The notes beneath the pieces were generated by a model that worked only from the letters and a program-made list of their open reading frames with translations, did no database searches and was not told the origin of the DNA. Made by a program: the position numbers and the translations under genes. A DNA stretch of 64,000 nt from an uncultured candidate division Zixibacteria bacterium. Lineage in GTDB: Bacteria; Zixibacteria; MSB-5A5; UBA10806; 4484-95. Shown here piece after piece: positions 1-64,000 of the stretch. The stretch is taken from assembly GCA_963668625.2 (NCBI GenBank), contig CAXXKA010000008.1:256001-320000 (forward strand), in the 5' to 3' direction. Positions within the stretch are counted from its first letter, which is position 1; each line of letters begins with the position of its first letter.

Positions 1-1110
1 AGCCCAAATAACATAAGAAACCCCGTTCATGTAAGCTACCTTCGGCTCAAAGATTTCATTAGAATAATTATTTAGCCGGATTTCATCTGACCAGGATTCG
101 CCGTTATCTACACTGTGTAAAAAACCAACATCTTTTATTATTAATGAGCCATAGCGCCTGACAACATTTATCGTATCAAAATACCAAAATACATCATTGT
201 CACTGGATGCATCATCATAAGTTAGTTCCTGTTCATCGTTCCAGCTTTCGCCATAATCATTACTTGTTCTAATGGAAATATCCCCGTAAAATATATCCGA
301 TGAATACTTATAATCAACCCAGCAAACAGCGATATCACCCCGTTCATTGATTGTAAGGCTGGGCCAACGAGAAAATTCATCATCCAATGCACTTAAAGCG
401 ATATTACTGCTCCAGGTAAAACCATTATCGATGCTTCTCGTATAATACACTTCTTCGCTAATCTGTTCAATCAACCTGCCGTACCAAACAAAATGAATAG
501 TATTGCCATATGCCTGCATTGCAGCACTACTTATTCCTGTAACTATATCGGTAAACATAATTTCAGGTTCCGACCAATTACTTAAAGACCAATCGCTCTT
601 AATAATATAACAGGATATTTGATTATCTATTTCGCCAAAAAAGATTATATTTATTAATGAATCGTTTGCCGACACGGCTACCTTTGAAAAATTTCGCCAG
701 TTAGGAAATAAAGCATATGACGGCTCCGACCAGGATGTTCCCCTATCGTAAGAAACGGAATAGCCAATATTGGCATAATAATATCCAGTGTTGAAAAGGT
801 TCCTCCAAAAAGCGATAAGTAATGAATCGTTTGCGATTATTTGTGGGCTTGTAGTCCCATTTGTAACAGCGGTATCCGAGATTATCTGCGAAGCCGTCCA
901 ATAATCGCCTTTCTCGGTACCTCTTATATAGCGAATTTTATCGCCATCGGTTATATCACTGTAGATGACGTGAAGAGTGTCGTTTACTATAATAAGTTGA
1001 GTGTCATAACTGCTTGCCGACTCCGATATTCGAACTTCAGGAAGCCATTCAGCATAGCTAATAGAATAGAATATTAAAGCAATTTGAATTACAAATTTAA
1101 TCCTTTTCAA
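1..1110 (-). CDS. Secreted BNR/Asp-box repeat (sialidase-like beta-propeller) protein, 3' end beyond the window edge
   Basis: Not in ORF track. TTG at 1110 after SD AGGAG. Reads MKRIKFVIQIALIFYSISYA-EWLPEVRISE (signal peptide) and has Asp-box motifs such as SVDNGESW near the window edge, in the same frame. Confidence 0.8.
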   Translation of the reverse strand, partial: MKRIKFVIQIALIFYSISYAEWLPEVRISESASSYDTQLIIVNDTLHVIYSDITDGDKIRYIRGTEKGDYWTASQIISDTAVTNGTTSPQIIANDSLLIAFWRNLFNTGYYYANIGYSVSYDRGTSWSEPSYALFPNWRNFSKVAVSANDSLINIIFFGEIDNQISCYIIKSDWSLSNWSEPEIMFTDIVTGISSAAMQAYGNTIHFVWYGRLIEQISEEVYYTRSIDNGFTWSSNIALSALDDEFSRWPSLTINERGDIAVCWVDYKYSSDIFYGDISIRTSNDYGESWNDEQELTYDDASSDNDVFWYFDTINVVRRYGSLIIKDVGFLHSVDNGESWSDEIRLNNYSNEIFEPKVAYMNGVSYVIWA

Positions 1111-1947
1111 ATATCACTTCTCCTGCTTGATATACCAAAAGCACAATAAATATAATACCAGGTCTAGAAAACACAAGTTATAATAATATTAGAATAATAA
1201 GCAAAGTAACCTTTCAGAACTACCGCTCTAAAAGGCATCTAAGTTAACAGAGCACGGATCCACGTCAACAATACGATAACAACAGCACTTGTTTTGTAGC
1301 GTTTTCGAGTACTTAAATGAGAATTTCATGTTTGGTATTTCTAAGCTAAGATTTATTATGACTATTTGTGATTAATTAGTGGCATATTATTGACATATTT
1401 TAAATTTTATAGACTTAACTTGGCGTATAACTTGTTGATATCCAACAAGAAACAGAGGTGGTCGCAGATCTGGCTATAGGCTTGATAAGCGGGGGCTATT
1501 GATGAAATTGCTAATTTTAGAAGCTAAGTCTTAACTATTAGCGTTATTGGTTTTACGAGTCAATCCCAAAGTTAGTTGAAATTTGATTTATTTGATATCA
1601 GCTCACTTTTCTGCTCAGGCAGCTATTATCTCCTTTCTGCCGGTTATAGGAATTATCACCTGTAATGCTGCCCGTAAAGTCTTCAGTTTTAGTGATGGCG
1701 TAAAATCAACGCCCCGGAAATGGTAAAAGATGTGATTGCTGGAGTTAAATTTGAAAATGGAATTAGAATCAAATCAAAAAACAAAGAAAGGCCGCTGCTT
1801 GATAAATAAATTTACACAACTATTAACAATGACTCGCTAATAGCCGTTTAGAGTCTTCATATATTACCTGGCACTACTATATTACGACACTAATGAACTG
1901 CCTTCAAATGAATTTCAAATATATGAGAAATCGCTGAAAACTTATGA

Positions 1948-2055
1948 TTATTTATCCTTCTTTTCTTCCTTTAATTTTCGTTTTTCCTTGGGAGTGTGTT
2001 TGGGTTTTTTCTTTTGCTCTTTATTTCCTTTATCTCTTTTCCCTTTTTCTGCCAT
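1948..2055 (-). CDS. Small lysine-rich protein, 35 aa (MAEKGKRDKGNKEQKKKPKHTPKEKRKLKEEKKDK)
   Basis: SD AGGAGAGG before ATG at 2055, TAA at 1948-1950, 15 Lys and 2 Arg, upstream sigma70-like promoter. Below the ORF-track length cutoff. Confidence 0.8.
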   Translation of the reverse strand: MAEKGKRDKGNKEQKKKPKHTPKEKRKLKEEKKDK

Positions 2056-2155
2056 TTTATCCTCTCCTTGCTTGCGACTTACTCGTACTATTCAAGCTAT
2101 CCTCGACACTTAAAAAGCTGACGCTACGCGGATAACATAAATTTGCCATATTACC

Positions 2156-2184
2156 ATTGTACATTTTGAAGCAATAAATGACAA
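2156..2184 (-). promoter_or_regulatory. sigma70-like promoter for the small basic protein locus
   Basis: TTGTCA-N17-TACAAT on the minus strand. Confidence 0.6.
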
Positions 2185-2271
2185 GTTGAATTTGTATATA
2201 TTGACACTGATACACGGTGTTTTACGGTGAATCGTATAATTTCGCCGGGAATCGTTGACTAAAATTATTTT

Positions 2272-2461
2272 ACGATATGATCATTTGGCAAGCGTGTCAG
2301 ATGTCGTTTCGCTTTAATCCAGACACATCCCGGTGATGTCAGGTGTAACTATATTAATGTAGCTAATCCCAGCCCGGTAGCTGAGGATGGAAAATACGAC
2401 ACCCTGAGGCGCACCTAAACCATAGACCTGACACTAGTAATATAATGAAAGTAATTATCGT
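2272..2461. ncRNA. Candidate structured RNA or palindrome cluster (unassigned)
   Basis: GTGTCAG(2294)/CTGACAC(2434), TCAGGTGT/ACACCCTGA, two hairpins with CCGGT loops, outer ACGATA/TATCGT pairing. GC-richer than flanks; no ORF. Confidence 0.3.
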
Positions 2462-2698
2462 CGCTACCCCCCCGCTAACCGCTGCAAACAGCTACAAATA
2501 GATTCATGAATAAAAAAATCAGTCTATTGGGGAACCAAATAAAACTCAGAAAGGTTATGAGACAAGAATTGACAGATAAGTTGATAATACAACCGGAAAT
2601 TATCCGAAAATAAAAGAGAAAATGAACACCGAACCTAAACCCAGTCAATTTATTATTACTTGCATAATTTTCTATTATAAGATATAAGTAAACCATAA

Positions 2699-2726
2699 TT
2701 GACAGGTGATTCCGGTTCGGTAAAAT
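2699..2726 (+). promoter_or_regulatory. sigma70-like promoter of the ACIII-oxidase operon
   Basis: TTGACA-N16-TAAAAT, ending 23 nt before the ATG at 2750. Confidence 0.55.
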
Positions 2727-2749
2727 ATTTAAAACTTATTAAGCAAGAA

Positions 2750-3610
2750 ATGAACGCTTTAATTTTAAATCTGGTACAGCTTACCAAGCCCTCGATAATG
2801 CTTCTGATTTTAGCAGCAGGTATTACCTCATTATTTATTGAGGGCAATATGATATCAGATCCAGCGAAAGTGGCCGTTTTTCTGCTTGCCTTGTTTTTAA
2901 CCGGGGGCAGCGCTAACGCCCTGAATCAGTATTTCGAGAGGGATATTGATGCCAAGATGGTGCGAACCTCCGGACGCAGGCCGTTGCCGCTCAAAAAGTT
3001 ATCTAATATGCAAGCCCTGGTTTTCTCGGTCTCGATCGGTGTGCTTGGGGTCTTGATGCTCGGCTTTGCTTTCAACTGGCTGACCGCGTTCCTGTCGGTT
3101 TCGACCATATTATTTTATGGCCTGTTTTACACCTTGTGGTTAAAGCCCAGTACCAGCATGAATATCGTTATTGGCGGTATTGCCGGCGCGATGGCCCCCG
3201 TGGGAGCCTGGACCGCGGCAACCGGTAAGATGGCATTAATGCCGTGGCTGTTATTCCTTATCATATTTTTCTGGACACCGCCACACTTCTGGTCGCTGGC
3301 GCTGTGTTTCAAGGATGATTACCGTAAAGCGAAGCTGCCGATGCTGCCTGTCGTAAGAGGCGATGATTCGACGCTCACACAGATATACTATTATACTTTA
3401 GCCCTGGTAGCAATTAGCCTGACACCTCTATTCGTTGATTTTGGCTGGTTGTATTTCGTTTCGGCCTCGGCGTTGGGAGTGGTTTTTATAAGGAAAGCAT
3501 ATCTTGCCAGGAAGACGAAAAGCAAAGACCTTGCCTGGGGTTTGTTCAGGTATTCGATCATATACTTGTTCTCATTGTTCATAGTGCTGATAATTGAAAC
3601 TTTTGTTTAA
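2750..3610 (+). CDS. ctaB: Protoheme IX farnesyltransferase (heme o synthase)
   Basis: LTKP, ALNQYFERDIDAKMVRT..RPLP and FFWTPPHFWSLA motifs. Start moved to ATG 2750 because the TTG at 2699 is the -35 box. Confidence 0.95.
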   Translation: MNALILNLVQLTKPSIMLLILAAGITSLFIEGNMISDPAKVAVFLLALFLTGGSANALNQYFERDIDAKMVRTSGRRPLPLKKLSNMQALVFSVSIGVLGVLMLGFAFNWLTAFLSVSTILFYGLFYTLWLKPSTSMNIVIGGIAGAMAPVGAWTAATGKMALMPWLLFLIIFFWTPPHFWSLALCFKDDYRKAKLPMLPVVRGDDSTLTQIYYYTLALVAISLTPLFVDFGWLYFVSASALGVVFIRKAYLARKTKSKDLAWGLFRYSIIYLFSLFIVLIIETFV

Positions 3611-3634
3611 GAATTATGCAAAAGGGGAATCCGA

Positions 3635-4282
3635 TTGGCTCAGTTATTTCCTAAATGGACGAATAAAATTCCGACTTATGTGGCCGTTGGCTCTGTTTCA
3701 GTGACCGTTTTCGTAATCGCTTTCATATGGTACTATTTTTCGCCCTGGTACACGGATGTCGGCTATCAACCGAAACAACCTGTCCCTTTCAGCCATAAAC
3801 TTCATGCTGATGATTTAGGTCTGGATTGCCGGTACTGTCACAATTTCGTGGAGGTTTCCGCGCACGCCAATGTGCCGCCGACCCAGACATGCATGAATTG
3901 CCATAAGCTGATACTACCCGAAAGCGAGAAATTACTGCCGATACGGGAAAGCTGGAGCAAGAAAATTCCGATGGAGTGGATTCGTATACATAAAGTGCCA
4001 GACTACGCTTATTTCAATCATAGCGCGCATTTGAATGCCGGGATTGGCTGTGCGAGCTGCCATGGCAATATCGCCCGGATGGAGGTGGTTACGCAACAGA
4101 AACCACTTTCGATGGGCTGGTGTCTGGATTGCCATCGCGACCCGAGAATGCACATCCGGCCCCGATCGGAGCTGACTAATATGCAGTGGCTGCCGCCGGA
4201 GAATCAGCTCGAATTCGCCGAAAAGCAGATGAAAGAAAAAAATATCAATCCCACGATACAATGTTCAGGATGTCATCGATGA
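3635..4282 (+). CDS. actA: Alternative complex III pentaheme cytochrome c subunit
   Basis: N-terminal TM helix, QPVPFSHKLH, five CxxCH motifs (CRYCH, CMNCH, CASCH, CLDCH, CSGCH). Confidence 0.93.
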   Translation: MAQLFPKWTNKIPTYVAVGSVSVTVFVIAFIWYYFSPWYTDVGYQPKQPVPFSHKLHADDLGLDCRYCHNFVEVSAHANVPPTQTCMNCHKLILPESEKLLPIRESWSKKIPMEWIRIHKVPDYAYFNHSAHLNAGIGCASCHGNIARMEVVTQQKPLSMGWCLDCHRDPRMHIRPRSELTNMQWLPPENQLEFAEKQMKEKNINPTIQCSGCHR

Positions 4283-7254
4283 GTAAAGATAATAATAATA
4301 CGGGGAGAAAATACTGGCTAAGCCTGGAGCAGTTCAAGGATTCGCGCGAATATCGTAAAACGCTCTTGAAACGCTACCACGAAAATAACGAGGAAATGCC
4401 CAGCCAGATGAGCCGCCGCAATTTCTTGACCTTAATGGGCGCCTCTATGGCAATGGCCTCGTTGGCGGGATGCCGCCGGCCGGTCGAGAAGATAATACCA
4501 TACGTGGTGCAGCCCGAGGAGGTTGTTCCGGGTGTGCCGACATATTACGCCACCTCGATGCCTTTCGGCAATTCGGCGTTCGGGCTTATCGTGGAAACGC
4601 ACGAGGGCAGGCCCACCAAAATCGAGGGTAACCCCGATCACGACTCTACGATGGGAACCTCAAACTCACTGATACAGGCTTCGATACTCGGTTTATACGA
4701 TCCGGACCGCGCGAAAATTGTCAGGCACGATCAAACCGATGATAATTACGATAATTTCGTTACATTCTGGCGAGGTCAAATAGATAAATACAAATCGAAT
4801 AAAGGTAAGGGGTTGGCTTTTCTTTCCGAGCAATTCAGCTCGCCCACCCTGTCTTATCATAAAAAGGAAATTAAAAAAGCTTATCCGGATGCCAGGTGGG
4901 TATCTTGGGAACCCGTTAGTGATGAGAATATTTTCAGGGCGATAGAAAATTTAACCGGCAAGCAACTCAGGCCCGATTTCAAAACCGGTTCCGCGGATGT
5001 CATCCTGTCGCTCGATTCCGATTTTCTGCACTCCGAGAGCGAAAATATAAAGGCAGCGCGAGGCTTTGCCGATGGCCGTCGCATGAAAAGCGGTAAAGAT
5101 AAAATGAACCGCCTTTATGTAGTAGAGAACGCATTTTCGATAACCGGCGGCATGGCCGACCATCGCCTGAGAAAAAGAAGCGGCGAGATCGGCGAGTTCA
5201 CGCTGGCCCTGGCCGAGCAACTCAAACGACAGGGACTCGGCCTCCCCGATCTGCCTGAAAATAATAATCCCGATAAGGATGATAAATGGCTCGAGGCCCT
5301 GGCTAAAGATTTGATTTCCGCTAAAGGTAAAAGCCTGGTGGTTGCGGGTAGACGTCAACCGGTATGGGTGCACGAACTCGTGTTCGTGATAAACGAAGCT
5401 CTGGGGAATTTCGGAAGAACTATCGTTTTCCATAAAATAGATGATTCGGTTTTATCAAGCACGAACGACATGCGCGAACTCGCCAGGGCCATGCATGACG
5501 GCAAAGTCGGTACGCTGGTTATACTGGGTGGTAATCCGGTTTATGATGCCCCGGTTGATATAGAGTTCGAGAAGGCGCTCGGTAGGGTCGAGAACACGGT
5601 TCATTTCAGTGGCTATCTCGATGAGACCTCCAGACTGGTTGGCTGGCATATCCCTAAAGCGCATTATCTCGAAAGCTGGGGGGATGTTCGCTCGGATGAC
5701 GGTACTACCGGCGTAATTCAGCCGATGATCGAACCGTTGTTCGGTGGTAAGGCCGATGCCGAGTTTTACGCTTTGCTCTCCACCGGTCGCGATAAGCGCG
5801 GTTACGAAATAGTGCGCGAAACCTGGAAGAAAATGCTGTCAGGCGGCGATTTCGAGAAGAAGTGGCGACGGATTCTTCACGATGGCTTGCATAAAAATTC
5901 GACCTCGCCTGAGGTAAATGCTAAAATCAATAAAAATAGAATAAGAAAAGATACTTATAATGCTGAAAGTAAACCTGCCTCAATCGATAATCTCGAGGTG
6001 AATTTCTATCCCTCGCAGGTTTATGACGGCAGATTCGCCAATAACGGTTGGCTTCAGGAACTGCCCGATCCCGTGAGCAAAATATCCTGGGATAACGCGG
6101 CCCTGATAAATCCCAGGACTGCGAAAGAACTGGGGCTTTCCAACGCCGACATGATAGATCTCGAATTCGACGGCCGGAAATTAAACCTGCCGATCTGGAT
6201 CGTGCCCGGGCAGGCGAATTACACGGTTGGTTTGTATATGGGGTATGGCCGTGAGCGGGCGGGCAATGTCGGTAATAAGGTAGGATTCGATACGTATAGG
6301 ATTCGAACCTCCGGCTCGGATTATTTCGGTTCGGGCGCGAAAGCTATCGGCACCGGCGTGAAATACAAGATAGCCAATACGCAGGATCATAACAGCATGG
6401 AGGGACGCCCACTCATCCGCGAGGCGACGCTCGAGGAATATCGTGTTAATCCCGAGTTCGCCGAGGAGATGGTCGAGCATCCCCCGTTGAAATCGATCTA
6501 TGCCGACCACGACTACAGCAAAGGATATCAATGGGGTATGGTGATCGATTTGAATACCTGTATCGGCTGTAACGCTTGCACTATCGCCTGCCAGAGCGAG
6601 AACAATATCCCGATCGTTGGCAAAGAGCAAGTTGCTAACGGCCGCGAGATGCATTGGATTCGTAACGACAGATATTACTCGGGTGATGTCGACGAGCCGG
6701 AGATGGTCCACATGCCGGTTGCCTGTCAGCATTGCGAGAACGCTCCTTGCGAATCGGTTTGCCCGGTAGCGGCAACGTCTCACGATAAAGAGGGGCTTAA
6801 CGTGATGACCTACAACCGATGCATAGGAACTCGCTACTGTTCCAATAACTGCCCGTACAAAGTCAGGCGATTCAATTTCTTCAATTACACGAAAGATAAA
6901 AACGAAGTAGAGAAGATGAGCCAGAACCCGGATGTCACGGTCAGGTCGCGCGGTGTGATGGAGAAATGCACGTTCTGTATACAGCGAATAAATCGCGCCA
7001 AACAGAAAGCTAAAACCGAGGGCCGTCAGGTGGCTGATAACGAATTCCAGACAGCCTGTCAGCAGGCCTGCCCGACCCAGGCTATACAATTCGGGAATAT
7101 CAACAATCCCGAAAGCGAAGTATCGAAACAGAAACGTATCGACCGCAATTACGAACTCCTGGGCGAGTTGAACGTTCGTCCGCGTAATTCGTATCTGGCG
7201 AAAATCAGGAACCCGAATCCGGAATTGATAGATTATAAGACGATGGAAAGTTAA
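4279..7254 (+). CDS. actB: Alternative complex III subunit B (TAT-exported molybdopterin-oxidoreductase-like domain fused to Fe-S domain)
   Basis: ATGA overlap with the actA stop, KYWLSLE, Tat motif SRRNFL, lipobox-like LAGC, GRPTKIEGNPDH, C-terminal Fe-S motifs CIGCNACTIAC, CQHCENAPC, CIGTRYCSNNCP, CTFC. Confidence 0.93.
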   Translation: MSKDNNNTGRKYWLSLEQFKDSREYRKTLLKRYHENNEEMPSQMSRRNFLTLMGASMAMASLAGCRRPVEKIIPYVVQPEEVVPGVPTYYATSMPFGNSAFGLIVETHEGRPTKIEGNPDHDSTMGTSNSLIQASILGLYDPDRAKIVRHDQTDDNYDNFVTFWRGQIDKYKSNKGKGLAFLSEQFSSPTLSYHKKEIKKAYPDARWVSWEPVSDENIFRAIENLTGKQLRPDFKTGSADVILSLDSDFLHSESENIKAARGFADGRRMKSGKDKMNRLYVVENAFSITGGMADHRLRKRSGEIGEFTLALAEQLKRQGLGLPDLPENNNPDKDDKWLEALAKDLISAKGKSLVVAGRRQPVWVHELVFVINEALGNFGRTIVFHKIDDSVLSSTNDMRELARAMHDGKVGTLVILGGNPVYDAPVDIEFEKALGRVENTVHFSGYLDETSRLVGWHIPKAHYLESWGDVRSDDGTTGVIQPMIEPLFGGKADAEFYALLSTGRDKRGYEIVRETWKKMLSGGDFEKKWRRILHDGLHKNSTSPEVNAKINKNRIRKDTYNAESKPASIDNLEVNFYPSQVYDGRFANNGWLQELPDPVSKISWDNAALINPRTAKELGLSNADMIDLEFDGRKLNLPIWIVPGQANYTVGLYMGYGRERAGNVGNKVGFDTYRIRTSGSDYFGSGAKAIGTGVKYKIANTQDHNSMEGRPLIREATLEEYRVNPEFAEEMVEHPPLKSIYADHDYSKGYQWGMVIDLNTCIGCNACTIACQSENNIPIVGKEQVANGREMHWIRNDRYYSGDVDEPEMVHMPVACQHCENAPCESVCPVAATSHDKEGLNVMTYNRCIGTRYCSNNCPYKVRRFNFFNYTKDKNEVEKMSQNPDVTVRSRGVMEKCTFCIQRINRAKQKAKTEGRQVADNEFQTACQQACPTQAIQFGNINNPESEVSKQKRIDRNYELLGELNVRPRNSYLAKIRNPNPELIDYKTMES

Positions 7255-7258
7255 TGAT

Positions 7259-7376
7259 GGAATTGCTGATAAGAATGTTTGCATATATCGCCGGAAATCC
7301 TTTCCCGGCAAAATACCGTTTGATAAAAGTGGCAGGTAAAGATTCCTACCACCTCAGGCATTTTTTCAACGATTCC
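7259..7376. mobile_element. MITE-like dispersed repeat, copy 1 (between actB and actC)
   Basis: Imperfect terminal IRs GGAATTGCTGATAA / TTTTTTCAACGATTCC. Internal ATCCTTTCCCGGCAAAATAC and GTGGCAGG..GATTCCTACCAC are shared with 37068-37201 and 43353-43489. Confidence 0.55.
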
Positions 7377-7401
7377 GATAAAATTTCACGATCGAGATAA
7401 C

Positions 7402-8793
7402 ATGAGCAGCCAATCTCAAAACATAGAAACAGCCGAGTCCCTGGACCCGCCGCTTCTTGGCGGCAAGCAAACATTCGCCGGCATTACCGATAAAATCAGC
7501 GGCATTACCGAACGTAAAACGCCGCCGGTGTGGTACCTGGCATTCGGCGCGGCTTTCTCGCTTCTGCTGGTACTGTTCGGCTCTATCGGCTACCTGGTAT
7601 GGGAGGGAGTCGGTATCTGGGGGTTGAACAATCCCGTAGGCTGGGGCTGGGCGATTATCAATTTCGTCTGGTGGGTCGGTATCGGCCACGCCGGTACGTT
7701 GATCTCGGCGGTACTGTTTCTTCTGAGACAGCGCTGGCGTACCTCGATAAACCGTTTTGCCGAGGCGATGACGTTATTCGCGGTCTCCTGCGCTTTGATT
7801 TTTCCGGCAATTCATGTCGGCAGGATCTGGATCGTATATTATATGTTCCCCCTGCCCAACCAGATGGGTATGTGGCCGAATTTCCGTTCGCCCCTTCTCT
7901 GGGACGTTTTCGCGGTAAGTACCTATTTCGCGGCCTCGCTATTGTTCTGGTTTACGGGCTTGATTCCCGACCTGGCGACAATGCGCGACCGGGCCGTATC
8001 CAAAACGAAAAAGATCATCCTGGGCATACTCGCTCTGGGCTGGCGCGGCGGCAACAGACAATGGCGGCACTACGAACTGGCTTATTTGATATTGGCCGGT
8101 ATCTCCACGCCGCTGGTGCTATCGGTTCATAGCGTGGTCAGTACCGACTTTGCCATAAGCATACTGCCGGGCTGGCACACTACGATATTCCCGCCCTATT
8201 TCGTGGCCGGTGCGATATTCTCCGGTTTCGCGATGGTAGTCACGCTTTCGATTATCGCCCGTAAGATTTATAAATTGGATGATATCATCACGGTAAGCCA
8301 TCTGGAGAAAATGAACAAGATCATGCTGGCAACCGGTATGATGGTTGGTTACGCTTACAGCATGGAATTTTTCATCGCCTGGTACAGCGGTAATATTTAC
8401 GAGCAATTCGCGTTTATCAACAGGGCGTTCGGAAATTACGCCTGGGCGTACTGGATCATGATATCGTGCAACGTACTGGTGCCGCAAATATTTTGGATAA
8501 AGAAATGGCGCAGGAGTATTAAGGTAATGTTTATCGCCAGCATACTGATAAATATCGGCATGTGGTTCGAGCGCTTCGTGATCGTGGTAACCTCCCTGTC
8601 GCGCGATTTTTTACCGGCCAACTGGGACTATTACAAACCGACTATATGGGATATCAGCACCTTCATCGGTTCGTTCGGATTGTTTTTCACGCTGTTCTTA
8701 CTGTTTATCAGGTTCCTGCCTATGGTTTCGATGTCGGAGATTAAAAGCGTATTGCCGGAAGCCGATCCTCATCACGCCGGAGGAGGTCATTAA
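7402..8793 (+). CDS. actC: Alternative complex III quinol-binding subunit C (NrfD/PsrC family)
   Basis: [56 protein letters not shown]. Confidence 0.95.
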
Positions 8794-9341
8794 TGCCTGA
8801 TGTCACTAATTCCAAAACACTGGGCATGCTCGGTCAATTCGATGGTACCGCTGAATTGATGAGGGCCGCGAAGAAGTTTCACGAGGCCGGTTATAAAAAG
8901 TACGACTGCCATTCACCGTTTCCGATTCACGGCATGGATCAGGCGATGGGTTTGAAACGTTCCCCGTTAGGCTGGATAGTCGGATTGGCGGCAATTATCG
9001 GCACTACTGGAGCGCTGGCGTTGCAGTGGTGGACCAGTACGATCGATTACCCGCTGGTTATTTCGGGCAAGCCGTTTTTCAGCTACCAGGCGTACACGCC
9101 GATTACTTTCGCGCTGGGCGTGCTGCTCTCGGCGGTCGCGGCGTTGGTAGGCATGCTGGCCTTGAACGGTCTGCCGAGGTTCAATCATCCCGTATTCAAC
9201 TCCGATCGGTTCGCCGAGGCCACCGACGACGGTTTCTTCATTACGGTGGAATCGGGTGATCCGTTATTCGATGCGAACGATACCAGATCGTTTTTCGAAT
9301 CACTGGGTGGAAAGAATATCGAAATTCTCGAGGAGCAATGA
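8793..9341 (+). CDS. actD: Alternative complex III subunit D (DUF3341)
   Basis: SPFPIHG motif, two TM helices, DYPLVISGKP, position in operon. Confidence 0.9.
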   Translation: MPDVTNSKTLGMLGQFDGTAELMRAAKKFHEAGYKKYDCHSPFPIHGMDQAMGLKRSPLGWIVGLAAIIGTTGALALQWWTSTIDYPLVISGKPFFSYQAYTPITFALGVLLSAVAALVGMLALNGLPRFNHPVFNSDRFAEATDDGFFITVESGDPLFDANDTRSFFESLGGKNIEILEEQ

Positions 9342-9970
9342 GAACAATTAAAGATCATAAACGATTGAAGCGAGCGTCCGTAATATTTCTCGTACTCACG
9401 CTAGCTATAGTGGCGGGCTGTACGAGGGAACAACCCTCGGATAAACCGCCGATACATCTGAACCCCAACATGGACAGCCAGCCGAAATACAAAGCTCAAT
9501 CGGAAAGCGAATTTTTCGAGGATCGCGCTACCATGCGCACCCCCGTTGCCGGAACGGTTGCCCGGGATGACCTTCGCGAAGATGACAGGTACTACAAAGG
9601 TAAGAATCCCGATGGCTCTTTCGTGAGTAAAGCGCCGGTTACCGTAAACAGCCAGCTACTCGACAGAGGCCGGGAGCGTTTCGATATTTATTGCTCACCG
9701 TGTCACAGCCGTGTCGGGGATGGCCGAGGTATCATGGTCGATCGCGGGTACGTACCGCCGCCGACTTTCCATTCCGAGAGAATCAGGGAGATGCCTGCCG
9801 GCGAGATATTCGGGGTAATCACCAACGGTATTCGCAATATGCCGAGCTACCGTCACCAGATACCCCCCGATGACCGTTGGGCGATTATCGCTTATTTGAG
9901 AGCCTTACAGAGAAGCCGTAACGCGACCATGGATGATATTCCTATCGAATTGAGGGAGACCGTAAAATAA
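9338..9970 (+). CDS. actE: Alternative complex III monoheme cytochrome c lipoprotein
   Basis: Lipobox VAGC, MDSQPKY, CSPCH, NMPSY, DRWAIIAYLRALQ. Confidence 0.9.
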   Translation: MRTIKDHKRLKRASVIFLVLTLAIVAGCTREQPSDKPPIHLNPNMDSQPKYKAQSESEFFEDRATMRTPVAGTVARDDLREDDRYYKGKNPDGSFVSKAPVTVNSQLLDRGRERFDIYCSPCHSRVGDGRGIMVDRGYVPPPTFHSERIREMPAGEIFGVITNGIRNMPSYRHQIPPDDRWAIIAYLRALQRSRNATMDDIPIELRETVK

Positions 9971-9971
9971 C

Positions 9972-11162
9972 GTGGCTATTAAACTTAATAACGAAACATA
10001 TAAGCTGACCGAAGGCGGTAATCTCGGCAAGATATCGCTGACAATCGGCATAGTCGGGCTGGCGCTTAGTTTGCTGGGTTACTTCATGGATTCCAAGCAG
10101 TTTTTCCATTCCTACTTGACCGCTTTCATGTTCTGGACTTCAATCGGTCTGGGCGGGCTGTTTTTCGTGATGATTCATCACTTGACCTCGGCTACCTGGA
10201 GTATCGTACTGAGACGGCTTTTCGAAAATATCATGTGCGCCCTACCGGTCATGGCAGTACTTGCTCTTCCCATAATAGCGGGGATCGGCGACCTGTATCA
10301 CTGGAGCCATCACGATGCCGTCGCCTCCGATCATTTATTGCAAGACAAGGCTCCTTACCTGAATACTACTTTCTTTATTATAAGGATGGTTGGTTATTTC
10401 TTAATCTGGTTCGTGCTCGCGCGACTATTATATAAAACATCCCTGGAACAAGATACGGGAAGCAACAAGGCTCATATCGCTAAGATGAGAAAGATCAGCG
10501 CGCCGGGCATTATCCTGTTTGCCTTTACCCTGACATTCGCCTCGTTCGATTGGCTCATGTCATTGGATGCTCATTGGTATTCGACGATATTCGGCGCTTA
10601 CGTGTTCGCCGGCGGCGTTGTTTCCATGTTCAGTTTCACCGTTCTTTTCGTGATGTATTTCAAGCGCAATGGTATACTGGGCAAAGAGGTGACAGTCGAG
10701 CATTATCATGATCTGGGAAAATTGATATTCACTTTCGTAGTGTTCTGGGGATACATGGCGTTCTCGCAATATTTCCTGATCTGGTACGGTAATATCCCCG
10801 AGGAGACTGTCTGGTTTTTACATCGCTGGCAAGGCTCTTGGAAGATATTCACCCTGCTGATAGTATTCGGGCATTTCGGTGTGCCGTTTTTCGGGCTGTT
10901 CCCGCAGGACGCCAAGAAAAACAAAATCGTGCTTACTACCATGGCGTTGTGGGTGCTGCTGATGCACTGGGTGGATTTGTACTGGCTGGTCATGCCATCA
11001 CTATATCACGAGGGAGCGCATCTCTCCTGGATGGATTTAACGACGATGCTTGGCGTTGGGGGTGTGTATGTCTGGGTATTCTGGCGCAAAGTAATTTCGC
11101 AACCGCTTCTGCCGGTTAACGATCCGAGGCTGCGAAATTCCATGAATTTCGTTAATCACTGA
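9972..11162 (+). CDS. actF: Alternative complex III subunit F
   Basis: About 10 TM helices, DWLMSLDAHWYSTIFG, HYHDLGK, FSQYFLIWYGNIPEE. Confidence 0.9.
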   Translation: MAIKLNNETYKLTEGGNLGKISLTIGIVGLALSLLGYFMDSKQFFHSYLTAFMFWTSIGLGGLFFVMIHHLTSATWSIVLRRLFENIMCALPVMAVLALPIIAGIGDLYHWSHHDAVASDHLLQDKAPYLNTTFFIIRMVGYFLIWFVLARLLYKTSLEQDTGSNKAHIAKMRKISAPGIILFAFTLTFASFDWLMSLDAHWYSTIFGAYVFAGGVVSMFSFTVLFVMYFKRNGILGKEVTVEHYHDLGKLIFTFVVFWGYMAFSQYFLIWYGNIPEETVWFLHRWQGSWKIFTLLIVFGHFGVPFFGLFPQDAKKNKIVLTTMALWVLLMHWVDLYWLVMPSLYHEGAHLSWMDLTTMLGVGGVYVWVFWRKVISQPLLPVNDPRLRNSMNFVNH

Positions 11163-11177
11163 TTGGATGAGACTGAT

Positions 11178-11525
11178 ATGACCGATAAAATAGAATCGAA
11201 TGAAAACCACGATAGCCGGGCCGGTTACGAGAAGCGGGATATCAACGCCGTTAAAGTGCTGATACTGGGCGCTATCGGCGCGGTCGTGATTATTATACTA
11301 TTGGTGATAATGTATCAATACTTCGCCTCATCATCTCGCAAGATGGTCGAGGATGTGGTATTGAAACCTCAATCGGTGGCAATCCGCGAACTTCGCGCCC
11401 GAGAGACCGAGGAGCTAAACAGCTACAAACTTCTGGATGCCGAAAAGGGAATTTACAGAATCCCCATTGACAGGGCTATGCAGCTTATCGCCGATGAGGC
11501 GTACCAGGAGAGAAAGAGTAACTAA
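11178..11525 (+). CDS. Small single-TM protein in the ACIII cluster (ActG-position)
   Basis: GYEKRD, one TM helix, RIPIDRAM; lies between actF and SCO. Alternative TTG start at 11163. Confidence 0.7.
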   Translation: MTDKIESNENHDSRAGYEKRDINAVKVLILGAIGAVVIIILLVIMYQYFASSSRKMVEDVVLKPQSVAIRELRARETEELNSYKLLDAEKGIYRIPIDRAMQLIADEAYQERKSN

Positions 11526-11548
11526 ACGGGGGGATAATCAGTATCGTC

Positions 11549-12400
11549 ATGAAAAATACAATGAATAATCAGATCAATATAATAGCCATCACATTGGCGT
11601 TACTCACGCTATTGGGCGCCTCCGAATTATCCGCTCAGACGGTCAAGGAGGACCCGGAAGAGCTTCGCGATATCGATGTCAAGGAGCATCTGAATGAATT
11701 TATTCCCCTGGACTTGCAGTTTACCGATGACAGGGGCGAGCAAATCGAGCTGAGTAAATATTTCGGCAACGATAAGCCGGTGATATTGATCCTCGGCTAT
11801 TATTCCTGCCCGATGCTGTGTAACCTGATAATGAACGGTGTCAGCGAGGCCATGAAAGAGTTGGCCTGGCAACCCGGTAAAGAGTTTCAGATTGTCAGTG
11901 TCACGATCGACCCGACGGAAACCCCGGTATTGGCTGCGGCCAAGAAAGCTAATTATATAAAAGAAATCGGTAAGCCGGGAATCGAAAACGGCTGGGATTT
12001 CCTGACCGGCCCGGAGGCAAACTCGCGGACGTTGGCGGATGCCGTCGGATTCGAATATTATTATGATGAGAAACAGGAGATGTACGCGCACCCGGCCGTA
12101 CTCGTAATACTGACGCCGGAGGGCAAGATATCTCGTTACCTGTATGGCATAGAATATCCCGAACGTGATTTACGTTTCGCGTTGTTGGAAGCCTCCGAGG
12201 GTAAAGTCGGTAACACGTTGGATAAGATCGTGCTGTATTGTTATCACTACGATCCCGACGCCGGAAGTTATGTGGTGTTCGCCGGTAATGTCATGCGCCT
12301 GGGCGGATTTATCACATTGATACTTTTCGGGGTATTTTTGATGGGGCTGTGGCTGAAAGAACGTCGCAAGAAAGGCGCGACCTCGGTAGCAGCGTCATGA
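11549..12400 (+). CDS. SCO family copper chaperone with C-terminal TM anchor
   Basis: CPMLC (CxxxC), YAHPA His, ISRYLYG, CYHYDP. Confidence 0.9.
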   Translation: MKNTMNNQINIIAITLALLTLLGASELSAQTVKEDPEELRDIDVKEHLNEFIPLDLQFTDDRGEQIELSKYFGNDKPVILILGYYSCPMLCNLIMNGVSEAMKELAWQPGKEFQIVSVTIDPTETPVLAAAKKANYIKEIGKPGIENGWDFLTGPEANSRTLADAVGFEYYYDEKQEMYAHPAVLVILTPEGKISRYLYGIEYPERDLRFALLEASEGKVGNTLDKIVLYCYHYDPDAGSYVVFAGNVMRLGGFITLILFGVFLMGLWLKERRKKGATSVAAS

Positions 12401-12436
12401 TCATGTTATTAATACTAAAGCGAAGATAATTAGTGA

Positions 12437-12462
12437 GGTGATGGGAAGCCTTTCCCGCCACC
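12437..12462. repeat. Intergenic palindrome related to the MITE core
   Basis: GGTGATGGGAA-GCCT-TTCCCGCCACC resembles GTGGCAGGAA..TTCCTGCCAC. Confidence 0.4.
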
Positions 12463-12521
12463 GTATCTAATTTGTAGAGATTGATTCAATGTAAAACGAT
12501 CGAAAACGAATGTAAGTGAGA

Positions 12522-13469
12522 ATGGATACTACCGGAACATTATTCATGCCTCCGGGCGGCTCTACTATAGCCGGCGAGGTTGACGCGTTATTCTATTTCA
12601 TGGTTTACGCCTCGATAGCGTTATTCGCGATCGTGGTGTTCGGTATGATATTTTTCAGCCTGAGATACCGCCATAAAAGCCAGGAACAGGATTCTACCAC
12701 ACCGGGGATAACGCATAACACCAAACTGGAATTACTCTGGTCCGTCATACCGACCATAATGGTTATCATCGTGTTCTTCTGGGGGTTCAATGTCTACCTG
12801 AAAATGAACGTAGTCCCTAAAGATGCTATAGAGATAAAAGTAACGGGTCAGAAATGGTTCTGGACATTCGATTATCCCGAGGGTATCAACATGGTTAACG
12901 AGCTTGTGGTACCGGTGGGCAAACCGATTAAGCTGCTCATGTCCTCCAGGGATGTTATACATAGTTTTTTCGTACCTGATTTCAGAATCAAGATGGACGT
13001 GTTACCCAATCGCTATACTATCACCTGGTTCGAGGCCACCGGAATCGGCGAGCATAACCTGTTCTGCGCGGAATTCTGCGGCGACAGCCATTCGGATATG
13101 ATAGGCAAGGTCAAGGTGGTCTCCGAGCGAGAATACGATGCCTGGCTTGAAACCGGCGCCGGTGGCGGCGAGGATATGCCCGCCGATAAGCTCGGAGAGA
13201 AACTCTTTCGAACGAGAGCGTGTTATACCTGTCATAGCGTCGAGGGTAAGGCCGCGGTCGGGCCTCACCTGAATGGTGTGTTCGGTAAATCGGTGCGATT
13301 GAAAGACGGCAAAACCGTAACCGTGGATGAGAACTACATTCGCGAATCGGTGCTCGAGCCGCAGGCATCCATCGTGGATGGTTTCCAGCCGGTGATGCCG
13401 ACATACCAGGGTATCTTGAATGACCGTCAAATCGATGCCTTGATTGCATACATAAAATCTTTAAAGTAG
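12522..13469 (+). CDS. coxB: Cytochrome c oxidase subunit II with fused cytochrome c (caa3 type)
   Basis: Two TM helices, DVIHSF, CuA motif CAEFCGDSHSDM, C-terminal CYTCH...MP. Alternative GTG start at 12516. Confidence 0.95.
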   Translation: MDTTGTLFMPPGGSTIAGEVDALFYFMVYASIALFAIVVFGMIFFSLRYRHKSQEQDSTTPGITHNTKLELLWSVIPTIMVIIVFFWGFNVYLKMNVVPKDAIEIKVTGQKWFWTFDYPEGINMVNELVVPVGKPIKLLMSSRDVIHSFFVPDFRIKMDVLPNRYTITWFEATGIGEHNLFCAEFCGDSHSDMIGKVKVVSEREYDAWLETGAGGGEDMPADKLGEKLFRTRACYTCHSVEGKAAVGPHLNGVFGKSVRLKDGKTVTVDENYIRESVLEPQASIVDGFQPVMPTYQGILNDRQIDALIAYIKSLK

Positions 13470-13483
13470 GTTGGTGATCAAAA

Positions 13484-15097
13484 ATGAATACCATCCCGGA
13501 AACGAATTATTTAAACGCCGATAAAGGTATCAGGTCGTGGATATTTTCCCTCGATCACAAACGTATCGGGGTATTGTACCTGTTCAGTATCATGGCGGCG
13601 TTCTTTATCGGTGGTATGTTCGCCCTGATGATCAGGCTGGAGCTACTAGGCCCCGGCAAGGATTTCATCGAGGCTAAAACATACAACCAGGTATTCACTC
13701 TTCACGGGGCAGTGATGATATTCCTGTTTATCATCCCCTCGATTCCCGCGGCGCTGGGTAATTTCCTTTTGCCGCAGATGATCGGTGCCAAAGATGTGGC
13801 GTTTCCTAAACTAAACCTGGCCAGTTGGTGGATATACATTTTCGGATCGGTGTTCGCGGTTTACTCGATCGCTTCGGGCTCCGTCGATACCGGTTGGACA
13901 TTTTACACGCCGTACAGTACGGAAACAACGAGCTCGGTGGTCTCGATGACGCTGGGGGTGTTTATCCTCGGTTTCTCCTCGATATTTACCGGGCTGAATT
14001 TCATAGTCACGATTCATAAGATGAGAACGCCGGGACAGACCTGGTTTCAGCTCCCGTTATTCGTGTGGGGCCTGTATGCCACCGCTATCATTCAGGTGCT
14101 GGCAACGCCGGTTCTGGGTATCACGCTGCTGCTTCTTATACTCGAACGAGTCGTAGGAATCGGCATATTCGATCCGGCCATGGGTGGCGATCCGGTGCTG
14201 TATCAGCATTTCTTCTGGTTCTATTCCCATCCGGCGGTGTATATAATGATACTTCCGGGCATGGGTATTATCAGCGAATTGATTTCGACTTTTTCAAAAA
14301 AGAAAATATTCGGCTATAAGGCAATTGCCTATTCCAGCCTGGCCATCGCATTCATAAGTTTCCTGGTCTGGGGGCATCACATGTTCGTCAGCGGTCAATC
14401 GCAACTGGCGGCGATGATATTCTCGTTCCTGACATTCCTCGTCGGCATACCCTCGGGTATAAAGGTGTTCAACTGGCTGGCAACTCTTTATAAAGGCCAT
14501 ATCACTTTTGAAACCCCGATGCTGTACGCCCTGTCGTTTTTATTCCTGTTTACCATCGGCGGGCTTACCGGCATATTCCTGGGCGCGCTGGCCACGGATG
14601 TTCATCTACACGACACTTATTTCGTAGTGGCTCATTTTCATTACGTGATGGTAGGCGGTACGGTGATGGCTTTCCTGGGCGGAATACATTACTGGTGGCC
14701 GAAAATCTGGGGCCGGATGTATAACGAGACATTGGCGAAAATCGCAGCGGCCTTCGTATTCGTAGGTTTTAACATGACATTTTTTACGCAATTTATTCTA
14801 GGCTCTAAAGGCATGCCGCGTCGCTATTACAACTACCTGGATCAATTCCAGCCGTTGCATGGTTTCAGCTCAATTGGCTCGATGGTAATGGCCGTTGGTT
14901 TCTTCCTTATGGCTTTCTATTTGATTCACGCTATTTTCAAAGGCAAGGTCGCGGGAAACAATCCCTGGGGAGCGTTAACCATGGAGTGGGAAACCACCTC
15001 ACCTCCGCCGAAAGAGAATTTCTTGCAAACCCCGACTTTCAAACACGGGCCATACGATTACGATAAGATAGTACCCGAAAGGACATTCAAACGGTGA
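13484..15097 (+). CDS. coxA: Heme-copper oxidase subunit I, A2 type
   Basis: [20 protein letters not shown] (YS motif marks A2), [23 protein letters not shown]. Confidence 0.97.
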
Positions 15098-15747
15098 CAG
15101 ACGATCACGCCGTAAATCATCCCAGGAATCTGGCTCATCACTTTAGCGAGCCCCAGCAGCAGCGCGAATCCGCCAAGCTGGGAATGTGGATATTCCTGCT
15201 TACGGAGATTCTTCTGTTCGGCGGCCTGTTCGTGGCTTATTCGATTTATCGTGTCTGGCAGCCGGATATGTTCGTGAACGCGCATAAGTTTCTTAATGTG
15301 TACATGGGTACGCTGAACACAATAGTACTTATTTCAAGCTCGGTAACCATGGCCCTGGCTATCAGGTATATCCAGCTTGATGATCGTAAAAAAGCGATAA
15401 TGTTTCTCGTTAGTACGCTGGTACTGGCGGGCGTGTTTTTAGTAGTGAAATATTTCGAATACAGTCACAAGTTTCATCTCGGACAGCTTCCCGGTAAATA
15501 TTACACTTTCTCGGGTGTCAAAGGCGACAACCCGCACATATTTTTCAGCATTTATTTCATGATGACCGGGCTTCACGGTATACACGTACTGGCGGGTATG
15601 GGGACGATCATCTGGATTTTAAAAAGGACGATACGCGGTGATTTCTCCCCGGAATATTTTACGCCAATGGAGTTGACCGGGTTGTACTGGCATTTAGTGG
15701 ATTTGATCTGGATATACCTGTTTCCGTTACTTTACCTGATAGGTTGA
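15094..15747 (+). CDS. coxC: Cytochrome c oxidase subunit III
   Basis: [37 protein letters not shown]. Confidence 0.95.
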
Positions 15748-15748
15748 T

Positions 15749-16168
15749 ATGACGGCGAATCATGTATCTAAAATAGAAGCTCACGTAATACCGCTTAAGA
15801 CTTACCTGACGGTGGGTTTTGCGCTGATAGTGTTGACCGCTATCACGGTGGGAGTATCGTTTATCGACCTGGGCGGTTGGAATGCTATCGTAGCGGTTGT
15901 TATCGCCTCGGTCAAGGCGACGCTGGTGGCGTTCATATTCATGCATCTCTGGTATGATAAGAAAATATTCCTGATAATATTCTTAGTAGCTATGACATTT
16001 TTAACTATCTTCATCGGCTTAACGATGTTCGATACGGTCGATCGCGGCCGTATACATTTCGAATCGGAGAGGCCGATCGAGCATAATGCGAAAATGTATA
16101 ACGACATGTCACCCGATTCTAGCATCGAAAGCCCCGACTCGTTGACGCATGAGTCGGAACATCATTAG
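15749..16168 (+). CDS. Cytochrome c oxidase subunit IV family
   Basis: Three TM helices, KATLVAFIFMHL. Confidence 0.88.
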   Translation: MTANHVSKIEAHVIPLKTYLTVGFALIVLTAITVGVSFIDLGGWNAIVAVVIASVKATLVAFIFMHLWYDKKIFLIIFLVAMTFLTIFIGLTMFDTVDRGRIHFESERPIEHNAKMYNDMSPDSSIESPDSLTHESEHH

Positions 16169-16246
16169 AACAACTAATAGCGTTGAAAATTGAATAGATC
16201 TGTAGTAAATACGAGTAGCACGGTTTAACAAGGGATGGTGTAGGAT

Positions 16247-17176
16247 ATGAAACCGTTTAGATTATTCGCTATTTTCGCTACGCTGGCGACATACTTCCTG
16301 ATATTCGTCGGCGGACTGGTTCGGGTTTCCGGGGCCGGTTTGGGATGCCCCGACTGGCCGAGGTGTTTCGGTAGGTGGATACCGCCTTTAAGCGTAAGTC
16401 AACTGCCGGCCGATATCGATCCTAACCTGTTTAATTTCACTTTAGCCTGGATAGAATATATAAACCGGCTCATTGGAGTTGCTGTCGGTATCCTGATCGC
16501 CATAGTCGCGATCTGGGCGCTAATCAAATTTTTCAGGATGCCGAAAATCGTCATTCCCTCGGTAGTCGCCGGCTTGCTGGTTGCTTTCCAGGGATGGCAC
16601 GGCAGCCGCGTTATCGCCACCGAACTCGAGCCGCTCGTCGTATCCGTGCATATGGTTATCGCGCTGGTGATCGTCAGCTTAATGATTTACGTATCGCAGC
16701 AGGTTTACTATCTGGAACGAACCGATTCCGAGAAGCAATCGAAATATCCGGCACGAATGAAAACGTGGATGGGTATACTATGGGTGCTGGCAATAATTCA
16801 GGTGATAATGGGCACGCAATTCAGGGAGGCATTAGAGATATTGACCGAGCGGTTCCCGCTGCTGTCGGGATCCTCATTGTTGGCGCAGGCCGGCGCGATC
16901 AAACTCCTTCACCCTGTAGTCGGGATCGTGTTTGCCGTTCTTACTTTGTACGTAGCTTATTCGATATTGAATAGAAGCGTGAAACCCTCCTCGTTGAACT
17001 GGCAAAGCGCCTGGACTATGTCGGGGCTGGTGATAATTCAGCTCGTTCTGGGGGGAGTCATGCTGTCTCTGGGAGTCTCTCCGGTTTTTCAGGTGATCCA
17101 TTTATGGGTAGCCGGCCTGACCGTGGGAATTATCCTGATATCATTCACGGCTCTGGGCAGAAATCAGGAGGCTTGA
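16247..17176 (+). CDS. ctaA: Heme A synthase (COX15/CtaA family)
   Basis: GAGLGCPDWPRC, WIEYINRL, VSVHM, LLHP, VIHLW; eight TM helices. Confidence 0.88.
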   Translation: MKPFRLFAIFATLATYFLIFVGGLVRVSGAGLGCPDWPRCFGRWIPPLSVSQLPADIDPNLFNFTLAWIEYINRLIGVAVGILIAIVAIWALIKFFRMPKIVIPSVVAGLLVAFQGWHGSRVIATELEPLVVSVHMVIALVIVSLMIYVSQQVYYLERTDSEKQSKYPARMKTWMGILWVLAIIQVIMGTQFREALEILTERFPLLSGSSLLAQAGAIKLLHPVVGIVFAVLTLYVAYSILNRSVKPSSLNWQSAWTMSGLVIIQLVLGGVMLSLGVSPVFQVIHLWVAGLTVGIILISFTALGRNQEA

Positions 17177-17785
17177 ATGGAAGCCGAAAAATCATATCCC
17201 AAAATGCTTATCTGGGCTGTTGCCGCTATGCTATTGCTGGGGTTGACAGCTACCCTGGTTGTCAACGCCGCCAACCGGGCGCGCTCGAGGATACCCGTCT
17301 GGGGTGAGCTATCGGAGTTCGAGTTTATCGATGCTTATACCGGTAAGCCCTGGGGATTACAACAGATGCAGGGTAAGCTTAGCGTGGTCGATTTCATTTT
17401 CACCAACTGCGAAAGTGTTTGCCCGGTGATGGCTATCAATATGACCGACCTGTACGATCTGTACGCGCATTCCGATAAAGTGCAGTTCGTCTCGATCTCC
17501 GTCGACCCGGTGCGTGATTCATTGGCGGTCTTAAGGAATTACGCCGATGGCTTAGGGGTCAATGATGGTCGCTGGATATTCTTGAACGCCCCGTTAGAGC
17601 AGGTAACCGAGCTATGCGAAAAACAGTTCATGCTGCCTGCCGAATCGCTGCCCATGGGTCATACCACCAAGTTCATACTGGTAGATCAATTCGGTCGCAT
17701 ACGAAGCTACCATGAGGGTATAAACAGCGAAAGTATGACCGGACTGAAAAATAATATCAGGCAATTGGCGGGAGAATTGGAATGA
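17177..17785 (+). CDS. SCO family protein
   Basis: DFIFTNCESVCP, SISVDPVRD, GHTTKFILVD. Confidence 0.9.
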   Translation: MEAEKSYPKMLIWAVAAMLLLGLTATLVVNAANRARSRIPVWGELSEFEFIDAYTGKPWGLQQMQGKLSVVDFIFTNCESVCPVMAINMTDLYDLYAHSDKVQFVSISVDPVRDSLAVLRNYADGLGVNDGRWIFLNAPLEQVTELCEKQFMLPAESLPMGHTTKFILVDQFGRIRSYHEGINSESMTGLKNNIRQLAGELE

Positions 17786-18195
17786 ACATAAGCGATCTGC
17801 CGACACTGAACGCCATACTCAATTTCATAAGCGCGGTACTGCTTGGTATCGGTTACACGTTTATCAAAAGGAACGATCCTGTCAGGCATAAGAAAATTAT
17901 GATATCGGCCCTGGTCTCATCCGCGTTATTTTTGATATCATACCTGATTTACCATCGGGCGGTGGGTTCGGTGCCGTATCCCTATCATGACTGGACGCGG
18001 CCCGTGTATTTTATCATACTGATTCCGCATGTAATTTTAGCCGGTTTGATGGTACCTTTTATACTTGCCGCAGTCTGGTTCGCCTTTAAACAGCGATTCA
18101 ATAAGCATATAAAGCTGGTCAAATGGGTGTGGCCGGTGTGGATGTTCGTTTCGGTGAGCGGCATCGTTATCTATCTAATGTTGTATCTTTTATAG
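17782..18195 (+). CDS. DUF420 membrane protein
   Basis: LPTLNAILN, HKKIM, LFLISYLIYH, WMFVSVSG; typical of oxidase clusters. Confidence 0.88.
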   Translation: MNISDLPTLNAILNFISAVLLGIGYTFIKRNDPVRHKKIMISALVSSALFLISYLIYHRAVGSVPYPYHDWTRPVYFIILIPHVILAGLMVPFILAAVWFAFKQRFNKHIKLVKWVWPVWMFVSVSGIVIYLMLYLL

Positions 18196-18364
18196 ATTTA
18201 GCATAAGCTGTAAGACTTTTTATTTTTCGCTTTGAAATCGCGTTATAATAATTATGCAATTAGTACTTGATAAGTGTTCATTTAGTTGTATTTTAAATCA
18301 GAGACAAACTTCCTCGATTATCGTGAAAAGATTTGAAATGTTTTAAAATTCAAGGGATAGTAAG

Positions 18365-20491
18365 ATGGCTTTTATCAGGCATTCATTTTTTACGTTATTG
18401 ATAATATTGCTGACCATTAATCAGTCGTTAGCCGAAACTCCCGAGGAAGCTTTCGTTTTCGTATCGCCCCTGCCTGGTTCAGATTTACATCTCAGGGAAA
18501 CTACTCTAATTTTCAGGACCGGCCTATATTTTACCAGCGACGATTATTCTCATCTGGAGGAGGTTTCAATAGTTGGAGATTATTATGGTGATTATGATTT
18601 TAATGTTATCCCTTCAGATGACGATTTCACCGTAATTCTCGATCCGGTCAGGATTTTCCGTCTCAGCGAAACCATAACGGTTACATTCGACAGCGTGCGT
18701 GTTGGGACCATGATCGTTGATGGCTCATATAGTTTTACTATTTCCTCGGATTATGCGCGCGAGGTTAGCGAGGGTATGAAATTGCTTCTGAAAGACGAAG
18801 TTTATGGCGAGCAGAAATCGAACCATGATATCCCATTAGAATCAGATCTGATATTGGACAGGGATAGTTCGTTGCCTTCCGATTTACCATTGATGGCCTT
18901 GTTAGAAAATGACAATCCCGATTCCGGCTACGTGTTTTTAGCCAATCAAGGGAGAGATATCATAACGCCATACTTATTAATATTGGACAACGATGCTAAC
19001 CCGGTTTTCTATAAAAAGCTTTCTACCTATGCCTGGGATTTCAAGAAACAATCCAATGGGTTATTAACCTACATTCTGGATGCTACCCCGTATTTCTATA
19101 TCATGGATTCGACTTATTCTATCATAGATTCGGTTCGGGCGATGAACGGCTATTTTACCGATGAGCATGATTTTCAGATTTTGGATAGCGGACATTACCT
19201 CATCGCGGCATACGATATACAGAGAGTCGAGGATCCGGGTAGCCCTACTGCGATTGAGGTTGAAATCGCCGGTTACGTGATTCAGGAATTGGACAGCAAT
19301 AAAAACGTTGTATTTCAATGGCGAAGCTGGGACTATCTCGATATGGGGCACTCGAGTTTAACCACCGATGATAGTCGATATAACGATCCGGTGCATGGTA
19401 ATACGCTCGAGCTTGATAGCGACGGTAATCTTCTTACCTGTTTCCGTAACATGGAGCAGTTCGCGAAAATCGATATGGTAACCGGGGAATTCATTTGGAG
19501 ATTAGGCGGCGGTAACAGTGATTTCGAGGTAATCGGCTATCCGCAGGGCTGGTCACGCCCTCATGATATCAGGCGATTGGACAACGGACATATTACCATT
19601 TACGATAACGCCCGCCTGCAACCGTCCCAATACAGTAACTCAGGTCCTGTCGAATTCGAGTTGGATACGCTGGCAATGACCTGTACGGCCACCTGGGCTT
19701 ATAAAAAATCTGAGCGTGTATACGGCCCGTTTATGGGTAACACGCAGCGTCTCCCCAACGGTAACACGATGATAGGCTGGGGAGGGCGAGCTCGATTGAC
19801 GGCCACCGAGTGTCGCGTTGACAGCAGTGTCGCCTGGGAATTGACTTTCTCTTTATGGGATGACCATCGCGTTTTCTCGTACAGGTCATTCCGATTTCCC
19901 TGGCATGGAATTGCCGCCAGGCCGGAATTGACAGCCGAAGTAACCGACAGCTCCGTTCATCTGATATTCTATAAATTCGGCGATACGAATGTTGCTTACT
20001 ATAAAATTTATCTCGACTACCAACAAGGGCCGACGGTATTTTACGATTCATGCTTTGCCAATTTCACAGATATCACCAGGATTCCCGGAGGAAAAGCATA
20101 CATAAGAGTGACTGCTGTTGATAACTCAGGAATCGAGAGTGATTACTCCAATGAGGAATCAGTGCTGGTGGATTTCGTCAATACATATTTGCCCGGTGAT
20201 GTCAATATGCACGCTGGACTCTGGCCGCCATCAGTAAATGGTAGTGATGTCACATACCTGGTAAACTATTTCCGTGGCTTGCCATTATCAGTACCATGCC
20301 TTTACGGGGATTTCTTTTGCTCGGCTGACGCCAACGGCGACTGCGAGGTTATCGGTGCTGATGTCACCTATATGGTTAACTATTTCCTGGGACGCAACGC
20401 TTTGAGATTTTGCCCTGATTACCCGCCGGTATGGGAAACGCAGGATGAGGTACCGGCACAGGAGTATATTGGCTGGCCGCCCTGCGAATAA
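18365..20491 (+). CDS. Secreted aryl-sulfate sulfotransferase (ASST)-like protein with C-terminal dockerin-like domain
   Basis: Signal peptide; DEHDF, VHGNT, RPHD, QRLPNGNTMIGWG, SYRSFRFPW; tail GDVNM..DVTYLVNYF / ADANGDC..DVTYMVNYF. Confidence 0.8.
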   Translation: MAFIRHSFFTLLIILLTINQSLAETPEEAFVFVSPLPGSDLHLRETTLIFRTGLYFTSDDYSHLEEVSIVGDYYGDYDFNVIPSDDDFTVILDPVRIFRLSETITVTFDSVRVGTMIVDGSYSFTISSDYAREVSEGMKLLLKDEVYGEQKSNHDIPLESDLILDRDSSLPSDLPLMALLENDNPDSGYVFLANQGRDIITPYLLILDNDANPVFYKKLSTYAWDFKKQSNGLLTYILDATPYFYIMDSTYSIIDSVRAMNGYFTDEHDFQILDSGHYLIAAYDIQRVEDPGSPTAIEVEIAGYVIQELDSNKNVVFQWRSWDYLDMGHSSLTTDDSRYNDPVHGNTLELDSDGNLLTCFRNMEQFAKIDMVTGEFIWRLGGGNSDFEVIGYPQGWSRPHDIRRLDNGHITIYDNARLQPSQYSNSGPVEFELDTLAMTCTATWAYKKSERVYGPFMGNTQRLPNGNTMIGWGGRARLTATECRVDSSVAWELTFSLWDDHRVFSYRSFRFPWHGIAARPELTAEVTDSSVHLIFYKFGDTNVAYYKIYLDYQQGPTVFYDSCFANFTDITRIPGGKAYIRVTAVDNSGIESDYSNEESVLVDFVNTYLPGDVNMHAGLWPPSVNGSDVTYLVNYFRGLPLSVPCLYGDFFCSADANGDCEVIGADVTYMVNYFLGRNALRFCPDYPPVWETQDEVPAQEYIGWPPCE

Positions 20492-20536
20492 TGAGATTCC
20501 ATTTTCAATTTCGAGAATAGTATATTATATTCAAAC

Positions 20537-21001
20537 ATGTCATCGATTTTAGCAACACTGTGCTACCTTCGTAAAGGTAGGCAAACCCTGATGCTTCACC
20601 GGGTGAAAAAAGAGAACGATATGCACGAGGGCAAATACAACGGCCTGGGCGGCAAGTTCGAACCCGGCGAATCGCCCGAGCAATGCGCTATACGCGAGGT
20701 GGAGGAGGAATCGGGTCTGACCATGATCGAGCCGGTCATGCGTGGTTTTATCACGTTCCCCAATTTCGATGGTACCAACGACTGGTACGTGTTCATATTC
20801 ACCGCAGATAAATCCGAGGGCGAGATGATAGTCTCCAACGAGGGCAACCTGGAGTGGATAGACAACGATAAACTTCTGGATTTGAACCTCTGGGACGGTG
20901 ATAAAATCTTTCTCAAGTGGCTTGGTGATGATAAATATTTCTCGGCCAAATTCATTTACGATAACGGCGAGTTGATAAGCCATTCGGTGGAGTTTTATTA
21001 A
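20537..21001 (+). CDS. NUDIX hydrolase, 8-oxo-dGTP diphosphatase (MutX-like)
   Basis: ATLCYL, GKYNGLGGKFEPGESPEQCAIREVEEESGL (Nudix box), LWDGD. Confidence 0.9.
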   Translation: MSSILATLCYLRKGRQTLMLHRVKKENDMHEGKYNGLGGKFEPGESPEQCAIREVEEESGLTMIEPVMRGFITFPNFDGTNDWYVFIFTADKSEGEMIVSNEGNLEWIDNDKLLDLNLWDGDKIFLKWLGDDKYFSAKFIYDNGELISHSVEFY

Positions 21002-21146
21002 GAGGATGTTGTTAGTAAAGTAGGTCAAGCCAACCTGGGGCTTGCCTGCCTATCTGTGGACTAACCAGCCTCCGATGTTGATAATACATTGTGACCTGCA
21101 GGCGTCCCTGCCTGCCGCTATATAAAACATCACAGGAGAAACATCG
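20999..21146 (+). repeat. Type-1 spacer copy a (CTD-tail remnant, GTAG-REP hairpin, second hairpin, SD)
   Basis: TAAGAGGATGTTGTTAGTAAAGTAGGTCAAGCC..GGCTTG, then GCAGGCGTCCCTGCCTGC and ACATCACAGGAGA; homologous to 24411-24522 and 25755-25867. Confidence 0.75.
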
Positions 21147-22367
21147 ATGAAAATAAAAATACTGATCATTCTTCTGATGATATTATTGCCAACAGCCCTC
21201 CCCGCTCAAACATACGGCTGGATGGATTTGAGTGATAATCTGCCCGATCATTCCGGATCACCAGGAATTAACAGTGTGTTTTTTGTAGGTGAAAAGGGCT
21301 GGTTAACGACATGCACTGCAACAGTTATATTTTATACCGATAATGCCGGGCAATCGTTCGAGATACAAGAAATGCCGACAAGCATAAATGAAGTTTATAT
21401 GTTGGATGAAAACCGTGGATTTGCCGCCGGGAGCAGTGGCGCTGTTTTCTATACCGAGAACTCCGGGGCTAATTGGAATCTAATAAGTTTATCTTTCCCG
21501 TCTAATGTGAGGGGTATAGATTTCCCCCCGGGCTCCGAGGTCGGATTTATTTGCGGCGATAACGGCTGGGTGGCTAAAGTATGTGCCGATAGTGTATACG
21601 AGCTTGCAGATCTCGCCGTGGCCGGAATGACCGCGATTTCCTGCCCCGAATCGATAAACCAGGCCTGGGTATGTGGCGGTTCGATAATCCGTCACTATTT
21701 AAACGGTGAATGGCTGGCCGATCAAAGCGCGACGCTGGGATACTGGGCAACCTTACACATGTACGATAATTCTTTCGGCTGGGCCGGGGGTGATGGCGGA
21801 ATGATAATACATACCGAGAATGGGTATAATTGGGTACGGCAAGATAATCCGGATACTTTAGAATCTGTTGTATCCAACATTTTTAGCCTCGACTCATTAC
21901 AGGCGTACGCGGTCAGTCATATAGTTCTTCACACCACGGATGGCGGAGTCACCTGGGTGGAGGAAGCGCAAAACATAGATTACCATCATTTTCTAATTGA
22001 CGTATTCGCGGTTGATGAGCATAATGTTTACGTAGTTGGGCAGGAGAACACATTCATGAAATATGGTGAACTGACGGGCATAGAGGAAACCACACCACTG
22101 CCATCAGGGATAAGCCTTCACCAGAACTACCCCAATCCGTTCAATGCTAAAACATCCATAAGATTCGACCTGGATATACAGTCTCAGGTAACACTCGATA
22201 TATACAACGTACTGGGCGAGAGAGTATCCACACTTGCTGATGGTATCTACCCGGCCGGCAATCACACAATCTCGTTTGATGCCTCCCCCTATGCCAGCGG
22301 CGTATATTTCTACAAGCTCGATACGGGGGGGTACATCGAGACTAAGACGATGCTGTTTATAAAATAA
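21147..22367 (+). CDS. Secreted YCF48/BNR-repeat beta-propeller protein with T9SS-type-A-like CTD (paralog A)
   Basis: Signal peptide ending at AQTYGW, TxDGGxTW repeats, C-terminal LHQNYPNPFN...SGVYFYKL...KTMLFIK. Confidence 0.88.
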   Translation: MKIKILIILLMILLPTALPAQTYGWMDLSDNLPDHSGSPGINSVFFVGEKGWLTTCTATVIFYTDNAGQSFEIQEMPTSINEVYMLDENRGFAAGSSGAVFYTENSGANWNLISLSFPSNVRGIDFPPGSEVGFICGDNGWVAKVCADSVYELADLAVAGMTAISCPESINQAWVCGGSIIRHYLNGEWLADQSATLGYWATLHMYDNSFGWAGGDGGMIIHTENGYNWVRQDNPDTLESVVSNIFSLDSLQAYAVSHIVLHTTDGGVTWVEEAQNIDYHHFLIDVFAVDEHNVYVVGQENTFMKYGELTGIEETTPLPSGISLHQNYPNPFNAKTSIRFDLDIQSQVTLDIYNVLGERVSTLADGIYPAGNHTISFDASPYASGVYFYKLDTGGYIETKTMLFIK

Positions 22368-22390
22368 ATTTGTCCCTACATTGAAAACCA

Positions 22391-22596
22391 ACTGTCATTC
22401 CCGAGAAATCCCCGTAAGGGGTGCCTACGGCATAGGAATCTCCCGGCATGGGCAGACAGGTTACCAGATTCCTGTTTTCGCGCGAATGATATTTTGTCTT
22501 TTGATTTAGGGGTGAAGTTCACTTTAACCTGATGTCAACCGGATGTTAAATTCAATCATTCTGGCAAATTCAGGGTACAGCGAGCTCCACCCAATT
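22391..22596. repeat. Type-2 spacer copy a (GTCATTCCC-type IR pair plus inverted REP doublet)
   Basis: Collinear with 27108-27312, with an extra nested CCGTAAGG-GGTG-CCTACGG hairpin. Confidence 0.65.
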
Positions 22597-22740
22597 ATAA
22601 GCGATCACTCATTTCATAGAACTGATAAATAAACTCTTTAAACAGCCATAAACCGTAACTTATACTTGTCAAAATCAGTATTTTTATTATCTTATTTAAA
22701 ACTATTAGATATTAATAATCTAAAAGGAAGGGGTAATTAT

Positions 22741-24414
22741 ATGAAACTCAGAATGATCTTAATAATAGCATTAATGATTCAATCGACAATATCATCGCGC
22801 GCCCAGACACCGTTCGAGGAGATACCCGACTGGCTGTCGGTGGAGGACTACGCCTATGGAACCGGCTGCGAGTTCGGCGATCTTGACGGGGACGGCTATC
22901 TCGACCTGATCGTCTCCAATGGCAATGATATGCTTATGGCGCCCAATTTCGTATATATCAACTTCGATGGCGTGATTAATAACGAGGTCACGTTCATGTC
23001 CTGGGATTCGCTGTATTCGGGGCATTGCGAATTCGGCGATATCAACAATGACGGTTACCCCGAGATTATGGTGGCCAACTATATCTCACCTGACTGGCGT
23101 CCCGGCTCGGTACAGATATATCCTAACGATGGCGGTATTCCCGAGGGCCTGCCCAGTTGGATGCCGGATGATTCGATTTACACCTTCCGCTCATCTTTTG
23201 GCGATCCCGACGGCGATGGCGATCTCGACCTGGCAGTGGCAACCGGCGAGGCCTATCATCACGAGTACCGTCAGAATATGATATTTTTCAACCATGATGG
23301 CGTACTCGAAGCTACTCCCGGCTGGATATCAGAGGATTACGATTGCGCCTATGATGTGCAATTCGTGGATATCGACGGTGACGCCGATCAGGATCTGGCT
23401 ATACTTACCTCCGGTGGGCCCGTGAAAATCTATTATAACGAGCAGGGCACGATTCAAACGCTGCCCGGCTGGGTCTCTGAGGATGACGACAACGGCAACT
23501 CATTCGATTTCGCCGACTTGAACGGTGATGGTTTTCTCGATATGGGCGTAGCCAACAACACCCAGCTTGACGGCTCGGGATATTTCAATATTTACTACTC
23601 GATAAGCGGCGGCCTGCCCACCTCCCCCGACTGGCAGTCCTCCACCACCGGTTATGGCTCCGAGGCGGTGTTCTGCGATATCGATGGTGACGGCGACCAG
23701 GATTTCATTACCGGTAGATGGTTCGAGCTTATCTATATCTATCTCAACAACGATGGCGTGTTCAACACCGAGCCCGACTGGCAATGCGACAGCGACTACG
23801 AACTTGTGGTAGAAAATATAGCCTTCGCCGATATCGACTACGCTGAGGAGGATCTGACTATCGAGACATTCTTAAGCTACGGCGTGCGCAAACTGTTTTA
23901 CTTAAGCGATAGATACATTCAGAATATCGAATTTATCCGTGTGGATGGCGAGATACTGCCAATATCCGAGTACTGCTATAACATTCAGGACTGCTGGATA
24001 TCGCTTAAGGATACGCCTGTCACCTCGGCAACTGTTTACTACCGCACCTCCGAGACCAAGGACATGGCGGTATCAAACTGGGATGGCTCTACTTACATAT
24101 TCTACAATACGGGGCAAACGGGTATATATAATGGTTTCGTGCAAACCCCAAAAGCGGTAAGCCTTCACCAGGCATACCCCAACCCGTTTAACGCTAGAAC
24201 CAGCATCTCGTTTTCTCTGGAATATCCAGGGCAGGTTAGTTTGAGCATATATGATTTAAACGGAAGATTCGTTAATATGCTGACTGATACGTATTACCCG
24301 GCAGGCAACCACAGCTTAACCTGGGATGCCTCCCCCTACGCCAGCGGTATATATTTCTATAAACTCGATACAGGAGATTACACCGAGACTAAGAAGATGT
24401 TGTTGATAAAGTAG
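22741..24414 (+). CDS. Secreted FG-GAP/VCBS-repeat protein with T9SS-type-A-like CTD (gene B)
   Basis: ATG 22741 after AAGGAAGGGG, repeated DLDGDGYLDL-type motifs, CTD AYPNPFN...KKMLLIK. Confidence 0.88.
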   Translation: MKLRMILIIALMIQSTISSRAQTPFEEIPDWLSVEDYAYGTGCEFGDLDGDGYLDLIVSNGNDMLMAPNFVYINFDGVINNEVTFMSWDSLYSGHCEFGDINNDGYPEIMVANYISPDWRPGSVQIYPNDGGIPEGLPSWMPDDSIYTFRSSFGDPDGDGDLDLAVATGEAYHHEYRQNMIFFNHDGVLEATPGWISEDYDCAYDVQFVDIDGDADQDLAILTSGGPVKIYYNEQGTIQTLPGWVSEDDDNGNSFDFADLNGDGFLDMGVANNTQLDGSGYFNIYYSISGGLPTSPDWQSSTTGYGSEAVFCDIDGDGDQDFITGRWFELIYIYLNNDGVFNTEPDWQCDSDYELVVENIAFADIDYAEEDLTIETFLSYGVRKLFYLSDRYIQNIEFIRVDGEILPISEYCYNIQDCWISLKDTPVTSATVYYRTSETKDMAVSNWDGSTYIFYNTGQTGIYNGFVQTPKAVSLHQAYPNPFNARTSISFSLEYPGQVSLSIYDLNGRFVNMLTDTYYPAGNHSLTWDASPYASGIYFYKLDTGDYTETKKMLLIK

Positions 24415-24522
24415 GTCAAGCCTACTTGGGGCTTGACTAACCCGCGCTGATATTGAAAATAGCGTTGTGGCTGGCAGACGTCTCCGTCTGCCGCATAGAA
24501 ATAACATCGCAGGAGAACACCG
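24411..24522 (+). repeat. Type-1 spacer copy b
   Basis: GTAG (contains the TAG stop), GTCAAGCC-TACTTGG-GGCTTGAC, GGCAGACG-TCTC-CGTCTGCC, SD AGGAG. Confidence 0.85.
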
Positions 24523-25758
24523 ATGAAAACAAAAACGCTAATTACCCTACTGATACTATCACTACCCATAACCCTCCTCGCCCAAACCTACGGCTGGATG
24601 AATTTGAGCGACAGGATTAACTCCGAGATAGGAGTTGCCCTGCTCGAGGATGTTCAATTCATCGGGCAGGAGGGATGGATCGCCTCATGGAATTACTCCG
24701 GAGGCGCGGGCGAGATATTCCACACAACCGATGGCGGCCGCACGTTCGAGATACAGACTACGATGTGCGCGACGCGGACTATTTGGATGTTAAGCAATAC
24801 AGTTGGATATTGCGCCGGAGTATCGGGAATAGTGCTAAAAACCATCGATGGCGGAGATACCTGGAATTACCATGGAACAACCGGCGCTAATAGTATCATG
24901 GATATATGCTTTCCACCAGGCAGCGATACCGGCTTTTATTGCGGCACTAACGGGGCAAACGGAAGAATTACCGAGGATGGAGTCATAATCGATACAGTAT
25001 ATACCCCGTATGATCTGGAATCATTATCATTCGCTTTCCCTGATGAGGGTTATTGCTGCGGAGAATGGGGCATTTATCACTATCTTGACGGCGCCTGGTG
25101 CAGGGATCAGTATTATAGGCATGAGTATCATATGGGTATTCATTTTCAAGAGGGAACTACGTTGGGTTGGATTGCCTGTGATGATGGTAATATCGATCAT
25201 ACGACAGATGGCTATGATTGGTACATGCAACCTTCACCAGATTCCAACGATATATCGCTTATAAGTGTATGCTTTATTGATACGAGTCAGGGATGGACAG
25301 CGGGCTGGGGTGGTTTAATTTTGCATACTACCAATGGTGGCCAGGACTGGGAGCGAGTGGCGGATGGCTTAACCGATAACTCTTTTACGACCATATTCGC
25401 GGTAAGCAGCACGGAGGTTTACGCGGTAGGCGTGAATGGTACATTCCTCAAGTACGGAGATATGACAGGTATTGATGATAACAAACAGTTGCCCGCACGT
25501 GTAAGCCTTCACCAGAACTACCCCAACCCGTTCAACGTTTCAACCTCTATACGATTTGAATTGAATAGACAGTCGCAAATAACGCTCGATATTTATAATG
25601 TGCTTGGCAGTAAGATAACTACGATCACCAATGGCATCTACCCGGCTGGCAATCACGCTGTCTCGTTTGATGCCTCCCCCTACGCCAGCGGCATATATTT
25701 CTATAAGCTCGATACAGGAGATTACACAGAGACTAAGAAGATGTTGCTGATAAAGTAG
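24523..25758 (+). CDS. Secreted YCF48/BNR-repeat protein with CTD (paralog C)
   Basis: AQTYGW, HTTDGGRTF, KTIDGGDTW, HTTNGGQDW, CTD. Confidence 0.88.
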   Translation: MKTKTLITLLILSLPITLLAQTYGWMNLSDRINSEIGVALLEDVQFIGQEGWIASWNYSGGAGEIFHTTDGGRTFEIQTTMCATRTIWMLSNTVGYCAGVSGIVLKTIDGGDTWNYHGTTGANSIMDICFPPGSDTGFYCGTNGANGRITEDGVIIDTVYTPYDLESLSFAFPDEGYCCGEWGIYHYLDGAWCRDQYYRHEYHMGIHFQEGTTLGWIACDDGNIDHTTDGYDWYMQPSPDSNDISLISVCFIDTSQGWTAGWGGLILHTTNGGQDWERVADGLTDNSFTTIFAVSSTEVYAVGVNGTFLKYGDMTGIDDNKQLPARVSLHQNYPNPFNVSTSIRFELNRQSQITLDIYNVLGSKITTITNGIYPAGNHAVSFDASPYASGIYFYKLDTGDYTETKKMLLIK

Positions 25759-25867
25759 GTCAAGCCTACTTGGGGCTTGACTAACCCGCGCCTGATATTG
25801 AAAATAACATCGTGGCTGGAAGACGTCCTTGTCTGCTGCAGTAAATGACATCTCAGGAGAAAAACGG
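25755..25867 (+). repeat. Type-1 spacer copy c
   Basis: First ~37 nt identical to copy b; second hairpin degenerate. Confidence 0.85.
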
Positions 25868-27103
25868 ATGAAAAAACAGATACTACTTATCATGCTGATC
25901 CTTTCGCTCCCCATGAACCTCCTCGCTCAAACCTGTGGCTGGATGGATTTGAGCGATAATATACCCTCTGTGAATGAAATCGCGCCTTTGTTAGATGTTG
26001 ATGTTATTGGTGATGAGGTATGGATTACAAGTAGTGGTGAAAACAGGATTTATTATAGTGATGGCGGCGGCTCAACCGAGTTCTCCTACATTGAAACCCC
26101 CTTCGAGCCATACTCGATCTATATGTTGACGCCGTTAGTCGGATACTGCGGCAGCGACGGGGCGGTTTATCGCACCAATGATGGTTGGCAAACATGGGGA
26201 CTACTTTTCCCATTGGCGGGATCATGGGTTACCTGTATTGATTTTCCATCCAATAGTGAACCCGGTTTTTTGAGCACTCTTGGTGGAAATACATATTTAG
26301 TAGATTCCACCGGTTTAACGGAAGTACCTATCGATGTGAGCGTGTCATTGTATAGTATATGTTTTCCTGAGTCATCCGATTTAGGCTGGGTTTGCGGCGA
26401 GGATATCTTATTCCAATTCATAGATAGCGTATGGATTGGAAGGGGAACGCCATTATGGGGCGTTAGCGGAGTTTGTTTTATAGATAATCTTAATGGTTGG
26501 GTCGTGGGGTATGATCTTCAAGGTAACGGGCAAATAGCGCATACATCAAATGGATTGAATTTTACTCTGCAAACCGATCCTAATCCCGAATTGGCGTGCC
26601 TTACAGATGTTGCTTTCTGTGATGATGGTTTGAACGGCTGGGCAATCGGTAATCGAGGTAAAATTCTTCACACGACAAACGGCGGTGAGACCTGGGTGCA
26701 GGAGGCTGAAGATATTAGCGAGAGGCTATTGAATGATATAGTAGCAGTTGATGAGCACACCGCATACATTGCCGGGGGGTATAACACATTCCTGAAATAC
26801 GGCGAGCTTACCAGTGTTGATTATAAGCAACCGTTGCCCTCGCGGGTAAGCCTTCACCAGAACTACCCCAACCCGTTCAACGCTACAACATCCATACGAT
26901 TTGAATTACCAGAGCAAATGGATGTCACATTACTGATATATAACCTGCTCGGGGTAAAGGTCGCAACACTCGCGAACGATAGTTACCCAGCCGGTGGCCA
27001 TATCATCAATTGGGATGCCTCCCCATACGCCAGCGGCATATATTTCTATAAACTCGATACAGGAGATTACACCGAGACTAAGAAGATGTTACTGATTAAA
27101 TAA
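25868..27103 (+). CDS. Secreted YCF48/BNR-repeat protein with CTD (paralog D)
   Basis: ATG 25868 after AGGAG, AQTCGW, RTNDGWQTW, HTTNGGETW, CTD. Confidence 0.88.
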   Translation: MKKQILLIMLILSLPMNLLAQTCGWMDLSDNIPSVNEIAPLLDVDVIGDEVWITSSGENRIYYSDGGGSTEFSYIETPFEPYSIYMLTPLVGYCGSDGAVYRTNDGWQTWGLLFPLAGSWVTCIDFPSNSEPGFLSTLGGNTYLVDSTGLTEVPIDVSVSLYSICFPESSDLGWVCGEDILFQFIDSVWIGRGTPLWGVSGVCFIDNLNGWVVGYDLQGNGQIAHTSNGLNFTLQTDPNPELACLTDVAFCDDGLNGWAIGNRGKILHTTNGGETWVQEAEDISERLLNDIVAVDEHTAYIAGGYNTFLKYGELTSVDYKQPLPSRVSLHQNYPNPFNATTSIRFELPEQMDVTLLIYNLLGVKVATLANDSYPAGGHIINWDASPYASGIYFYKLDTGDYTETKKMLLIK

Positions 27104-27107
27104 AAAA

Positions 27108-27312
27108 ACTGTCATTCCCACAAAAGTGGGAAACTCCCGGCATTAGCAAACTGACAAACAGACCCCCGTTTTCACGGGAATGACATTCTTACTGCTTGTA
27201 GGGGCAAAGTTAACTTTACCCTGATAAGATCGGCCACACTGCTTGAAATATGCATAACATCAATTACAAGCATTCTGCCAAACCCAGGGTAGAGCGAGTT
27301 CTACCCCTACAA
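27108..27312. repeat. Type-2 spacer copy b
   Basis: GTCATTCCCACAAAAGTGGGAA...CACGGGAATGAC, then GTAGGGGCAAAGTTAACTTTACCCTG...CAGGGTAGAGCGAGTTCTACCCCTAC (inverted GTAG-REP doublet). Confidence 0.75.
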
Positions 27313-27361
27313 CGCCGTGATTGACAGAGTCCCATGCTTTCAATCCCAATGAATATTATAG

Positions 27362-27389
27362 TTGACAAACAGTCGCCGCACACTATATT
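27362..27389 (+). promoter_or_regulatory. sigma70-like promoter
   Basis: TTGACA-N16-TATATT. Confidence 0.5.
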
Positions 27390-27456
27390 TACATTATTGG
27401 GAGAGTTTCTAATTTCAATACAATTTATCATTTAACTCTATAAAGCGAGGTGCGTA

Positions 27457-28854
27457 ATGAAAACTAACGTGTCAATAATGATTGTGGCGCTTCTATGTTT
27501 CATGCTTGTCTTTAACGAATCAACCTCTGCCAGCACCATTAACATCCCAGCTGATTACCCGCATATACAGGATGGAATCGACGCCGCCAATGATGGTGAT
27601 ACTATTCTGGTAAATCCCGGCATTTACCTGGAAAATATCAATATCATGAAAGACCATATCGTGCTGGGCTCATTGTTTATTGTTACCGGTGATGAGTCCT
27701 ATATTGATGAAACGATCATCGATGGTGATTCGCTGGGGACTGTTATAAGAATGGGGGCCTACTTGAATGGAGCCGATGATGTTGTGATTGCTGGATTTAC
27801 GATTAAAAATGGCAATGGCGGCGGAATAAAATGTATCGGATCGTGTGAGATATCGAATAATATAATTCGCAATAACAGATCCCGTAAGGCGGGCGGGATT
27901 TATATCTATGGTAATGGCCTGATCATAAATAACCTGATCACTAAAAATCATGCCGGGGATGTCGGAGGTGGTATCGTATCGTATGGCGGTTCAAGTATCA
28001 TCAGAAACAACATTATCTCCCGCAATATCTCCGACCATACTACCGGCGGCGTACATATCGAGGATTCATATTATGTAACAGTCGAGAGCAATATAATTAT
28101 CGGAAATACCTCCGGAGGTAATGGAGGTGGCTTGATATTCTACACTGATAATACTCATTGCATCGTCAACAACAACCTGATCGCGAAAAATAGCTCGTCG
28201 GAAAATGCAGCCATGTCGTTTGCTTATGGAGATTACTATATGGCCAATAATACGATTGCCGATAACAGTGGTTCCGAATGCGGAATGCGCATTTGTGGCT
28301 TTGGTACCACAGTCGAAATGGTCAATAATATTCTCTGGAATAACGGCGGTACTGAAGTTTATGCCGGTGATGGTACACAGACACTTTTCTCGTACTGCGA
28401 TATTAGAGGAGGGTATTATGGCGAAGAGAATATCAATCTTAATCCGATGTTTTGTGATGTCGAAAATAACGATTACAACTTGATGGAGGAATCGCCGTGT
28501 ATCGGTACCGGCTATGAGGAGTCCAACATGGGAGCCTGCCCGGTTGGCTGCGAAAATATGGATATAGCAGATGACCCGGAGGGATTACCCACAGTCAGTA
28601 GCCTTCACCAGAACTACCCCAACCCATTCAACGCCACCACAAAAATAGAATTCAGCTTAGATCAAAGTCTGTACGTAAATCTCGAAATTTACAATATCCT
28701 GGGCGAGAGGATAAGCACGCCGGTAAATAATTACTTGGAAAAAGGTAACCATAGTATTATATTATTGTCAACAAACTTACCCACCGGGGTGTATTTCTAC
28801 AAGTTAAGAGCGGGAGAGTATAGTCAAACGAGGCGTATGTTATTACTGAAATAA
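27457..28854 (+). CDS. Secreted right-handed parallel beta-helix protein with CTD (gene E)
   Basis: IPADYPHIQDGIDAA..GDTILV.PG.Y.ENI, GGGI/IxxN repeats, SPCIGTG, CTD. Confidence 0.85.
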   Translation: MKTNVSIMIVALLCFMLVFNESTSASTINIPADYPHIQDGIDAANDGDTILVNPGIYLENINIMKDHIVLGSLFIVTGDESYIDETIIDGDSLGTVIRMGAYLNGADDVVIAGFTIKNGNGGGIKCIGSCEISNNIIRNNRSRKAGGIYIYGNGLIINNLITKNHAGDVGGGIVSYGGSSIIRNNIISRNISDHTTGGVHIEDSYYVTVESNIIIGNTSGGNGGGLIFYTDNTHCIVNNNLIAKNSSSENAAMSFAYGDYYMANNTIADNSGSECGMRICGFGTTVEMVNNILWNNGGTEVYAGDGTQTLFSYCDIRGGYYGEENINLNPMFCDVENNDYNLMEESPCIGTGYEESNMGACPVGCENMDIADDPEGLPTVSSLHQNYPNPFNATTKIEFSLDQSLYVNLEIYNILGERISTPVNNYLEKGNHSIILLSTNLPTGVYFYKLRAGEYSQTRRMLLLK

Positions 28855-28901
28855 TAGCGCGTATAACCGGGCTGTAAACAGCCGATTCGAAGGAGCGCTG
28901 T

Positions 28902-30380
28902 ATGAGGACGTTAAAATATCTCCTGGCTCTTACAATGATTTTCATACTATCTCAACCTCTATTCGCTCAAATGGCCGACACTGTCTGGACTAAACGATTC
29001 GGCGGCAACAGGTGGGATGAGGGCTCCTCCGTCCGCAGGCTTGATGACGGCGGATATATCATAACCGGCTACTCGGCCTCTTTCGGTGATGCTCTCGGTG
29101 ATTTCTACGTGGTTCGCACCGACTACCACGGCAATACAATTTGGGAAAACACCTATGGCGGCAATGATTGGGACTGGGCCTACTGCCTGGCTACCGCGCC
29201 CGCGGGAGGTTTCGTTACAGTAGGTTATTCGCAGTCTTTTGGCGAGGGAATCGGCACAATATATTTTATCAAAATTAACGGCGGCGGCCAGATCGAATGG
29301 ACGAAAACTTACGGCAGCCAGTTTAACGATGACGCCCGATGCGTACAACGAACCAAGCAACACGGTATCGGTAACGGTTACATTATCTGCGGCTGGACTC
29401 ATCACCCGGAATATATGCGCGATGTTTACCTGATACGAACCGACTACGACGGCGACACACTCTGGACGAAACGTTACGGCGAGGACAATGACGAGTTAGG
29501 TTACTGGGTATCGCAGACACCCGATTACGGCTATGTCGTTACGGGAGCTGTAAGGTATAACGATAATCTCTGCACCGATATGTACCTTCTGAAAACCGAC
29601 CCTTATGGTAATACGCTCTGGTCGCGAAATTACGGCGGAGAGAATTACGAATGCGCATACCAGGTGATTCAGGACTACCATAGCGGCGGCTACGTATTGA
29701 TAGGTGAATCCAAATCATTCGGCACTGGTGACTATGATATATATATGGTAAAAACGGATGCCGAGGGTGATACGGTCTGGACCAGAACATACGGCGGCCC
29801 CGGTGATGAGCACGGCTATAAAGTTTTATACGAACCGGATGGCTATGTCATCGTGGGATCAACTGAATCTTACGGCGCCGGTGATTTCGATATCTGGTTG
29901 ATAAAAACCGATGTTGATGGTAACGCTATCGGTGCACGAACATACGGCGGCCGCGGGTTCGATTATGGTTTCTCGGTTATCAAAACTGATAATAACGAAT
30001 ACCTGATAACAGGAACCACCGGATCATTCAGCAGTAACGGCACTTTTGATGCCTACCTGCTCAAAGTCCACCCCGACTTCACGGTAGGTATCGATGATGA
30101 TAATATGACCATTCCGGATGATATCGGCTTATCGCAAAACTATCCCAATCCGTTCAACGCTAAAACATCCATAAGATTTGAATTAACTAAACAGTCGCAA
30201 ATAACGCTTGATATATACGACGTTCTTGGAAATAAAATAACTACGTTAGCTAATGACATCTACCCGGCGGGCAATCATAATATCTCGTTTGATGCCTTCC
30301 GCTACGCCAGCGGTATATATTTCTATAAACTCGATACGGGAGACTACACCGAGACCAAGAAGATGTTGCTGATAAAATAA
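28902..30380 (+). CDS. Secreted beta-propeller repeat protein (WxKTYGG repeats) with CTD (gene F)
   Basis: About seven YLIKTDxxGDTLWTKxYGG repeats, CTD. Confidence 0.85.
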   Translation: MRTLKYLLALTMIFILSQPLFAQMADTVWTKRFGGNRWDEGSSVRRLDDGGYIITGYSASFGDALGDFYVVRTDYHGNTIWENTYGGNDWDWAYCLATAPAGGFVTVGYSQSFGEGIGTIYFIKINGGGQIEWTKTYGSQFNDDARCVQRTKQHGIGNGYIICGWTHHPEYMRDVYLIRTDYDGDTLWTKRYGEDNDELGYWVSQTPDYGYVVTGAVRYNDNLCTDMYLLKTDPYGNTLWSRNYGGENYECAYQVIQDYHSGGYVLIGESKSFGTGDYDIYMVKTDAEGDTVWTRTYGGPGDEHGYKVLYEPDGYVIVGSTESYGAGDFDIWLIKTDVDGNAIGARTYGGRGFDYGFSVIKTDNNEYLITGTTGSFSSNGTFDAYLLKVHPDFTVGIDDDNMTIPDDIGLSQNYPNPFNAKTSIRFELTKQSQITLDIYDVLGNKITTLANDIYPAGNHNISFDAFRYASGIYFYKLDTGDYTETKKMLLIK

Positions 30381-30496
30381 CGGCGGATATCCCTGTCTAC
30401 CGCATAGGACAATATCGAAAAAAAACCCTATGGAATAATCCAAACAATTCATTGTATATATCATGCTGAAACTAAACGTAACGGAGGTGTAAATAC

Positions 30497-30991
30497 ATGA
30501 GAATAATCATTATTTCATTCTTACTGCTATCACTGATGATCGGAGGATGCCAAACCGTGGATAAACAAATTGATATCGCGGCTGAAAAAGCCATCATAGA
30601 AAAAGTAATTAAAAACAATATCGCCTGGGCTGTTACTAAAGACACTACCCTGCTATACAGCACGGTTGCCCAGGATGAGGACCTGTTTTATTTCAGCCCA
30701 TCGGATAACGGCACTATATCCGGGTTTGAGGCTTTTAAACAGCTTACCGAGGGCTTTTTCATGCATCCTGATTTCAAGGGTGTAGATTCCAACACTCGCG
30801 AGATGGTCATCCATATTTCGCAATCAGGGGATGCCGCCTGGTGGCATTGCCGTCTGGATGATTTTAACGAGTGGAAAGGTCAACCGGCAAACTGGGAGGA
30901 TTATCGCTGGTCGGGCGTACTGGAAAAACGCGAAGGCAAGTGGGTGATAGTCCAGATGCATTTCTCCAGGGCAACCGACAAAGCCGAGTAG
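30497..30991 (+). CDS. SnoaL/NTF2-like lipoprotein
   Basis: SD GGAGG, lipobox IGGC, RWSGVLEKREGKWVIVQMHFS. Confidence 0.85.
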   Translation: MRIIIISFLLLSLMIGGCQTVDKQIDIAAEKAIIEKVIKNNIAWAVTKDTTLLYSTVAQDEDLFYFSPSDNGTISGFEAFKQLTEGFFMHPDFKGVDSNTREMVIHISQSGDAAWWHCRLDDFNEWKGQPANWEDYRWSGVLEKREGKWVIVQMHFSRATDKAE

Positions 30992-31210
30992 AAATATCAA
31001 GATCATGTGGCCGGTAAACGGGGAGAGGCTATCCCATAATCAGGCAGATCACCTTATTGCCTGCTCCTCCCAAAGACAACCATAATAAGATGTTGAGCCA
31101 TTAACAAGTAAGCGGTTTATTGTTTTCAGCTAAACCGAATCATTTATATACGAGACGCTTTGGGGGCTGATCTCGCTAATCCGTTGCATTCCTTAAATCT
31201 AATTTAATAA

Positions 31211-31235
31211 GGGCACGCAGAGACGTGCGTTGCCC
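31211..31235. repeat. REP-like hairpin
   Basis: GGGCACGCA-GAGACG-TGCGTTGCCC in a palindrome-rich intergenic region. Confidence 0.4.
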
Positions 31236-31356
31236 ACATCAACGGAATTTGAGGTGAGGACGTATCGAAATACGCTTCCGGCGGGCAACTTATCTATTTT
31301 GTAGATAACTCTGCAACAGTAAAAAACGTCATTCCAGTTACTCTTATTCGGGCATA

Positions 31357-31384
31357 TTGACAAATATTATTTATGATTTATATT
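31357..31384 (+). promoter_or_regulatory. sigma70-like promoter
   Basis: TTGACA-N16-TATATT. Confidence 0.5.
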
Positions 31385-31451
31385 ATCATTGAGAGAACAA
31401 ACCGCCGGGAATGTTATCATTTTAAAACTTAAACGTTAGATGAGGTGTTGT

Positions 31452-32855
31452 ATGAGTTGTAAATCTATAGGAAAATTAGCGATCTTTTTTGTTCTAGCCG
31501 TTTTCTCGGCAGCCCTGGCCGATATCAATTGGACAGAACATGTCATCGATGATGACTTTGAGGATGCCTGGGGCGTTTACATATGCGATTTCGATAATGA
31601 CGGCGATATGGATATCATCGGTTGCTCAAAAGAGGATGGCATAGCCGGTTACGAAAACGATGGCATGCAGAATTTCGAAAAAGTCGTACAGGATAATACT
31701 ATCGGCAGCATTAACGCCATTGAGGCCGTCGATTTCGATGGCGACGGCTTACTCGATATCCTGGCCGCCGGCGAAGGGCACAGTAATGATGGTATCGTTG
31801 CCTGGTACCACAACAATGACTCATTGAGTTTCACTCGTTATGATATAACTACCGACCTGGAGTATTGCCAGCACGCCGAGGCAAAAGATATCGACAGCGA
31901 CGGTGATATCGATATCCTGGCATGCGGTAGCTGGAGTTACGAGATAGTCTGGTTCGAAAACGACGGCGAACAGGTTTTCACCCGTCACAGCATTATTGAT
32001 GATTATGGCTATTCATATTTCGCAACAGCCGTTGATTTCGATTTAGATGAAGATATCGATATAGTAGCCGCCGGGGCGTACGAGGATATTACCTGGTTCG
32101 AAAACGATGGTGACGAAAATTTTACAGCCCACGATATATCCGACCTCGATACCTGTTTCTCGGCCTCGCTGGCAATCGCTGATTTGAATAATGATGGTGA
32201 TCTGGATATAATTGCTCCTGATCTCTGGCAAGATAAGGTATTCGCTTTCATCAATCTCGGCGGTATGACATTCTCGATGTATACTATCGACCACTCTTAT
32301 AACGGCGTCTATGATGTCGCCGTGGCGGATATCAATAACGATGGTTTTCTGGACATTACGGGAGCAGCCTGGGATGATGCAATGGTGTCATGGTGGGAAA
32401 ATATCAGCGATAGCGGATATGTCCGTCACGACCTGACCGATGAATACCCACGCGCCAGACGAGCCAGACCGGCGGATATCAATGGCGACGGCGCTCTTGA
32501 TATCGTAGCAACCTGCCAGCAGGGAGATAAACTCGCCTGGTGGGAAAACGACCTGTATACCTCCATCCCTGCTGATGATAATAAATTGCCCGAGAACGTA
32601 TCTCTTCTAAGCGCCTACCCGAATCCATTTAACGCCACCACTACCATCTCATTCGATTTGAATAATCCTCAACAGACACGATTGGATATTTACGATATTC
32701 AGGGCAGAAAAATAACCACCCTTCTAAATGAGTACAAACAGGCCGGGCATTATAATGTACATTTCGATGCTTCCGAATATGCCAGCGGTGTTTATCTATA
32801 TCGCTTACAGGCAGGTGATTATTCCGAATCGAAAAGAGTGGTGCTGCTGAAATAG
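31452..32855 (+). CDS. Secreted FG-GAP/VCBS-repeat protein with CTD
   Basis: SD GAGGTG, DFDxDGDxDI..WFEN repeats, SAYPNPFN...KRVVLLK. Confidence 0.87.
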   Translation: MSCKSIGKLAIFFVLAVFSAALADINWTEHVIDDDFEDAWGVYICDFDNDGDMDIIGCSKEDGIAGYENDGMQNFEKVVQDNTIGSINAIEAVDFDGDGLLDILAAGEGHSNDGIVAWYHNNDSLSFTRYDITTDLEYCQHAEAKDIDSDGDIDILACGSWSYEIVWFENDGEQVFTRHSIIDDYGYSYFATAVDFDLDEDIDIVAAGAYEDITWFENDGDENFTAHDISDLDTCFSASLAIADLNNDGDLDIIAPDLWQDKVFAFINLGGMTFSMYTIDHSYNGVYDVAVADINNDGFLDITGAAWDDAMVSWWENISDSGYVRHDLTDEYPRARRARPADINGDGALDIVATCQQGDKLAWWENDLYTSIPADDNKLPENVSLLSAYPNPFNATTTISFDLNNPQQTRLDIYDIQGRKITTLLNEYKQAGHYNVHFDASEYASGVYLYRLQAGDYSESKRVVLLK

Positions 32856-32882
32856 ATATAAGATTTATCAAAAAAGTTAACG

Positions 32883-32908
32883 GTAGGGGTTCATTATTTT
32901 GAACCCCT
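32883..32908. repeat. GTAG-type REP-like hairpin, possibly acting as terminator
   Basis: GTAGGGGTTCA-TTATTT-TGAACCCCT followed by TTT. Confidence 0.55.
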
Positions 32909-33261
32909 TTCTATTTATATCATCCCGATCAAACAGGTGTTCGACATACGAAAAGACATGTCATGCCGTGCCTTTATGTTTGGTATTTGATTTCCCTCTT
33001 GAATGAAATTACAATCTATCATACCAGCCGGGCGGCCTGAACCCCATATTCCCGAACAATCCTTTATATTTTGCATATCATACAATAATGTTTATATTGA
33101 TATTCAAAATATGCCGAACCGGCTGAATGTATCGGCATTAATTTAACAGAGAGGTCAATAGCAAAGCCCGAATCAATATTTAGAAATAGAGCGTTTTGCC
33201 GAATATGTTAATGTCTCGAGCAGGTTGAGCAGTCGGCATTATTTAAATGAGGTAACACGAG

Positions 33262-34212
33262 ATGTCAAAAAATTTCGCCTTAATAGGATGCGGCGGTTAT
33301 GTCGCCCCTCGCCACATGAAAGCTATAAAAGATACTGGAAATACCCTGGTTGCCGCCATCGATCCGTTCGATTCTGTAGGCATACTCGACAGATATTTTA
33401 CCGATGTGCGTTTTTTCACCGAATTCGAACGCTTCGACCGTCATATTGATAAATTGCGACGTAAAAACGAGGGCTCCCAGGTTCACTACGTATCTATCTG
33501 CTCGCCTAATTTCCTTCATGACGCACACGCACGTTTCGCCCTTCGTATAGGCTCGAGCGCAATCTGTGAAAAGCCAATGGTGCTCAATCCCTGGAATATC
33601 GATGCTCTTCAGGAGCTCGAGGCCGAAAGTGAAGGAAAAATCAAAACGGTCTTACAGCTTCGGGTTCATCCCTCTATTATCAAACTAAAAGCCGAGTTGG
33701 AAAAAGCGAAATCCACTAAGAAAAAAGAGGTAGTTCTAACTTATATCACCTCACGCGGCCCCTGGTACCTGCAGTCATGGAAAGGTCAAATTGAAAAATC
33801 AGGCGGATTGGCAACCAATATCGGTATTCATTTCTTCGATATGTTGCTCTGGCTATTCGGTAAGGTGGAGCATAAAGAGGTGCATCACGATTCCCCTTTG
33901 AAAACCGGCGGCTATCTCGATTTAGAGGGAGCTAACGTAAAATGGTATCTATCTATCGATAGAAATGACCTGCCCAAAGAGGCAACCGATAAAGGCCAAC
34001 CGACATTCAGGTCTATCACCATTGATGGCGAAGAGTTGGAGTTCTCGGGCGGATTTACCGATTTGCACACCGTTGTCTACAAAGATATTCTCAACGGTAA
34101 AGGTTATGGTCTGGATGCGGTTAAGCCCTCGATAACTTTAGCCCACGATATCAGGAATGCCAAGGCTACCGGGATAAGCCCGAACTCCCATAGTTTTTTA
34201 CAGAAGCTATAG
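33262..34212 (+). CDS. wbpB: UDP-N-acetyl-2-amino-2-deoxyglucuronate dehydrogenase (Gfo/Idh/MocA, WbpB/WlbA-like)
   Basis: NFALIG.GGYVAPRH.KAI, DSVGILD, FFTEFERFDRH, CEKP, YITSRG.WY..SWKG, ATNIGIHFFD, EFSGGFTDLH. Confidence 0.88.
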   Translation: MSKNFALIGCGGYVAPRHMKAIKDTGNTLVAAIDPFDSVGILDRYFTDVRFFTEFERFDRHIDKLRRKNEGSQVHYVSICSPNFLHDAHARFALRIGSSAICEKPMVLNPWNIDALQELEAESEGKIKTVLQLRVHPSIIKLKAELEKAKSTKKKEVVLTYITSRGPWYLQSWKGQIEKSGGLATNIGIHFFDMLLWLFGKVEHKEVHHDSPLKTGGYLDLEGANVKWYLSIDRNDLPKEATDKGQPTFRSITIDGEELEFSGGFTDLHTVVYKDILNGKGYGLDAVKPSITLAHDIRNAKATGISPNSHSFLQKL

Positions 34213-34298
34213 GCTAAGTTATTTCCAATAAATTATTTATCCGGTTTAACAGGCATTAACCCGGCCTGTTCAGGTAAACCATTAATATCATGATAATG

Positions 34299-34326
34299 TT
34301 GACAAAATATAGAATTATTATATATT
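34299..34326 (+). promoter_or_regulatory. sigma70-like promoter
   Basis: TTGACA-N16-TATATT. Confidence 0.5.
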
Positions 34327-34396
34327 ACTATAACGATAACCCAAAGTATCGGGCAGGGAGTAATAATATAGTTAATTGGTAATCATCGGAGGTTTT

Positions 34397-35674
34397 ATGT
34401 TGCCTGCAGGTAACCGTTTTTTAGGATTTATCATTATCATAATACTAATTACCAGCGCTACGCTATACGGCAGGTTGCGATATATACCGGATGATTATAC
34501 GAATATTCAAACCGCAATCAATGATTCCGGCGGCGGCGATACTCTTATTGTGCGTCCCGGCACTTATTACGAAAATATCAATTTCAACGGGCAAAACCTG
34601 GTATTGGCCTCGGAGATGCTTCTAACCGGTGACTACAACTATATCGAAACCACTATCCTCGATGGCGACTCCTCGGATGCTGTTTTAACATTTGCCAACG
34701 GCGAGGGGCCATCATCTCTGGTATACGGCTTTACCATTCAACACGGCAAATCACATGATGGCGCCGGTGTTTTCTGTGATGGCGCCAGCCCGATTATCGC
34801 TTACAACATAATTCGCAATAATTATGCCTACCGTCCCACTGGCGGCGGTAATGGTGGCGGAGTATATTGCTCGTACTCCAACGCTATTATCATGAACAAT
34901 CTGATAGCGCACAATCAATGCTCGGGAGTCTATGGCGGATTCGGCGCCGGTATAGCCAGCAGAAACGCCGTTCCGATCATAATTAACAATACGATAACCC
35001 GTAATTTATCGAATCAACTCGGTGGCGGTTTATTCTCGACATATTCCAACCCGGTAGTTACCAACTGTATTTTCTGGAACAATGAGGCGGTAGATGAGGG
35101 CAACGAACTGTATATACACGAAAGCGATTTCTCTATCACCTACAGCGATATTTTCGCCGGCTATGCCGGACAGGGCAATATTAATTCCAACCCTGAATTC
35201 CGCGATCCGGCTAACGATGACTTCCGCCTGATGTCTACCGAATATGGTTATTCTTACGATTCACCATGCATCGATACGGGCAATCCATTGTTCAAGGATC
35301 ACATTCTTAGCGAACTATGGGGGCTGGGCACGGTAACCAGCGATATGGGCGCGTTTGGTGGTGGTGATTCCACCGGCACCGATATTTTCGGGGAAATACG
35401 GAGTATCCCCGATAAAATCGCTTTAAATCAGAATTATCCGAATCCTTTTAATCCGGTTACGAAAATAGATTTTAATTTGAACGAACCTCAACATGTAATA
35501 CTTAAAGTCTTCAATCTATTGGGCCAGGAAATAGAGTCGCTCATTGATAATACTCTTGAGGCCGGTTCGCACTCTGTTACATTTGACGCCTCAAAGCTTT
35601 CCAGCGGTGTATACTATTACACCCTGAAAACGAATGACAGAGTCGAATCGAGAAGTATGGTGTTGATGAAATAG
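34397..35674 (+). CDS. Secreted parallel beta-helix protein with CTD
   Basis: SD GGAGG, IPDDYTNIQTAIN..GDT..V.PGTYYENI, SPCIDTG, SDMGAFGG, QNYPNPFNP. Confidence 0.85.
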   Translation: MLPAGNRFLGFIIIIILITSATLYGRLRYIPDDYTNIQTAINDSGGGDTLIVRPGTYYENINFNGQNLVLASEMLLTGDYNYIETTILDGDSSDAVLTFANGEGPSSLVYGFTIQHGKSHDGAGVFCDGASPIIAYNIIRNNYAYRPTGGGNGGGVYCSYSNAIIMNNLIAHNQCSGVYGGFGAGIASRNAVPIIINNTITRNLSNQLGGGLFSTYSNPVVTNCIFWNNEAVDEGNELYIHESDFSITYSDIFAGYAGQGNINSNPEFRDPANDDFRLMSTEYGYSYDSPCIDTGNPLFKDHILSELWGLGTVTSDMGAFGGGDSTGTDIFGEIRSIPDKIALNQNYPNPFNPVTKIDFNLNEPQHVILKVFNLLGQEIESLIDNTLEAGSHSVTFDASKLSSGVYYYTLKTNDRVESRSMVLMK

Positions 35675-35763
35675 AATCATCTACCCGGCTATACGACATC
35701 AATTATAGTTTGCTATATTTATTGTCGATAATATATATAGTATAATTGCAAGGGGAGAAAATC

Positions 35764-36849
35764 ATGGGAAGACTTAGATTAAAATTGAGTGTTGTTTTAT
35801 GCCTGATAATTATCGGGCTTTTTAGCAGTTCACTTTCCGCTCAACCGCTGATTGCAGATCATACCCTGACCGGCTACTGGTCCGAAATACCGACCTCGGT
35901 TATTGATCGAATATCTAATGATTTCGAGATCTATTACTGGCATACCTCTCATGGCGGCCAGATTATTTCGGGCTTGACCGAGGTAAGCGATCTGGATGAC
36001 AGATTTCCGGATTTAAACTATTACCCGTACGAAATCATCAGTGAGATCGGCGATGACCTCGGCTACGATGGCGATACCACCTGGGCGGGACCTACCCGAA
36101 CATTCTTGAACAGCCATCCCAATTGTAATATGGTGATGTATAGCTGGTGCGGCGGCGTATCGTATAACAGCGAATCGGGTATTAACGTCTATCTCAATAA
36201 AATGACCGAACTGGAGAGCCAGTATCCAGGCGTAACATTCGTTTACATGACCGGCCATCTCGATGGTGGCGGGCCATCCGGCAACCTGTACGTTCGCAAC
36301 AACCAAATCCGCCAATACTGTAACGCCAATAACAAAGTGCTTTTCGATTTCGCGGATATCGAGTCATACGATCCCGATGGCAATTACTACCCCAATGCCA
36401 GTGACGCTTGCGAATGGTGTTCGAGCTGGTGTACCGATAACGGTCACGATTGCCTGGATGATTGCTACTGCGCTCATTCGCATTGTTTCAATTGCCGGCG
36501 TAAAGCCCAAACCTGGTGGGTGATGACCGCCCTTATCGCGGGATGGACAATAACGGATATCGAAACCGAAACCACCAACCTTCCGGGGAAAACTCATATA
36601 TCACAGAATTACCCTAATCCATTCAACGAATCGACCATTATAAAGTACGAGTTGATGAGCCAATCGGATATACTGATAGAAATTTTCACGGTGGATGGCC
36701 GTCTGGTTAAAACACTTGTCGATGGCAACAAACCGGCCGGAAGTTACCAGGTGATGTGGAATGCGTCCGAAAATTCGGCAGGAGTATACCTGGCAAAAAT
36801 AACGACCTCGGATTACGCTGAAAAAATAAAAATGATATTACTAAAATAG
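35764..36849 (+). CDS. Secreted uncharacterised Cys-rich protein with CTD
   Basis: Signal peptide, HTSHGGQI, SWCG, YMTGHLDG, LFDFADIES, Cys cluster and AHSH, CTD. Confidence 0.8.
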   Translation: MGRLRLKLSVVLCLIIIGLFSSSLSAQPLIADHTLTGYWSEIPTSVIDRISNDFEIYYWHTSHGGQIISGLTEVSDLDDRFPDLNYYPYEIISEIGDDLGYDGDTTWAGPTRTFLNSHPNCNMVMYSWCGGVSYNSESGINVYLNKMTELESQYPGVTFVYMTGHLDGGGPSGNLYVRNNQIRQYCNANNKVLFDFADIESYDPDGNYYPNASDACEWCSSWCTDNGHDCLDDCYCAHSHCFNCRRKAQTWWVMTALIAGWTITDIETETTNLPGKTHISQNYPNPFNESTIIKYELMSQSDILIEIFTVDGRLVKTLVDGNKPAGSYQVMWNASENSAGVYLAKITTSDYAEKIKMILLK

Positions 36850-37067
36850 TAAACTACCACCGATTAAAGGACCGGCGGCTTTTATCCTGACTACTTAAAT
36901 CGGCTGGTACTGGCTGCAAAACTCCGATTTTGCGGCCCACCGTATTTGAAAAACTTCGGTTTGAATTTCTTCCATATTCCAGAACAAAATCTAAATACGG
37001 TTTGGCATGGCTTACTCTAAAGGTTATAGCAGCAAGATAAAAGGCTGTACTGGATTACCGCCTCCTT

Positions 37068-37201
37068 GATTGTTGAAAAATCCCGTATCATAGTCGCTGG
37101 TGTGACGAGGTCTTTTGTTTATCCTTTTCCGGCAACATACTGCATGAAAACCGGTGTCAGGAAATGATTCCTGCCACCTGAGCGAGGTTTTTCGACAACC
37201 T
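37068..37201. mobile_element. MITE-like dispersed repeat, copy 2
   Basis: Terminal IRs GATTGTTGAAAAA / TTTTTCGACAACC; internal ATCCTTTTCCGGCAACATAC and GTGTCAGGAA-ATGA-TTCCTGCCAC hairpin. Confidence 0.6.
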
Positions 37202-37328
37202 CCTCCGCGTCAATGACAGATATACTATAGTACTGCTATTGGGAGAATCAGCCGTTGCTACTGATAACCTGCCTGCTTTTTGAGAATGCTTCGCTTTAAA
37301 CGCGCACGCCGGTGTAACCGAGCGATCG

Positions 37329-38042
37329 TTAGTTTTTAACCTCGACACCACCCATAATCGCGATACCTTTAACAATAAGTTTCTTAGTCGCCATGCCCGA
37401 GTCTTCGCCGGATTTCTGTTCCCGTGATTGAATGGTCTTATCGCTCATACCGCCCATTATCGGCAAACCGTTAAATACCACACTCCAGTGCTTGGGGACT
37501 ACAATATCAACGCCACCCATAAAAGCGAATACATCGATGATCAGGGTATCGCCCTGCATTTCGGCGTTCGTTAGGTTGATCGTGCCGCCACCCATGATTG
37601 TCGTAGCGCTGCCGCCGATTAACTCTCTGGATCTGTAATTATACTCGCCACCCCCTATAACGGCGCTGAAATTGATAATGTTACTTTCGATACCGCCCGT
37701 TTTTCGTCCCGGACAAAACGCCTGCCTTATGATAGCAGCGCCGACGAGGATCAAGAGAATCGGCCACAACTGTCTAAAACCTATATCGAGAATGTCGAGT
37801 GCAGCCAGTTGAAATATTACGCCGATAGCCAGAATTATCAATCCGCCATAGGTATTTCGATACTCGGCAGGCTGCATCAACTTGCCCAGGCCGATAATAA
37901 TGAATATCAGTGGCCAAAAATCCCAGAAATCTATGCCCGTATCGAAACCAAAGCTATTTAGCAAACCGATAAGGCCTACCAGGATGATAAACAATCCAAG
38001 GATAGTTTTATAATTGAATATACTTTTAGTGCCAGCGCTCAT
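37329..38042 (-). CDS. LiaF-like cell-wall-antibiotic response membrane protein (DUF5668 plus DUF2154-like)
   Basis: Four TM helices with FWPLI/LWPIL, then AFMGGVDIVVP.HW and IMGGVEVKN. Confidence 0.85.
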   Translation of the reverse strand: MSAGTKSIFNYKTILGLFIILVGLIGLLNSFGFDTGIDFWDFWPLIFIIIGLGKLMQPAEYRNTYGGLIILAIGVIFQLAALDILDIGFRQLWPILLILVGAAIIRQAFCPGRKTGGIESNIINFSAVIGGGEYNYRSRELIGGSATTIMGGGTINLTNAEMQGDTLIIDVFAFMGGVDIVVPKHWSVVFNGLPIMGGMSDKTIQSREQKSGEDSGMATKKLIVKGIAIMGGVEVKN

Positions 38043-38129
38043 CTGCTCCTCCTATATTGAATACAATATTCTCGCAGTTAGAATCGGTAATCAAACCCAA
38101 CTATATACATTATACGGCTAAATATCAAA

Positions 38130-38558
38130 TCAGATTCGTATTTCTTCGATCCTGATGATTTTTTCCTCTATATACGAGTAAAACTGATCCAGCTCCAGTA
38201 AGTCAAGCGCCATCCAATTAGCGAATTTGCTTTTAGAAAAACCGGTGACAAACATCACGCAGTCACATTCGTTAATTCGCTCGGGATCGATGACGGGTAA
38301 ATTGTTCTTTTGGGAGGAAATCCTTTCATAAATCAATCGTCGAATTTCCGGTTTGAGATTGCTTAAATCAGCGGCGTTCACATCACTTTCGACTCGTATA
38401 TCCTCGGAGCAGGTACATGTTATTCTGGCAGCTATCAAAACCTTCTCAACTCCGTTATTATTGCTTTTGTCTTTCAGGGACACTGGAGCAATCATGAACA
38501 TGGGATGCTGGATCAAGCTTTGACATTGCTTGCAGTAACGTTTATTAGTATCAGTCAC
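38130..38558 (-). CDS. Hypothetical protein with Cys motifs
   Basis: 142-aa ORF with SD AGGA; CKQC, CTC, CDC; family not recognised. Confidence 0.55.
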   Translation of the reverse strand: MTDTNKRYCKQCQSLIQHPMFMIAPVSLKDKSNNNGVEKVLIAARITCTCSEDIRVESDVNAADLSNLKPEIRRLIYERISSQKNNLPVIDPERINECDCVMFVTGFSKSKFANWMALDLLELDQFYSYIEEKIIRIEEIRI

Positions 38559-38671
38559 ATATTATCCTGTTTTAGAAGTCAGACTACTGGCAATTTCTTT
38601 AACATATGAGATATCGGCATCGGTTCCTTAATTAGTAATGAAACGCTATATTTTTATTTCCCAAAATGCGA

Positions 38672-38703
38672 AAAGCCCGTCAGGGGGGCTAGACGGGCTC
38701 TTG
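38672..38703 (-). terminator. Intrinsic terminator downstream of the hemerythrin gene
   Basis: AGAGCCCGTC-loop-GACGGGCT followed by TTT on the minus strand. Confidence 0.7.
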
Positions 38704-38815
38704 TCACAAAGCAGTACTTTTATCGCCTGATATTATTTAGAATATCAATATGAATAATTTATGATAGTATCATGAAAATCATGTTAAAATCATAGACGGG
38801 ATAAATGGAAAACAA

Positions 38816-39265
38816 CTATTTATTTCCCATATTAGCTTTATTTTCCGAGGTTGACCTTTCACCCTGCTTACTTTTAATGAACAGGGCAAGGTCTTTATCC
38901 ATGGTGATTATATGTTTCACTACCCATTCCATCATAGAATTCAGGGTATCCACGGTAACTGGAAAACCTGCCCCCTTCTTTTGAAGCGTATCTATCAGAT
39001 CATCTATCTCATTAATAAAACGATCATGTTCACGTTTCTGAGCTTGATAATTGGGATAGCCAACCTCCAACTGGAGACTCTCTTCATCCGCGAAATGGAA
39101 TTTTACGTATTGTTGCAAGAACAACAGGGTATTAAGTACGTTTTCATTAGCTTTACCATGTTTCGCAGCTCTCCAGAAATTATCTAGTTTGCTAAACCAC
39201 TCACGATGCTGATCGTCTATTCTATCGTTACCGGTCAATAAATCCTGAGTAAAATTAATCTCCAT
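38816..39265 (-). CDS. Bacteriohemerythrin
   Basis: TG..RIDDQH, HFADEE, KREH, W...HI...DK. Confidence 0.9.
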   Translation of the reverse strand: MEINFTQDLLTGNDRIDDQHREWFSKLDNFWRAAKHGKANENVLNTLLFLQQYVKFHFADEESLQLEVGYPNYQAQKREHDRFINEIDDLIDTLQKKGAGFPVTVDTLNSMMEWVVKHIITMDKDLALFIKSKQGERSTSENKANMGNK

Positions 39266-39434
39266 AAATTACCTCTAAATCCTTTAAATTACGCCCAGTA
39301 AAAACTTTATTATGTTAATCGGTTACTAAATTGTCATAGTTAATACATTCGAATCGAATACTTATAAACGAAACAATCCAAGTCGTTGTACTAACTGTTA
39401 ATACTATATCGTAAAATGCTAACAGTATTAAGTT

Positions 39435-39464
39435 TTGACAATCATACGTAGTTCTGATTATAGT
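39435..39464 (+). promoter_or_regulatory. sigma70-like promoter
   Basis: TTGACA-N18-TATAGT. Confidence 0.45.
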
Positions 39465-39497
39465 AATGGTGTTGGCGTTGCAAGCAAAGGAGGAGAC

Positions 39498-39974
39498 ATG
39501 CCTGCTAAAGTCAAACTTGATTGGAGCAAGTTCATCTTGAAGATCGAAATAAAGGCATCACCCTCACGGGTATTTAAAGCCTGGACGGATGCGGATGAGA
39601 TAAACAAGTGGTTTACCGTTAAAACCGAATTCGAGCCGGTTAAAGGCGGCAAAATTTATTTCGAATGGTTGGCGGGAGATAAATTCGAAACCGAATTGCT
39701 GGCAATAAAGAAAAACGAGCGGATATTGTTCCCGTTCGGAAAAAAGGGTGAAAAAGTAGAGGTAAGGTTAAAAAAGGATGGCCGTAACACCATACTTACA
39801 CTCAAACAATACGATATGAAAACCACCCCCGAGGCCAAATGGGCCATGCATAAAGGCTGCGAGGTGGGCTGGACTTTCTTCTTAGCCAACCTGAAAGCTT
39901 ATCTTGAACACGGTGTTGACCTCCGTGGAAAAAACAAAAAAAGAAGCTACAAACAGGGCTACTTGACGAGTTGA
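39498..39974 (+). CDS. SRPBCC/AHSA1-like domain protein
   Basis: SD AGGAGG, IKASPSRVFKAWTD..EINKWF, GWTFFLANLKAYLEHG.DLR. Confidence 0.88.
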   Translation: MPAKVKLDWSKFILKIEIKASPSRVFKAWTDADEINKWFTVKTEFEPVKGGKIYFEWLAGDKFETELLAIKKNERILFPFGKKGEKVEVRLKKDGRNTILTLKQYDMKTTPEAKWAMHKGCEVGWTFFLANLKAYLEHGVDLRGKNKKRSYKQGYLTS

Positions 39975-39980
39975 TACGAT

Positions 39981-40616
39981 ATGCCTACAGTAACCTCACT
40001 GGAAAAAATAAGACGCCTGAAAGGCTGGTTCGAGCTCACCCTGGATAAGCTATCCTCGTTTCCGGTTAATGATGAGTTAATTGTCAAATACAGGATCAAG
40101 ACCGGTGCGCGGTTTTTACCACATGAGATAAAAGAAATACGCGAGAAAGGCGAATACCTGTATACTAAAAGAAAAGCTTTCGATATTTTATCCCGAAGGC
40201 GGTATTCCGAAAGAGATATTCGCGAAAAACTCAGAAAAACGCTCGATAAAAGTAATTTTATCGATAAAGTAATTTCAGAGTTAAAAGACCTGAAATTCAT
40301 CGACGATCTCGAATATGCCAAAGCCCTGATTCACTCGCTGGGCGTCACCGGAAAAAGAAGTGTTCGCTATATACGCGATAAACTCTACCATAAAGGCATT
40401 CGGGATGAAATAATAGAAAAGGCTATCGAAAGCGAGCTCGAAAACTACGATGAAACGGAAATAGCTTATACTCTCGCGCGGAAAAAACACGCCACATTAA
40501 CGAAACTTCCCATGTTAAAAGCGAAAAAAAGAGTAGCCGACTTTCTCAAGGGACGGGGATTCAGCTGGGAGGATATAAGATACGCCCTTGACAGGGTATT
40601 CACGGAGGATGAGTAA
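39981..40616 (+). CDS. recX: Regulatory protein RecX
   Basis: LSRRRYSERDIREKL, FIDDLEYA, KLYHKGI, FLKGRGFS. Confidence 0.88.
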   Translation: MPTVTSLEKIRRLKGWFELTLDKLSSFPVNDELIVKYRIKTGARFLPHEIKEIREKGEYLYTKRKAFDILSRRRYSERDIREKLRKTLDKSNFIDKVISELKDLKFIDDLEYAKALIHSLGVTGKRSVRYIRDKLYHKGIRDEIIEKAIESELENYDETEIAYTLARKKHATLTKLPMLKAKKRVADFLKGRGFSWEDIRYALDRVFTEDE

Positions 40617-40617
40617 T

Positions 40618-41427
40618 ATGGCGTTCTATGATGCTGACGATGCCGCGATCTACTATGAACAAACCGGCGATGGTAAACCCGTATTATTGATGCATGGTTA
40701 TGCGTTGAACAGCCTGATGTGGAAATATCAGCAACAGGCGATCAGCGAAAATTTCAGGATGATAACAGTCGACCTCCGTGGTTTCGGCCAATCCTCCTGT
40801 GGTGGCAAATGGTCCGGCAATATCATGGCGGATGATATATCGGGGCTGATAAACGAACTGGATATCGAAGAAGCGACGATCGTTGGCTTTTCGATGAGCG
40901 GCCCGGCGGCGTTTCGTCTGGCGTTGAAACATCCCGATAGAATTGCAAAACTGGTAATGGTCTCCTCCATACTACCCTCGGCCGGCAGACCACGAGAGAC
41001 GAAAGAGGCAAAATCACATAAAAAGGAGCTGGATATACTCACCCTGCGCGGCGTGGATGCCTGGGCGGATGCCATGGGGATTCGTAAAGGGCCGCTTGTA
41101 GGCAACATATTCAAACGCAATCCGGACTCCCGCGAAACCTGGGAGAAAATGTTATCCCGGCATAATCCGGATTTCCTGCGCTGTATGATGGAAGCTCGTC
41201 AAGCCTCGAATCCCTCGGAAAACTGGCGGGCGCGTCTGGCCGAGGTAACTCAGCCAACGTTAATAATAGCCGGCGCGCAGGATGAAAGGTTTATCGATGC
41301 CTCCAGTTATATGGAACGTCAGATACCAAACGCCAGATTGGAAATCATCAGCGGAGCCGGTCATATGGTAAATTTGGAAAAACCGGATGAATTCAATGCG
41401 GCATTGCTATCGTTTCTTAATGAATGA
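40618..41427 (+). CDS. Alpha/beta fold hydrolase
   Basis: HG, DLRGFGQS, GFSMSG nucleophile elbow, GAQD, GAGHMVNLE. SD GGAGG favours ATG 40618. Confidence 0.9.
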   Translation: MAFYDADDAAIYYEQTGDGKPVLLMHGYALNSLMWKYQQQAISENFRMITVDLRGFGQSSCGGKWSGNIMADDISGLINELDIEEATIVGFSMSGPAAFRLALKHPDRIAKLVMVSSILPSAGRPRETKEAKSHKKELDILTLRGVDAWADAMGIRKGPLVGNIFKRNPDSRETWEKMLSRHNPDFLRCMMEARQASNPSENWRARLAEVTQPTLIIAGAQDERFIDASSYMERQIPNARLEIISGAGHMVNLEKPDEFNAALLSFLNE

Positions 41428-41631
41428 GGATACTTTTTACGCTTCCTAAAACGATACGCTTTTGCCAGAATGCGAAGCTTACCATGTTTAGTGCTGCCGG
41501 TAATCCAATTATTCGGACTATCTCGACAAAGAGATCACCACAGGAAAACGTTATCAGCGATCGCTCGCAATGGCTTTTCAACTATACTCTGAGTTTTATA
41601 AACCAGTACGTTCATCTCGAATAAATTCCAT

Positions 41632-41661
41632 AAAAAACGGGATGCCAACCGACACCCCGTT
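41632..41661 (-). terminator. Intrinsic terminator
   Basis: AACGGGGTGTC-GGTT-GGCATCCCGTT followed by TTTT on the minus strand. Confidence 0.75.
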
Positions 41662-41688
41662 CATAAATCAGCTACTTCGGCCGGATAT

Positions 41689-42297
41689 TTAAAACTCGCC
41701 GAATTTCAGTGCGACATACCCCATTGGCCCGGATAAATCCTCGTCCTCCAGATCGACAAGCTCGGCTCCTGAGGTGTACAAATACGATGCCCCCAGCTCA
41801 CATCGTATATGACGAGCGATATTGATCTCGAATCCGAGATTGGGCTCCAGGGCAAAAAACGCGTCGCCGTTCGAGCCGGTCCAACCCTCATCTTCATCAT
41901 CATCCTTAAATTGATGTCCAACACCACCGGCGCCGATCAGTACACCGGCATTCAGGTGAATGATGTTGAAAGGTTGATAAATATACTCGAGCATCAAACC
42001 GCCATAGCCGACCGCAATCTGACGGGTGCGGCTGGTATCCGTACCTATTCGAGTTTCTTTGATATCATTGACCAAACCATAACCGGCTGCCCCTACGACC
42101 AGGCCATGATTGATAACCCAACCGCCTTTACCGCCTAGCCAAACAGCCGTTTCGCCATCAATATCACTTATTTTCACTACCGGCCCACCGTAGCCACCGC
42201 TTTTGATTTCGCCGGAGAAAATACTTTGCATCTCCTGCGCCATCAACGGAGAACCGACCATGACAATTAATAATAGAATGAATATTGATTTCCTCAC
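41689..42297 (-). CDS. Outer-membrane beta-barrel protein
   Basis: Signal peptide, Gly/aromatic-rich alternating strands, C-terminal Phe (LKFGEF). Confidence 0.75.
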   Translation of the reverse strand: MRKSIFILLLIVMVGSPLMAQEMQSIFSGEIKSGGYGGPVVKISDIDGETAVWLGGKGGWVINHGLVVGAAGYGLVNDIKETRIGTDTSRTRQIAVGYGGLMLEYIYQPFNIIHLNAGVLIGAGGVGHQFKDDDEDEGWTGSNGDAFFALEPNLGFEINIARHIRCELGASYLYTSGAELVDLEDEDLSGPMGYVALKFGEF

Positions 42298-42415
42298 TTA
42301 ACTCTCCTTTCCATTTCCGTCTCAATTCGCTGCTCGTAGCCTGTAACACGTAATACTCGCCAACAGGTACGACCGATAATGGTATTTGTTTCCTTGAATT
42401 TGAGATTTTTCGAAT

Positions 42416-42448
42416 AAAAAAAGGTTGACGATTTACGGCGCCAACCTA
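42416..42448 (-). terminator. Intrinsic terminator of the histone-like gene
   Basis: AGGTTGGCG-loop-CGTCAACCT followed by TTTTTT on the minus strand. Confidence 0.75.
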
Positions 42449-42472
42449 ATTTTGCTTCATCCTGAGATAAAA

Positions 42473-42841
42473 CTATTTTTTTCTTCTAGTAGCTTTTTTC
42501 TTGGTGGTTTTCTTCTTGGCTACTTTTTTCTTGGCCACTTTCTTCTTGGTGGCTTTTTTCTTGGTGGCTTTCTTTTTAGTAGCTTTCTTCTTGGTGGTTT
42601 TCTTCTTGGCTACTTTTTTCTTAGTGGCTTTCTTTTTAGTAGCTTTCTTCTTGGTAGTTTTCTTCTTGGCTACTTTTTTCTTAGTGGCTTTCTTTTTGGT
42701 AGTTTTCTTCTTGGCCACTTTTTTCTTAGCTACTTTTTTCTTAGCTACTTTCTTTTTCGCCACTTTTTTCTTAGTCACTTTCTTCTTAGTCACTTTCTTC
42801 TTAGTGGCTTTCTTTTTTGCTGTTTTTTTCTTTGCAGGCAT
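42473..42841 (-). CDS. Histone H1-like Lys-rich DNA-binding protein (Hc2/BpH1-like pentapeptide repeats)
   Basis: MPA, then 23 x KKK[VAT][AT], then RRKK; SD GGAGG; own promoter (TTGACA-N17-TAAAAA) and terminator. Confidence 0.85.
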
Positions 42842-43134
42842 AACACCCCTCCAGGTTTAGTTTAAGTCAATATTTCTAAACATTGCTTTTTTACGTTAGA
42901 TAACCGTTCGTGTCAAGTATCAAATACCACTTTTTGTAAAAAAAATTTCGCATCAGTTTTTTAAAAACCCTCTTTTTGTTAAATCTAATAATGTTATCGT
43001 TACCCAACGCCAAAAAGTGAACAAACTATTTGCATTTTTTTTCAGTTTTAAATATTAAATTTTAGACACGAGAACTTATCGAGGATGTGCCGAATAGTAA
43101 TAATGACGATCGAATGAAACGAGAGTTGTTTAAA

Positions 43135-44123
43135 ATGTGTGATGTCTCGACTGAAATAGAAGTAAGGATGGATGCAATTATTGTTATGATAATACCTCTT
43201 TCTGCCTTAGTCAGGATCAATGAATATCGATTCGACGCCGAATGCTTCGTGGTAACCGCCTTCCTTCCTGAAAGAGGTACGCCGGTCGTCTGTAAGGGTA
43301 CTATCGAATGTCTTAATCTTAAAGGCAACGAGTTTCTCGATACGGTTGCGATGAGTTCATTGATAACTCTTAAAACAGTAATCGCCTGGCAAACAGAGTG
43401 GTTTATTCATCCTTTACCGGCGAAATACCCGAAGAACACCGCACGATGGAAAGGATTCCTGCCCGTTCGACAAGTTTTTCAACGATGCCAAATCAATAGT
43501 GATATCAATTTGAAAGAGGCTGTCTCTGCAACTATAGCCATTATCGGTTCGATAGGCGAACGGTTCGTGGCAATTCCCTCTGGAGATTCCGATATACCAT
43601 ATGATATGATTAAAACTCTCAATGGCGAATACGACGCTGGAATGTCGGAGGTTTCGGTATGATGGGGGATGTAATAGCCGAGGCGCGCTCGCTGATCATG
43701 GCCCCGGGAAATACGTCTGGCAAGGATACCGAGGCCGAAAATGTCCGCCGGCTCAAAGTTAGCCTTCAGGAACTTGTATGCAACGCCAACATGTTTTTAA
43801 AGGAAAACAATGACTCGGTCAACAATACCATCGATAACTTAGCGGTAAGCGTCATTGAATCAGGGACGTTTCTTGATGTCAATGAGGTATTATCGAATAA
43901 AATTGAGGTCAATTCGGCGGAAGTCTCTCGATCAGCTACCGAATTAACCGATAGGATTAGCCGGATCACCTTGCGAATCGAAAAGGGGGAAGGTACATTG
44001 GACAAATCAATCGCTGACGATCCTTTAGATTTAGATTTACGTGACACGATAAACATTCTTGATTCATCGATCACCGATTTCAAGAAAAAACCAGGTAGAT
44101 ACATGAAAGTGAGTATATTTTGA
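43135..44123 (+). pseudogene. mlaD: Degenerate MlaD/MCE-family gene with a frameshift near 43659 and an in-frame insertion
   Basis: ATIAIIGSIGERFVAI.SG, coiled-coil region, RIEKGEGTL, DFKKKPGRYMKVSIF tail; split into ORFs 43087-43662 and 43659-44123; TM anchor and GV.VG motif eroded. Confidence 0.7.
43353..43489. mobile_element. MITE-like dispersed repeat, copy 3, inserted in mlaD
   Basis: ATCCTTTACCGGCGAAATAC, GGATTCCTGCC and right end TTTTTCAACGATGCC match copies 1 and 2. Confidence 0.55.
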
Positions 44124-46252
44124 TAAACTTCGTATTTGGTATACACAACCATCAACCGGTGGGCAACTTCGATTTCGTAATCGAGGACGCTTATAAGAAA
44201 TGTTATTTACCTTTCGTCAAGACTCTCGTTGAATTCCCCTCGATAAAGGTAACTCTTCACAACACCGGCATACTCTGGGATTGGATAGAGCAGAACCATC
44301 CCGAATATTTCGATTATATCGAAAAATTACTGAAAGCCGGGCAACTAGAACTTCTAAGCGGAGGATTTTACGAACCGATACTACCGGTTATCATGGATGA
44401 CCACAAGAAAGGCCAGATAAACAAGCTTTCCGAGTACATCCGCGAGAAATTCAAATTTACGCCTCGCGGTATGTGGCTGGCCGAACGAGTCTGGGAACCG
44501 CATCTTGCCGGGGTATTCGCCGACTGCGGTATCGAATATACCATCCTGGATGACACTCATTTCAGATGGGCCGGGCTTACCGAGGAACAACTTGACAGTT
44601 ACTTTATCACCGAGGAACAGCATAAAAAGATGGCGCTGTTCCCCATTTCCAAGCTCCTGCGATACGCCATCCCCTTCAAAACGGTTGATAAAGTCATCGA
44701 GGCTTTCGGCGTAATGAGCGAGAATCATGACGGGAAACTGGCAGTATACGCTGATGACGGTGAGAAATTCGGCAGTTGGCCGGATACGTATAAGCTTTGC
44801 TACGAGAAAAACTGGTTACCAGACTTCTTCGAGGCTATATCCGAGAATTCGGATTGGATCAAGATGAAATTCTTCTCAGAGGCAATGGATGAGGTGCCAC
44901 CGAACGGCCGTATATACCTTCCGACAGCCTCGTACGCCGAGATGGGGCAGTGGTCGATGCCCTCCAAAGGATTCGTACAATACGAGGAGTTGGAAAAACA
45001 TTTCAAAGAACATGATCTCTGGGAAAGCCACGGGTACCTGGTCCGGGGCGGATTCTGGCGGAATTTCCTAACTAAGTATCCAGAGTCGAACAATATGCAC
45101 AAAAAGATGTATCGGGTTGCCGCCAAGATAGAATCGATAGCCGAACCGTCATCTACCCAGAAACCCAGGCTCGAAGAGGCCACCGATCTGCTATACCAGG
45201 GGCAATGCAATTGTCCGTACTGGCATGGCGTTTTCGGAGGGTTATATCTTAACCATCTGCGTTACGCCACGTACAATCGCTTCATCCGGGCCGAGGCTAT
45301 TGTCGATGAAATCGGTGGACTGCCGAAATCAGGAAAGATCGATATCACTGACTTCACCGATGACGGTTATAACGAGGCGCTGATAGAAACTCGTGATATT
45401 AACGCCTACCTTACGCCCCAGTATGGCGGCGCAATGTTCGAATTGGATTTGAAGCGCAAAGGTTATAATCTTCTGGATACTATGACACGCCGCCTCGAGG
45501 GGTATCATAAGAAACTTACTGAGGTTCAGGATGAAAACACAAACACCGGCCAATCGATTCACGACCGCATTGAATCGAAAGAGGAAAACCTGGATAAATA
45601 CCTGATATACGATTGGCATAGGCGTTTGTCTTTTGTCGATCATATCATGCCGCATCAGGTTGAAATGGAGAGTTTCGCTAAAAACGATTACCAGGAAATG
45701 GGTGATTTCATTTTAGAACCTTTCGAACTGGAGACCAAGAAATCAACCAACAAGATTACGGCCGTATTAAAGCGTGACGGCCATCTATATCATCCCCGGA
45801 AAATTTATAACCTTTCCCTGGAAAAAACGATATCGGTTGGCAACAAAGAGGCTCTCCTCGAGGCGAACTACAGACTGGAGAACAACTCCGATAACGCTCT
45901 CTCGTTCGTACTTGGAATCGAATTCAACTGGGCCATGCTCGGCGGGGATGCTCCGGATAGGTACTATTATATAAAAGGACAAAAACTGGAAAATAACCGC
46001 TGTAATAGTCGCGGCGAAACAGGCAATGTCGCTGAGTTCGGCTTGAAAGACGACTACCATAAACTCGATATAAACTATAATCTATCTCAACCATGCCGCT
46101 TGTGGCGCTACCCTATTGAAACGGTCAGTTTATCGGAATACGGTTTCGAGCGCGTCTACCAATCCTCGCTAACCTGTTTGTGTTTCGATATCAAGCTCGA
46201 ACCGGGCAAAAGCAAAGATTTAGGCATAGTGATCAAGTTTTTGGATATTTAG
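44120..46252 (+). CDS. GH57 alpha-amylase/4-alpha-glucanotransferase (DUF1925/DUF1926)
   Basis: HNHQPVGN, GGFYEPIL, WLAERVW, DDGEKFG, LPTASYAEM, QCNCPYWHGVFGGLY, ERVYQSS. Confidence 0.93.
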   Translation: MINFVFGIHNHQPVGNFDFVIEDAYKKCYLPFVKTLVEFPSIKVTLHNTGILWDWIEQNHPEYFDYIEKLLKAGQLELLSGGFYEPILPVIMDDHKKGQINKLSEYIREKFKFTPRGMWLAERVWEPHLAGVFADCGIEYTILDDTHFRWAGLTEEQLDSYFITEEQHKKMALFPISKLLRYAIPFKTVDKVIEAFGVMSENHDGKLAVYADDGEKFGSWPDTYKLCYEKNWLPDFFEAISENSDWIKMKFFSEAMDEVPPNGRIYLPTASYAEMGQWSMPSKGFVQYEELEKHFKEHDLWESHGYLVRGGFWRNFLTKYPESNNMHKKMYRVAAKIESIAEPSSTQKPRLEEATDLLYQGQCNCPYWHGVFGGLYLNHLRYATYNRFIRAEAIVDEIGGLPKSGKIDITDFTDDGYNEALIETRDINAYLTPQYGGAMFELDLKRKGYNLLDTMTRRLEGYHKKLTEVQDENTNTGQSIHDRIESKEENLDKYLIYDWHRRLSFVDHIMPHQVEMESFAKNDYQEMGDFILEPFELETKKSTNKITAVLKRDGHLYHPRKIYNLSLEKTISVGNKEALLEANYRLENNSDNALSFVLGIEFNWAMLGGDAPDRYYYIKGQKLENNRCNSRGETGNVAEFGLKDDYHKLDINYNLSQPCRLWRYPIETVSLSEYGFERVYQSSLTCLCFDIKLEPGKSKDLGIVIKFLDI

Positions 46253-46354
46253 ACTTAAAAGCGACTAATCAATGCAGTAATTGTGAGGGTCTGAGCGACC
46301 GAGCAATAAGTCAATGAGGCTTCCAATCAATTGTTGAAGCAACATCAGGTATTA

Positions 46355-46382
46355 TAGGGGCGTTCGATCGAACTCCCCTACC
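46355..46382. repeat. GTAG-type REP-like hairpin between convergent genes
   Basis: TAGGGGCGTTCG-AT-CGAACTCCCCTAC. Confidence 0.55.
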
Positions 46383-46411
46383 GTTTTAATGCGGATTCCT
46401 TAAGCAGTTAA

Positions 46412-46882
46412 TTACTCCTGCTCGCCTTCTGCAATTATCTCATTAATCTTTTCCCACATATCCTTATAATGGCTGCCCTTCCAATAAATACGCTTACACG
46501 AGGGACATCTCCGGAAACTATCCTGCGTTTTGAGAATATAGGGAAATACCTTATCCTCGATTTCAGCGGGGGGTACTATCTCACAAACATCGTTGCATTC
46601 CAAACATCTGGTGAACAGCTTTTCTCGAGCTGGGTATAACTGGAAATTGCTGATAACCTGCCTGATCTGGTTTTCCGGCGAATCGCTCTCGATAGACAAA
46701 TACCGCTCCGCACTGATTCGCTTAATCAAGCGGGTGTCTCGAGTCAGCACGATCCGCCCCTGCGAAAGCATTACGCCCAGTAGATGATTATCCTCGATTG
46801 AGGATTCGTAATATGTATCGTATCCCAGCATGCGTAGGTATCGGGCAAGCTTTCCGAGATTATCATCACATAAGAAAAGCAT
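46412..46882 (-). CDS. Mut7-C RNase domain protein (DUF82)
   Basis: FLCDDNLGKLARYLRMLGYD, LTRD, FTRCLECN, CPSCKRIYWKGSH. Confidence 0.92.
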   Translation of the reverse strand: MLFLCDDNLGKLARYLRMLGYDTYYESSIEDNHLLGVMLSQGRIVLTRDTRLIKRISAERYLSIESDSPENQIRQVISNFQLYPAREKLFTRCLECNDVCEIVPPAEIEDKVFPYILKTQDSFRRCPSCKRIYWKGSHYKDMWEKINEIIAEGEQE

Positions 46883-46887
46883 ACCGA

Positions 46888-46916
46888 AATTTAACAAAGG
46901 TTAAGGCCACTGTCAA
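46888..46916 (-). promoter_or_regulatory. sigma70-like promoter, leaderless start predicted
   Basis: TTGACA-N17-TAAATT with TGn; ATG begins 6 nt downstream; no SD. Confidence 0.6.
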
Positions 46917-47059
46917 TATTCTCGATGATTATTTACACATGTGTTAAAAAGTAGCGCGTATTAATCGGCGATCGGGGGATTTTGCCTGACCAGAAGTGGG
47001 AATTCTTTCTTACACGCATAACCAAAGCCATTACGAATCAAGCACGAAAAACATATGAA

Positions 47060-47088
47060 TTGACAACCGGGTGATTTTTACATACCAT
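47060..47088 (+). promoter_or_regulatory. sigma70-like promoter, leaderless start predicted
   Basis: TTGACA-N17-TACCAT; ATG begins 7 nt downstream; no SD. Confidence 0.6.
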
Positions 47089-47094
47089 TAATAC

Positions 47095-48510
47095 ATGGTG
47101 GAGAAACCCGAAATCCTTATAATCGATGCTGATAAGCAAGTCGTCGAATCATTAAGCGGTCTATTCAAAAATAAAGGCTATAAGCCATTTGGCGTATACA
47201 CGGGCCAGAAAGGTCTCGAGCTTGCTTTAAACGATGTTTTCGAATTGATACTGCTGGATAGCGTGTTGCCAGATTTGGACAGCCTGGAGTTGGTAAAACG
47301 CATAAAAGGTTTGAAAGTTTCAGCTCCGGTTATTGTGCTTACAACACCTGAGAATAAGCACAAAGCTATTGATATAGCTAAAAACGGCGCAGTCAATATA
47401 CTATTCAAGCCTCTTATAGATGACCTGGTTATCGAATCCTCGAATATCGCTATAAATCAACTGAAAAACAGTCGAGATATCGAAAAGCTCAGGCACTCCA
47501 TCTCCGAGCATTTTACGGTTTTAGGCCATTCGGAGGTAATCGAGAAATTCCGGGAAAAATTAAAACGTATAGCAGGCTCCAACTCCCGGGCTTTGTTTTT
47601 CGGTGAATCGGGCTCAGGTAAAGAGGCCGCCGCCCGGTATGTTCATTACACCTCCAGCCGCTCTACCGAGCCTTTCCATGGCATCAACTGTCTCGAGGCC
47701 GCCGGGAACCGGGCCGATAAGAAACATCACCTCGAATGCGATTTATTCGGCTATGAGCGGGACGCTTTCGTAGGCGCGAGTACAACCACCAAGGGCCGGT
47801 TTGAGATGGCCGAGGGCGGTACGGTTTATCTGAACGAGGTAGGCTCGCTTACCCCGGATCTCCAATCGAAACTTCTACGCATGATAGAGACGGGTAGTAT
47901 CACCCGCATGGGCGCGACCTCGGATATAAAAGTTGATTTGCGCATATTGGCAGGTACCACTATCGATCTGGAGGCCGAGGTTAAAGCCGGTAGATTCAGG
48001 GAGGATCTGTATTTCCGCTTGAATGTCATACCGACAGCCGTCCCGCCGCTTCGTGACTACAAGTCTGATATTCCGTTTATCTCCAGGAAAATCCTGGATA
48101 ATAGCGGGCAGATACGCAAGCGATTCGAGATGGCGGCTTTATCGTATCTAAAAGAGTATGATTGGCCGGGCAATATCAGGCAGCTTGATGAGATAGTCAC
48201 TAAAGCCGCGAAATTATCCTCGGGTGACATCATAACTGTCGGGGATGTTAAAAGCTCGTTCGAGCCGGGGGCGCAGAGGTCAAAAGCCATCCCGGAATCA
48301 CGATCATCACACCCCGAACTATTATCCGGGGACCTGTTTAAGCCTGAGCTGTCATATCGCGATCATGTGCTGGATTTCGAATTTCGATTGCTCCAGGAGG
48401 TGCTCGATAGGTGCAAGGGTAACATAACTAAGGCTGCCGAGATGTTTAAAACCGACAGGGGTAATCTATCCAAGAAAATAAAAAAGCTCGGTATTAAAGA
48501 TTCTCACTAA
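47095..48510 (+). CDS. NtrC-family response regulator (REC, AAA+, Fis HTH) with degenerate motifs
   Basis: REC domain, GESGSGKE, DAFVGA in place of GAFTGA, YLNEV in place of FLDEI, FREDLYFRLNV, WPGNIRQL, HTH. Confidence 0.9.
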   Translation: MVEKPEILIIDADKQVVESLSGLFKNKGYKPFGVYTGQKGLELALNDVFELILLDSVLPDLDSLELVKRIKGLKVSAPVIVLTTPENKHKAIDIAKNGAVNILFKPLIDDLVIESSNIAINQLKNSRDIEKLRHSISEHFTVLGHSEVIEKFREKLKRIAGSNSRALFFGESGSGKEAAARYVHYTSSRSTEPFHGINCLEAAGNRADKKHHLECDLFGYERDAFVGASTTTKGRFEMAEGGTVYLNEVGSLTPDLQSKLLRMIETGSITRMGATSDIKVDLRILAGTTIDLEAEVKAGRFREDLYFRLNVIPTAVPPLRDYKSDIPFISRKILDNSGQIRKRFEMAALSYLKEYDWPGNIRQLDEIVTKAAKLSSGDIITVGDVKSSFEPGAQRSKAIPESRSSHPELLSGDLFKPELSYRDHVLDFEFRLLQEVLDRCKGNITKAAEMFKTDRGNLSKKIKKLGIKDSH

Positions 48511-48583
48511 TTCTCCTTTCGATTCTCAGTCGATATTCATATATTTTATCCAAATGAGAATATTTTTATGAGATAGAGGCATT

Positions 48584-50227
48584 ATGGAATTCCTGAAAAA
48601 GAATTGGCCGCTAATAGCAAGTATCACAGTGCTATGGCTTATCGTAATCGTAATTTCTATCTATTCGGCGAATATCAATGACGGCAAATTTATTTATATC
48701 CTGGATGATCCTTACATCCATATGTCCATCGCAAAGAACATGGCCACTGATGGCAACTGGGGAGTAAATCCCGATCAGTTCTCGTCCTCATCATCCTCAC
48801 CGCTATGGACATTACTATTGGCCGGGCTTTTTAAACTTATGGGAGTGAACGAAATCATTCCACTAATAATCAACATCCTGGCAGCTACCTCGATACTGAT
48901 TCTAGCGCATATCTTCCTTCTCGGAAATGGTCTGGACAGACGTCTCATACTATTAACGCTGTTGATATTGCTCTGGGCAACCCCTTTGCCGTCCCTGATT
49001 TTCACCGGCCTCGAACATACGCTTTACGCCCTGATAGCTCTTATATTTCTACTGAAAAGCTCGTGCTATCTGGCAAGATTAAGATATACTGATAGTGAAC
49101 TCCCGCCGGTCGGCTCGTCTCCCTCGTTTTACGGGCTGTTAATACTTTCGGCTCTTTTAAGCGCCGTTCGCTATGAGGGATTGTTAATGATTTTTGTCGT
49201 ATGCGTGTATCTTTTCGTTCTTGGAAAACTATGGCGTGCGATCGCGCTGGGATTGACCTCCTTAATACCTGCGACTATCATGGGAGTAATAGCAACCTCG
49301 CATGGATGGTACTTCTTGCCTAATTCGGTGTTACTCAAAGGTGGCTTTCCCGATTTCAGTTCTTTTCGAGGCGTTGTCACATTTCTGGCCCAGGATGTTA
49401 TTCGCCTGTTTGATATTCATGCCCTGTTAATCCTGGTAATAATGGCATTAGCATTATATCTAGCAAACCGCTTTACCGGACGAATCAAGCCGGGCTATCA
49501 TATTCAGGCGCTGGTTATATTCATGTTTACCGTCTGGTTTCACCTTCAATTTGCCGATATTGGCTGGTATTTCCGTTACGAAGCTTACCTGATCACGTTG
49601 GGAATATTAGCGGTTATGATAACCTTGCCCAATATTAGGATAGATTTCAGCCTGAACGGTAGCGCCATTCGCAAACCATCCTCGATTATAGCCCTGACGG
49701 CGCTGGCAATACTGATTATAAGCCCCTTTTTCATAAGGGGCGGTTACTCGATATATTTTATGCGCACCTGTACCCACAATATCTATAGCCAGCAATACCA
49801 GATGGGGCTTTTTCTAGAGCGCTACTATAATAACCTGCCCGTGGTACTCAACGATATCGGCGCAGCCAGTTTCCTTTCCCGTACTAAAGTTGTCGATATC
49901 TGGGGGCTGGCGGACAAAGATGTTGCAGCCTCGATTTTTAAAAAACAGTACACGATAGAATCGATCGATAGTCTCGCTCGAGCTCGCGGCGCTCGGCTCG
50001 CACTGGTTTATGAAAATATTAATCGCATGTACAATGCCGGAGGAATACCCCCGAGCTGGCAGAAAGCTGGCTCCTGGACTATTCCGAATAATTCCGCCTG
50101 CTATAACGAGACGGTAACGTTTTACGCCATAGACAACACGGCTAAGACGGAAATCCAAAATCAGCTGATAGAGTATGCCCCGAAATTACCCCCGGATGTC
50201 AACTGGCAAATAATGAATAATGAATAG
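48584..50227 (+). CDS. Polytopic membrane protein, probable GT-C-fold glycosyltransferase
   Basis: LDDPYIH after TM1, SSSPLWTLL, GLEH, RYEG, many TM helices, soluble C-terminal domain. Confidence 0.65.
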   Translation: MEFLKKNWPLIASITVLWLIVIVISIYSANINDGKFIYILDDPYIHMSIAKNMATDGNWGVNPDQFSSSSSSPLWTLLLAGLFKLMGVNEIIPLIINILAATSILILAHIFLLGNGLDRRLILLTLLILLWATPLPSLIFTGLEHTLYALIALIFLLKSSCYLARLRYTDSELPPVGSSPSFYGLLILSALLSAVRYEGLLMIFVVCVYLFVLGKLWRAIALGLTSLIPATIMGVIATSHGWYFLPNSVLLKGGFPDFSSFRGVVTFLAQDVIRLFDIHALLILVIMALALYLANRFTGRIKPGYHIQALVIFMFTVWFHLQFADIGWYFRYEAYLITLGILAVMITLPNIRIDFSLNGSAIRKPSSIIALTALAILIISPFFIRGGYSIYFMRTCTHNIYSQQYQMGLFLERYYNNLPVVLNDIGAASFLSRTKVVDIWGLADKDVAASIFKKQYTIESIDSLARARGARLALVYENINRMYNAGGIPPSWQKAGSWTIPNNSACYNETVTFYAIDNTAKTEIQNQLIEYAPKLPPDVNWQIMNNE

Positions 50228-50320
50228 TGAATAAATTAGAAAAAAATTCTGCCTGATCGTATACGACTACGTATAGAAATGTAAAACGTAACATAATACC
50301 AGTTAGAAGAGGTGTATATC

Positions 50321-51250
50321 ATGATAAAAAGTAGCGATCTTTTTTCCCGGACATTACCTCAGAGTATCGGTGGCAAGATAGTTAATTTTCCGCTCATGAG
50401 AATTCTAATTTCCTTATTGTTTATCGCGCCTGTTTTTATTCTTCATAATTTGGCCGATAAATTAATCAAACAAATACCTGATCCCACGTCGGAATGGGTG
50501 CGACATTTTGAATCACTGATAATGATAATCCTGTTTATTATCGCCTATACCATGTACACGAAATATATCGAAAATAGATCAGCGCACGAGTTTTCCTCAA
50601 CCGGAGCGGTTCGGGAATTCGGTATCGGGTGTGCATTCGGAATGGGATTGATAGCTCTGGTGGTTGGCGTGCTGATCATTCCCGGCTATATCAGGTTTTC
50701 GGGAGCTAATAGCCCGCTCATTTTGCTTTCCGGCTTTTTCATGTTCGGCATACTCGCCTTTATCGAGGAGTTGCTATTCAGGCTGATACTTTTCAGATTG
50801 TTCGAGGAACTGCTTGGCAGTTGGATATCCATTATTCTGGTAGCGTTGCTTTTCGGAATAGCACATCTTGGAAACGAAAATGCCAGCATATTCAATTCTC
50901 TGGCAATAGCTCTCGAGGCCGGTATACTGATAGCTGCAGCTTTCATGCTAACCCGTCGGATATGGCTGATATTCGGCCTTCACCTGGGCTGGAACTATAT
51001 GCAATCAGGCGTTTTCGGCATTACCGTATCCGGTGAGGCCATCGATGGATTCCTGGTGCCACAAGTAGCCGGACCGAGAATTCTAACCGGAGGTGAATTC
51101 GGTGTGGAGGGTTCGCTAATCGCTGTAATCATATGTATGGCGGCTGGTATATATCTATCATATAGAGCACTCAATGCCGGACAGGTAGTTAAGCCCCTAT
51201 GGCGTCGCAATAAAACTGATTTTAATATCGAGCAAAGCTTGACAGAATAA
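50321..51250 (+). CDS. CPBP (CAAX/Abi) intramembrane metalloprotease
   Basis: EELLFR, FGIAH, HLGWN, GGEFGVEGS. Confidence 0.9.
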   Translation: MIKSSDLFSRTLPQSIGGKIVNFPLMRILISLLFIAPVFILHNLADKLIKQIPDPTSEWVRHFESLIMIILFIIAYTMYTKYIENRSAHEFSSTGAVREFGIGCAFGMGLIALVVGVLIIPGYIRFSGANSPLILLSGFFMFGILAFIEELLFRLILFRLFEELLGSWISIILVALLFGIAHLGNENASIFNSLAIALEAGILIAAAFMLTRRIWLIFGLHLGWNYMQSGVFGITVSGEAIDGFLVPQVAGPRILTGGEFGVEGSLIAVIICMAAGIYLSYRALNAGQVVKPLWRRNKTDFNIEQSLTE

Positions 51251-51380
51251 GCAGTTATATCTTAAAGCTACCGCATTAAACATCATTCTTTACTATCAGT
51301 ATTAAATCGCGTATATTCTTGCTGAATTTTAGGGAAACTGGGTAATTCAGCCCGGATTCCGTTTTTAGATGTAATAATAA

Positions 51381-52787
<1,407 letters not shown>

Positions 52788-52821
52788 GAATAATAGAACA
52801 CGTTTTAACATTTCAAATAAC

Positions 52822-52858
52822 GGTGCCCATCCCCGCTATAAAGCGGGGGTGGGATACT
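52822..52858 (+). terminator. Strong hairpin after tpl (terminator or REP-like)
   Basis: CCCATCCCCGCT-ATAA-AGCGGGGGTGGG; no clear U tract. Confidence 0.5.
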
Positions 52859-53079
52859 ATGAATTTCAAACCAGGTTAATGAACGCTTCCATCTATCTAA
52901 ATTGCGTACAACCATAATTACCACATAACCCATTACTATATATATCAATATTCACTATTTGGTCTCGCTCCCCTTAACATATCGCTCATTATTTCGGCTC
53001 TTTATTGAAGCCCTCGCAATATAATTACGATAATGTTTATAGGGATATTAATTCCTGTCAAATTTTAAATGAGAGTAAT

Positions 53080-53703
53080 ATGATAAAAACCGAAAGAACC
53101 GCAGATAATCAGCTGAGCCCGGCGCTGGCTAAACTCGGGGAAAACATCGAAATATCTTTTACGGATGATAATACTATCCAATTCGTCATGTCATCCGAAC
53201 ATAAGGCGGATAATATCTTCTCCCCGGATATTATCCAAAAAATATTCGCCCAACTAATTCTCCGAGCCAACGGCTTTTTTACGAAAGAAATGTCGTTACA
53301 ACTTCAGAACCCGGCCAACCTGCATATCGTAAAAGAGGAGTCATTCGAGACTAAACCGATTTCCTCATGGATAATCATATCGGGTGCGTTCAAAGGGCTC
53401 TTCATTTTCAGTTATGAGAACAAACTGGCCGAGTACGTGCTCAACAGGTTCATAACCGATCAAATCGGTGAGGATGAATACCATGAGCTACTGCAGGATA
53501 TGATCTCCGAGATTACCAATATCATTTCTGGAGGCGCCTCCGACCTGATACACGATTCCATGGGGAACTCGATTCTGGAAGTACCGGTGACCGTAGTGGA
53601 CAATAAGCTAAAATGCCTTTGTGACCAGGCCGAGTTTATGTCATACCACGGGCTCACCAACAGGGGATATTTCGAAATCACCACGATGGTTTCGAATACT
53701 TAA
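53080..53703 (+). CDS. CheX-like phosphatase domain protein
   Basis: IIISGAFKG.F.FS, DMISEITNIISG (ExxN), adjacent to a CheY-like gene; start uncertain. Confidence 0.7.
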   Translation: MIKTERTADNQLSPALAKLGENIEISFTDDNTIQFVMSSEHKADNIFSPDIIQKIFAQLILRANGFFTKEMSLQLQNPANLHIVKEESFETKPISSWIIISGAFKGLFIFSYENKLAEYVLNRFITDQIGEDEYHELLQDMISEITNIISGGASDLIHDSMGNSILEVPVTVVDNKLKCLCDQAEFMSYHGLTNRGYFEITTMVSNT

Positions 53704-53736
53704 AGCGAATATAATTATTTCGATAAGGAGTTAAAG

Positions 53737-54102
53737 ATGGCGACCGTGTTAGTCGTTGATGATTCTAAAGTGATGCGACGAAGTATAAAATCCGTTATCG
53801 CCCAGGCCGGACACAAGGTTATAGGTGAGGCCGAAAACGGTCAATTGGCTTATGAAGCATACTCTGAACTAAAACCGGATGTTGTTACTATGGATGTCGC
53901 CATGCCGGTTATGGATGGTGTCGAGGCTGCTCAGAGAATACTCAAATCCTTTCCCGAGGCTAATATCATTATGGTAAGCGCCCAGAACCAGGAGGATTTA
54001 ATCATCCAGGCGGCTAAGGCCGGCATAAAAAACTATTTCCTAAAACCACTACAAGCCGAAAAAGTCAAACAAATTCTAGATAGTATCGCCGAACTAACCT
54101 AG
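53737..54102 (+). CDS. CheY-like single-domain response regulator
   Basis: VLVVDDS, PDVVTMD..MPVMDG, VSA, LKP. Confidence 0.93.
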   Translation: MATVLVVDDSKVMRRSIKSVIAQAGHKVIGEAENGQLAYEAYSELKPDVVTMDVAMPVMDGVEAAQRILKSFPEANIIMVSAQNQEDLIIQAAKAGIKNYFLKPLQAEKVKQILDSIAELT

Positions 54103-54444
54103 CCATGCAAAACAGGTAACAGGCGATACTATAGACTGATAATTTCTCATATAATACTATCAAGTAGCCTTTAACTGATTAATATTACCACCCACTACCA
54201 GGATTCACAATAATTCCCGAGAGAGACAAACACTTTATATAAAGATTATTAATATCCTATAATTTGGTATTCGGCTGAATCTCAGATCAGATTGGTAATT
54301 ACCATTCAGAAACAATTACTTTAAGAAATTGGCACTTAATTTTGGAATAATTGCATGTTGGCAACAATACTATTTATTATATAGTAAAATGAATAATTAT
54401 TACTTAATTACGATGAGTAACTTGAAAGAATGAGGTATCGCTGA

Positions 54445-55482
54445 ATGAAGTATGTAGTCACCGGCGGGGCAGGGTTTCTGGGAATCAATCTGGTACGTTA
54501 TTTATTAGCTAAAGAGCAGCATGTAACATCGCTGGATATACAGCCGTTTACTTACTCGGACTGTAAGGATAAAATAAGGGTAATAGATGGAGATATTCGT
54601 AATCGGGATGATGTTCGCAAGGCTTATAGGGATGCCGATATTGTAGTGCACTCCGCAGCCGCTTTACCGCTGTATAAACCCGAGGATATATATTCAACCA
54701 ATATTGAGGGAACGAGGATAGTTTTCGATGAGGCTATGAAACTCGGCGTTAAGCGGGTAATTCATATTTCATCCACCTCTGTTTATGGCATTCCCGACCA
54801 TCACCCCCTGGTAGAAACAGACCAAATGTACTGTGTCGGTCCCTACGGCGAAACCAAGGTGGAGGCCGAAAGAATCGCATTAGAATATCGGGAAAAGGGT
54901 TTATGCTTACCAATTATCCGTCCCAAATCGTTTATCGGTCCGGAGAGACTCGGAGTTTTCGCCATTTTCTACGAATGGGCTAGAGATGGTCATGGCTTCC
55001 CGATTCTCGGTAAGGGAAATAATCTTTATCAATACCTCGATGTCGAGGATTTGTGCGATGCTATATGGGCAACCGCGACACTGCCCGCGAATGTCGTGAA
55101 CGATACGTTTAATATTGGCGCTAAAGTATACGGCACACCGAGAACCGATTTTCAGGCGGTGTTGGATCATGCCGGTCATGGTAAGAAAGTCGTATCCATA
55201 CCGGAGGCTCCGGCAATAGCGGCATTAAGAATGTTGGAATTTCTTCACCTCTCGCCGCTTTATAAATGGATATATGAAACAGCCGGTAAAGAATCGTTCG
55301 TTTCAATCGAAAAAGCCGAAAAGGTGCTGGGCTATGCCCCCAAATACTCAAATCAGGATGCCTTAATCAGAAATTACGAGTGGTATATTCAAAATTGCGA
55401 TTCTCTGGGAAGCGGCTCAGGTGTAACACATCGTATACCCTGGGGACAGGGAGCTTTAAAACTGGCTAAAAATTTCTTCTAA
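54445..55482 (+). CDS. NAD-dependent epimerase/dehydratase (extended SDR)
   Basis: [20 protein letters not shown]. Confidence 0.9.
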
Positions 55483-55713
55483 GGTTAGTGATACCCTGCC
55501 TGAAATAGTCAGGATTAAAATATCAAGAACGCTATCATAAATCAAACATTCCCGATAAATATCGGGAACGTTTATTGTGCTTCCGGTAACTTATTTACCC
55601 GACTGAAGCCAACCGATATCTAAAACTCATATAATTATACTGGAACAATCATGTTATAAATAGTAGTATTAGGTAATGTACACATAACACCAGCAATAAC
55701 TCAGGAGTGAGCT

Positions 55714-56520
55714 ATGCAATACTATAGAAAATACCTCTTTTTATCGTTACCGGTTATTTTAGTTATAATAGCCTGCTCGACCGTTCCGATGACCGGCAGG
55801 AAACAGCTAAATATCATCCCGGAATCGCAGATCAACTCCATGAGCTTCAACCAGTATGATGAGTTCATCAACACGCATAAGTTAAGCGACAACCAAGCTC
55901 AAACAGACATGGTCAAGCGGGTAGGACAAAAGATCCAGGCGGCGGTAGAGCAATATTTCGCACAGGAGGGAATGTCCTCGAAACTTCGCAATTACCGGTG
56001 GGAGTTCAACCTGGTCGAGGATTCGCTGGTAAACGCCTGGTGCATGCCCGGTGGTAAGGTAGTTGTCTATACCGGTATTCTACCGCTAACACGCGATGAG
56101 AAGGGGTTGGCCGTAGTCATGGGACACGAGATCGCCCACGCAATCGCCCAGCATGGCAGCGAACGTATGAGTCAGGGGCTGGTTACGGAGTTCGGCGGCA
56201 TGGCTCTTTCAAAAGCTATCGAGGATAAACCCGAGGAGACACGGAACCTGTATATGTCGGCATTCGGTTTGGGCGCTCAACTGGGTGTACTTCTGCCCTA
56301 TAGCCGTCTTCATGAAAGCGAAGCAGATCATCTGGGGCTTATTTTCATGGCGATGGCCGGTTACGACCCACATGTTGCGGTGGATTTCTGGTCTCGTATG
56401 GCCGAGATGAAAGACGGCGCAGCGCCACCGGAATTTTTAAGCACACATCCCTCGGATCAGACCAGGATAAATGATATAAAAAACCTTCTGCCCGAGGCTA
56501 TGACATACTACGAGAATTAA
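55714..56520 (+). CDS. M48 family metallopeptidase lipoprotein
   Basis: Lipobox IIAC, NAWCMPGGK, GHEIAH, ESEAD, STHP. Confidence 0.93.
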   Translation: MQYYRKYLFLSLPVILVIIACSTVPMTGRKQLNIIPESQINSMSFNQYDEFINTHKLSDNQAQTDMVKRVGQKIQAAVEQYFAQEGMSSKLRNYRWEFNLVEDSLVNAWCMPGGKVVVYTGILPLTRDEKGLAVVMGHEIAHAIAQHGSERMSQGLVTEFGGMALSKAIEDKPEETRNLYMSAFGLGAQLGVLLPYSRLHESEADHLGLIFMAMAGYDPHVAVDFWSRMAEMKDGAAPPEFLSTHPSDQTRINDIKNLLPEAMTYYEN

Positions 56521-56569
56521 GCTGATAGAGAAAACGACAGCCTTGAAAAAATTTCAACAGGAGTAACCG

Positions 56570-57048
56570 ATGCGATATATCGCAACTATTATGATCCTGG
56601 CTTTCGCGGTACTGATAACCAGGGAGTCACCGGGGACAACATTCTGCCCGATATCAACGACCTTTCATGGTTAGAGGGAAATTGGCGCGGAGATTTCGAG
56701 GGTAATCCATTCGAATGTTATTATACCTCTCCGAAGGGCGGGGAAATTCTGAGTGTAAGCAAAGAATTCCATGAGGATAAACCTTGTTTCATAGAATTCG
56801 AGAAATTCTCGCAATCGAATAACACTATAATCATGACACCTTACCCGGCCGGTAAGCAAAGTGTTAATTTTACACTTACCGATTACGACCGCTCGATTAA
56901 ATCAGCCAAGTTCGTAAATCGCGAGCACGATTTCCCGACTGAGATTATCTACGAGATAACATCCGGTGGTAAAATGAAAATCACCGTAGCAGGAGATCAT
57001 GCTGGCAAACGTATGGAGTTAATAGTTAGTCTCGAAAAAGAAAAATAG
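56570..57048 (+). pseudogene. DUF6265-like secreted protein, frameshifted near 56620 (pseudogene or sequencing error)
   Basis: SD AGGAG and ATG 56570 give signal peptide MRYIATIMILAFAVLIT, then an early stop. The -1 frame reads DLSWLEGNWRG..SPKGG..FVNREHDFPTEIIY to 57048. Confidence 0.7.
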
Positions 57049-57310
57049 AATTACTGTTTTCATGATAATTGATCCCGCAACGGAATAGTTCCGACAACAA
57101 TATCTCTATCATATAACCAGTATCCCGTTTATAAATACACGGTCATGACTTACGCCTGGCATAAATGGCAACGATTTTGTATTAACCGATTAGAAATTCA
57201 TATAAGCTTATATGCATCTCATTATTCGCAAAAAACAATCCTCTCGTACTCAAGCGCTTCTCAACGAGAAGGTAAATCAGGGACACTAATGATATCGCAT
57301 ATAAGAAAAC

Positions 57311-57333
57311 ATCGCGAGATATTAACTCGCGAT
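57311..57333. terminator. Hairpin between convergent genes
   Basis: ATCGCGAG-ATATTAA-CTCGCGAT. Confidence 0.4.
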
Positions 57334-57391
57334 GAATCATAATCATAATATTAGTAATTCTCGAAAAAACTTAGCGGAAACTCCGCATCTA

Positions 57392-59035
57392 TCAATCCTC
57401 GATATCAGTCGATAATTTAAAACGCAATATCCTGTTATTACCACTATCGGAAATATACACGGTTCGTCTATCGGCGAAATAATCGTAGGCTATTCCGCGA
57501 GGATGGTTCATATATCCCTCGCTGACCATTGTGGAATCACCGAGCACACCCCAGGATTCCAGGAAATCACCGCCGGGGCCGAATTTGTAGGCGCATAATG
57601 AATCGCCGGAGACCGTATCGGGTGAGCAGACAATATAGATATTGCCGGAGGGATCGACAGTGGCCGCGTTAGGCCGTATATCCAAATTCTCATCAAGATA
57701 CAAATCTACTTCAGGGCCGGGAGTAATCGCCGCCTGGAAATATTGAACATGATAATATGAGTTAATATACCAGCTAAGTAACTGGGTTTTGAAACTCGAG
57801 GAATCCTGCGTCGACAGGAGAAACAAACCGTCGCTTTTTAAAAACGCGGTAATCCCATTAGGATGGTCGGTATAGCTCACTCCGGTACCGTAATCAACGA
57901 TCGGATTATGTGCCGTATCGGGCACATTCGGATCGGCGCCGGCTATCGCGAATTCGGAAGCGACCATGTAGTCGCTATCGTATTCGAGATCGGCAAAACC
58001 GAAAAACATATAAACCTGACCGGTACCATCGAGAAGGCTATCGTAGCCACAGGCTAAATATGTTTTGTCATCGGTAGGCATATCGCTGATATCGGTGAAT
58101 ATGAAATTGTCGGTTATCATTGAATCCGCCGTCGGATTATCAGCCGTAAAACAGATCACCGGCTCACCGTCACCGCCGGGGCCGACATCTATTTTGTAAA
58201 TATCGCTGGTGCCGTTCACTACCAGCAAATGAAGAACCTCGTTCTGGCTAATGCCAGTCGGATGAGGAACATCATAGGTATCGTGGATGGTACCCGCGGC
58301 ATCCAGACGTACGATTCGATTGTTACCGGTGTCGCAAACATACAGATACGTATCCAGTCCGATCAGCATATTGCCCGGGTTCAAGAAACTATAACCATTG
58401 TCATCATCCCATGGCGGATTAAGCTGTATGAAAGTCGTATCGGAGAGCCCGGCTAAAACATCCTGAAGCTTTATGCCGATCTGAACCGACTGTGCGCCCG
58501 AGGGAGGCGTTATCGAGGCAGTCAGAAGTTGCCATTCGCTGGAATTAGCGGAAATCGCGGCCCCACTCGGGGTATCATTATCCCAATAATACATCAACTG
58601 CGCCTGACCGCCTTCATCGTTATCGTATACGTAAATACTACATGTATAAGTCATCTCATCATCAACCGGTATGGGATCACTTTTGATAGTCAGGTCGGAT
58701 TCGGAAATCCAGTATAACTGCGCGCTGTAATCACCGCCATTAACAATTGCTTCTTCCCTGTTGGCGAACAAAGAATCGGATGATAGCTCCCAATCCGACA
58801 GTTCATAATAAGTAGTGCTATCGACTGTTTCCTCCACCCAGGTTTCCATATCGCCGTTACTAATTAGCTGTTCATAGTTCTGGGTATTGGGATTAATCCC
58901 CCATAAAACGGCGTCATCGATATAAACAGCAGCGCTTTCGAATCTAGTTTCCTGAGGACGGGATATTTTCTCTCCACAAGAAAGGATTAAAAACACGATC
59001 ATCATAACCGATACTAATGCTAAAACGTATTTCAT
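57392..59035 (-). CDS. Lipoprotein with carbohydrate-binding-like domain and NHL-repeat propeller
   Basis: Lipobox ILSC, LISNGDMETW (CBM4/9-like start), YVCDTGNNRI and YISDSGNNRI NHL repeats. Confidence 0.75.
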   Translation of the reverse strand: MKYVLALVSVMMIVFLILSCGEKISRPQETRFESAAVYIDDAVLWGINPNTQNYEQLISNGDMETWVEETVDSTTYYELSDWELSSDSLFANREEAIVNGGDYSAQLYWISESDLTIKSDPIPVDDEMTYTCSIYVYDNDEGGQAQLMYYWDNDTPSGAAISANSSEWQLLTASITPPSGAQSVQIGIKLQDVLAGLSDTTFIQLNPPWDDDNGYSFLNPGNMLIGLDTYLYVCDTGNNRIVRLDAAGTIHDTYDVPHPTGISQNEVLHLLVVNGTSDIYKIDVGPGGDGEPVICFTADNPTADSMITDNFIFTDISDMPTDDKTYLACGYDSLLDGTGQVYMFFGFADLEYDSDYMVASEFAIAGADPNVPDTAHNPIVDYGTGVSYTDHPNGITAFLKSDGLFLLSTQDSSSFKTQLLSWYINSYYHVQYFQAAITPGPEVDLYLDENLDIRPNAATVDPSGNIYIVCSPDTVSGDSLCAYKFGPGGDFLESWGVLGDSTMVSEGYMNHPRGIAYDYFADRRTVYISDSGNNRILRFKLSTDIED

Positions 59036-59039
59036 CGAA

Positions 59040-60038
59040 CTAATACTCCAATACCACCGAGAAAATGTTAGTGCCGCCGAGATCTTTCATGTCGGTATAA
59101 GCGAAATCCAGAAGCGCGTTAAAACCCGAGGCGTTTATTTTAAGCCCGGCGCCCAGCGAGAAATTTTCGACCGAGGAGTTGAACAGGTAACCGCCCCTGA
59201 GAAAGAGCATATCCTGGTAGCCGTATTCGACACCCATCGCGATATTTTCGGCGTTGTCTGTTGGATGGTTTAACTGTGTCGCCCAGGTAAGCTTTCCGTT
59301 GTCGGTCGTCAGCGGATCGAAAGCCGCCGAAAGCTTGAACACGGTTGGCGAGGAGAACGACTGGTAATCTTTCTCGATCCACTCACCGGATACTGTTTTA
59401 TACCGGAAAGAACCTTCAGGCTTAATCCTGCCCCCGAAATTCGACATATTAATAGCGAAACGAGTTGCGTAAAAATCGGTCTGATACAGAGTGCCGAGAT
59501 CGAACATCAAGGCGCGCATCTTCAAATCGTCCAAGTTTTCCTGCGCGAATTTGATAGTAAGCCCGCAGGAGAAATATTCCGTAAGTCTGATAGCGTATGT
59601 CAACCCGGCCGCAAAATCGGAATAGTCGAACATCTCGCCATTACCGGTCGGATTGTACTCGTCGGTCATCTCGAACGAGTCGGTTCCCAGGGTAATCAAG
59701 TAGGCTCCCAGCACATTCGAGTCATCCAGATGTTTGGTAACCCCGAAAAAACTATGCTTGAACTCTACTACCCATTGACGGTAGGCGAATCCGAAACCAT
59801 CCCTGTCATTGAAAGCGATACCGGCGGGATTGTGGTACAGTGCGAAAGCATCCGTAGCCGTTGCGGTGTAGGCTCCAGCCAGGGAGGCCGCCCTGGCGCC
59901 AACCCCGATTTTCAAAAATGTCATGGCTGAGGTGCCGGAACGCTCCTCGCCCAGGCTGGGGAAAATGTTGCCGGCGTTTGCTGATGAGATAGCCATGATA
60001 ATCAGCAGTACAGTTATAATTCTCGTAACTTTTACCAT
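59040..60038 (-). CDS. PorV/PorQ-family outer-membrane barrel
   Basis: FLKIGVGARA.SL.GA, NPAGIA, DLGTLY, GVEY, LRGGY, DFAY, terminal aromatic residue. Confidence 0.85.
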   Translation of the reverse strand: MVKVTRIITVLLIIMAISSANAGNIFPSLGEERSGTSAMTFLKIGVGARAASLAGAYTATATDAFALYHNPAGIAFNDRDGFGFAYRQWVVEFKHSFFGVTKHLDDSNVLGAYLITLGTDSFEMTDEYNPTGNGEMFDYSDFAAGLTYAIRLTEYFSCGLTIKFAQENLDDLKMRALMFDLGTLYQTDFYATRFAINMSNFGGRIKPEGSFRYKTVSGEWIEKDYQSFSSPTVFKLSAAFDPLTTDNGKLTWATQLNHPTDNAENIAMGVEYGYQDMLFLRGGYLFNSSVENFSLGAGLKINASGFNALLDFAYTDMKDLGGTNIFSVVLEY

Positions 60039-62818
60039 GCTATTGATATCCCCAGTTTGATATTACGCGGCGCCAAGTATCTGGCCGGATCGAACGGGTA
60101 AGGATAGGTCGGAGAGATATCCGGGTTTATCGGATCGTTCCAGCTTGGCAGAACTTCATCTCCATACTCGTAAGCCGTGCCGGTTAGCGGATTAATTATC
60201 TTGGAATTATTTTCGTTAGTAAGATTCGTAATTTCGAGGAACAACGAATATTTCAAACCGAAGGCCTCGAAATGTTTCTTTACGCTCATGTCTATCCAGC
60301 GCCAATCCTCGGCTGTTTTGCTATAAGGATCGTTGTTGTTCTTGATATATTCCGGTTCCTGGCCGACCTTCTCGATCTTCGTATAGGTGGTATACCTCTT
60401 ACCGGACTGCCAGAAAAAGCGAAGGTACAGATTCCATTTATCGGGAAGATTGAACACTCCGAAATGATAACGGTCTCCCTCATTGGCGAACAGGGAAACA
60501 TCAGCGGATAGACGGAGCGGCCTGTCCCAGGAAAGGTAATTCTCTTTAATCGATTTCTCCTCGAGCTCGCCCTTGGCCACCAGAAGCTCATCCTTGGGAG
60601 AGGAACTCTTACCGGTTGCCACCGAGTACGATCCCTGCAGGATGATATTCATCAACTTGCTGGCGCGTTTCTTGTACTCTATCTCGATACCGCGTGAACG
60701 AGCATAGTCGAGATTGAAATACATCTGGAAACTCTGGTTGGCATACCTGCCGCCCTGCGAGATACTGAACGAAGCGATATAATCGAAAATATCTTTGTAA
60801 TAAGTCGTTACCGAAAGAACGTCATTGGTGGTTATCTCGTAGCGCATACCCAACTCGTACGATACGGTCGTCTCCGGATTCAAATTAGGGTTGCCGAACA
60901 ACGGGTAGGATGAGTTCGTACTGACCGAGGATAGCTTGGCATAAACTCTCTGCGGCTGTGGTAATTTCGAGAAATGGCCGTACGAATAAAAAAGCATCAC
61001 ATTATCCAAAACCGGGTGGGAAATACCCAGCCTGGGGGAGAGATGGCTTTTACCGCGATGGCCGAAGAAATCGAAGGTATCGTTAATGTACGATTGTTTC
61101 AAATTATCCGATATTATCTCGGACTTCTGGTCGATCACCAGATCATCCACATAATCTCCGGGGAGCCACCAATCAAAGCGAAGACCCAGGTTTATGATAA
61201 GACCGAACGACGTGATCTTGTCCTGAACGTATACCGCACCGGTGTTCGGGTACACTTTATATATATCATGGTCGAGCCCAAGACCGTCCTGGCCGATACC
61301 TGGCTTGTTAATATCCACCATCTGGATTTGCTGCAGGTTAGACTCGAAACCGGCCTTAGCTACGTGCTTATCGCCGATACTCAGGTTGGCGTCGTACTTG
61401 AAAGTAAACTGTTCGAAATAATAGTCGCGCCACTCTTCGGCTTCACCGTAATCATAGAAACCATCACCGGTGGTTATTTCATAATGCGAATCGTCTATAC
61501 CATCGTTGGGGTTGGAATCCGGTACAAAGAAATAGTTAATCGGTAATATGTCGATGGGCTCCTCGAGATAGTCATCCCAGTTATTATCACCGACCGCATT
61601 ACGCATCTGGGTGAAAAAGCGAGAAAGCCTGAATTCATGGAAAAATCTCGGGCTGGTCGTATGTGAAAAGAGCAAGCTTTGTTGATTGGAAACCCTGGTA
61701 CGCGTGCTATAATCCTCAAGAATATTTTGATACTGGAAAGGGTACGAATCGAAATCGGGATTAGGGTTTTCGAAATCATTGGAATCGAATCCCTGGTTTA
61801 TGCTGGCCGATCCCTTGAACGTTCCCACCAATTTCATTCTGGGGTTAAAGCGATGAGTAAGCTTAAACAGCCCCGAATACTGGTTAGCTTCTCGCGGGGC
61901 GAATTGAGTCCCACCGAAAAGCGAGGAACGCAGATTATGCGTGTGAGGCAGATAAGTATCTGAAAGGTTCGAATAAGCTGAAAGGAAAAACGATGTTTTT
62001 TTCGAAAGTATAATCGGCCCGGAAAGCTGTAACTCGGTAACATCCGAATTGAAATTTGAGGCGTCGAATATTCCGAAATCATCCGTCTTGTAAGAAAGCT
62101 TACCGGAATAATTCTCTACCGAGCCCTCTTTGGTTTTAACCTGAACGACACCCGACATAGCCTGGCCGTATTCGGCGTTAAATCCGCCGGTTAACACCTC
62201 GAACTCCTCGATAGCGCCGGCCGTGACTGTCAGTCCGCCGGTACCGCCGGTGTACGGATCTTGAATCGAGATGCCGTCCACGAGATACGAGTTCTCGTAC
62301 GATCGCCCGCCTCGAATATGTATATCATTTCCGATAGCCACGACACCGGCCTGATTTTTCACCAGGTCGGCCACATTTTCAACCACCAACTCATCGATTT
62401 GCCTCGCACCCAATGTCGTACCGCTCTCGGTTTGTTCGATATCCATAAGGGGCTTCTCGCCGAGCACGACAACGCTGTCGCCGGCTATGAACGTTTCGGT
62501 TAGTTGAAAATCTATCACCAGCGTATCGTCATCGGCAACCTTCACACCTGTGCGAAGAATCGGTGTATAGCCGATCAATCGGGCCTCGATATTGTAAGTC
62601 CCGCCCTTCATATTTTTAATCTTGTAGCGACCGGCGAAATCGGTCTTGGCGCCATAGTAAGTACCTTTAACCATCACCGTAACACCGATAAGCTCTTCGC
62701 CGTTTGCCGAATCGGTGACAACACCCATGATGACCGTATTCTCGGCCCTGGATATTTGGAATGTACTTACGATGAATACTAATATGCAGGGTATTAAAAG
62801 TAGAAATCTTTTACTCAT
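60032..62818 (-). CDS. TonB-dependent receptor with N-terminal carboxypeptidase-regulatory-like domain
   Basis: Likely start ATG 62818 (MSKRFLLL.. signal peptide); HIRGGRS.EN.YLVDG, TGGFNAEYGQAMSGVV, SPRLGISHP, GNPNLNPE, PRNIKLGISIAW. Confidence 0.9.
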   Translation of the reverse strand: MSKRFLLLIPCILVFIVSTFQISRAENTVIMGVVTDSANGEELIGVTVMVKGTYYGAKTDFAGRYKIKNMKGGTYNIEARLIGYTPILRTGVKVADDDTLVIDFQLTETFIAGDSVVVLGEKPLMDIEQTESGTTLGARQIDELVVENVADLVKNQAGVVAIGNDIHIRGGRSYENSYLVDGISIQDPYTGGTGGLTVTAGAIEEFEVLTGGFNAEYGQAMSGVVQVKTKEGSVENYSGKLSYKTDDFGIFDASNFNSDVTELQLSGPIILSKKTSFFLSAYSNLSDTYLPHTHNLRSSLFGGTQFAPREANQYSGLFKLTHRFNPRMKLVGTFKGSASINQGFDSNDFENPNPDFDSYPFQYQNILEDYSTRTRVSNQQSLLFSHTTSPRFFHEFRLSRFFTQMRNAVGDNNWDDYLEEPIDILPINYFFVPDSNPNDGIDDSHYEITTGDGFYDYGEAEEWRDYYFEQFTFKYDANLSIGDKHVAKAGFESNLQQIQMVDINKPGIGQDGLGLDHDIYKVYPNTGAVYVQDKITSFGLIINLGLRFDWWLPGDYVDDLVIDQKSEIISDNLKQSYINDTFDFFGHRGKSHLSPRLGISHPVLDNVMLFYSYGHFSKLPQPQRVYAKLSSVSTNSSYPLFGNPNLNPETTVSYELGMRYEITTNDVLSVTTYYKDIFDYIASFSISQGGRYANQSFQMYFNLDYARSRGIEIEYKKRASKLMNIILQGSYSVATGKSSSPKDELLVAKGELEEKSIKENYLSWDRPLRLSADVSLFANEGDRYHFGVFNLPDKWNLYLRFFWQSGKRYTTYTKIEKVGQEPEYIKNNNDPYSKTAEDWRWIDMSVKKHFEAFGLKYSLFLEITNLTNENNSKIINPLTGTAYEYGDEVLPSWNDPINPDISPTYPYPFDPARYLAPRNIKLGISIAW

Positions 62819-64000
62819 CGGCAAACTCGTTTTGCAATATATGTGTAAATATCTGACGGAAACCGTCATTAACGTTACAATCGAAAACAGGGAAACTGAA
62901 AAACACCAGCCTGGCAGGCTCCTGTGTCGAGGCATCTGGATCGTAGGGGAATCGTACAGCCATAGTATCGCCAATAGCGCCGGCATCATTAGCCGCCCCG
63001 ATCTGGTAAATCGCGGCGATACCATCACCAATTAATCCCTCGGGTTTTGCCGGGGCAAATGAAAAGTCATGAGATATCGACTGTGTCGTTCTCAATTCGT
63101 AAGGATATCCATCCATGAGATTAAGAGAATCCGGCTGGACGAATAAAGTCGGCCTGAAAACGTCGGTGTCATAAATAGAATCAACAGGCATAAACGGATA
63201 TATGATCGTATCCGAAGTCGAATAATCAGTATTTAAAAATACGTGACCGCCCGAGTTGATGAAGTTCGTAATGCCTGTTGCGGTTCGATCGAAATTCCTC
63301 GCGGTACCGGCGTTGTAAACCAGTATATCGAAATCCCTCAAACCATGCTCGAAATCCTGACTGTAGTAAATCGGCCGATCCGTAAAATCAAGAGAGGTAA
63401 ATTCAATACCGAGATCGTTCATGACAGCGGAAAACATCGTATCAGCCAGGATAGACTGGTACGAGTTGTCATCAACATACAGTACCTCGCCATGAGGCTC
63501 GAGTACCTGCCATACGCCGGTAGTCTCCGGGTAGTACACGACATCGCTGTAAGCTCCCGCGATATCCTGACATCTGAGGAACACTCGATAGTAACCTGAA
63601 TCGAGTTCCTCGAACGTATGGGTAAATGTCAGCGAATCGAGCCTTAGCCAATCGGACTCCAATGAGTCCTTTTCGTGCACCCATTGAATCGAGGAATCCA
63701 TAAGGCATATCTCGTATCCTGAAATCGACTCGTCGCCGTCGGGATCGCTCGAGATCCAGGTGAACGTATGATATCCCAGCGTAACCGAGTGCTCGGAGGC
63801 ATACTCGTTTATGAACGTGGCCGGGAAATTCACTGTCGGCGCGGAGTTTATTATCGGGAAAGTCAGAGATGAAGGCGAGGGGTCAATTGCCGAATCCGAA
63901 TCCATCGCTCTGACGTAAAACGTGAACAGATCGACTAACGTATCGATCTCCACGTAGAACGTGTCCATAACATCCTCGGTGAATGACCAGGCGCCGTCGA
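62811..64000 (-). CDS. Extracytoplasmic hypothetical protein (Ig/FN3-like region plus VDD domain), 5' end outside the window
   Basis: Frame open to the window edge; TFYVRAMDSDSAIDPSP, DPDG, LYVDD; stop overlaps the TBDR start. Confidence 0.75.
   Translation of the reverse strand, partial: DGAWSFTEDVMDTFYVEIDTLVDLFTFYVRAMDSDSAIDPSPSSLTFPIINSAPTVNFPATFINEYASEHSVTLGYHTFTWISSDPDGDESISGYEICLMDSSIQWVHEKDSLESDWLRLDSLTFTHTFEELDSGYYRVFLRCQDIAGAYSDVVYYPETTGVWQVLEPHGEVLYVDDNSYQSILADTMFSAVMNDLGIEFTSLDFTDRPIYYSQDFEHGLRDFDILVYNAGTARNFDRTATGITNFINSGGHVFLNTDYSTSDTIIYPFMPVDSIYDTDVFRPTLFVQPDSLNLMDGYPYELRTTQSISHDFSFAPAKPEGLIGDGIAAIYQIGAANDAGAIGDTMAVRFPYDPDASTQEPARLVFFSFPVFDCNVNDGFRQIFTHILQNEFADE

Follow-up and report, generated by a model that had tools for sequence, protein, structure and literature searches.

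Neighbouring unrelated secreted-protein genes of a Zixibacteria bacterium most likely copied the ends of their export signals from each other

Known systems and the layout of the array

The KLIKK proteases of Tannerella forsythia are encoded by clustered genes in which unrelated serine and metallo-protease passengers carry virtually identical T9SS CTDs, made of two conserved islands around a variable stretch. This identity was termed unusual by the authors, who suggested a recent common origin (PMC4404884), and the question of how unrelated passengers share a sorting signal was left open. In Porphyromonas gingivalis, the gingipain/HagA genes are T9SS cargo genes that owe their diversity to homologous recombination between modules they have in common, with documented strain variation (PMC5266723). 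In Neisseria, dRS3-like inverted pairs (NIME/dRS3) lie beside surface-protein genes, the repeats of the arrays are hypothesised to raise local recombination, and mafB and fhaB have C-terminal cassettes (PMC1797815). In the tagged-REP/TnpA-REP system, hairpin dimers tagged with GTAG and CGTC/TGTC are found just downstream of genes, where GTAG gives the TAG stop (PMC3733652 and PMC3333891); REP ends that provide a TAG stop are reported to be common (PMC3733652).

The array described here lies in a 64,000-nt stretch of DNA, which as a whole is called the window. It shares with the KLIKK loci the clustering of genes, the unrelated passengers and the near-identical CTD ends; exchange of export-signal ends between unrelated cargo genes is a precedented pattern, already seen in Tannerella. 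In Ignavibacteria genomes, too, unrelated passengers have been observed with near-identical CTDs, in this case in the protein sequences. Whereas the whole 86-residue CTD is common to the KLIKK proteases, sharing is limited here to the final 29 residues and a short front block, so that crossovers fall inside the CTD. The proteins end in MLLIK instead of KLIKK, and their passengers are repeat-domain proteins with no upstream lipoprotein genes, in contrast to a protease passenger after a small lipoprotein gene. REP-type hairpins between the genes are a feature of this array, unlike KLIKK, and they recall both the tagged REPs, except that no transposase was found in this window, and the Neisseria inverted pairs. 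Unlike Neisseria, the array has no long arrays of repeats and no silent alternative C-termini, and the C-terminus is its constant part. In P. gingivalis adhesin modules are exchanged; here it is the sorting signal. The features of the locus are the following.

20537..21001, + strand: NUDIX (8-oxo-dGTP diphosphatase-like) gene, Pfam NUDIX, apparently intact
20999..21023, + strand: relic CTD tail (last 7 codons and TAG) with no gene body, from repeat family D9 and alignment
21020..21146, + strand: intergenic unit IG1, copy 1, with a GTAG-tagged hairpin (15-nt insertion), a second degenerate hairpin and a ribosome-binding site
21147..22367, + strand: gene A, signal-peptide-like start, YCF48/BNR passenger, T9SS type A CTD; tail 22278-22367
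22390..22615, + strand: intergenic unit IG2, copy 1, with a TGTC-tagged (dRS3-like) inverted pair and a degenerate GTAG pair
22741..24414, + strand: gene B, FG-GAP passenger; linker and CTD front native, last 29 codons foreign
24411..24522, + strand: IG1, copy 2, whose GTAG gives the B stop codon; fold z -4.88
24523..25758, + strand: gene C, YCF48/BNR passenger and CTD; second block 25501-25537, tail 25669-25758
25755..25867, + strand: IG1, copy 3, whose GTAG gives the C stop codon
25868..27103, + strand: gene D, YCF48/BNR passenger and CTD; second block 26846-26882, tail 27014-27103
27107..27330, + strand: IG2, copy 2, with a TGTC-tagged pair and an inverted GTAG hairpin pair (27198 +, 27310 -)
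27457..28854, + strand: gene E, right-handed beta-helix passenger and CTD
28902..30380, + strand: gene F, repeat (propeller-like) passenger, whole CTD of the YCF48-array type; tail 30291-30380
31440-32855, 34376-35674 and 35746-36849, + strand: genes G, H and I, nearby CTD genes used as controls
59040..60038, - strand: PorV/PorQ family gene (NF033709, 199 bits, cutoff 90)

All six genes A-F are full-length ORFs on the same strand. By profile search, the C-terminal TIGR04183/PF18962 domain of T9SS type A cargo was above cutoff in 9/9 genes A-I, and gene A was above cutoff for PF14870, PF18962 and TIGR04183. N-termini of the array proteins showed, by eye, basic-hydrophobic starts. By its profile match, the PorV/PorQ family gene, which scores under the PorV equivalog cutoff, represents a T9SS-type carrier family in the window; the array proteins would presumably be exported through a T9SS-like machine. 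Gene B counts 557 aa from the ATG at 22741. Weak, partial Pfam matches to TcdB_toxin_midN in B and G overlapped the FG-GAP repeats, and a toxin reading was dropped.

Synonymous identity in the 90-nt tail and the second block

As the original prediction had it, 90-nt blocks start at 22278, 24325, 25669, 27014 and 30291, and they end genes with three unrelated passenger types (YCF48/BNR in A, C and D, FG-GAP in B, propeller in F). The recomputed differences also agreed: the B and C tails differ at 4/90 sites, which make four synonymous codons and no non-synonymous one, B and D at 7/90, B and F at 8/90, and the B/C identity runs gapless for 33 nt past the stop. The tail ends of B and C and the DNA downstream share a 44-nt exact run (24404-24447 and 25748-25791); the exact runs between copies measured 53, 44, 37 and 36 nt, the longest one between D and B at 27038. 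Among the tails of B, C, D and F, 11/14 variable columns are third positions. Gene A has a looser tail, which departs from those of B, C, D and F at 15-16/90 sites and by 5-7 residues, and that of E is unlike the array tails (38-42/90 differences).

These differences bear on two other explanations. Assembly collapse or a chimera of similar CTD ends, an error that such repeats did cause at the KLIKK loci of the Tannerella genome (PMC4404884), is hardly credible here: any two tail copies are separated by differences at 4-16 of the 90 sites, for the most part in third positions, no frame is broken, exact runs do not exceed 53 nt, the contig that carries the proteins is 1,398,153 nt long and the independent database record P0002 shows the same tail type. 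A diversity-generating retroelement acting on 3' ends would fit repeats of ~90-120 nt at gene 3' ends; it is extremely improbable, as the differences are mainly synonymous and are not confined to adenines for any template (highest 20/39, D), and no reverse transcriptase was found in the scanned ORFs.

Synonymous identity was then expressed as the number of same codons at residues identical in two tails, with the expectation given by window codon usage. For B and C, the same codon was used at 24/28 identical residues against 11.3 expected (P 2.5e-7), and an excess with P <= 0.013 was obtained in 10/10 pairs among A, B, C, D and F. For tail pairs with E, G, H or I, P < 0.2 occurred in 0/26, and the tails of these four genes are saturated at synonymous sites. 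The synonymous-site identity beyond protein constraint that had been claimed from reading the DNA was thus borne out, since the tails of A, B, C, D and F stand far above saturation, with dS of 0.27-0.56 among B, C, D and F. The translocon tolerates non-identical CTDs (PMC10994853), so that this identity is not demanded by protein selection.

Outside the shared segments, saturation was observed. The A, C and D passengers use the same codons at 32/81 (31.3 expected), 38/84 (31.5) and 28/83 (30.1) positions, and the CTD middles are saturated for B-C, B-D and C-D, B being identical to C and D at 17-19/43 residues. The contrast between tail and middle gave Fisher P < 0.01 in 5/10 pairs. In a fragment permutation test, 6/36 pairs were significant after Bonferroni correction and none with G, H or I, a result to which protein conservation contributes because all polymorphic sites were taken.

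The CTDs are mosaic. A second block, also pointed out earlier, is present at 22113, 24160, 25504, 26849 and 28600 with 2, 4, 0, 0 and 1 mismatches of 34, and with 9/34 mismatches in F. The copy of E at 28600 has a 26-nt exact run with C and D, and this block is all the array-type DNA that E contains. The suggestion that the middle of the F CTD resembles A and then C held weakly: in its second half the same codons favoured C-F (12/16, P 0.002) over A-F (9/15, P 0.03), and in the first half neither (A-F 9/16, P 0.07; C-F 9/17, P 0.1). Over 230 CTDs, the modal residue frequency was 0.78 in the block, 0.49 in the middle and 0.61 in the tail; the segments shared at the DNA level are thus generally conserved CTD segments.

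The chimeric gene B and a recombination model

On sequence comparison, gene B is proven to be a chimera, with a native front and foreign last 29 codons of the YCF48-array type, and the direction of the exchange could be read directly. Its tail agrees with C and D at 29/29 residues and with its ten closest homologs at 15-20/29. In trees, B was placed by its linker and CTD front with database homologs (98/93) and by its final 29 residues within the YCF48 array (98/99). Diagnostic residues before the tail were of the homolog type in 22 cases and of the C type in 5, against 0 and 10 inside it (P 9e-6), which placed the crossover just upstream of 24325. By the AU test, grouping the 29-column tail of B with its own homologs was not rejected (p 0.081), and the front gave p 0.03. 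From these alignments, what moved into B is the last 29 codons of the signal, not the passenger.

Gene C behaves differently in its two parts. Its passenger is closest to P0002 (142/276, against 88-90/272 for the paralogs), while its tail is nearer to the paralogs B and D (29/29) than to P0002 (26/29), and the window tails are set apart from P0002 in the tree at 96/87; a tail closer to B and D despite a P0002-like passenger argues for concerted evolution. The CTD of F is identical to that of C at 69/83 residues, and the best F tail identity among 119 non-self homologs is 21/29. Since F has no close homolog (non-self matches at most 43% identity), the origin of its CTD is inferred only. G, H and I are CTD genes close by without DNA homogenisation; G, 1 kb from F, is untouched, which counts against the reading preferred below.

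A protein search with the tail region gave 78 matches of 113 candidates, and outside the window only P0002 has the array tail type; as B itself was returned neither here nor in a further search, this says nothing on other tail-bearing genes of the source genome. A tail-peptide scan of genome contigs gave one match, on a Zixibacteria MAG contig with no array, where three CTD genes differ at 41-47 sites in the last 90 nt. The junction DNA (24300-24620) matched no plasmid or phage in the search.

Taken together, neighbouring unrelated secreted-protein genes most likely copied the last 90 bases of the export signal from each other by ordinary occasional recombination. The best reading, to which we give a probability of about 0.7, is that conserved CTD segments evolve in concert through homologous crossover and short conversion. 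Old duplications would have produced a tandem YCF48/BNR-CTD gene family, each copy with its own upstream intergenic unit. Under protein constraint, the DNA of two segments, the YPNPFN block and the final 29 residues, would stay alike, so that these could still be substrates of the host's homologous recombination after passenger divergence, through occasional unequal crossovers and short gene-conversion tracts. Such events may have made the A, C and D tails uniform, and may have fused the front part of B, the FG-GAP gene, with a tail of the YCF48 type, its intergenic unit and gene C. By the same route F would have received a CTD of the YCF48 type, and E its short patch; a deletion or insertion would have left the relic tail before A. 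As any intact CTD would serve as export signal, the products would be functional and selection would purge only non-synonymous and frameshifting outcomes. We infer RecA as the agent, as well as the order of events and the choice between crossover and conversion for each tract.

The predicted exchange at CTD ends, also across unrelated passengers, is thus supported by the codon tests and by B; the proposed cassette or shuffling system is not. A dedicated system of the integron, shufflon or silent-cassette kind, currently active and changing the order or identity of passengers, might be read into the same-strand array, the repeated junction units and the single relic end. It is very unlikely: the six genes are full-length with no silent partial copy, identity in the rest of IG1 is about 70-80%, and a tail dS of 0.27-0.56 is not what an actively homogenised repeat shows. 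The absence of an encoded recombinase was confirmed, since no recombinase, transposase, reverse transcriptase, integrase, invertase or Y1 transposase was found by Pfam in the 53 window ORFs scanned, which have at least 100 aa and do not include the open one at 1-1110. An integron cassette array was rejected, with no IntI tyrosine recombinase in these ORFs and no attC core pair (RYYYAAC...GTTRRRY, a regex on the consensus) in 20900-30500, and Rfam gave 0 matches. Silent-cassette antigenic variation was also rejected, the only partial copy being the 25-nt relic.

Concerted evolution by recombination offers a DNA-level, direction-resolved case of unrelated proteins coming to share a T9SS sorting signal, and the array demonstrates that a crossover may lie within the CTD. 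This case suggests that the ancestry of cargo genes is poorly predicted by CTD similarity, which is also a source of assembly and annotation error.

Intergenic units, hairpins and the relic tail

The repeated unit is larger than first described and comprises the tail, the REP-type intergenic DNA and the next signal peptide. IG2 copy 1 aligned locally to the region after D with a score of 200 (maximum 118 in 200 shuffles). A tag-plus-stem scan of the window gave 11 intergenic and 9 genic hits; with folds, it identified GTAG- or (C/T)GTC-tagged intergenic hairpins, often dimers, as in REPs, and 7/11 intergenic ones lie in 20999-27330. The relic tail before A had gone unnoticed. It matches the B tail at 18/21 nt before GTAG, and just upstream only at 4/21; the NUDIX stop TAA is the first 3 nt of the relic, and tblastn matches of the NUDIX gene to 8-oxo-dGTP diphosphatases extend to residue 154/154. 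The junction at 20999 joins a CTD tail and NUDIX without homology, so that an illegitimate or enzyme-made join is needed. This junction, the clustering of hairpins, the AU value given above and the identity between the B|C and C|D junctions, which is highest at the GTAG hairpin (30/30), are points against the preferred reading.

The hairpins themselves had been proposed as exchange points. A TnpA-REP/RAYT encoded elsewhere would nick single-stranded DNA near hairpins and start conversion in the adjacent tail, or occasionally move the tail-IG1-gene unit, and we consider this unlikely. GTAG- and TGTC-tagged hairpins and dimers do flank A, C and D, a similar idea was once put forward for the NIME arrays (PMC1797815), and E. 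coli TnpA-REP cleaves at C|T and transfers strands, although its published cuts fall within REP dimers and linkers, not in flanking genes (PMC3333891). In B and C, homology to the relic starts precisely with the T of a C|T that lies 21 nt before GTAG, but the NUDIX side of the relic ends in T, not C, and with five CT dinucleotides in the 90 nt of the B tail the coincidence is weak. Furthermore, 86 nt separate the hairpin from the crossover of B at about 24325, and no Y1 transposase is among the 53 window ORFs. No tagged hairpin was found beside the shared blocks of F or E, whereas the tail of G is unshared although a GTAG hairpin follows its stop by 27 nt; REP hairpins are neither needed nor sufficient for sharing, and their role as exchange points was not upheld. 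A more specific version is likewise unlikely: a domesticated REP-associated Y1 transposase would nick C|T by hairpins that overlap the CTD stop codons and make secretion-signal DNA a standing crossover site, whereby units of tail, REP and next secreted gene would be duplicated, inserted and fused, to build and remodel export arrays in Zixibacteria-like bacteria. The exchange would be far more important if a REP-associated nuclease drove it.

Finally, the tails could have descended by ancient duplication with no exchange, kept by selection on DNA or RNA (structure, promoter, binding site), as the relic retained the last 21 nt of a tail outside any CTD gene and weak sigma-70-like matches (9 of 12) occur in all three IG1 copies. 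This is highly improbable: tail RNA folds no better than shuffles (z -1.68 to +0.76), the B tail does not derive from its own family's tail, so that the chimera already contradicts this reading, and D and F have a common tail with different downstream DNA. Selection could still have helped in retaining the tail.

The gene array and its neighbourhood

Six genes (A to F) follow one another on one strand from 21147 to 30380, and three more (G to I) extend to 36849. A T9SS type A sorting domain (CTD) was detected above curated cutoffs at the C-terminal end of 9/9 of these genes.

21147-22367, + strand: gene A, passenger YCF48/BNR
22741-24414, + strand: gene B, passenger FG-GAP repeats
24523-25758, + strand: gene C, passenger YCF48/BNR
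25868-27103, + strand: gene D, passenger YCF48/BNR
27457-28854, + strand: gene E, passenger beta-helix
28902-30380, + strand: gene F, passenger with no family above cutoff
31440-32855: gene G, passenger FG-GAP repeats
34376-35674: gene H
35746-36849: gene I
59040-60038, - strand: PorV/PorQ family gene

The PorV/PorQ family gene stands in a minus-strand run (57392-63968) with genes for a TonB-dependent receptor and an NHL-repeat protein. A minus-strand ORF (1-1110), open at the window edge, has a signal-peptide-like start and BNR-like repeats and is possibly another CTD gene. The genes at 2699-18195, of alternative complex III type (ActD, NrfD-like, multiheme cytochromes) and then for cytochrome c oxidase subunits and assembly, suggest aerobic respiration. 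They are followed by a secreted protein of the arylsulfotransferase family (18365-20491), ending in a duplicated motif instead of a CTD; this motif, which we take to resemble dockerin, has no Pfam match. Further along are recX (39981-40616), with an AHSA1-like gene upstream and no adjoining recA, and a 15-nt tandem repeat in 21 overlapping copies (42433-42897); the product of a minus-strand ORF there (42473-42841) would be lysine-rich and histone-like, without Pfam match.

Synonymous identity of the shared tails

The original prediction held that the last 90 nt of A, B, C, D and F (the tail) are more alike at synonymous sites than protein constraint needs, and its coordinates and counts were correct on recount. 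Synonymous identity was the decisive test, the codon usage of the window serving as null and the linked genes G, H and I, merely 1-6 kb distant, as controls for homogenisation. The same codon was reused above expectation in all 10 pairs formed by the tails of A, B, C, D and F (for B-C, 24/28 vs 11.3 expected) and in none of 26 with E, G, H or I as a partner, which bears out the predicted excess. The passengers of A, C and D are about 33% identical in protein and saturated at synonymous sites (same codon in 32/81, 38/84 and 28/83 vs 31.3, 31.5 and 30.1 expected), and the CTD middles of B-C, B-D and C-D are likewise saturated. When tail and middle were compared by Fisher test, P was < 0.01 in 5/10 pairs (B-C, B-D, B-F, C-D, D-F) and 0.03 for A-C; A-B, A-D, A-F and C-F were not significant. 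A home-made, GENECONV-like permutation test on all 203 polymorphic sites, to whose outcome protein conservation contributes, was significant after correction in 6/36 gene pairs.

Tail dS (Nei-Gojobori, only about 18 synonymous sites per tail) was 0.27 for B-C, 0.36-0.56 for the other pairs of B, C, D and F, and 0.7-1.1 for pairs with A. The longest exact runs were of 53 nt (B-D), then 44, 37 and 36 nt, and the B-D differences were clustered (P 0.007). These values fit events scattered over a long period, a few short tracts being younger, rather than a constantly homogenised repeat.

Gene B and the repeated block

Compared with its homologs, B is a chimera. The YKLDTG motif of the array was absent from all 120 homologs listed for B, the named close ones belonging to candidate division Zixibacteria (P0084, 68%), which would suggest a Zixibacteria-like host. 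The B tail matched its ten best homologs at 15-20/29 residues and C and D at 29/29. With the consensus of these ten homologs set against C, the linker and CTD front of B contained 22 homolog-type and 5 C-type residues, and its tail 0 and 10. Trees were built on 20 rows (nine window genes, the ten best B homologs, and P0002, an independent YCF48-CTD protein with the array tail type). On the first 71 columns B grouped with its homologs (98/93), and holding it with the array was rejected (p-AU 0.03); on the last 29 it joined A, C, D, F and P0002 (98/99), the opposite constraint not being rejected on these few columns (p-AU 0.08).

Since P0002 shows this tail type to be native to the YCF48 family, the transfer was into B. 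The P0002 passenger is nearest to that of C (142/276 vs 95/270 and 97/270), and the C tail is nearer to its paralogs than to P0002, which is the signature of concerted evolution. F carries a complete array-type CTD and, as it is without a close homolog, we infer its history. Among database homologs of B (e.g. P0151-P0191), the same FG-GAP passenger is joined in part of the records to a T9SS CTD and in part to a dockerin domain (PF00404), so this family interchanges entire C-terminal modules.

The repeated unit exceeds the tail alone. At B|C and C|D the alignment runs from the tail across an intergenic unit of 110 nt (IG1) and on into the YCF48 gene that follows, covering its signal peptide and the start of the mature protein, with 93-100% identity across the tail and first hairpin and 67-87% beyond. 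A third copy, before A, starts with a CTD-tail relic of 25 nt (20999-21023), and the first 3 nt of this relic serve as stop codon to an intact NUDIX gene; the relic matches B at 18/21 nt, vs 4/21 in the stretch directly upstream. Furthermore, the regions after A and D are homologous (IG2; alignment score 200 vs a maximum of 118 among 200 shuffles). From these IG1 and IG2 copies, A and C/D occupy two copies of a block comprising tail, IG1, YCF48 gene and IG2.

IG1 and IG2 carry GTAG- and TGTC-tagged hairpins; similar ones, whose GTAG ends often provide TAG stops, are described in PMC3733652. A scan of the window gave 20 matches, 11 intergenic, 7 of the latter within the array, and none after E or F. 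REP hairpins, predicted to be the exchange points, are neither required (none found after E and F) nor sufficient (G). In PMC3333891, TnpA-REP cleaves at C|T and joins strands, and the relic begins at the T of a C|T in the B and C tails; such cutting is a weak explanation of the relic junction, as the tail has five CT sites and no transposase was found among the 53 window ORFs scanned.

Mechanism and comparison with known systems

The array is a real and well-supported case of T9SS-type cargo genes that evolve in concert and have had tails replaced. The predicted DNA exchange among CTD tails of genes with unrelated passengers agrees with the same-codon excess and the B chimera; for a dedicated shuffling system there was no evidence, and tail dS was unlike that of a constantly homogenised repeat. 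The simplest model would be that protein constraint holds conserved CTD segments alike enough for host homologous recombination, every in-frame recombinant staying exportable. The shared islands coincide with segments generally conserved in CTDs, and RecA is not encoded in the window. A single crossover just upstream of 24325 would give the B tail, the IG1 behind B and the adjacency of B to C all together; the junction at the NUDIX gene would require a non-homologous join. According to PMC10994853, the T9SS translocon binds CTDs that differ from one another.

PMC4404884 presents the Tannerella KLIKK proteases (also treated in PMC7014623) as unrelated enzymes whose genes are clustered and whose CTDs are virtually identical; the A-F array works alike, yet is not a member. 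Published work also describes P. gingivalis rearranging T9SS cargo modules through recombination (PMC5266723) and, in Neisseria, repeats proposed to promote variation in neighbouring surface genes (PMC1797815). Beyond these papers, no DNA-level account of CTD conversion was found in the openly accessible main texts searched.

At the protein level, 230 CTDs aligning without gaps, from 460 non-self proteins on separate contigs, were surveyed. In this pool, enriched by tail search, 159/26,335 pairs had at least 26/29 tail residues in common; 33 of the 159 also shared at least 39/43 middle residues, and in 18 of these 33 the passengers had no mutual BLAST match. This indicates that CTDs common to different passengers are not confined to the A-F locus. 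Two members of the survey were named Ignavibacteria. Whole CTDs are near-identical and passengers dissimilar in the Ignavibacteria-like proteins P0028, P0031, P0035, P0040, P0043, P0047, P0049, P0050 and P0063, and such proteins are a better place for a genome-wide look at CTD homogenisation. A CTD-coding stretch matched in the genome scan (L001, 215-481) has an in-frame stop or frameshift ahead, near 236-240, and may be a broken gene.
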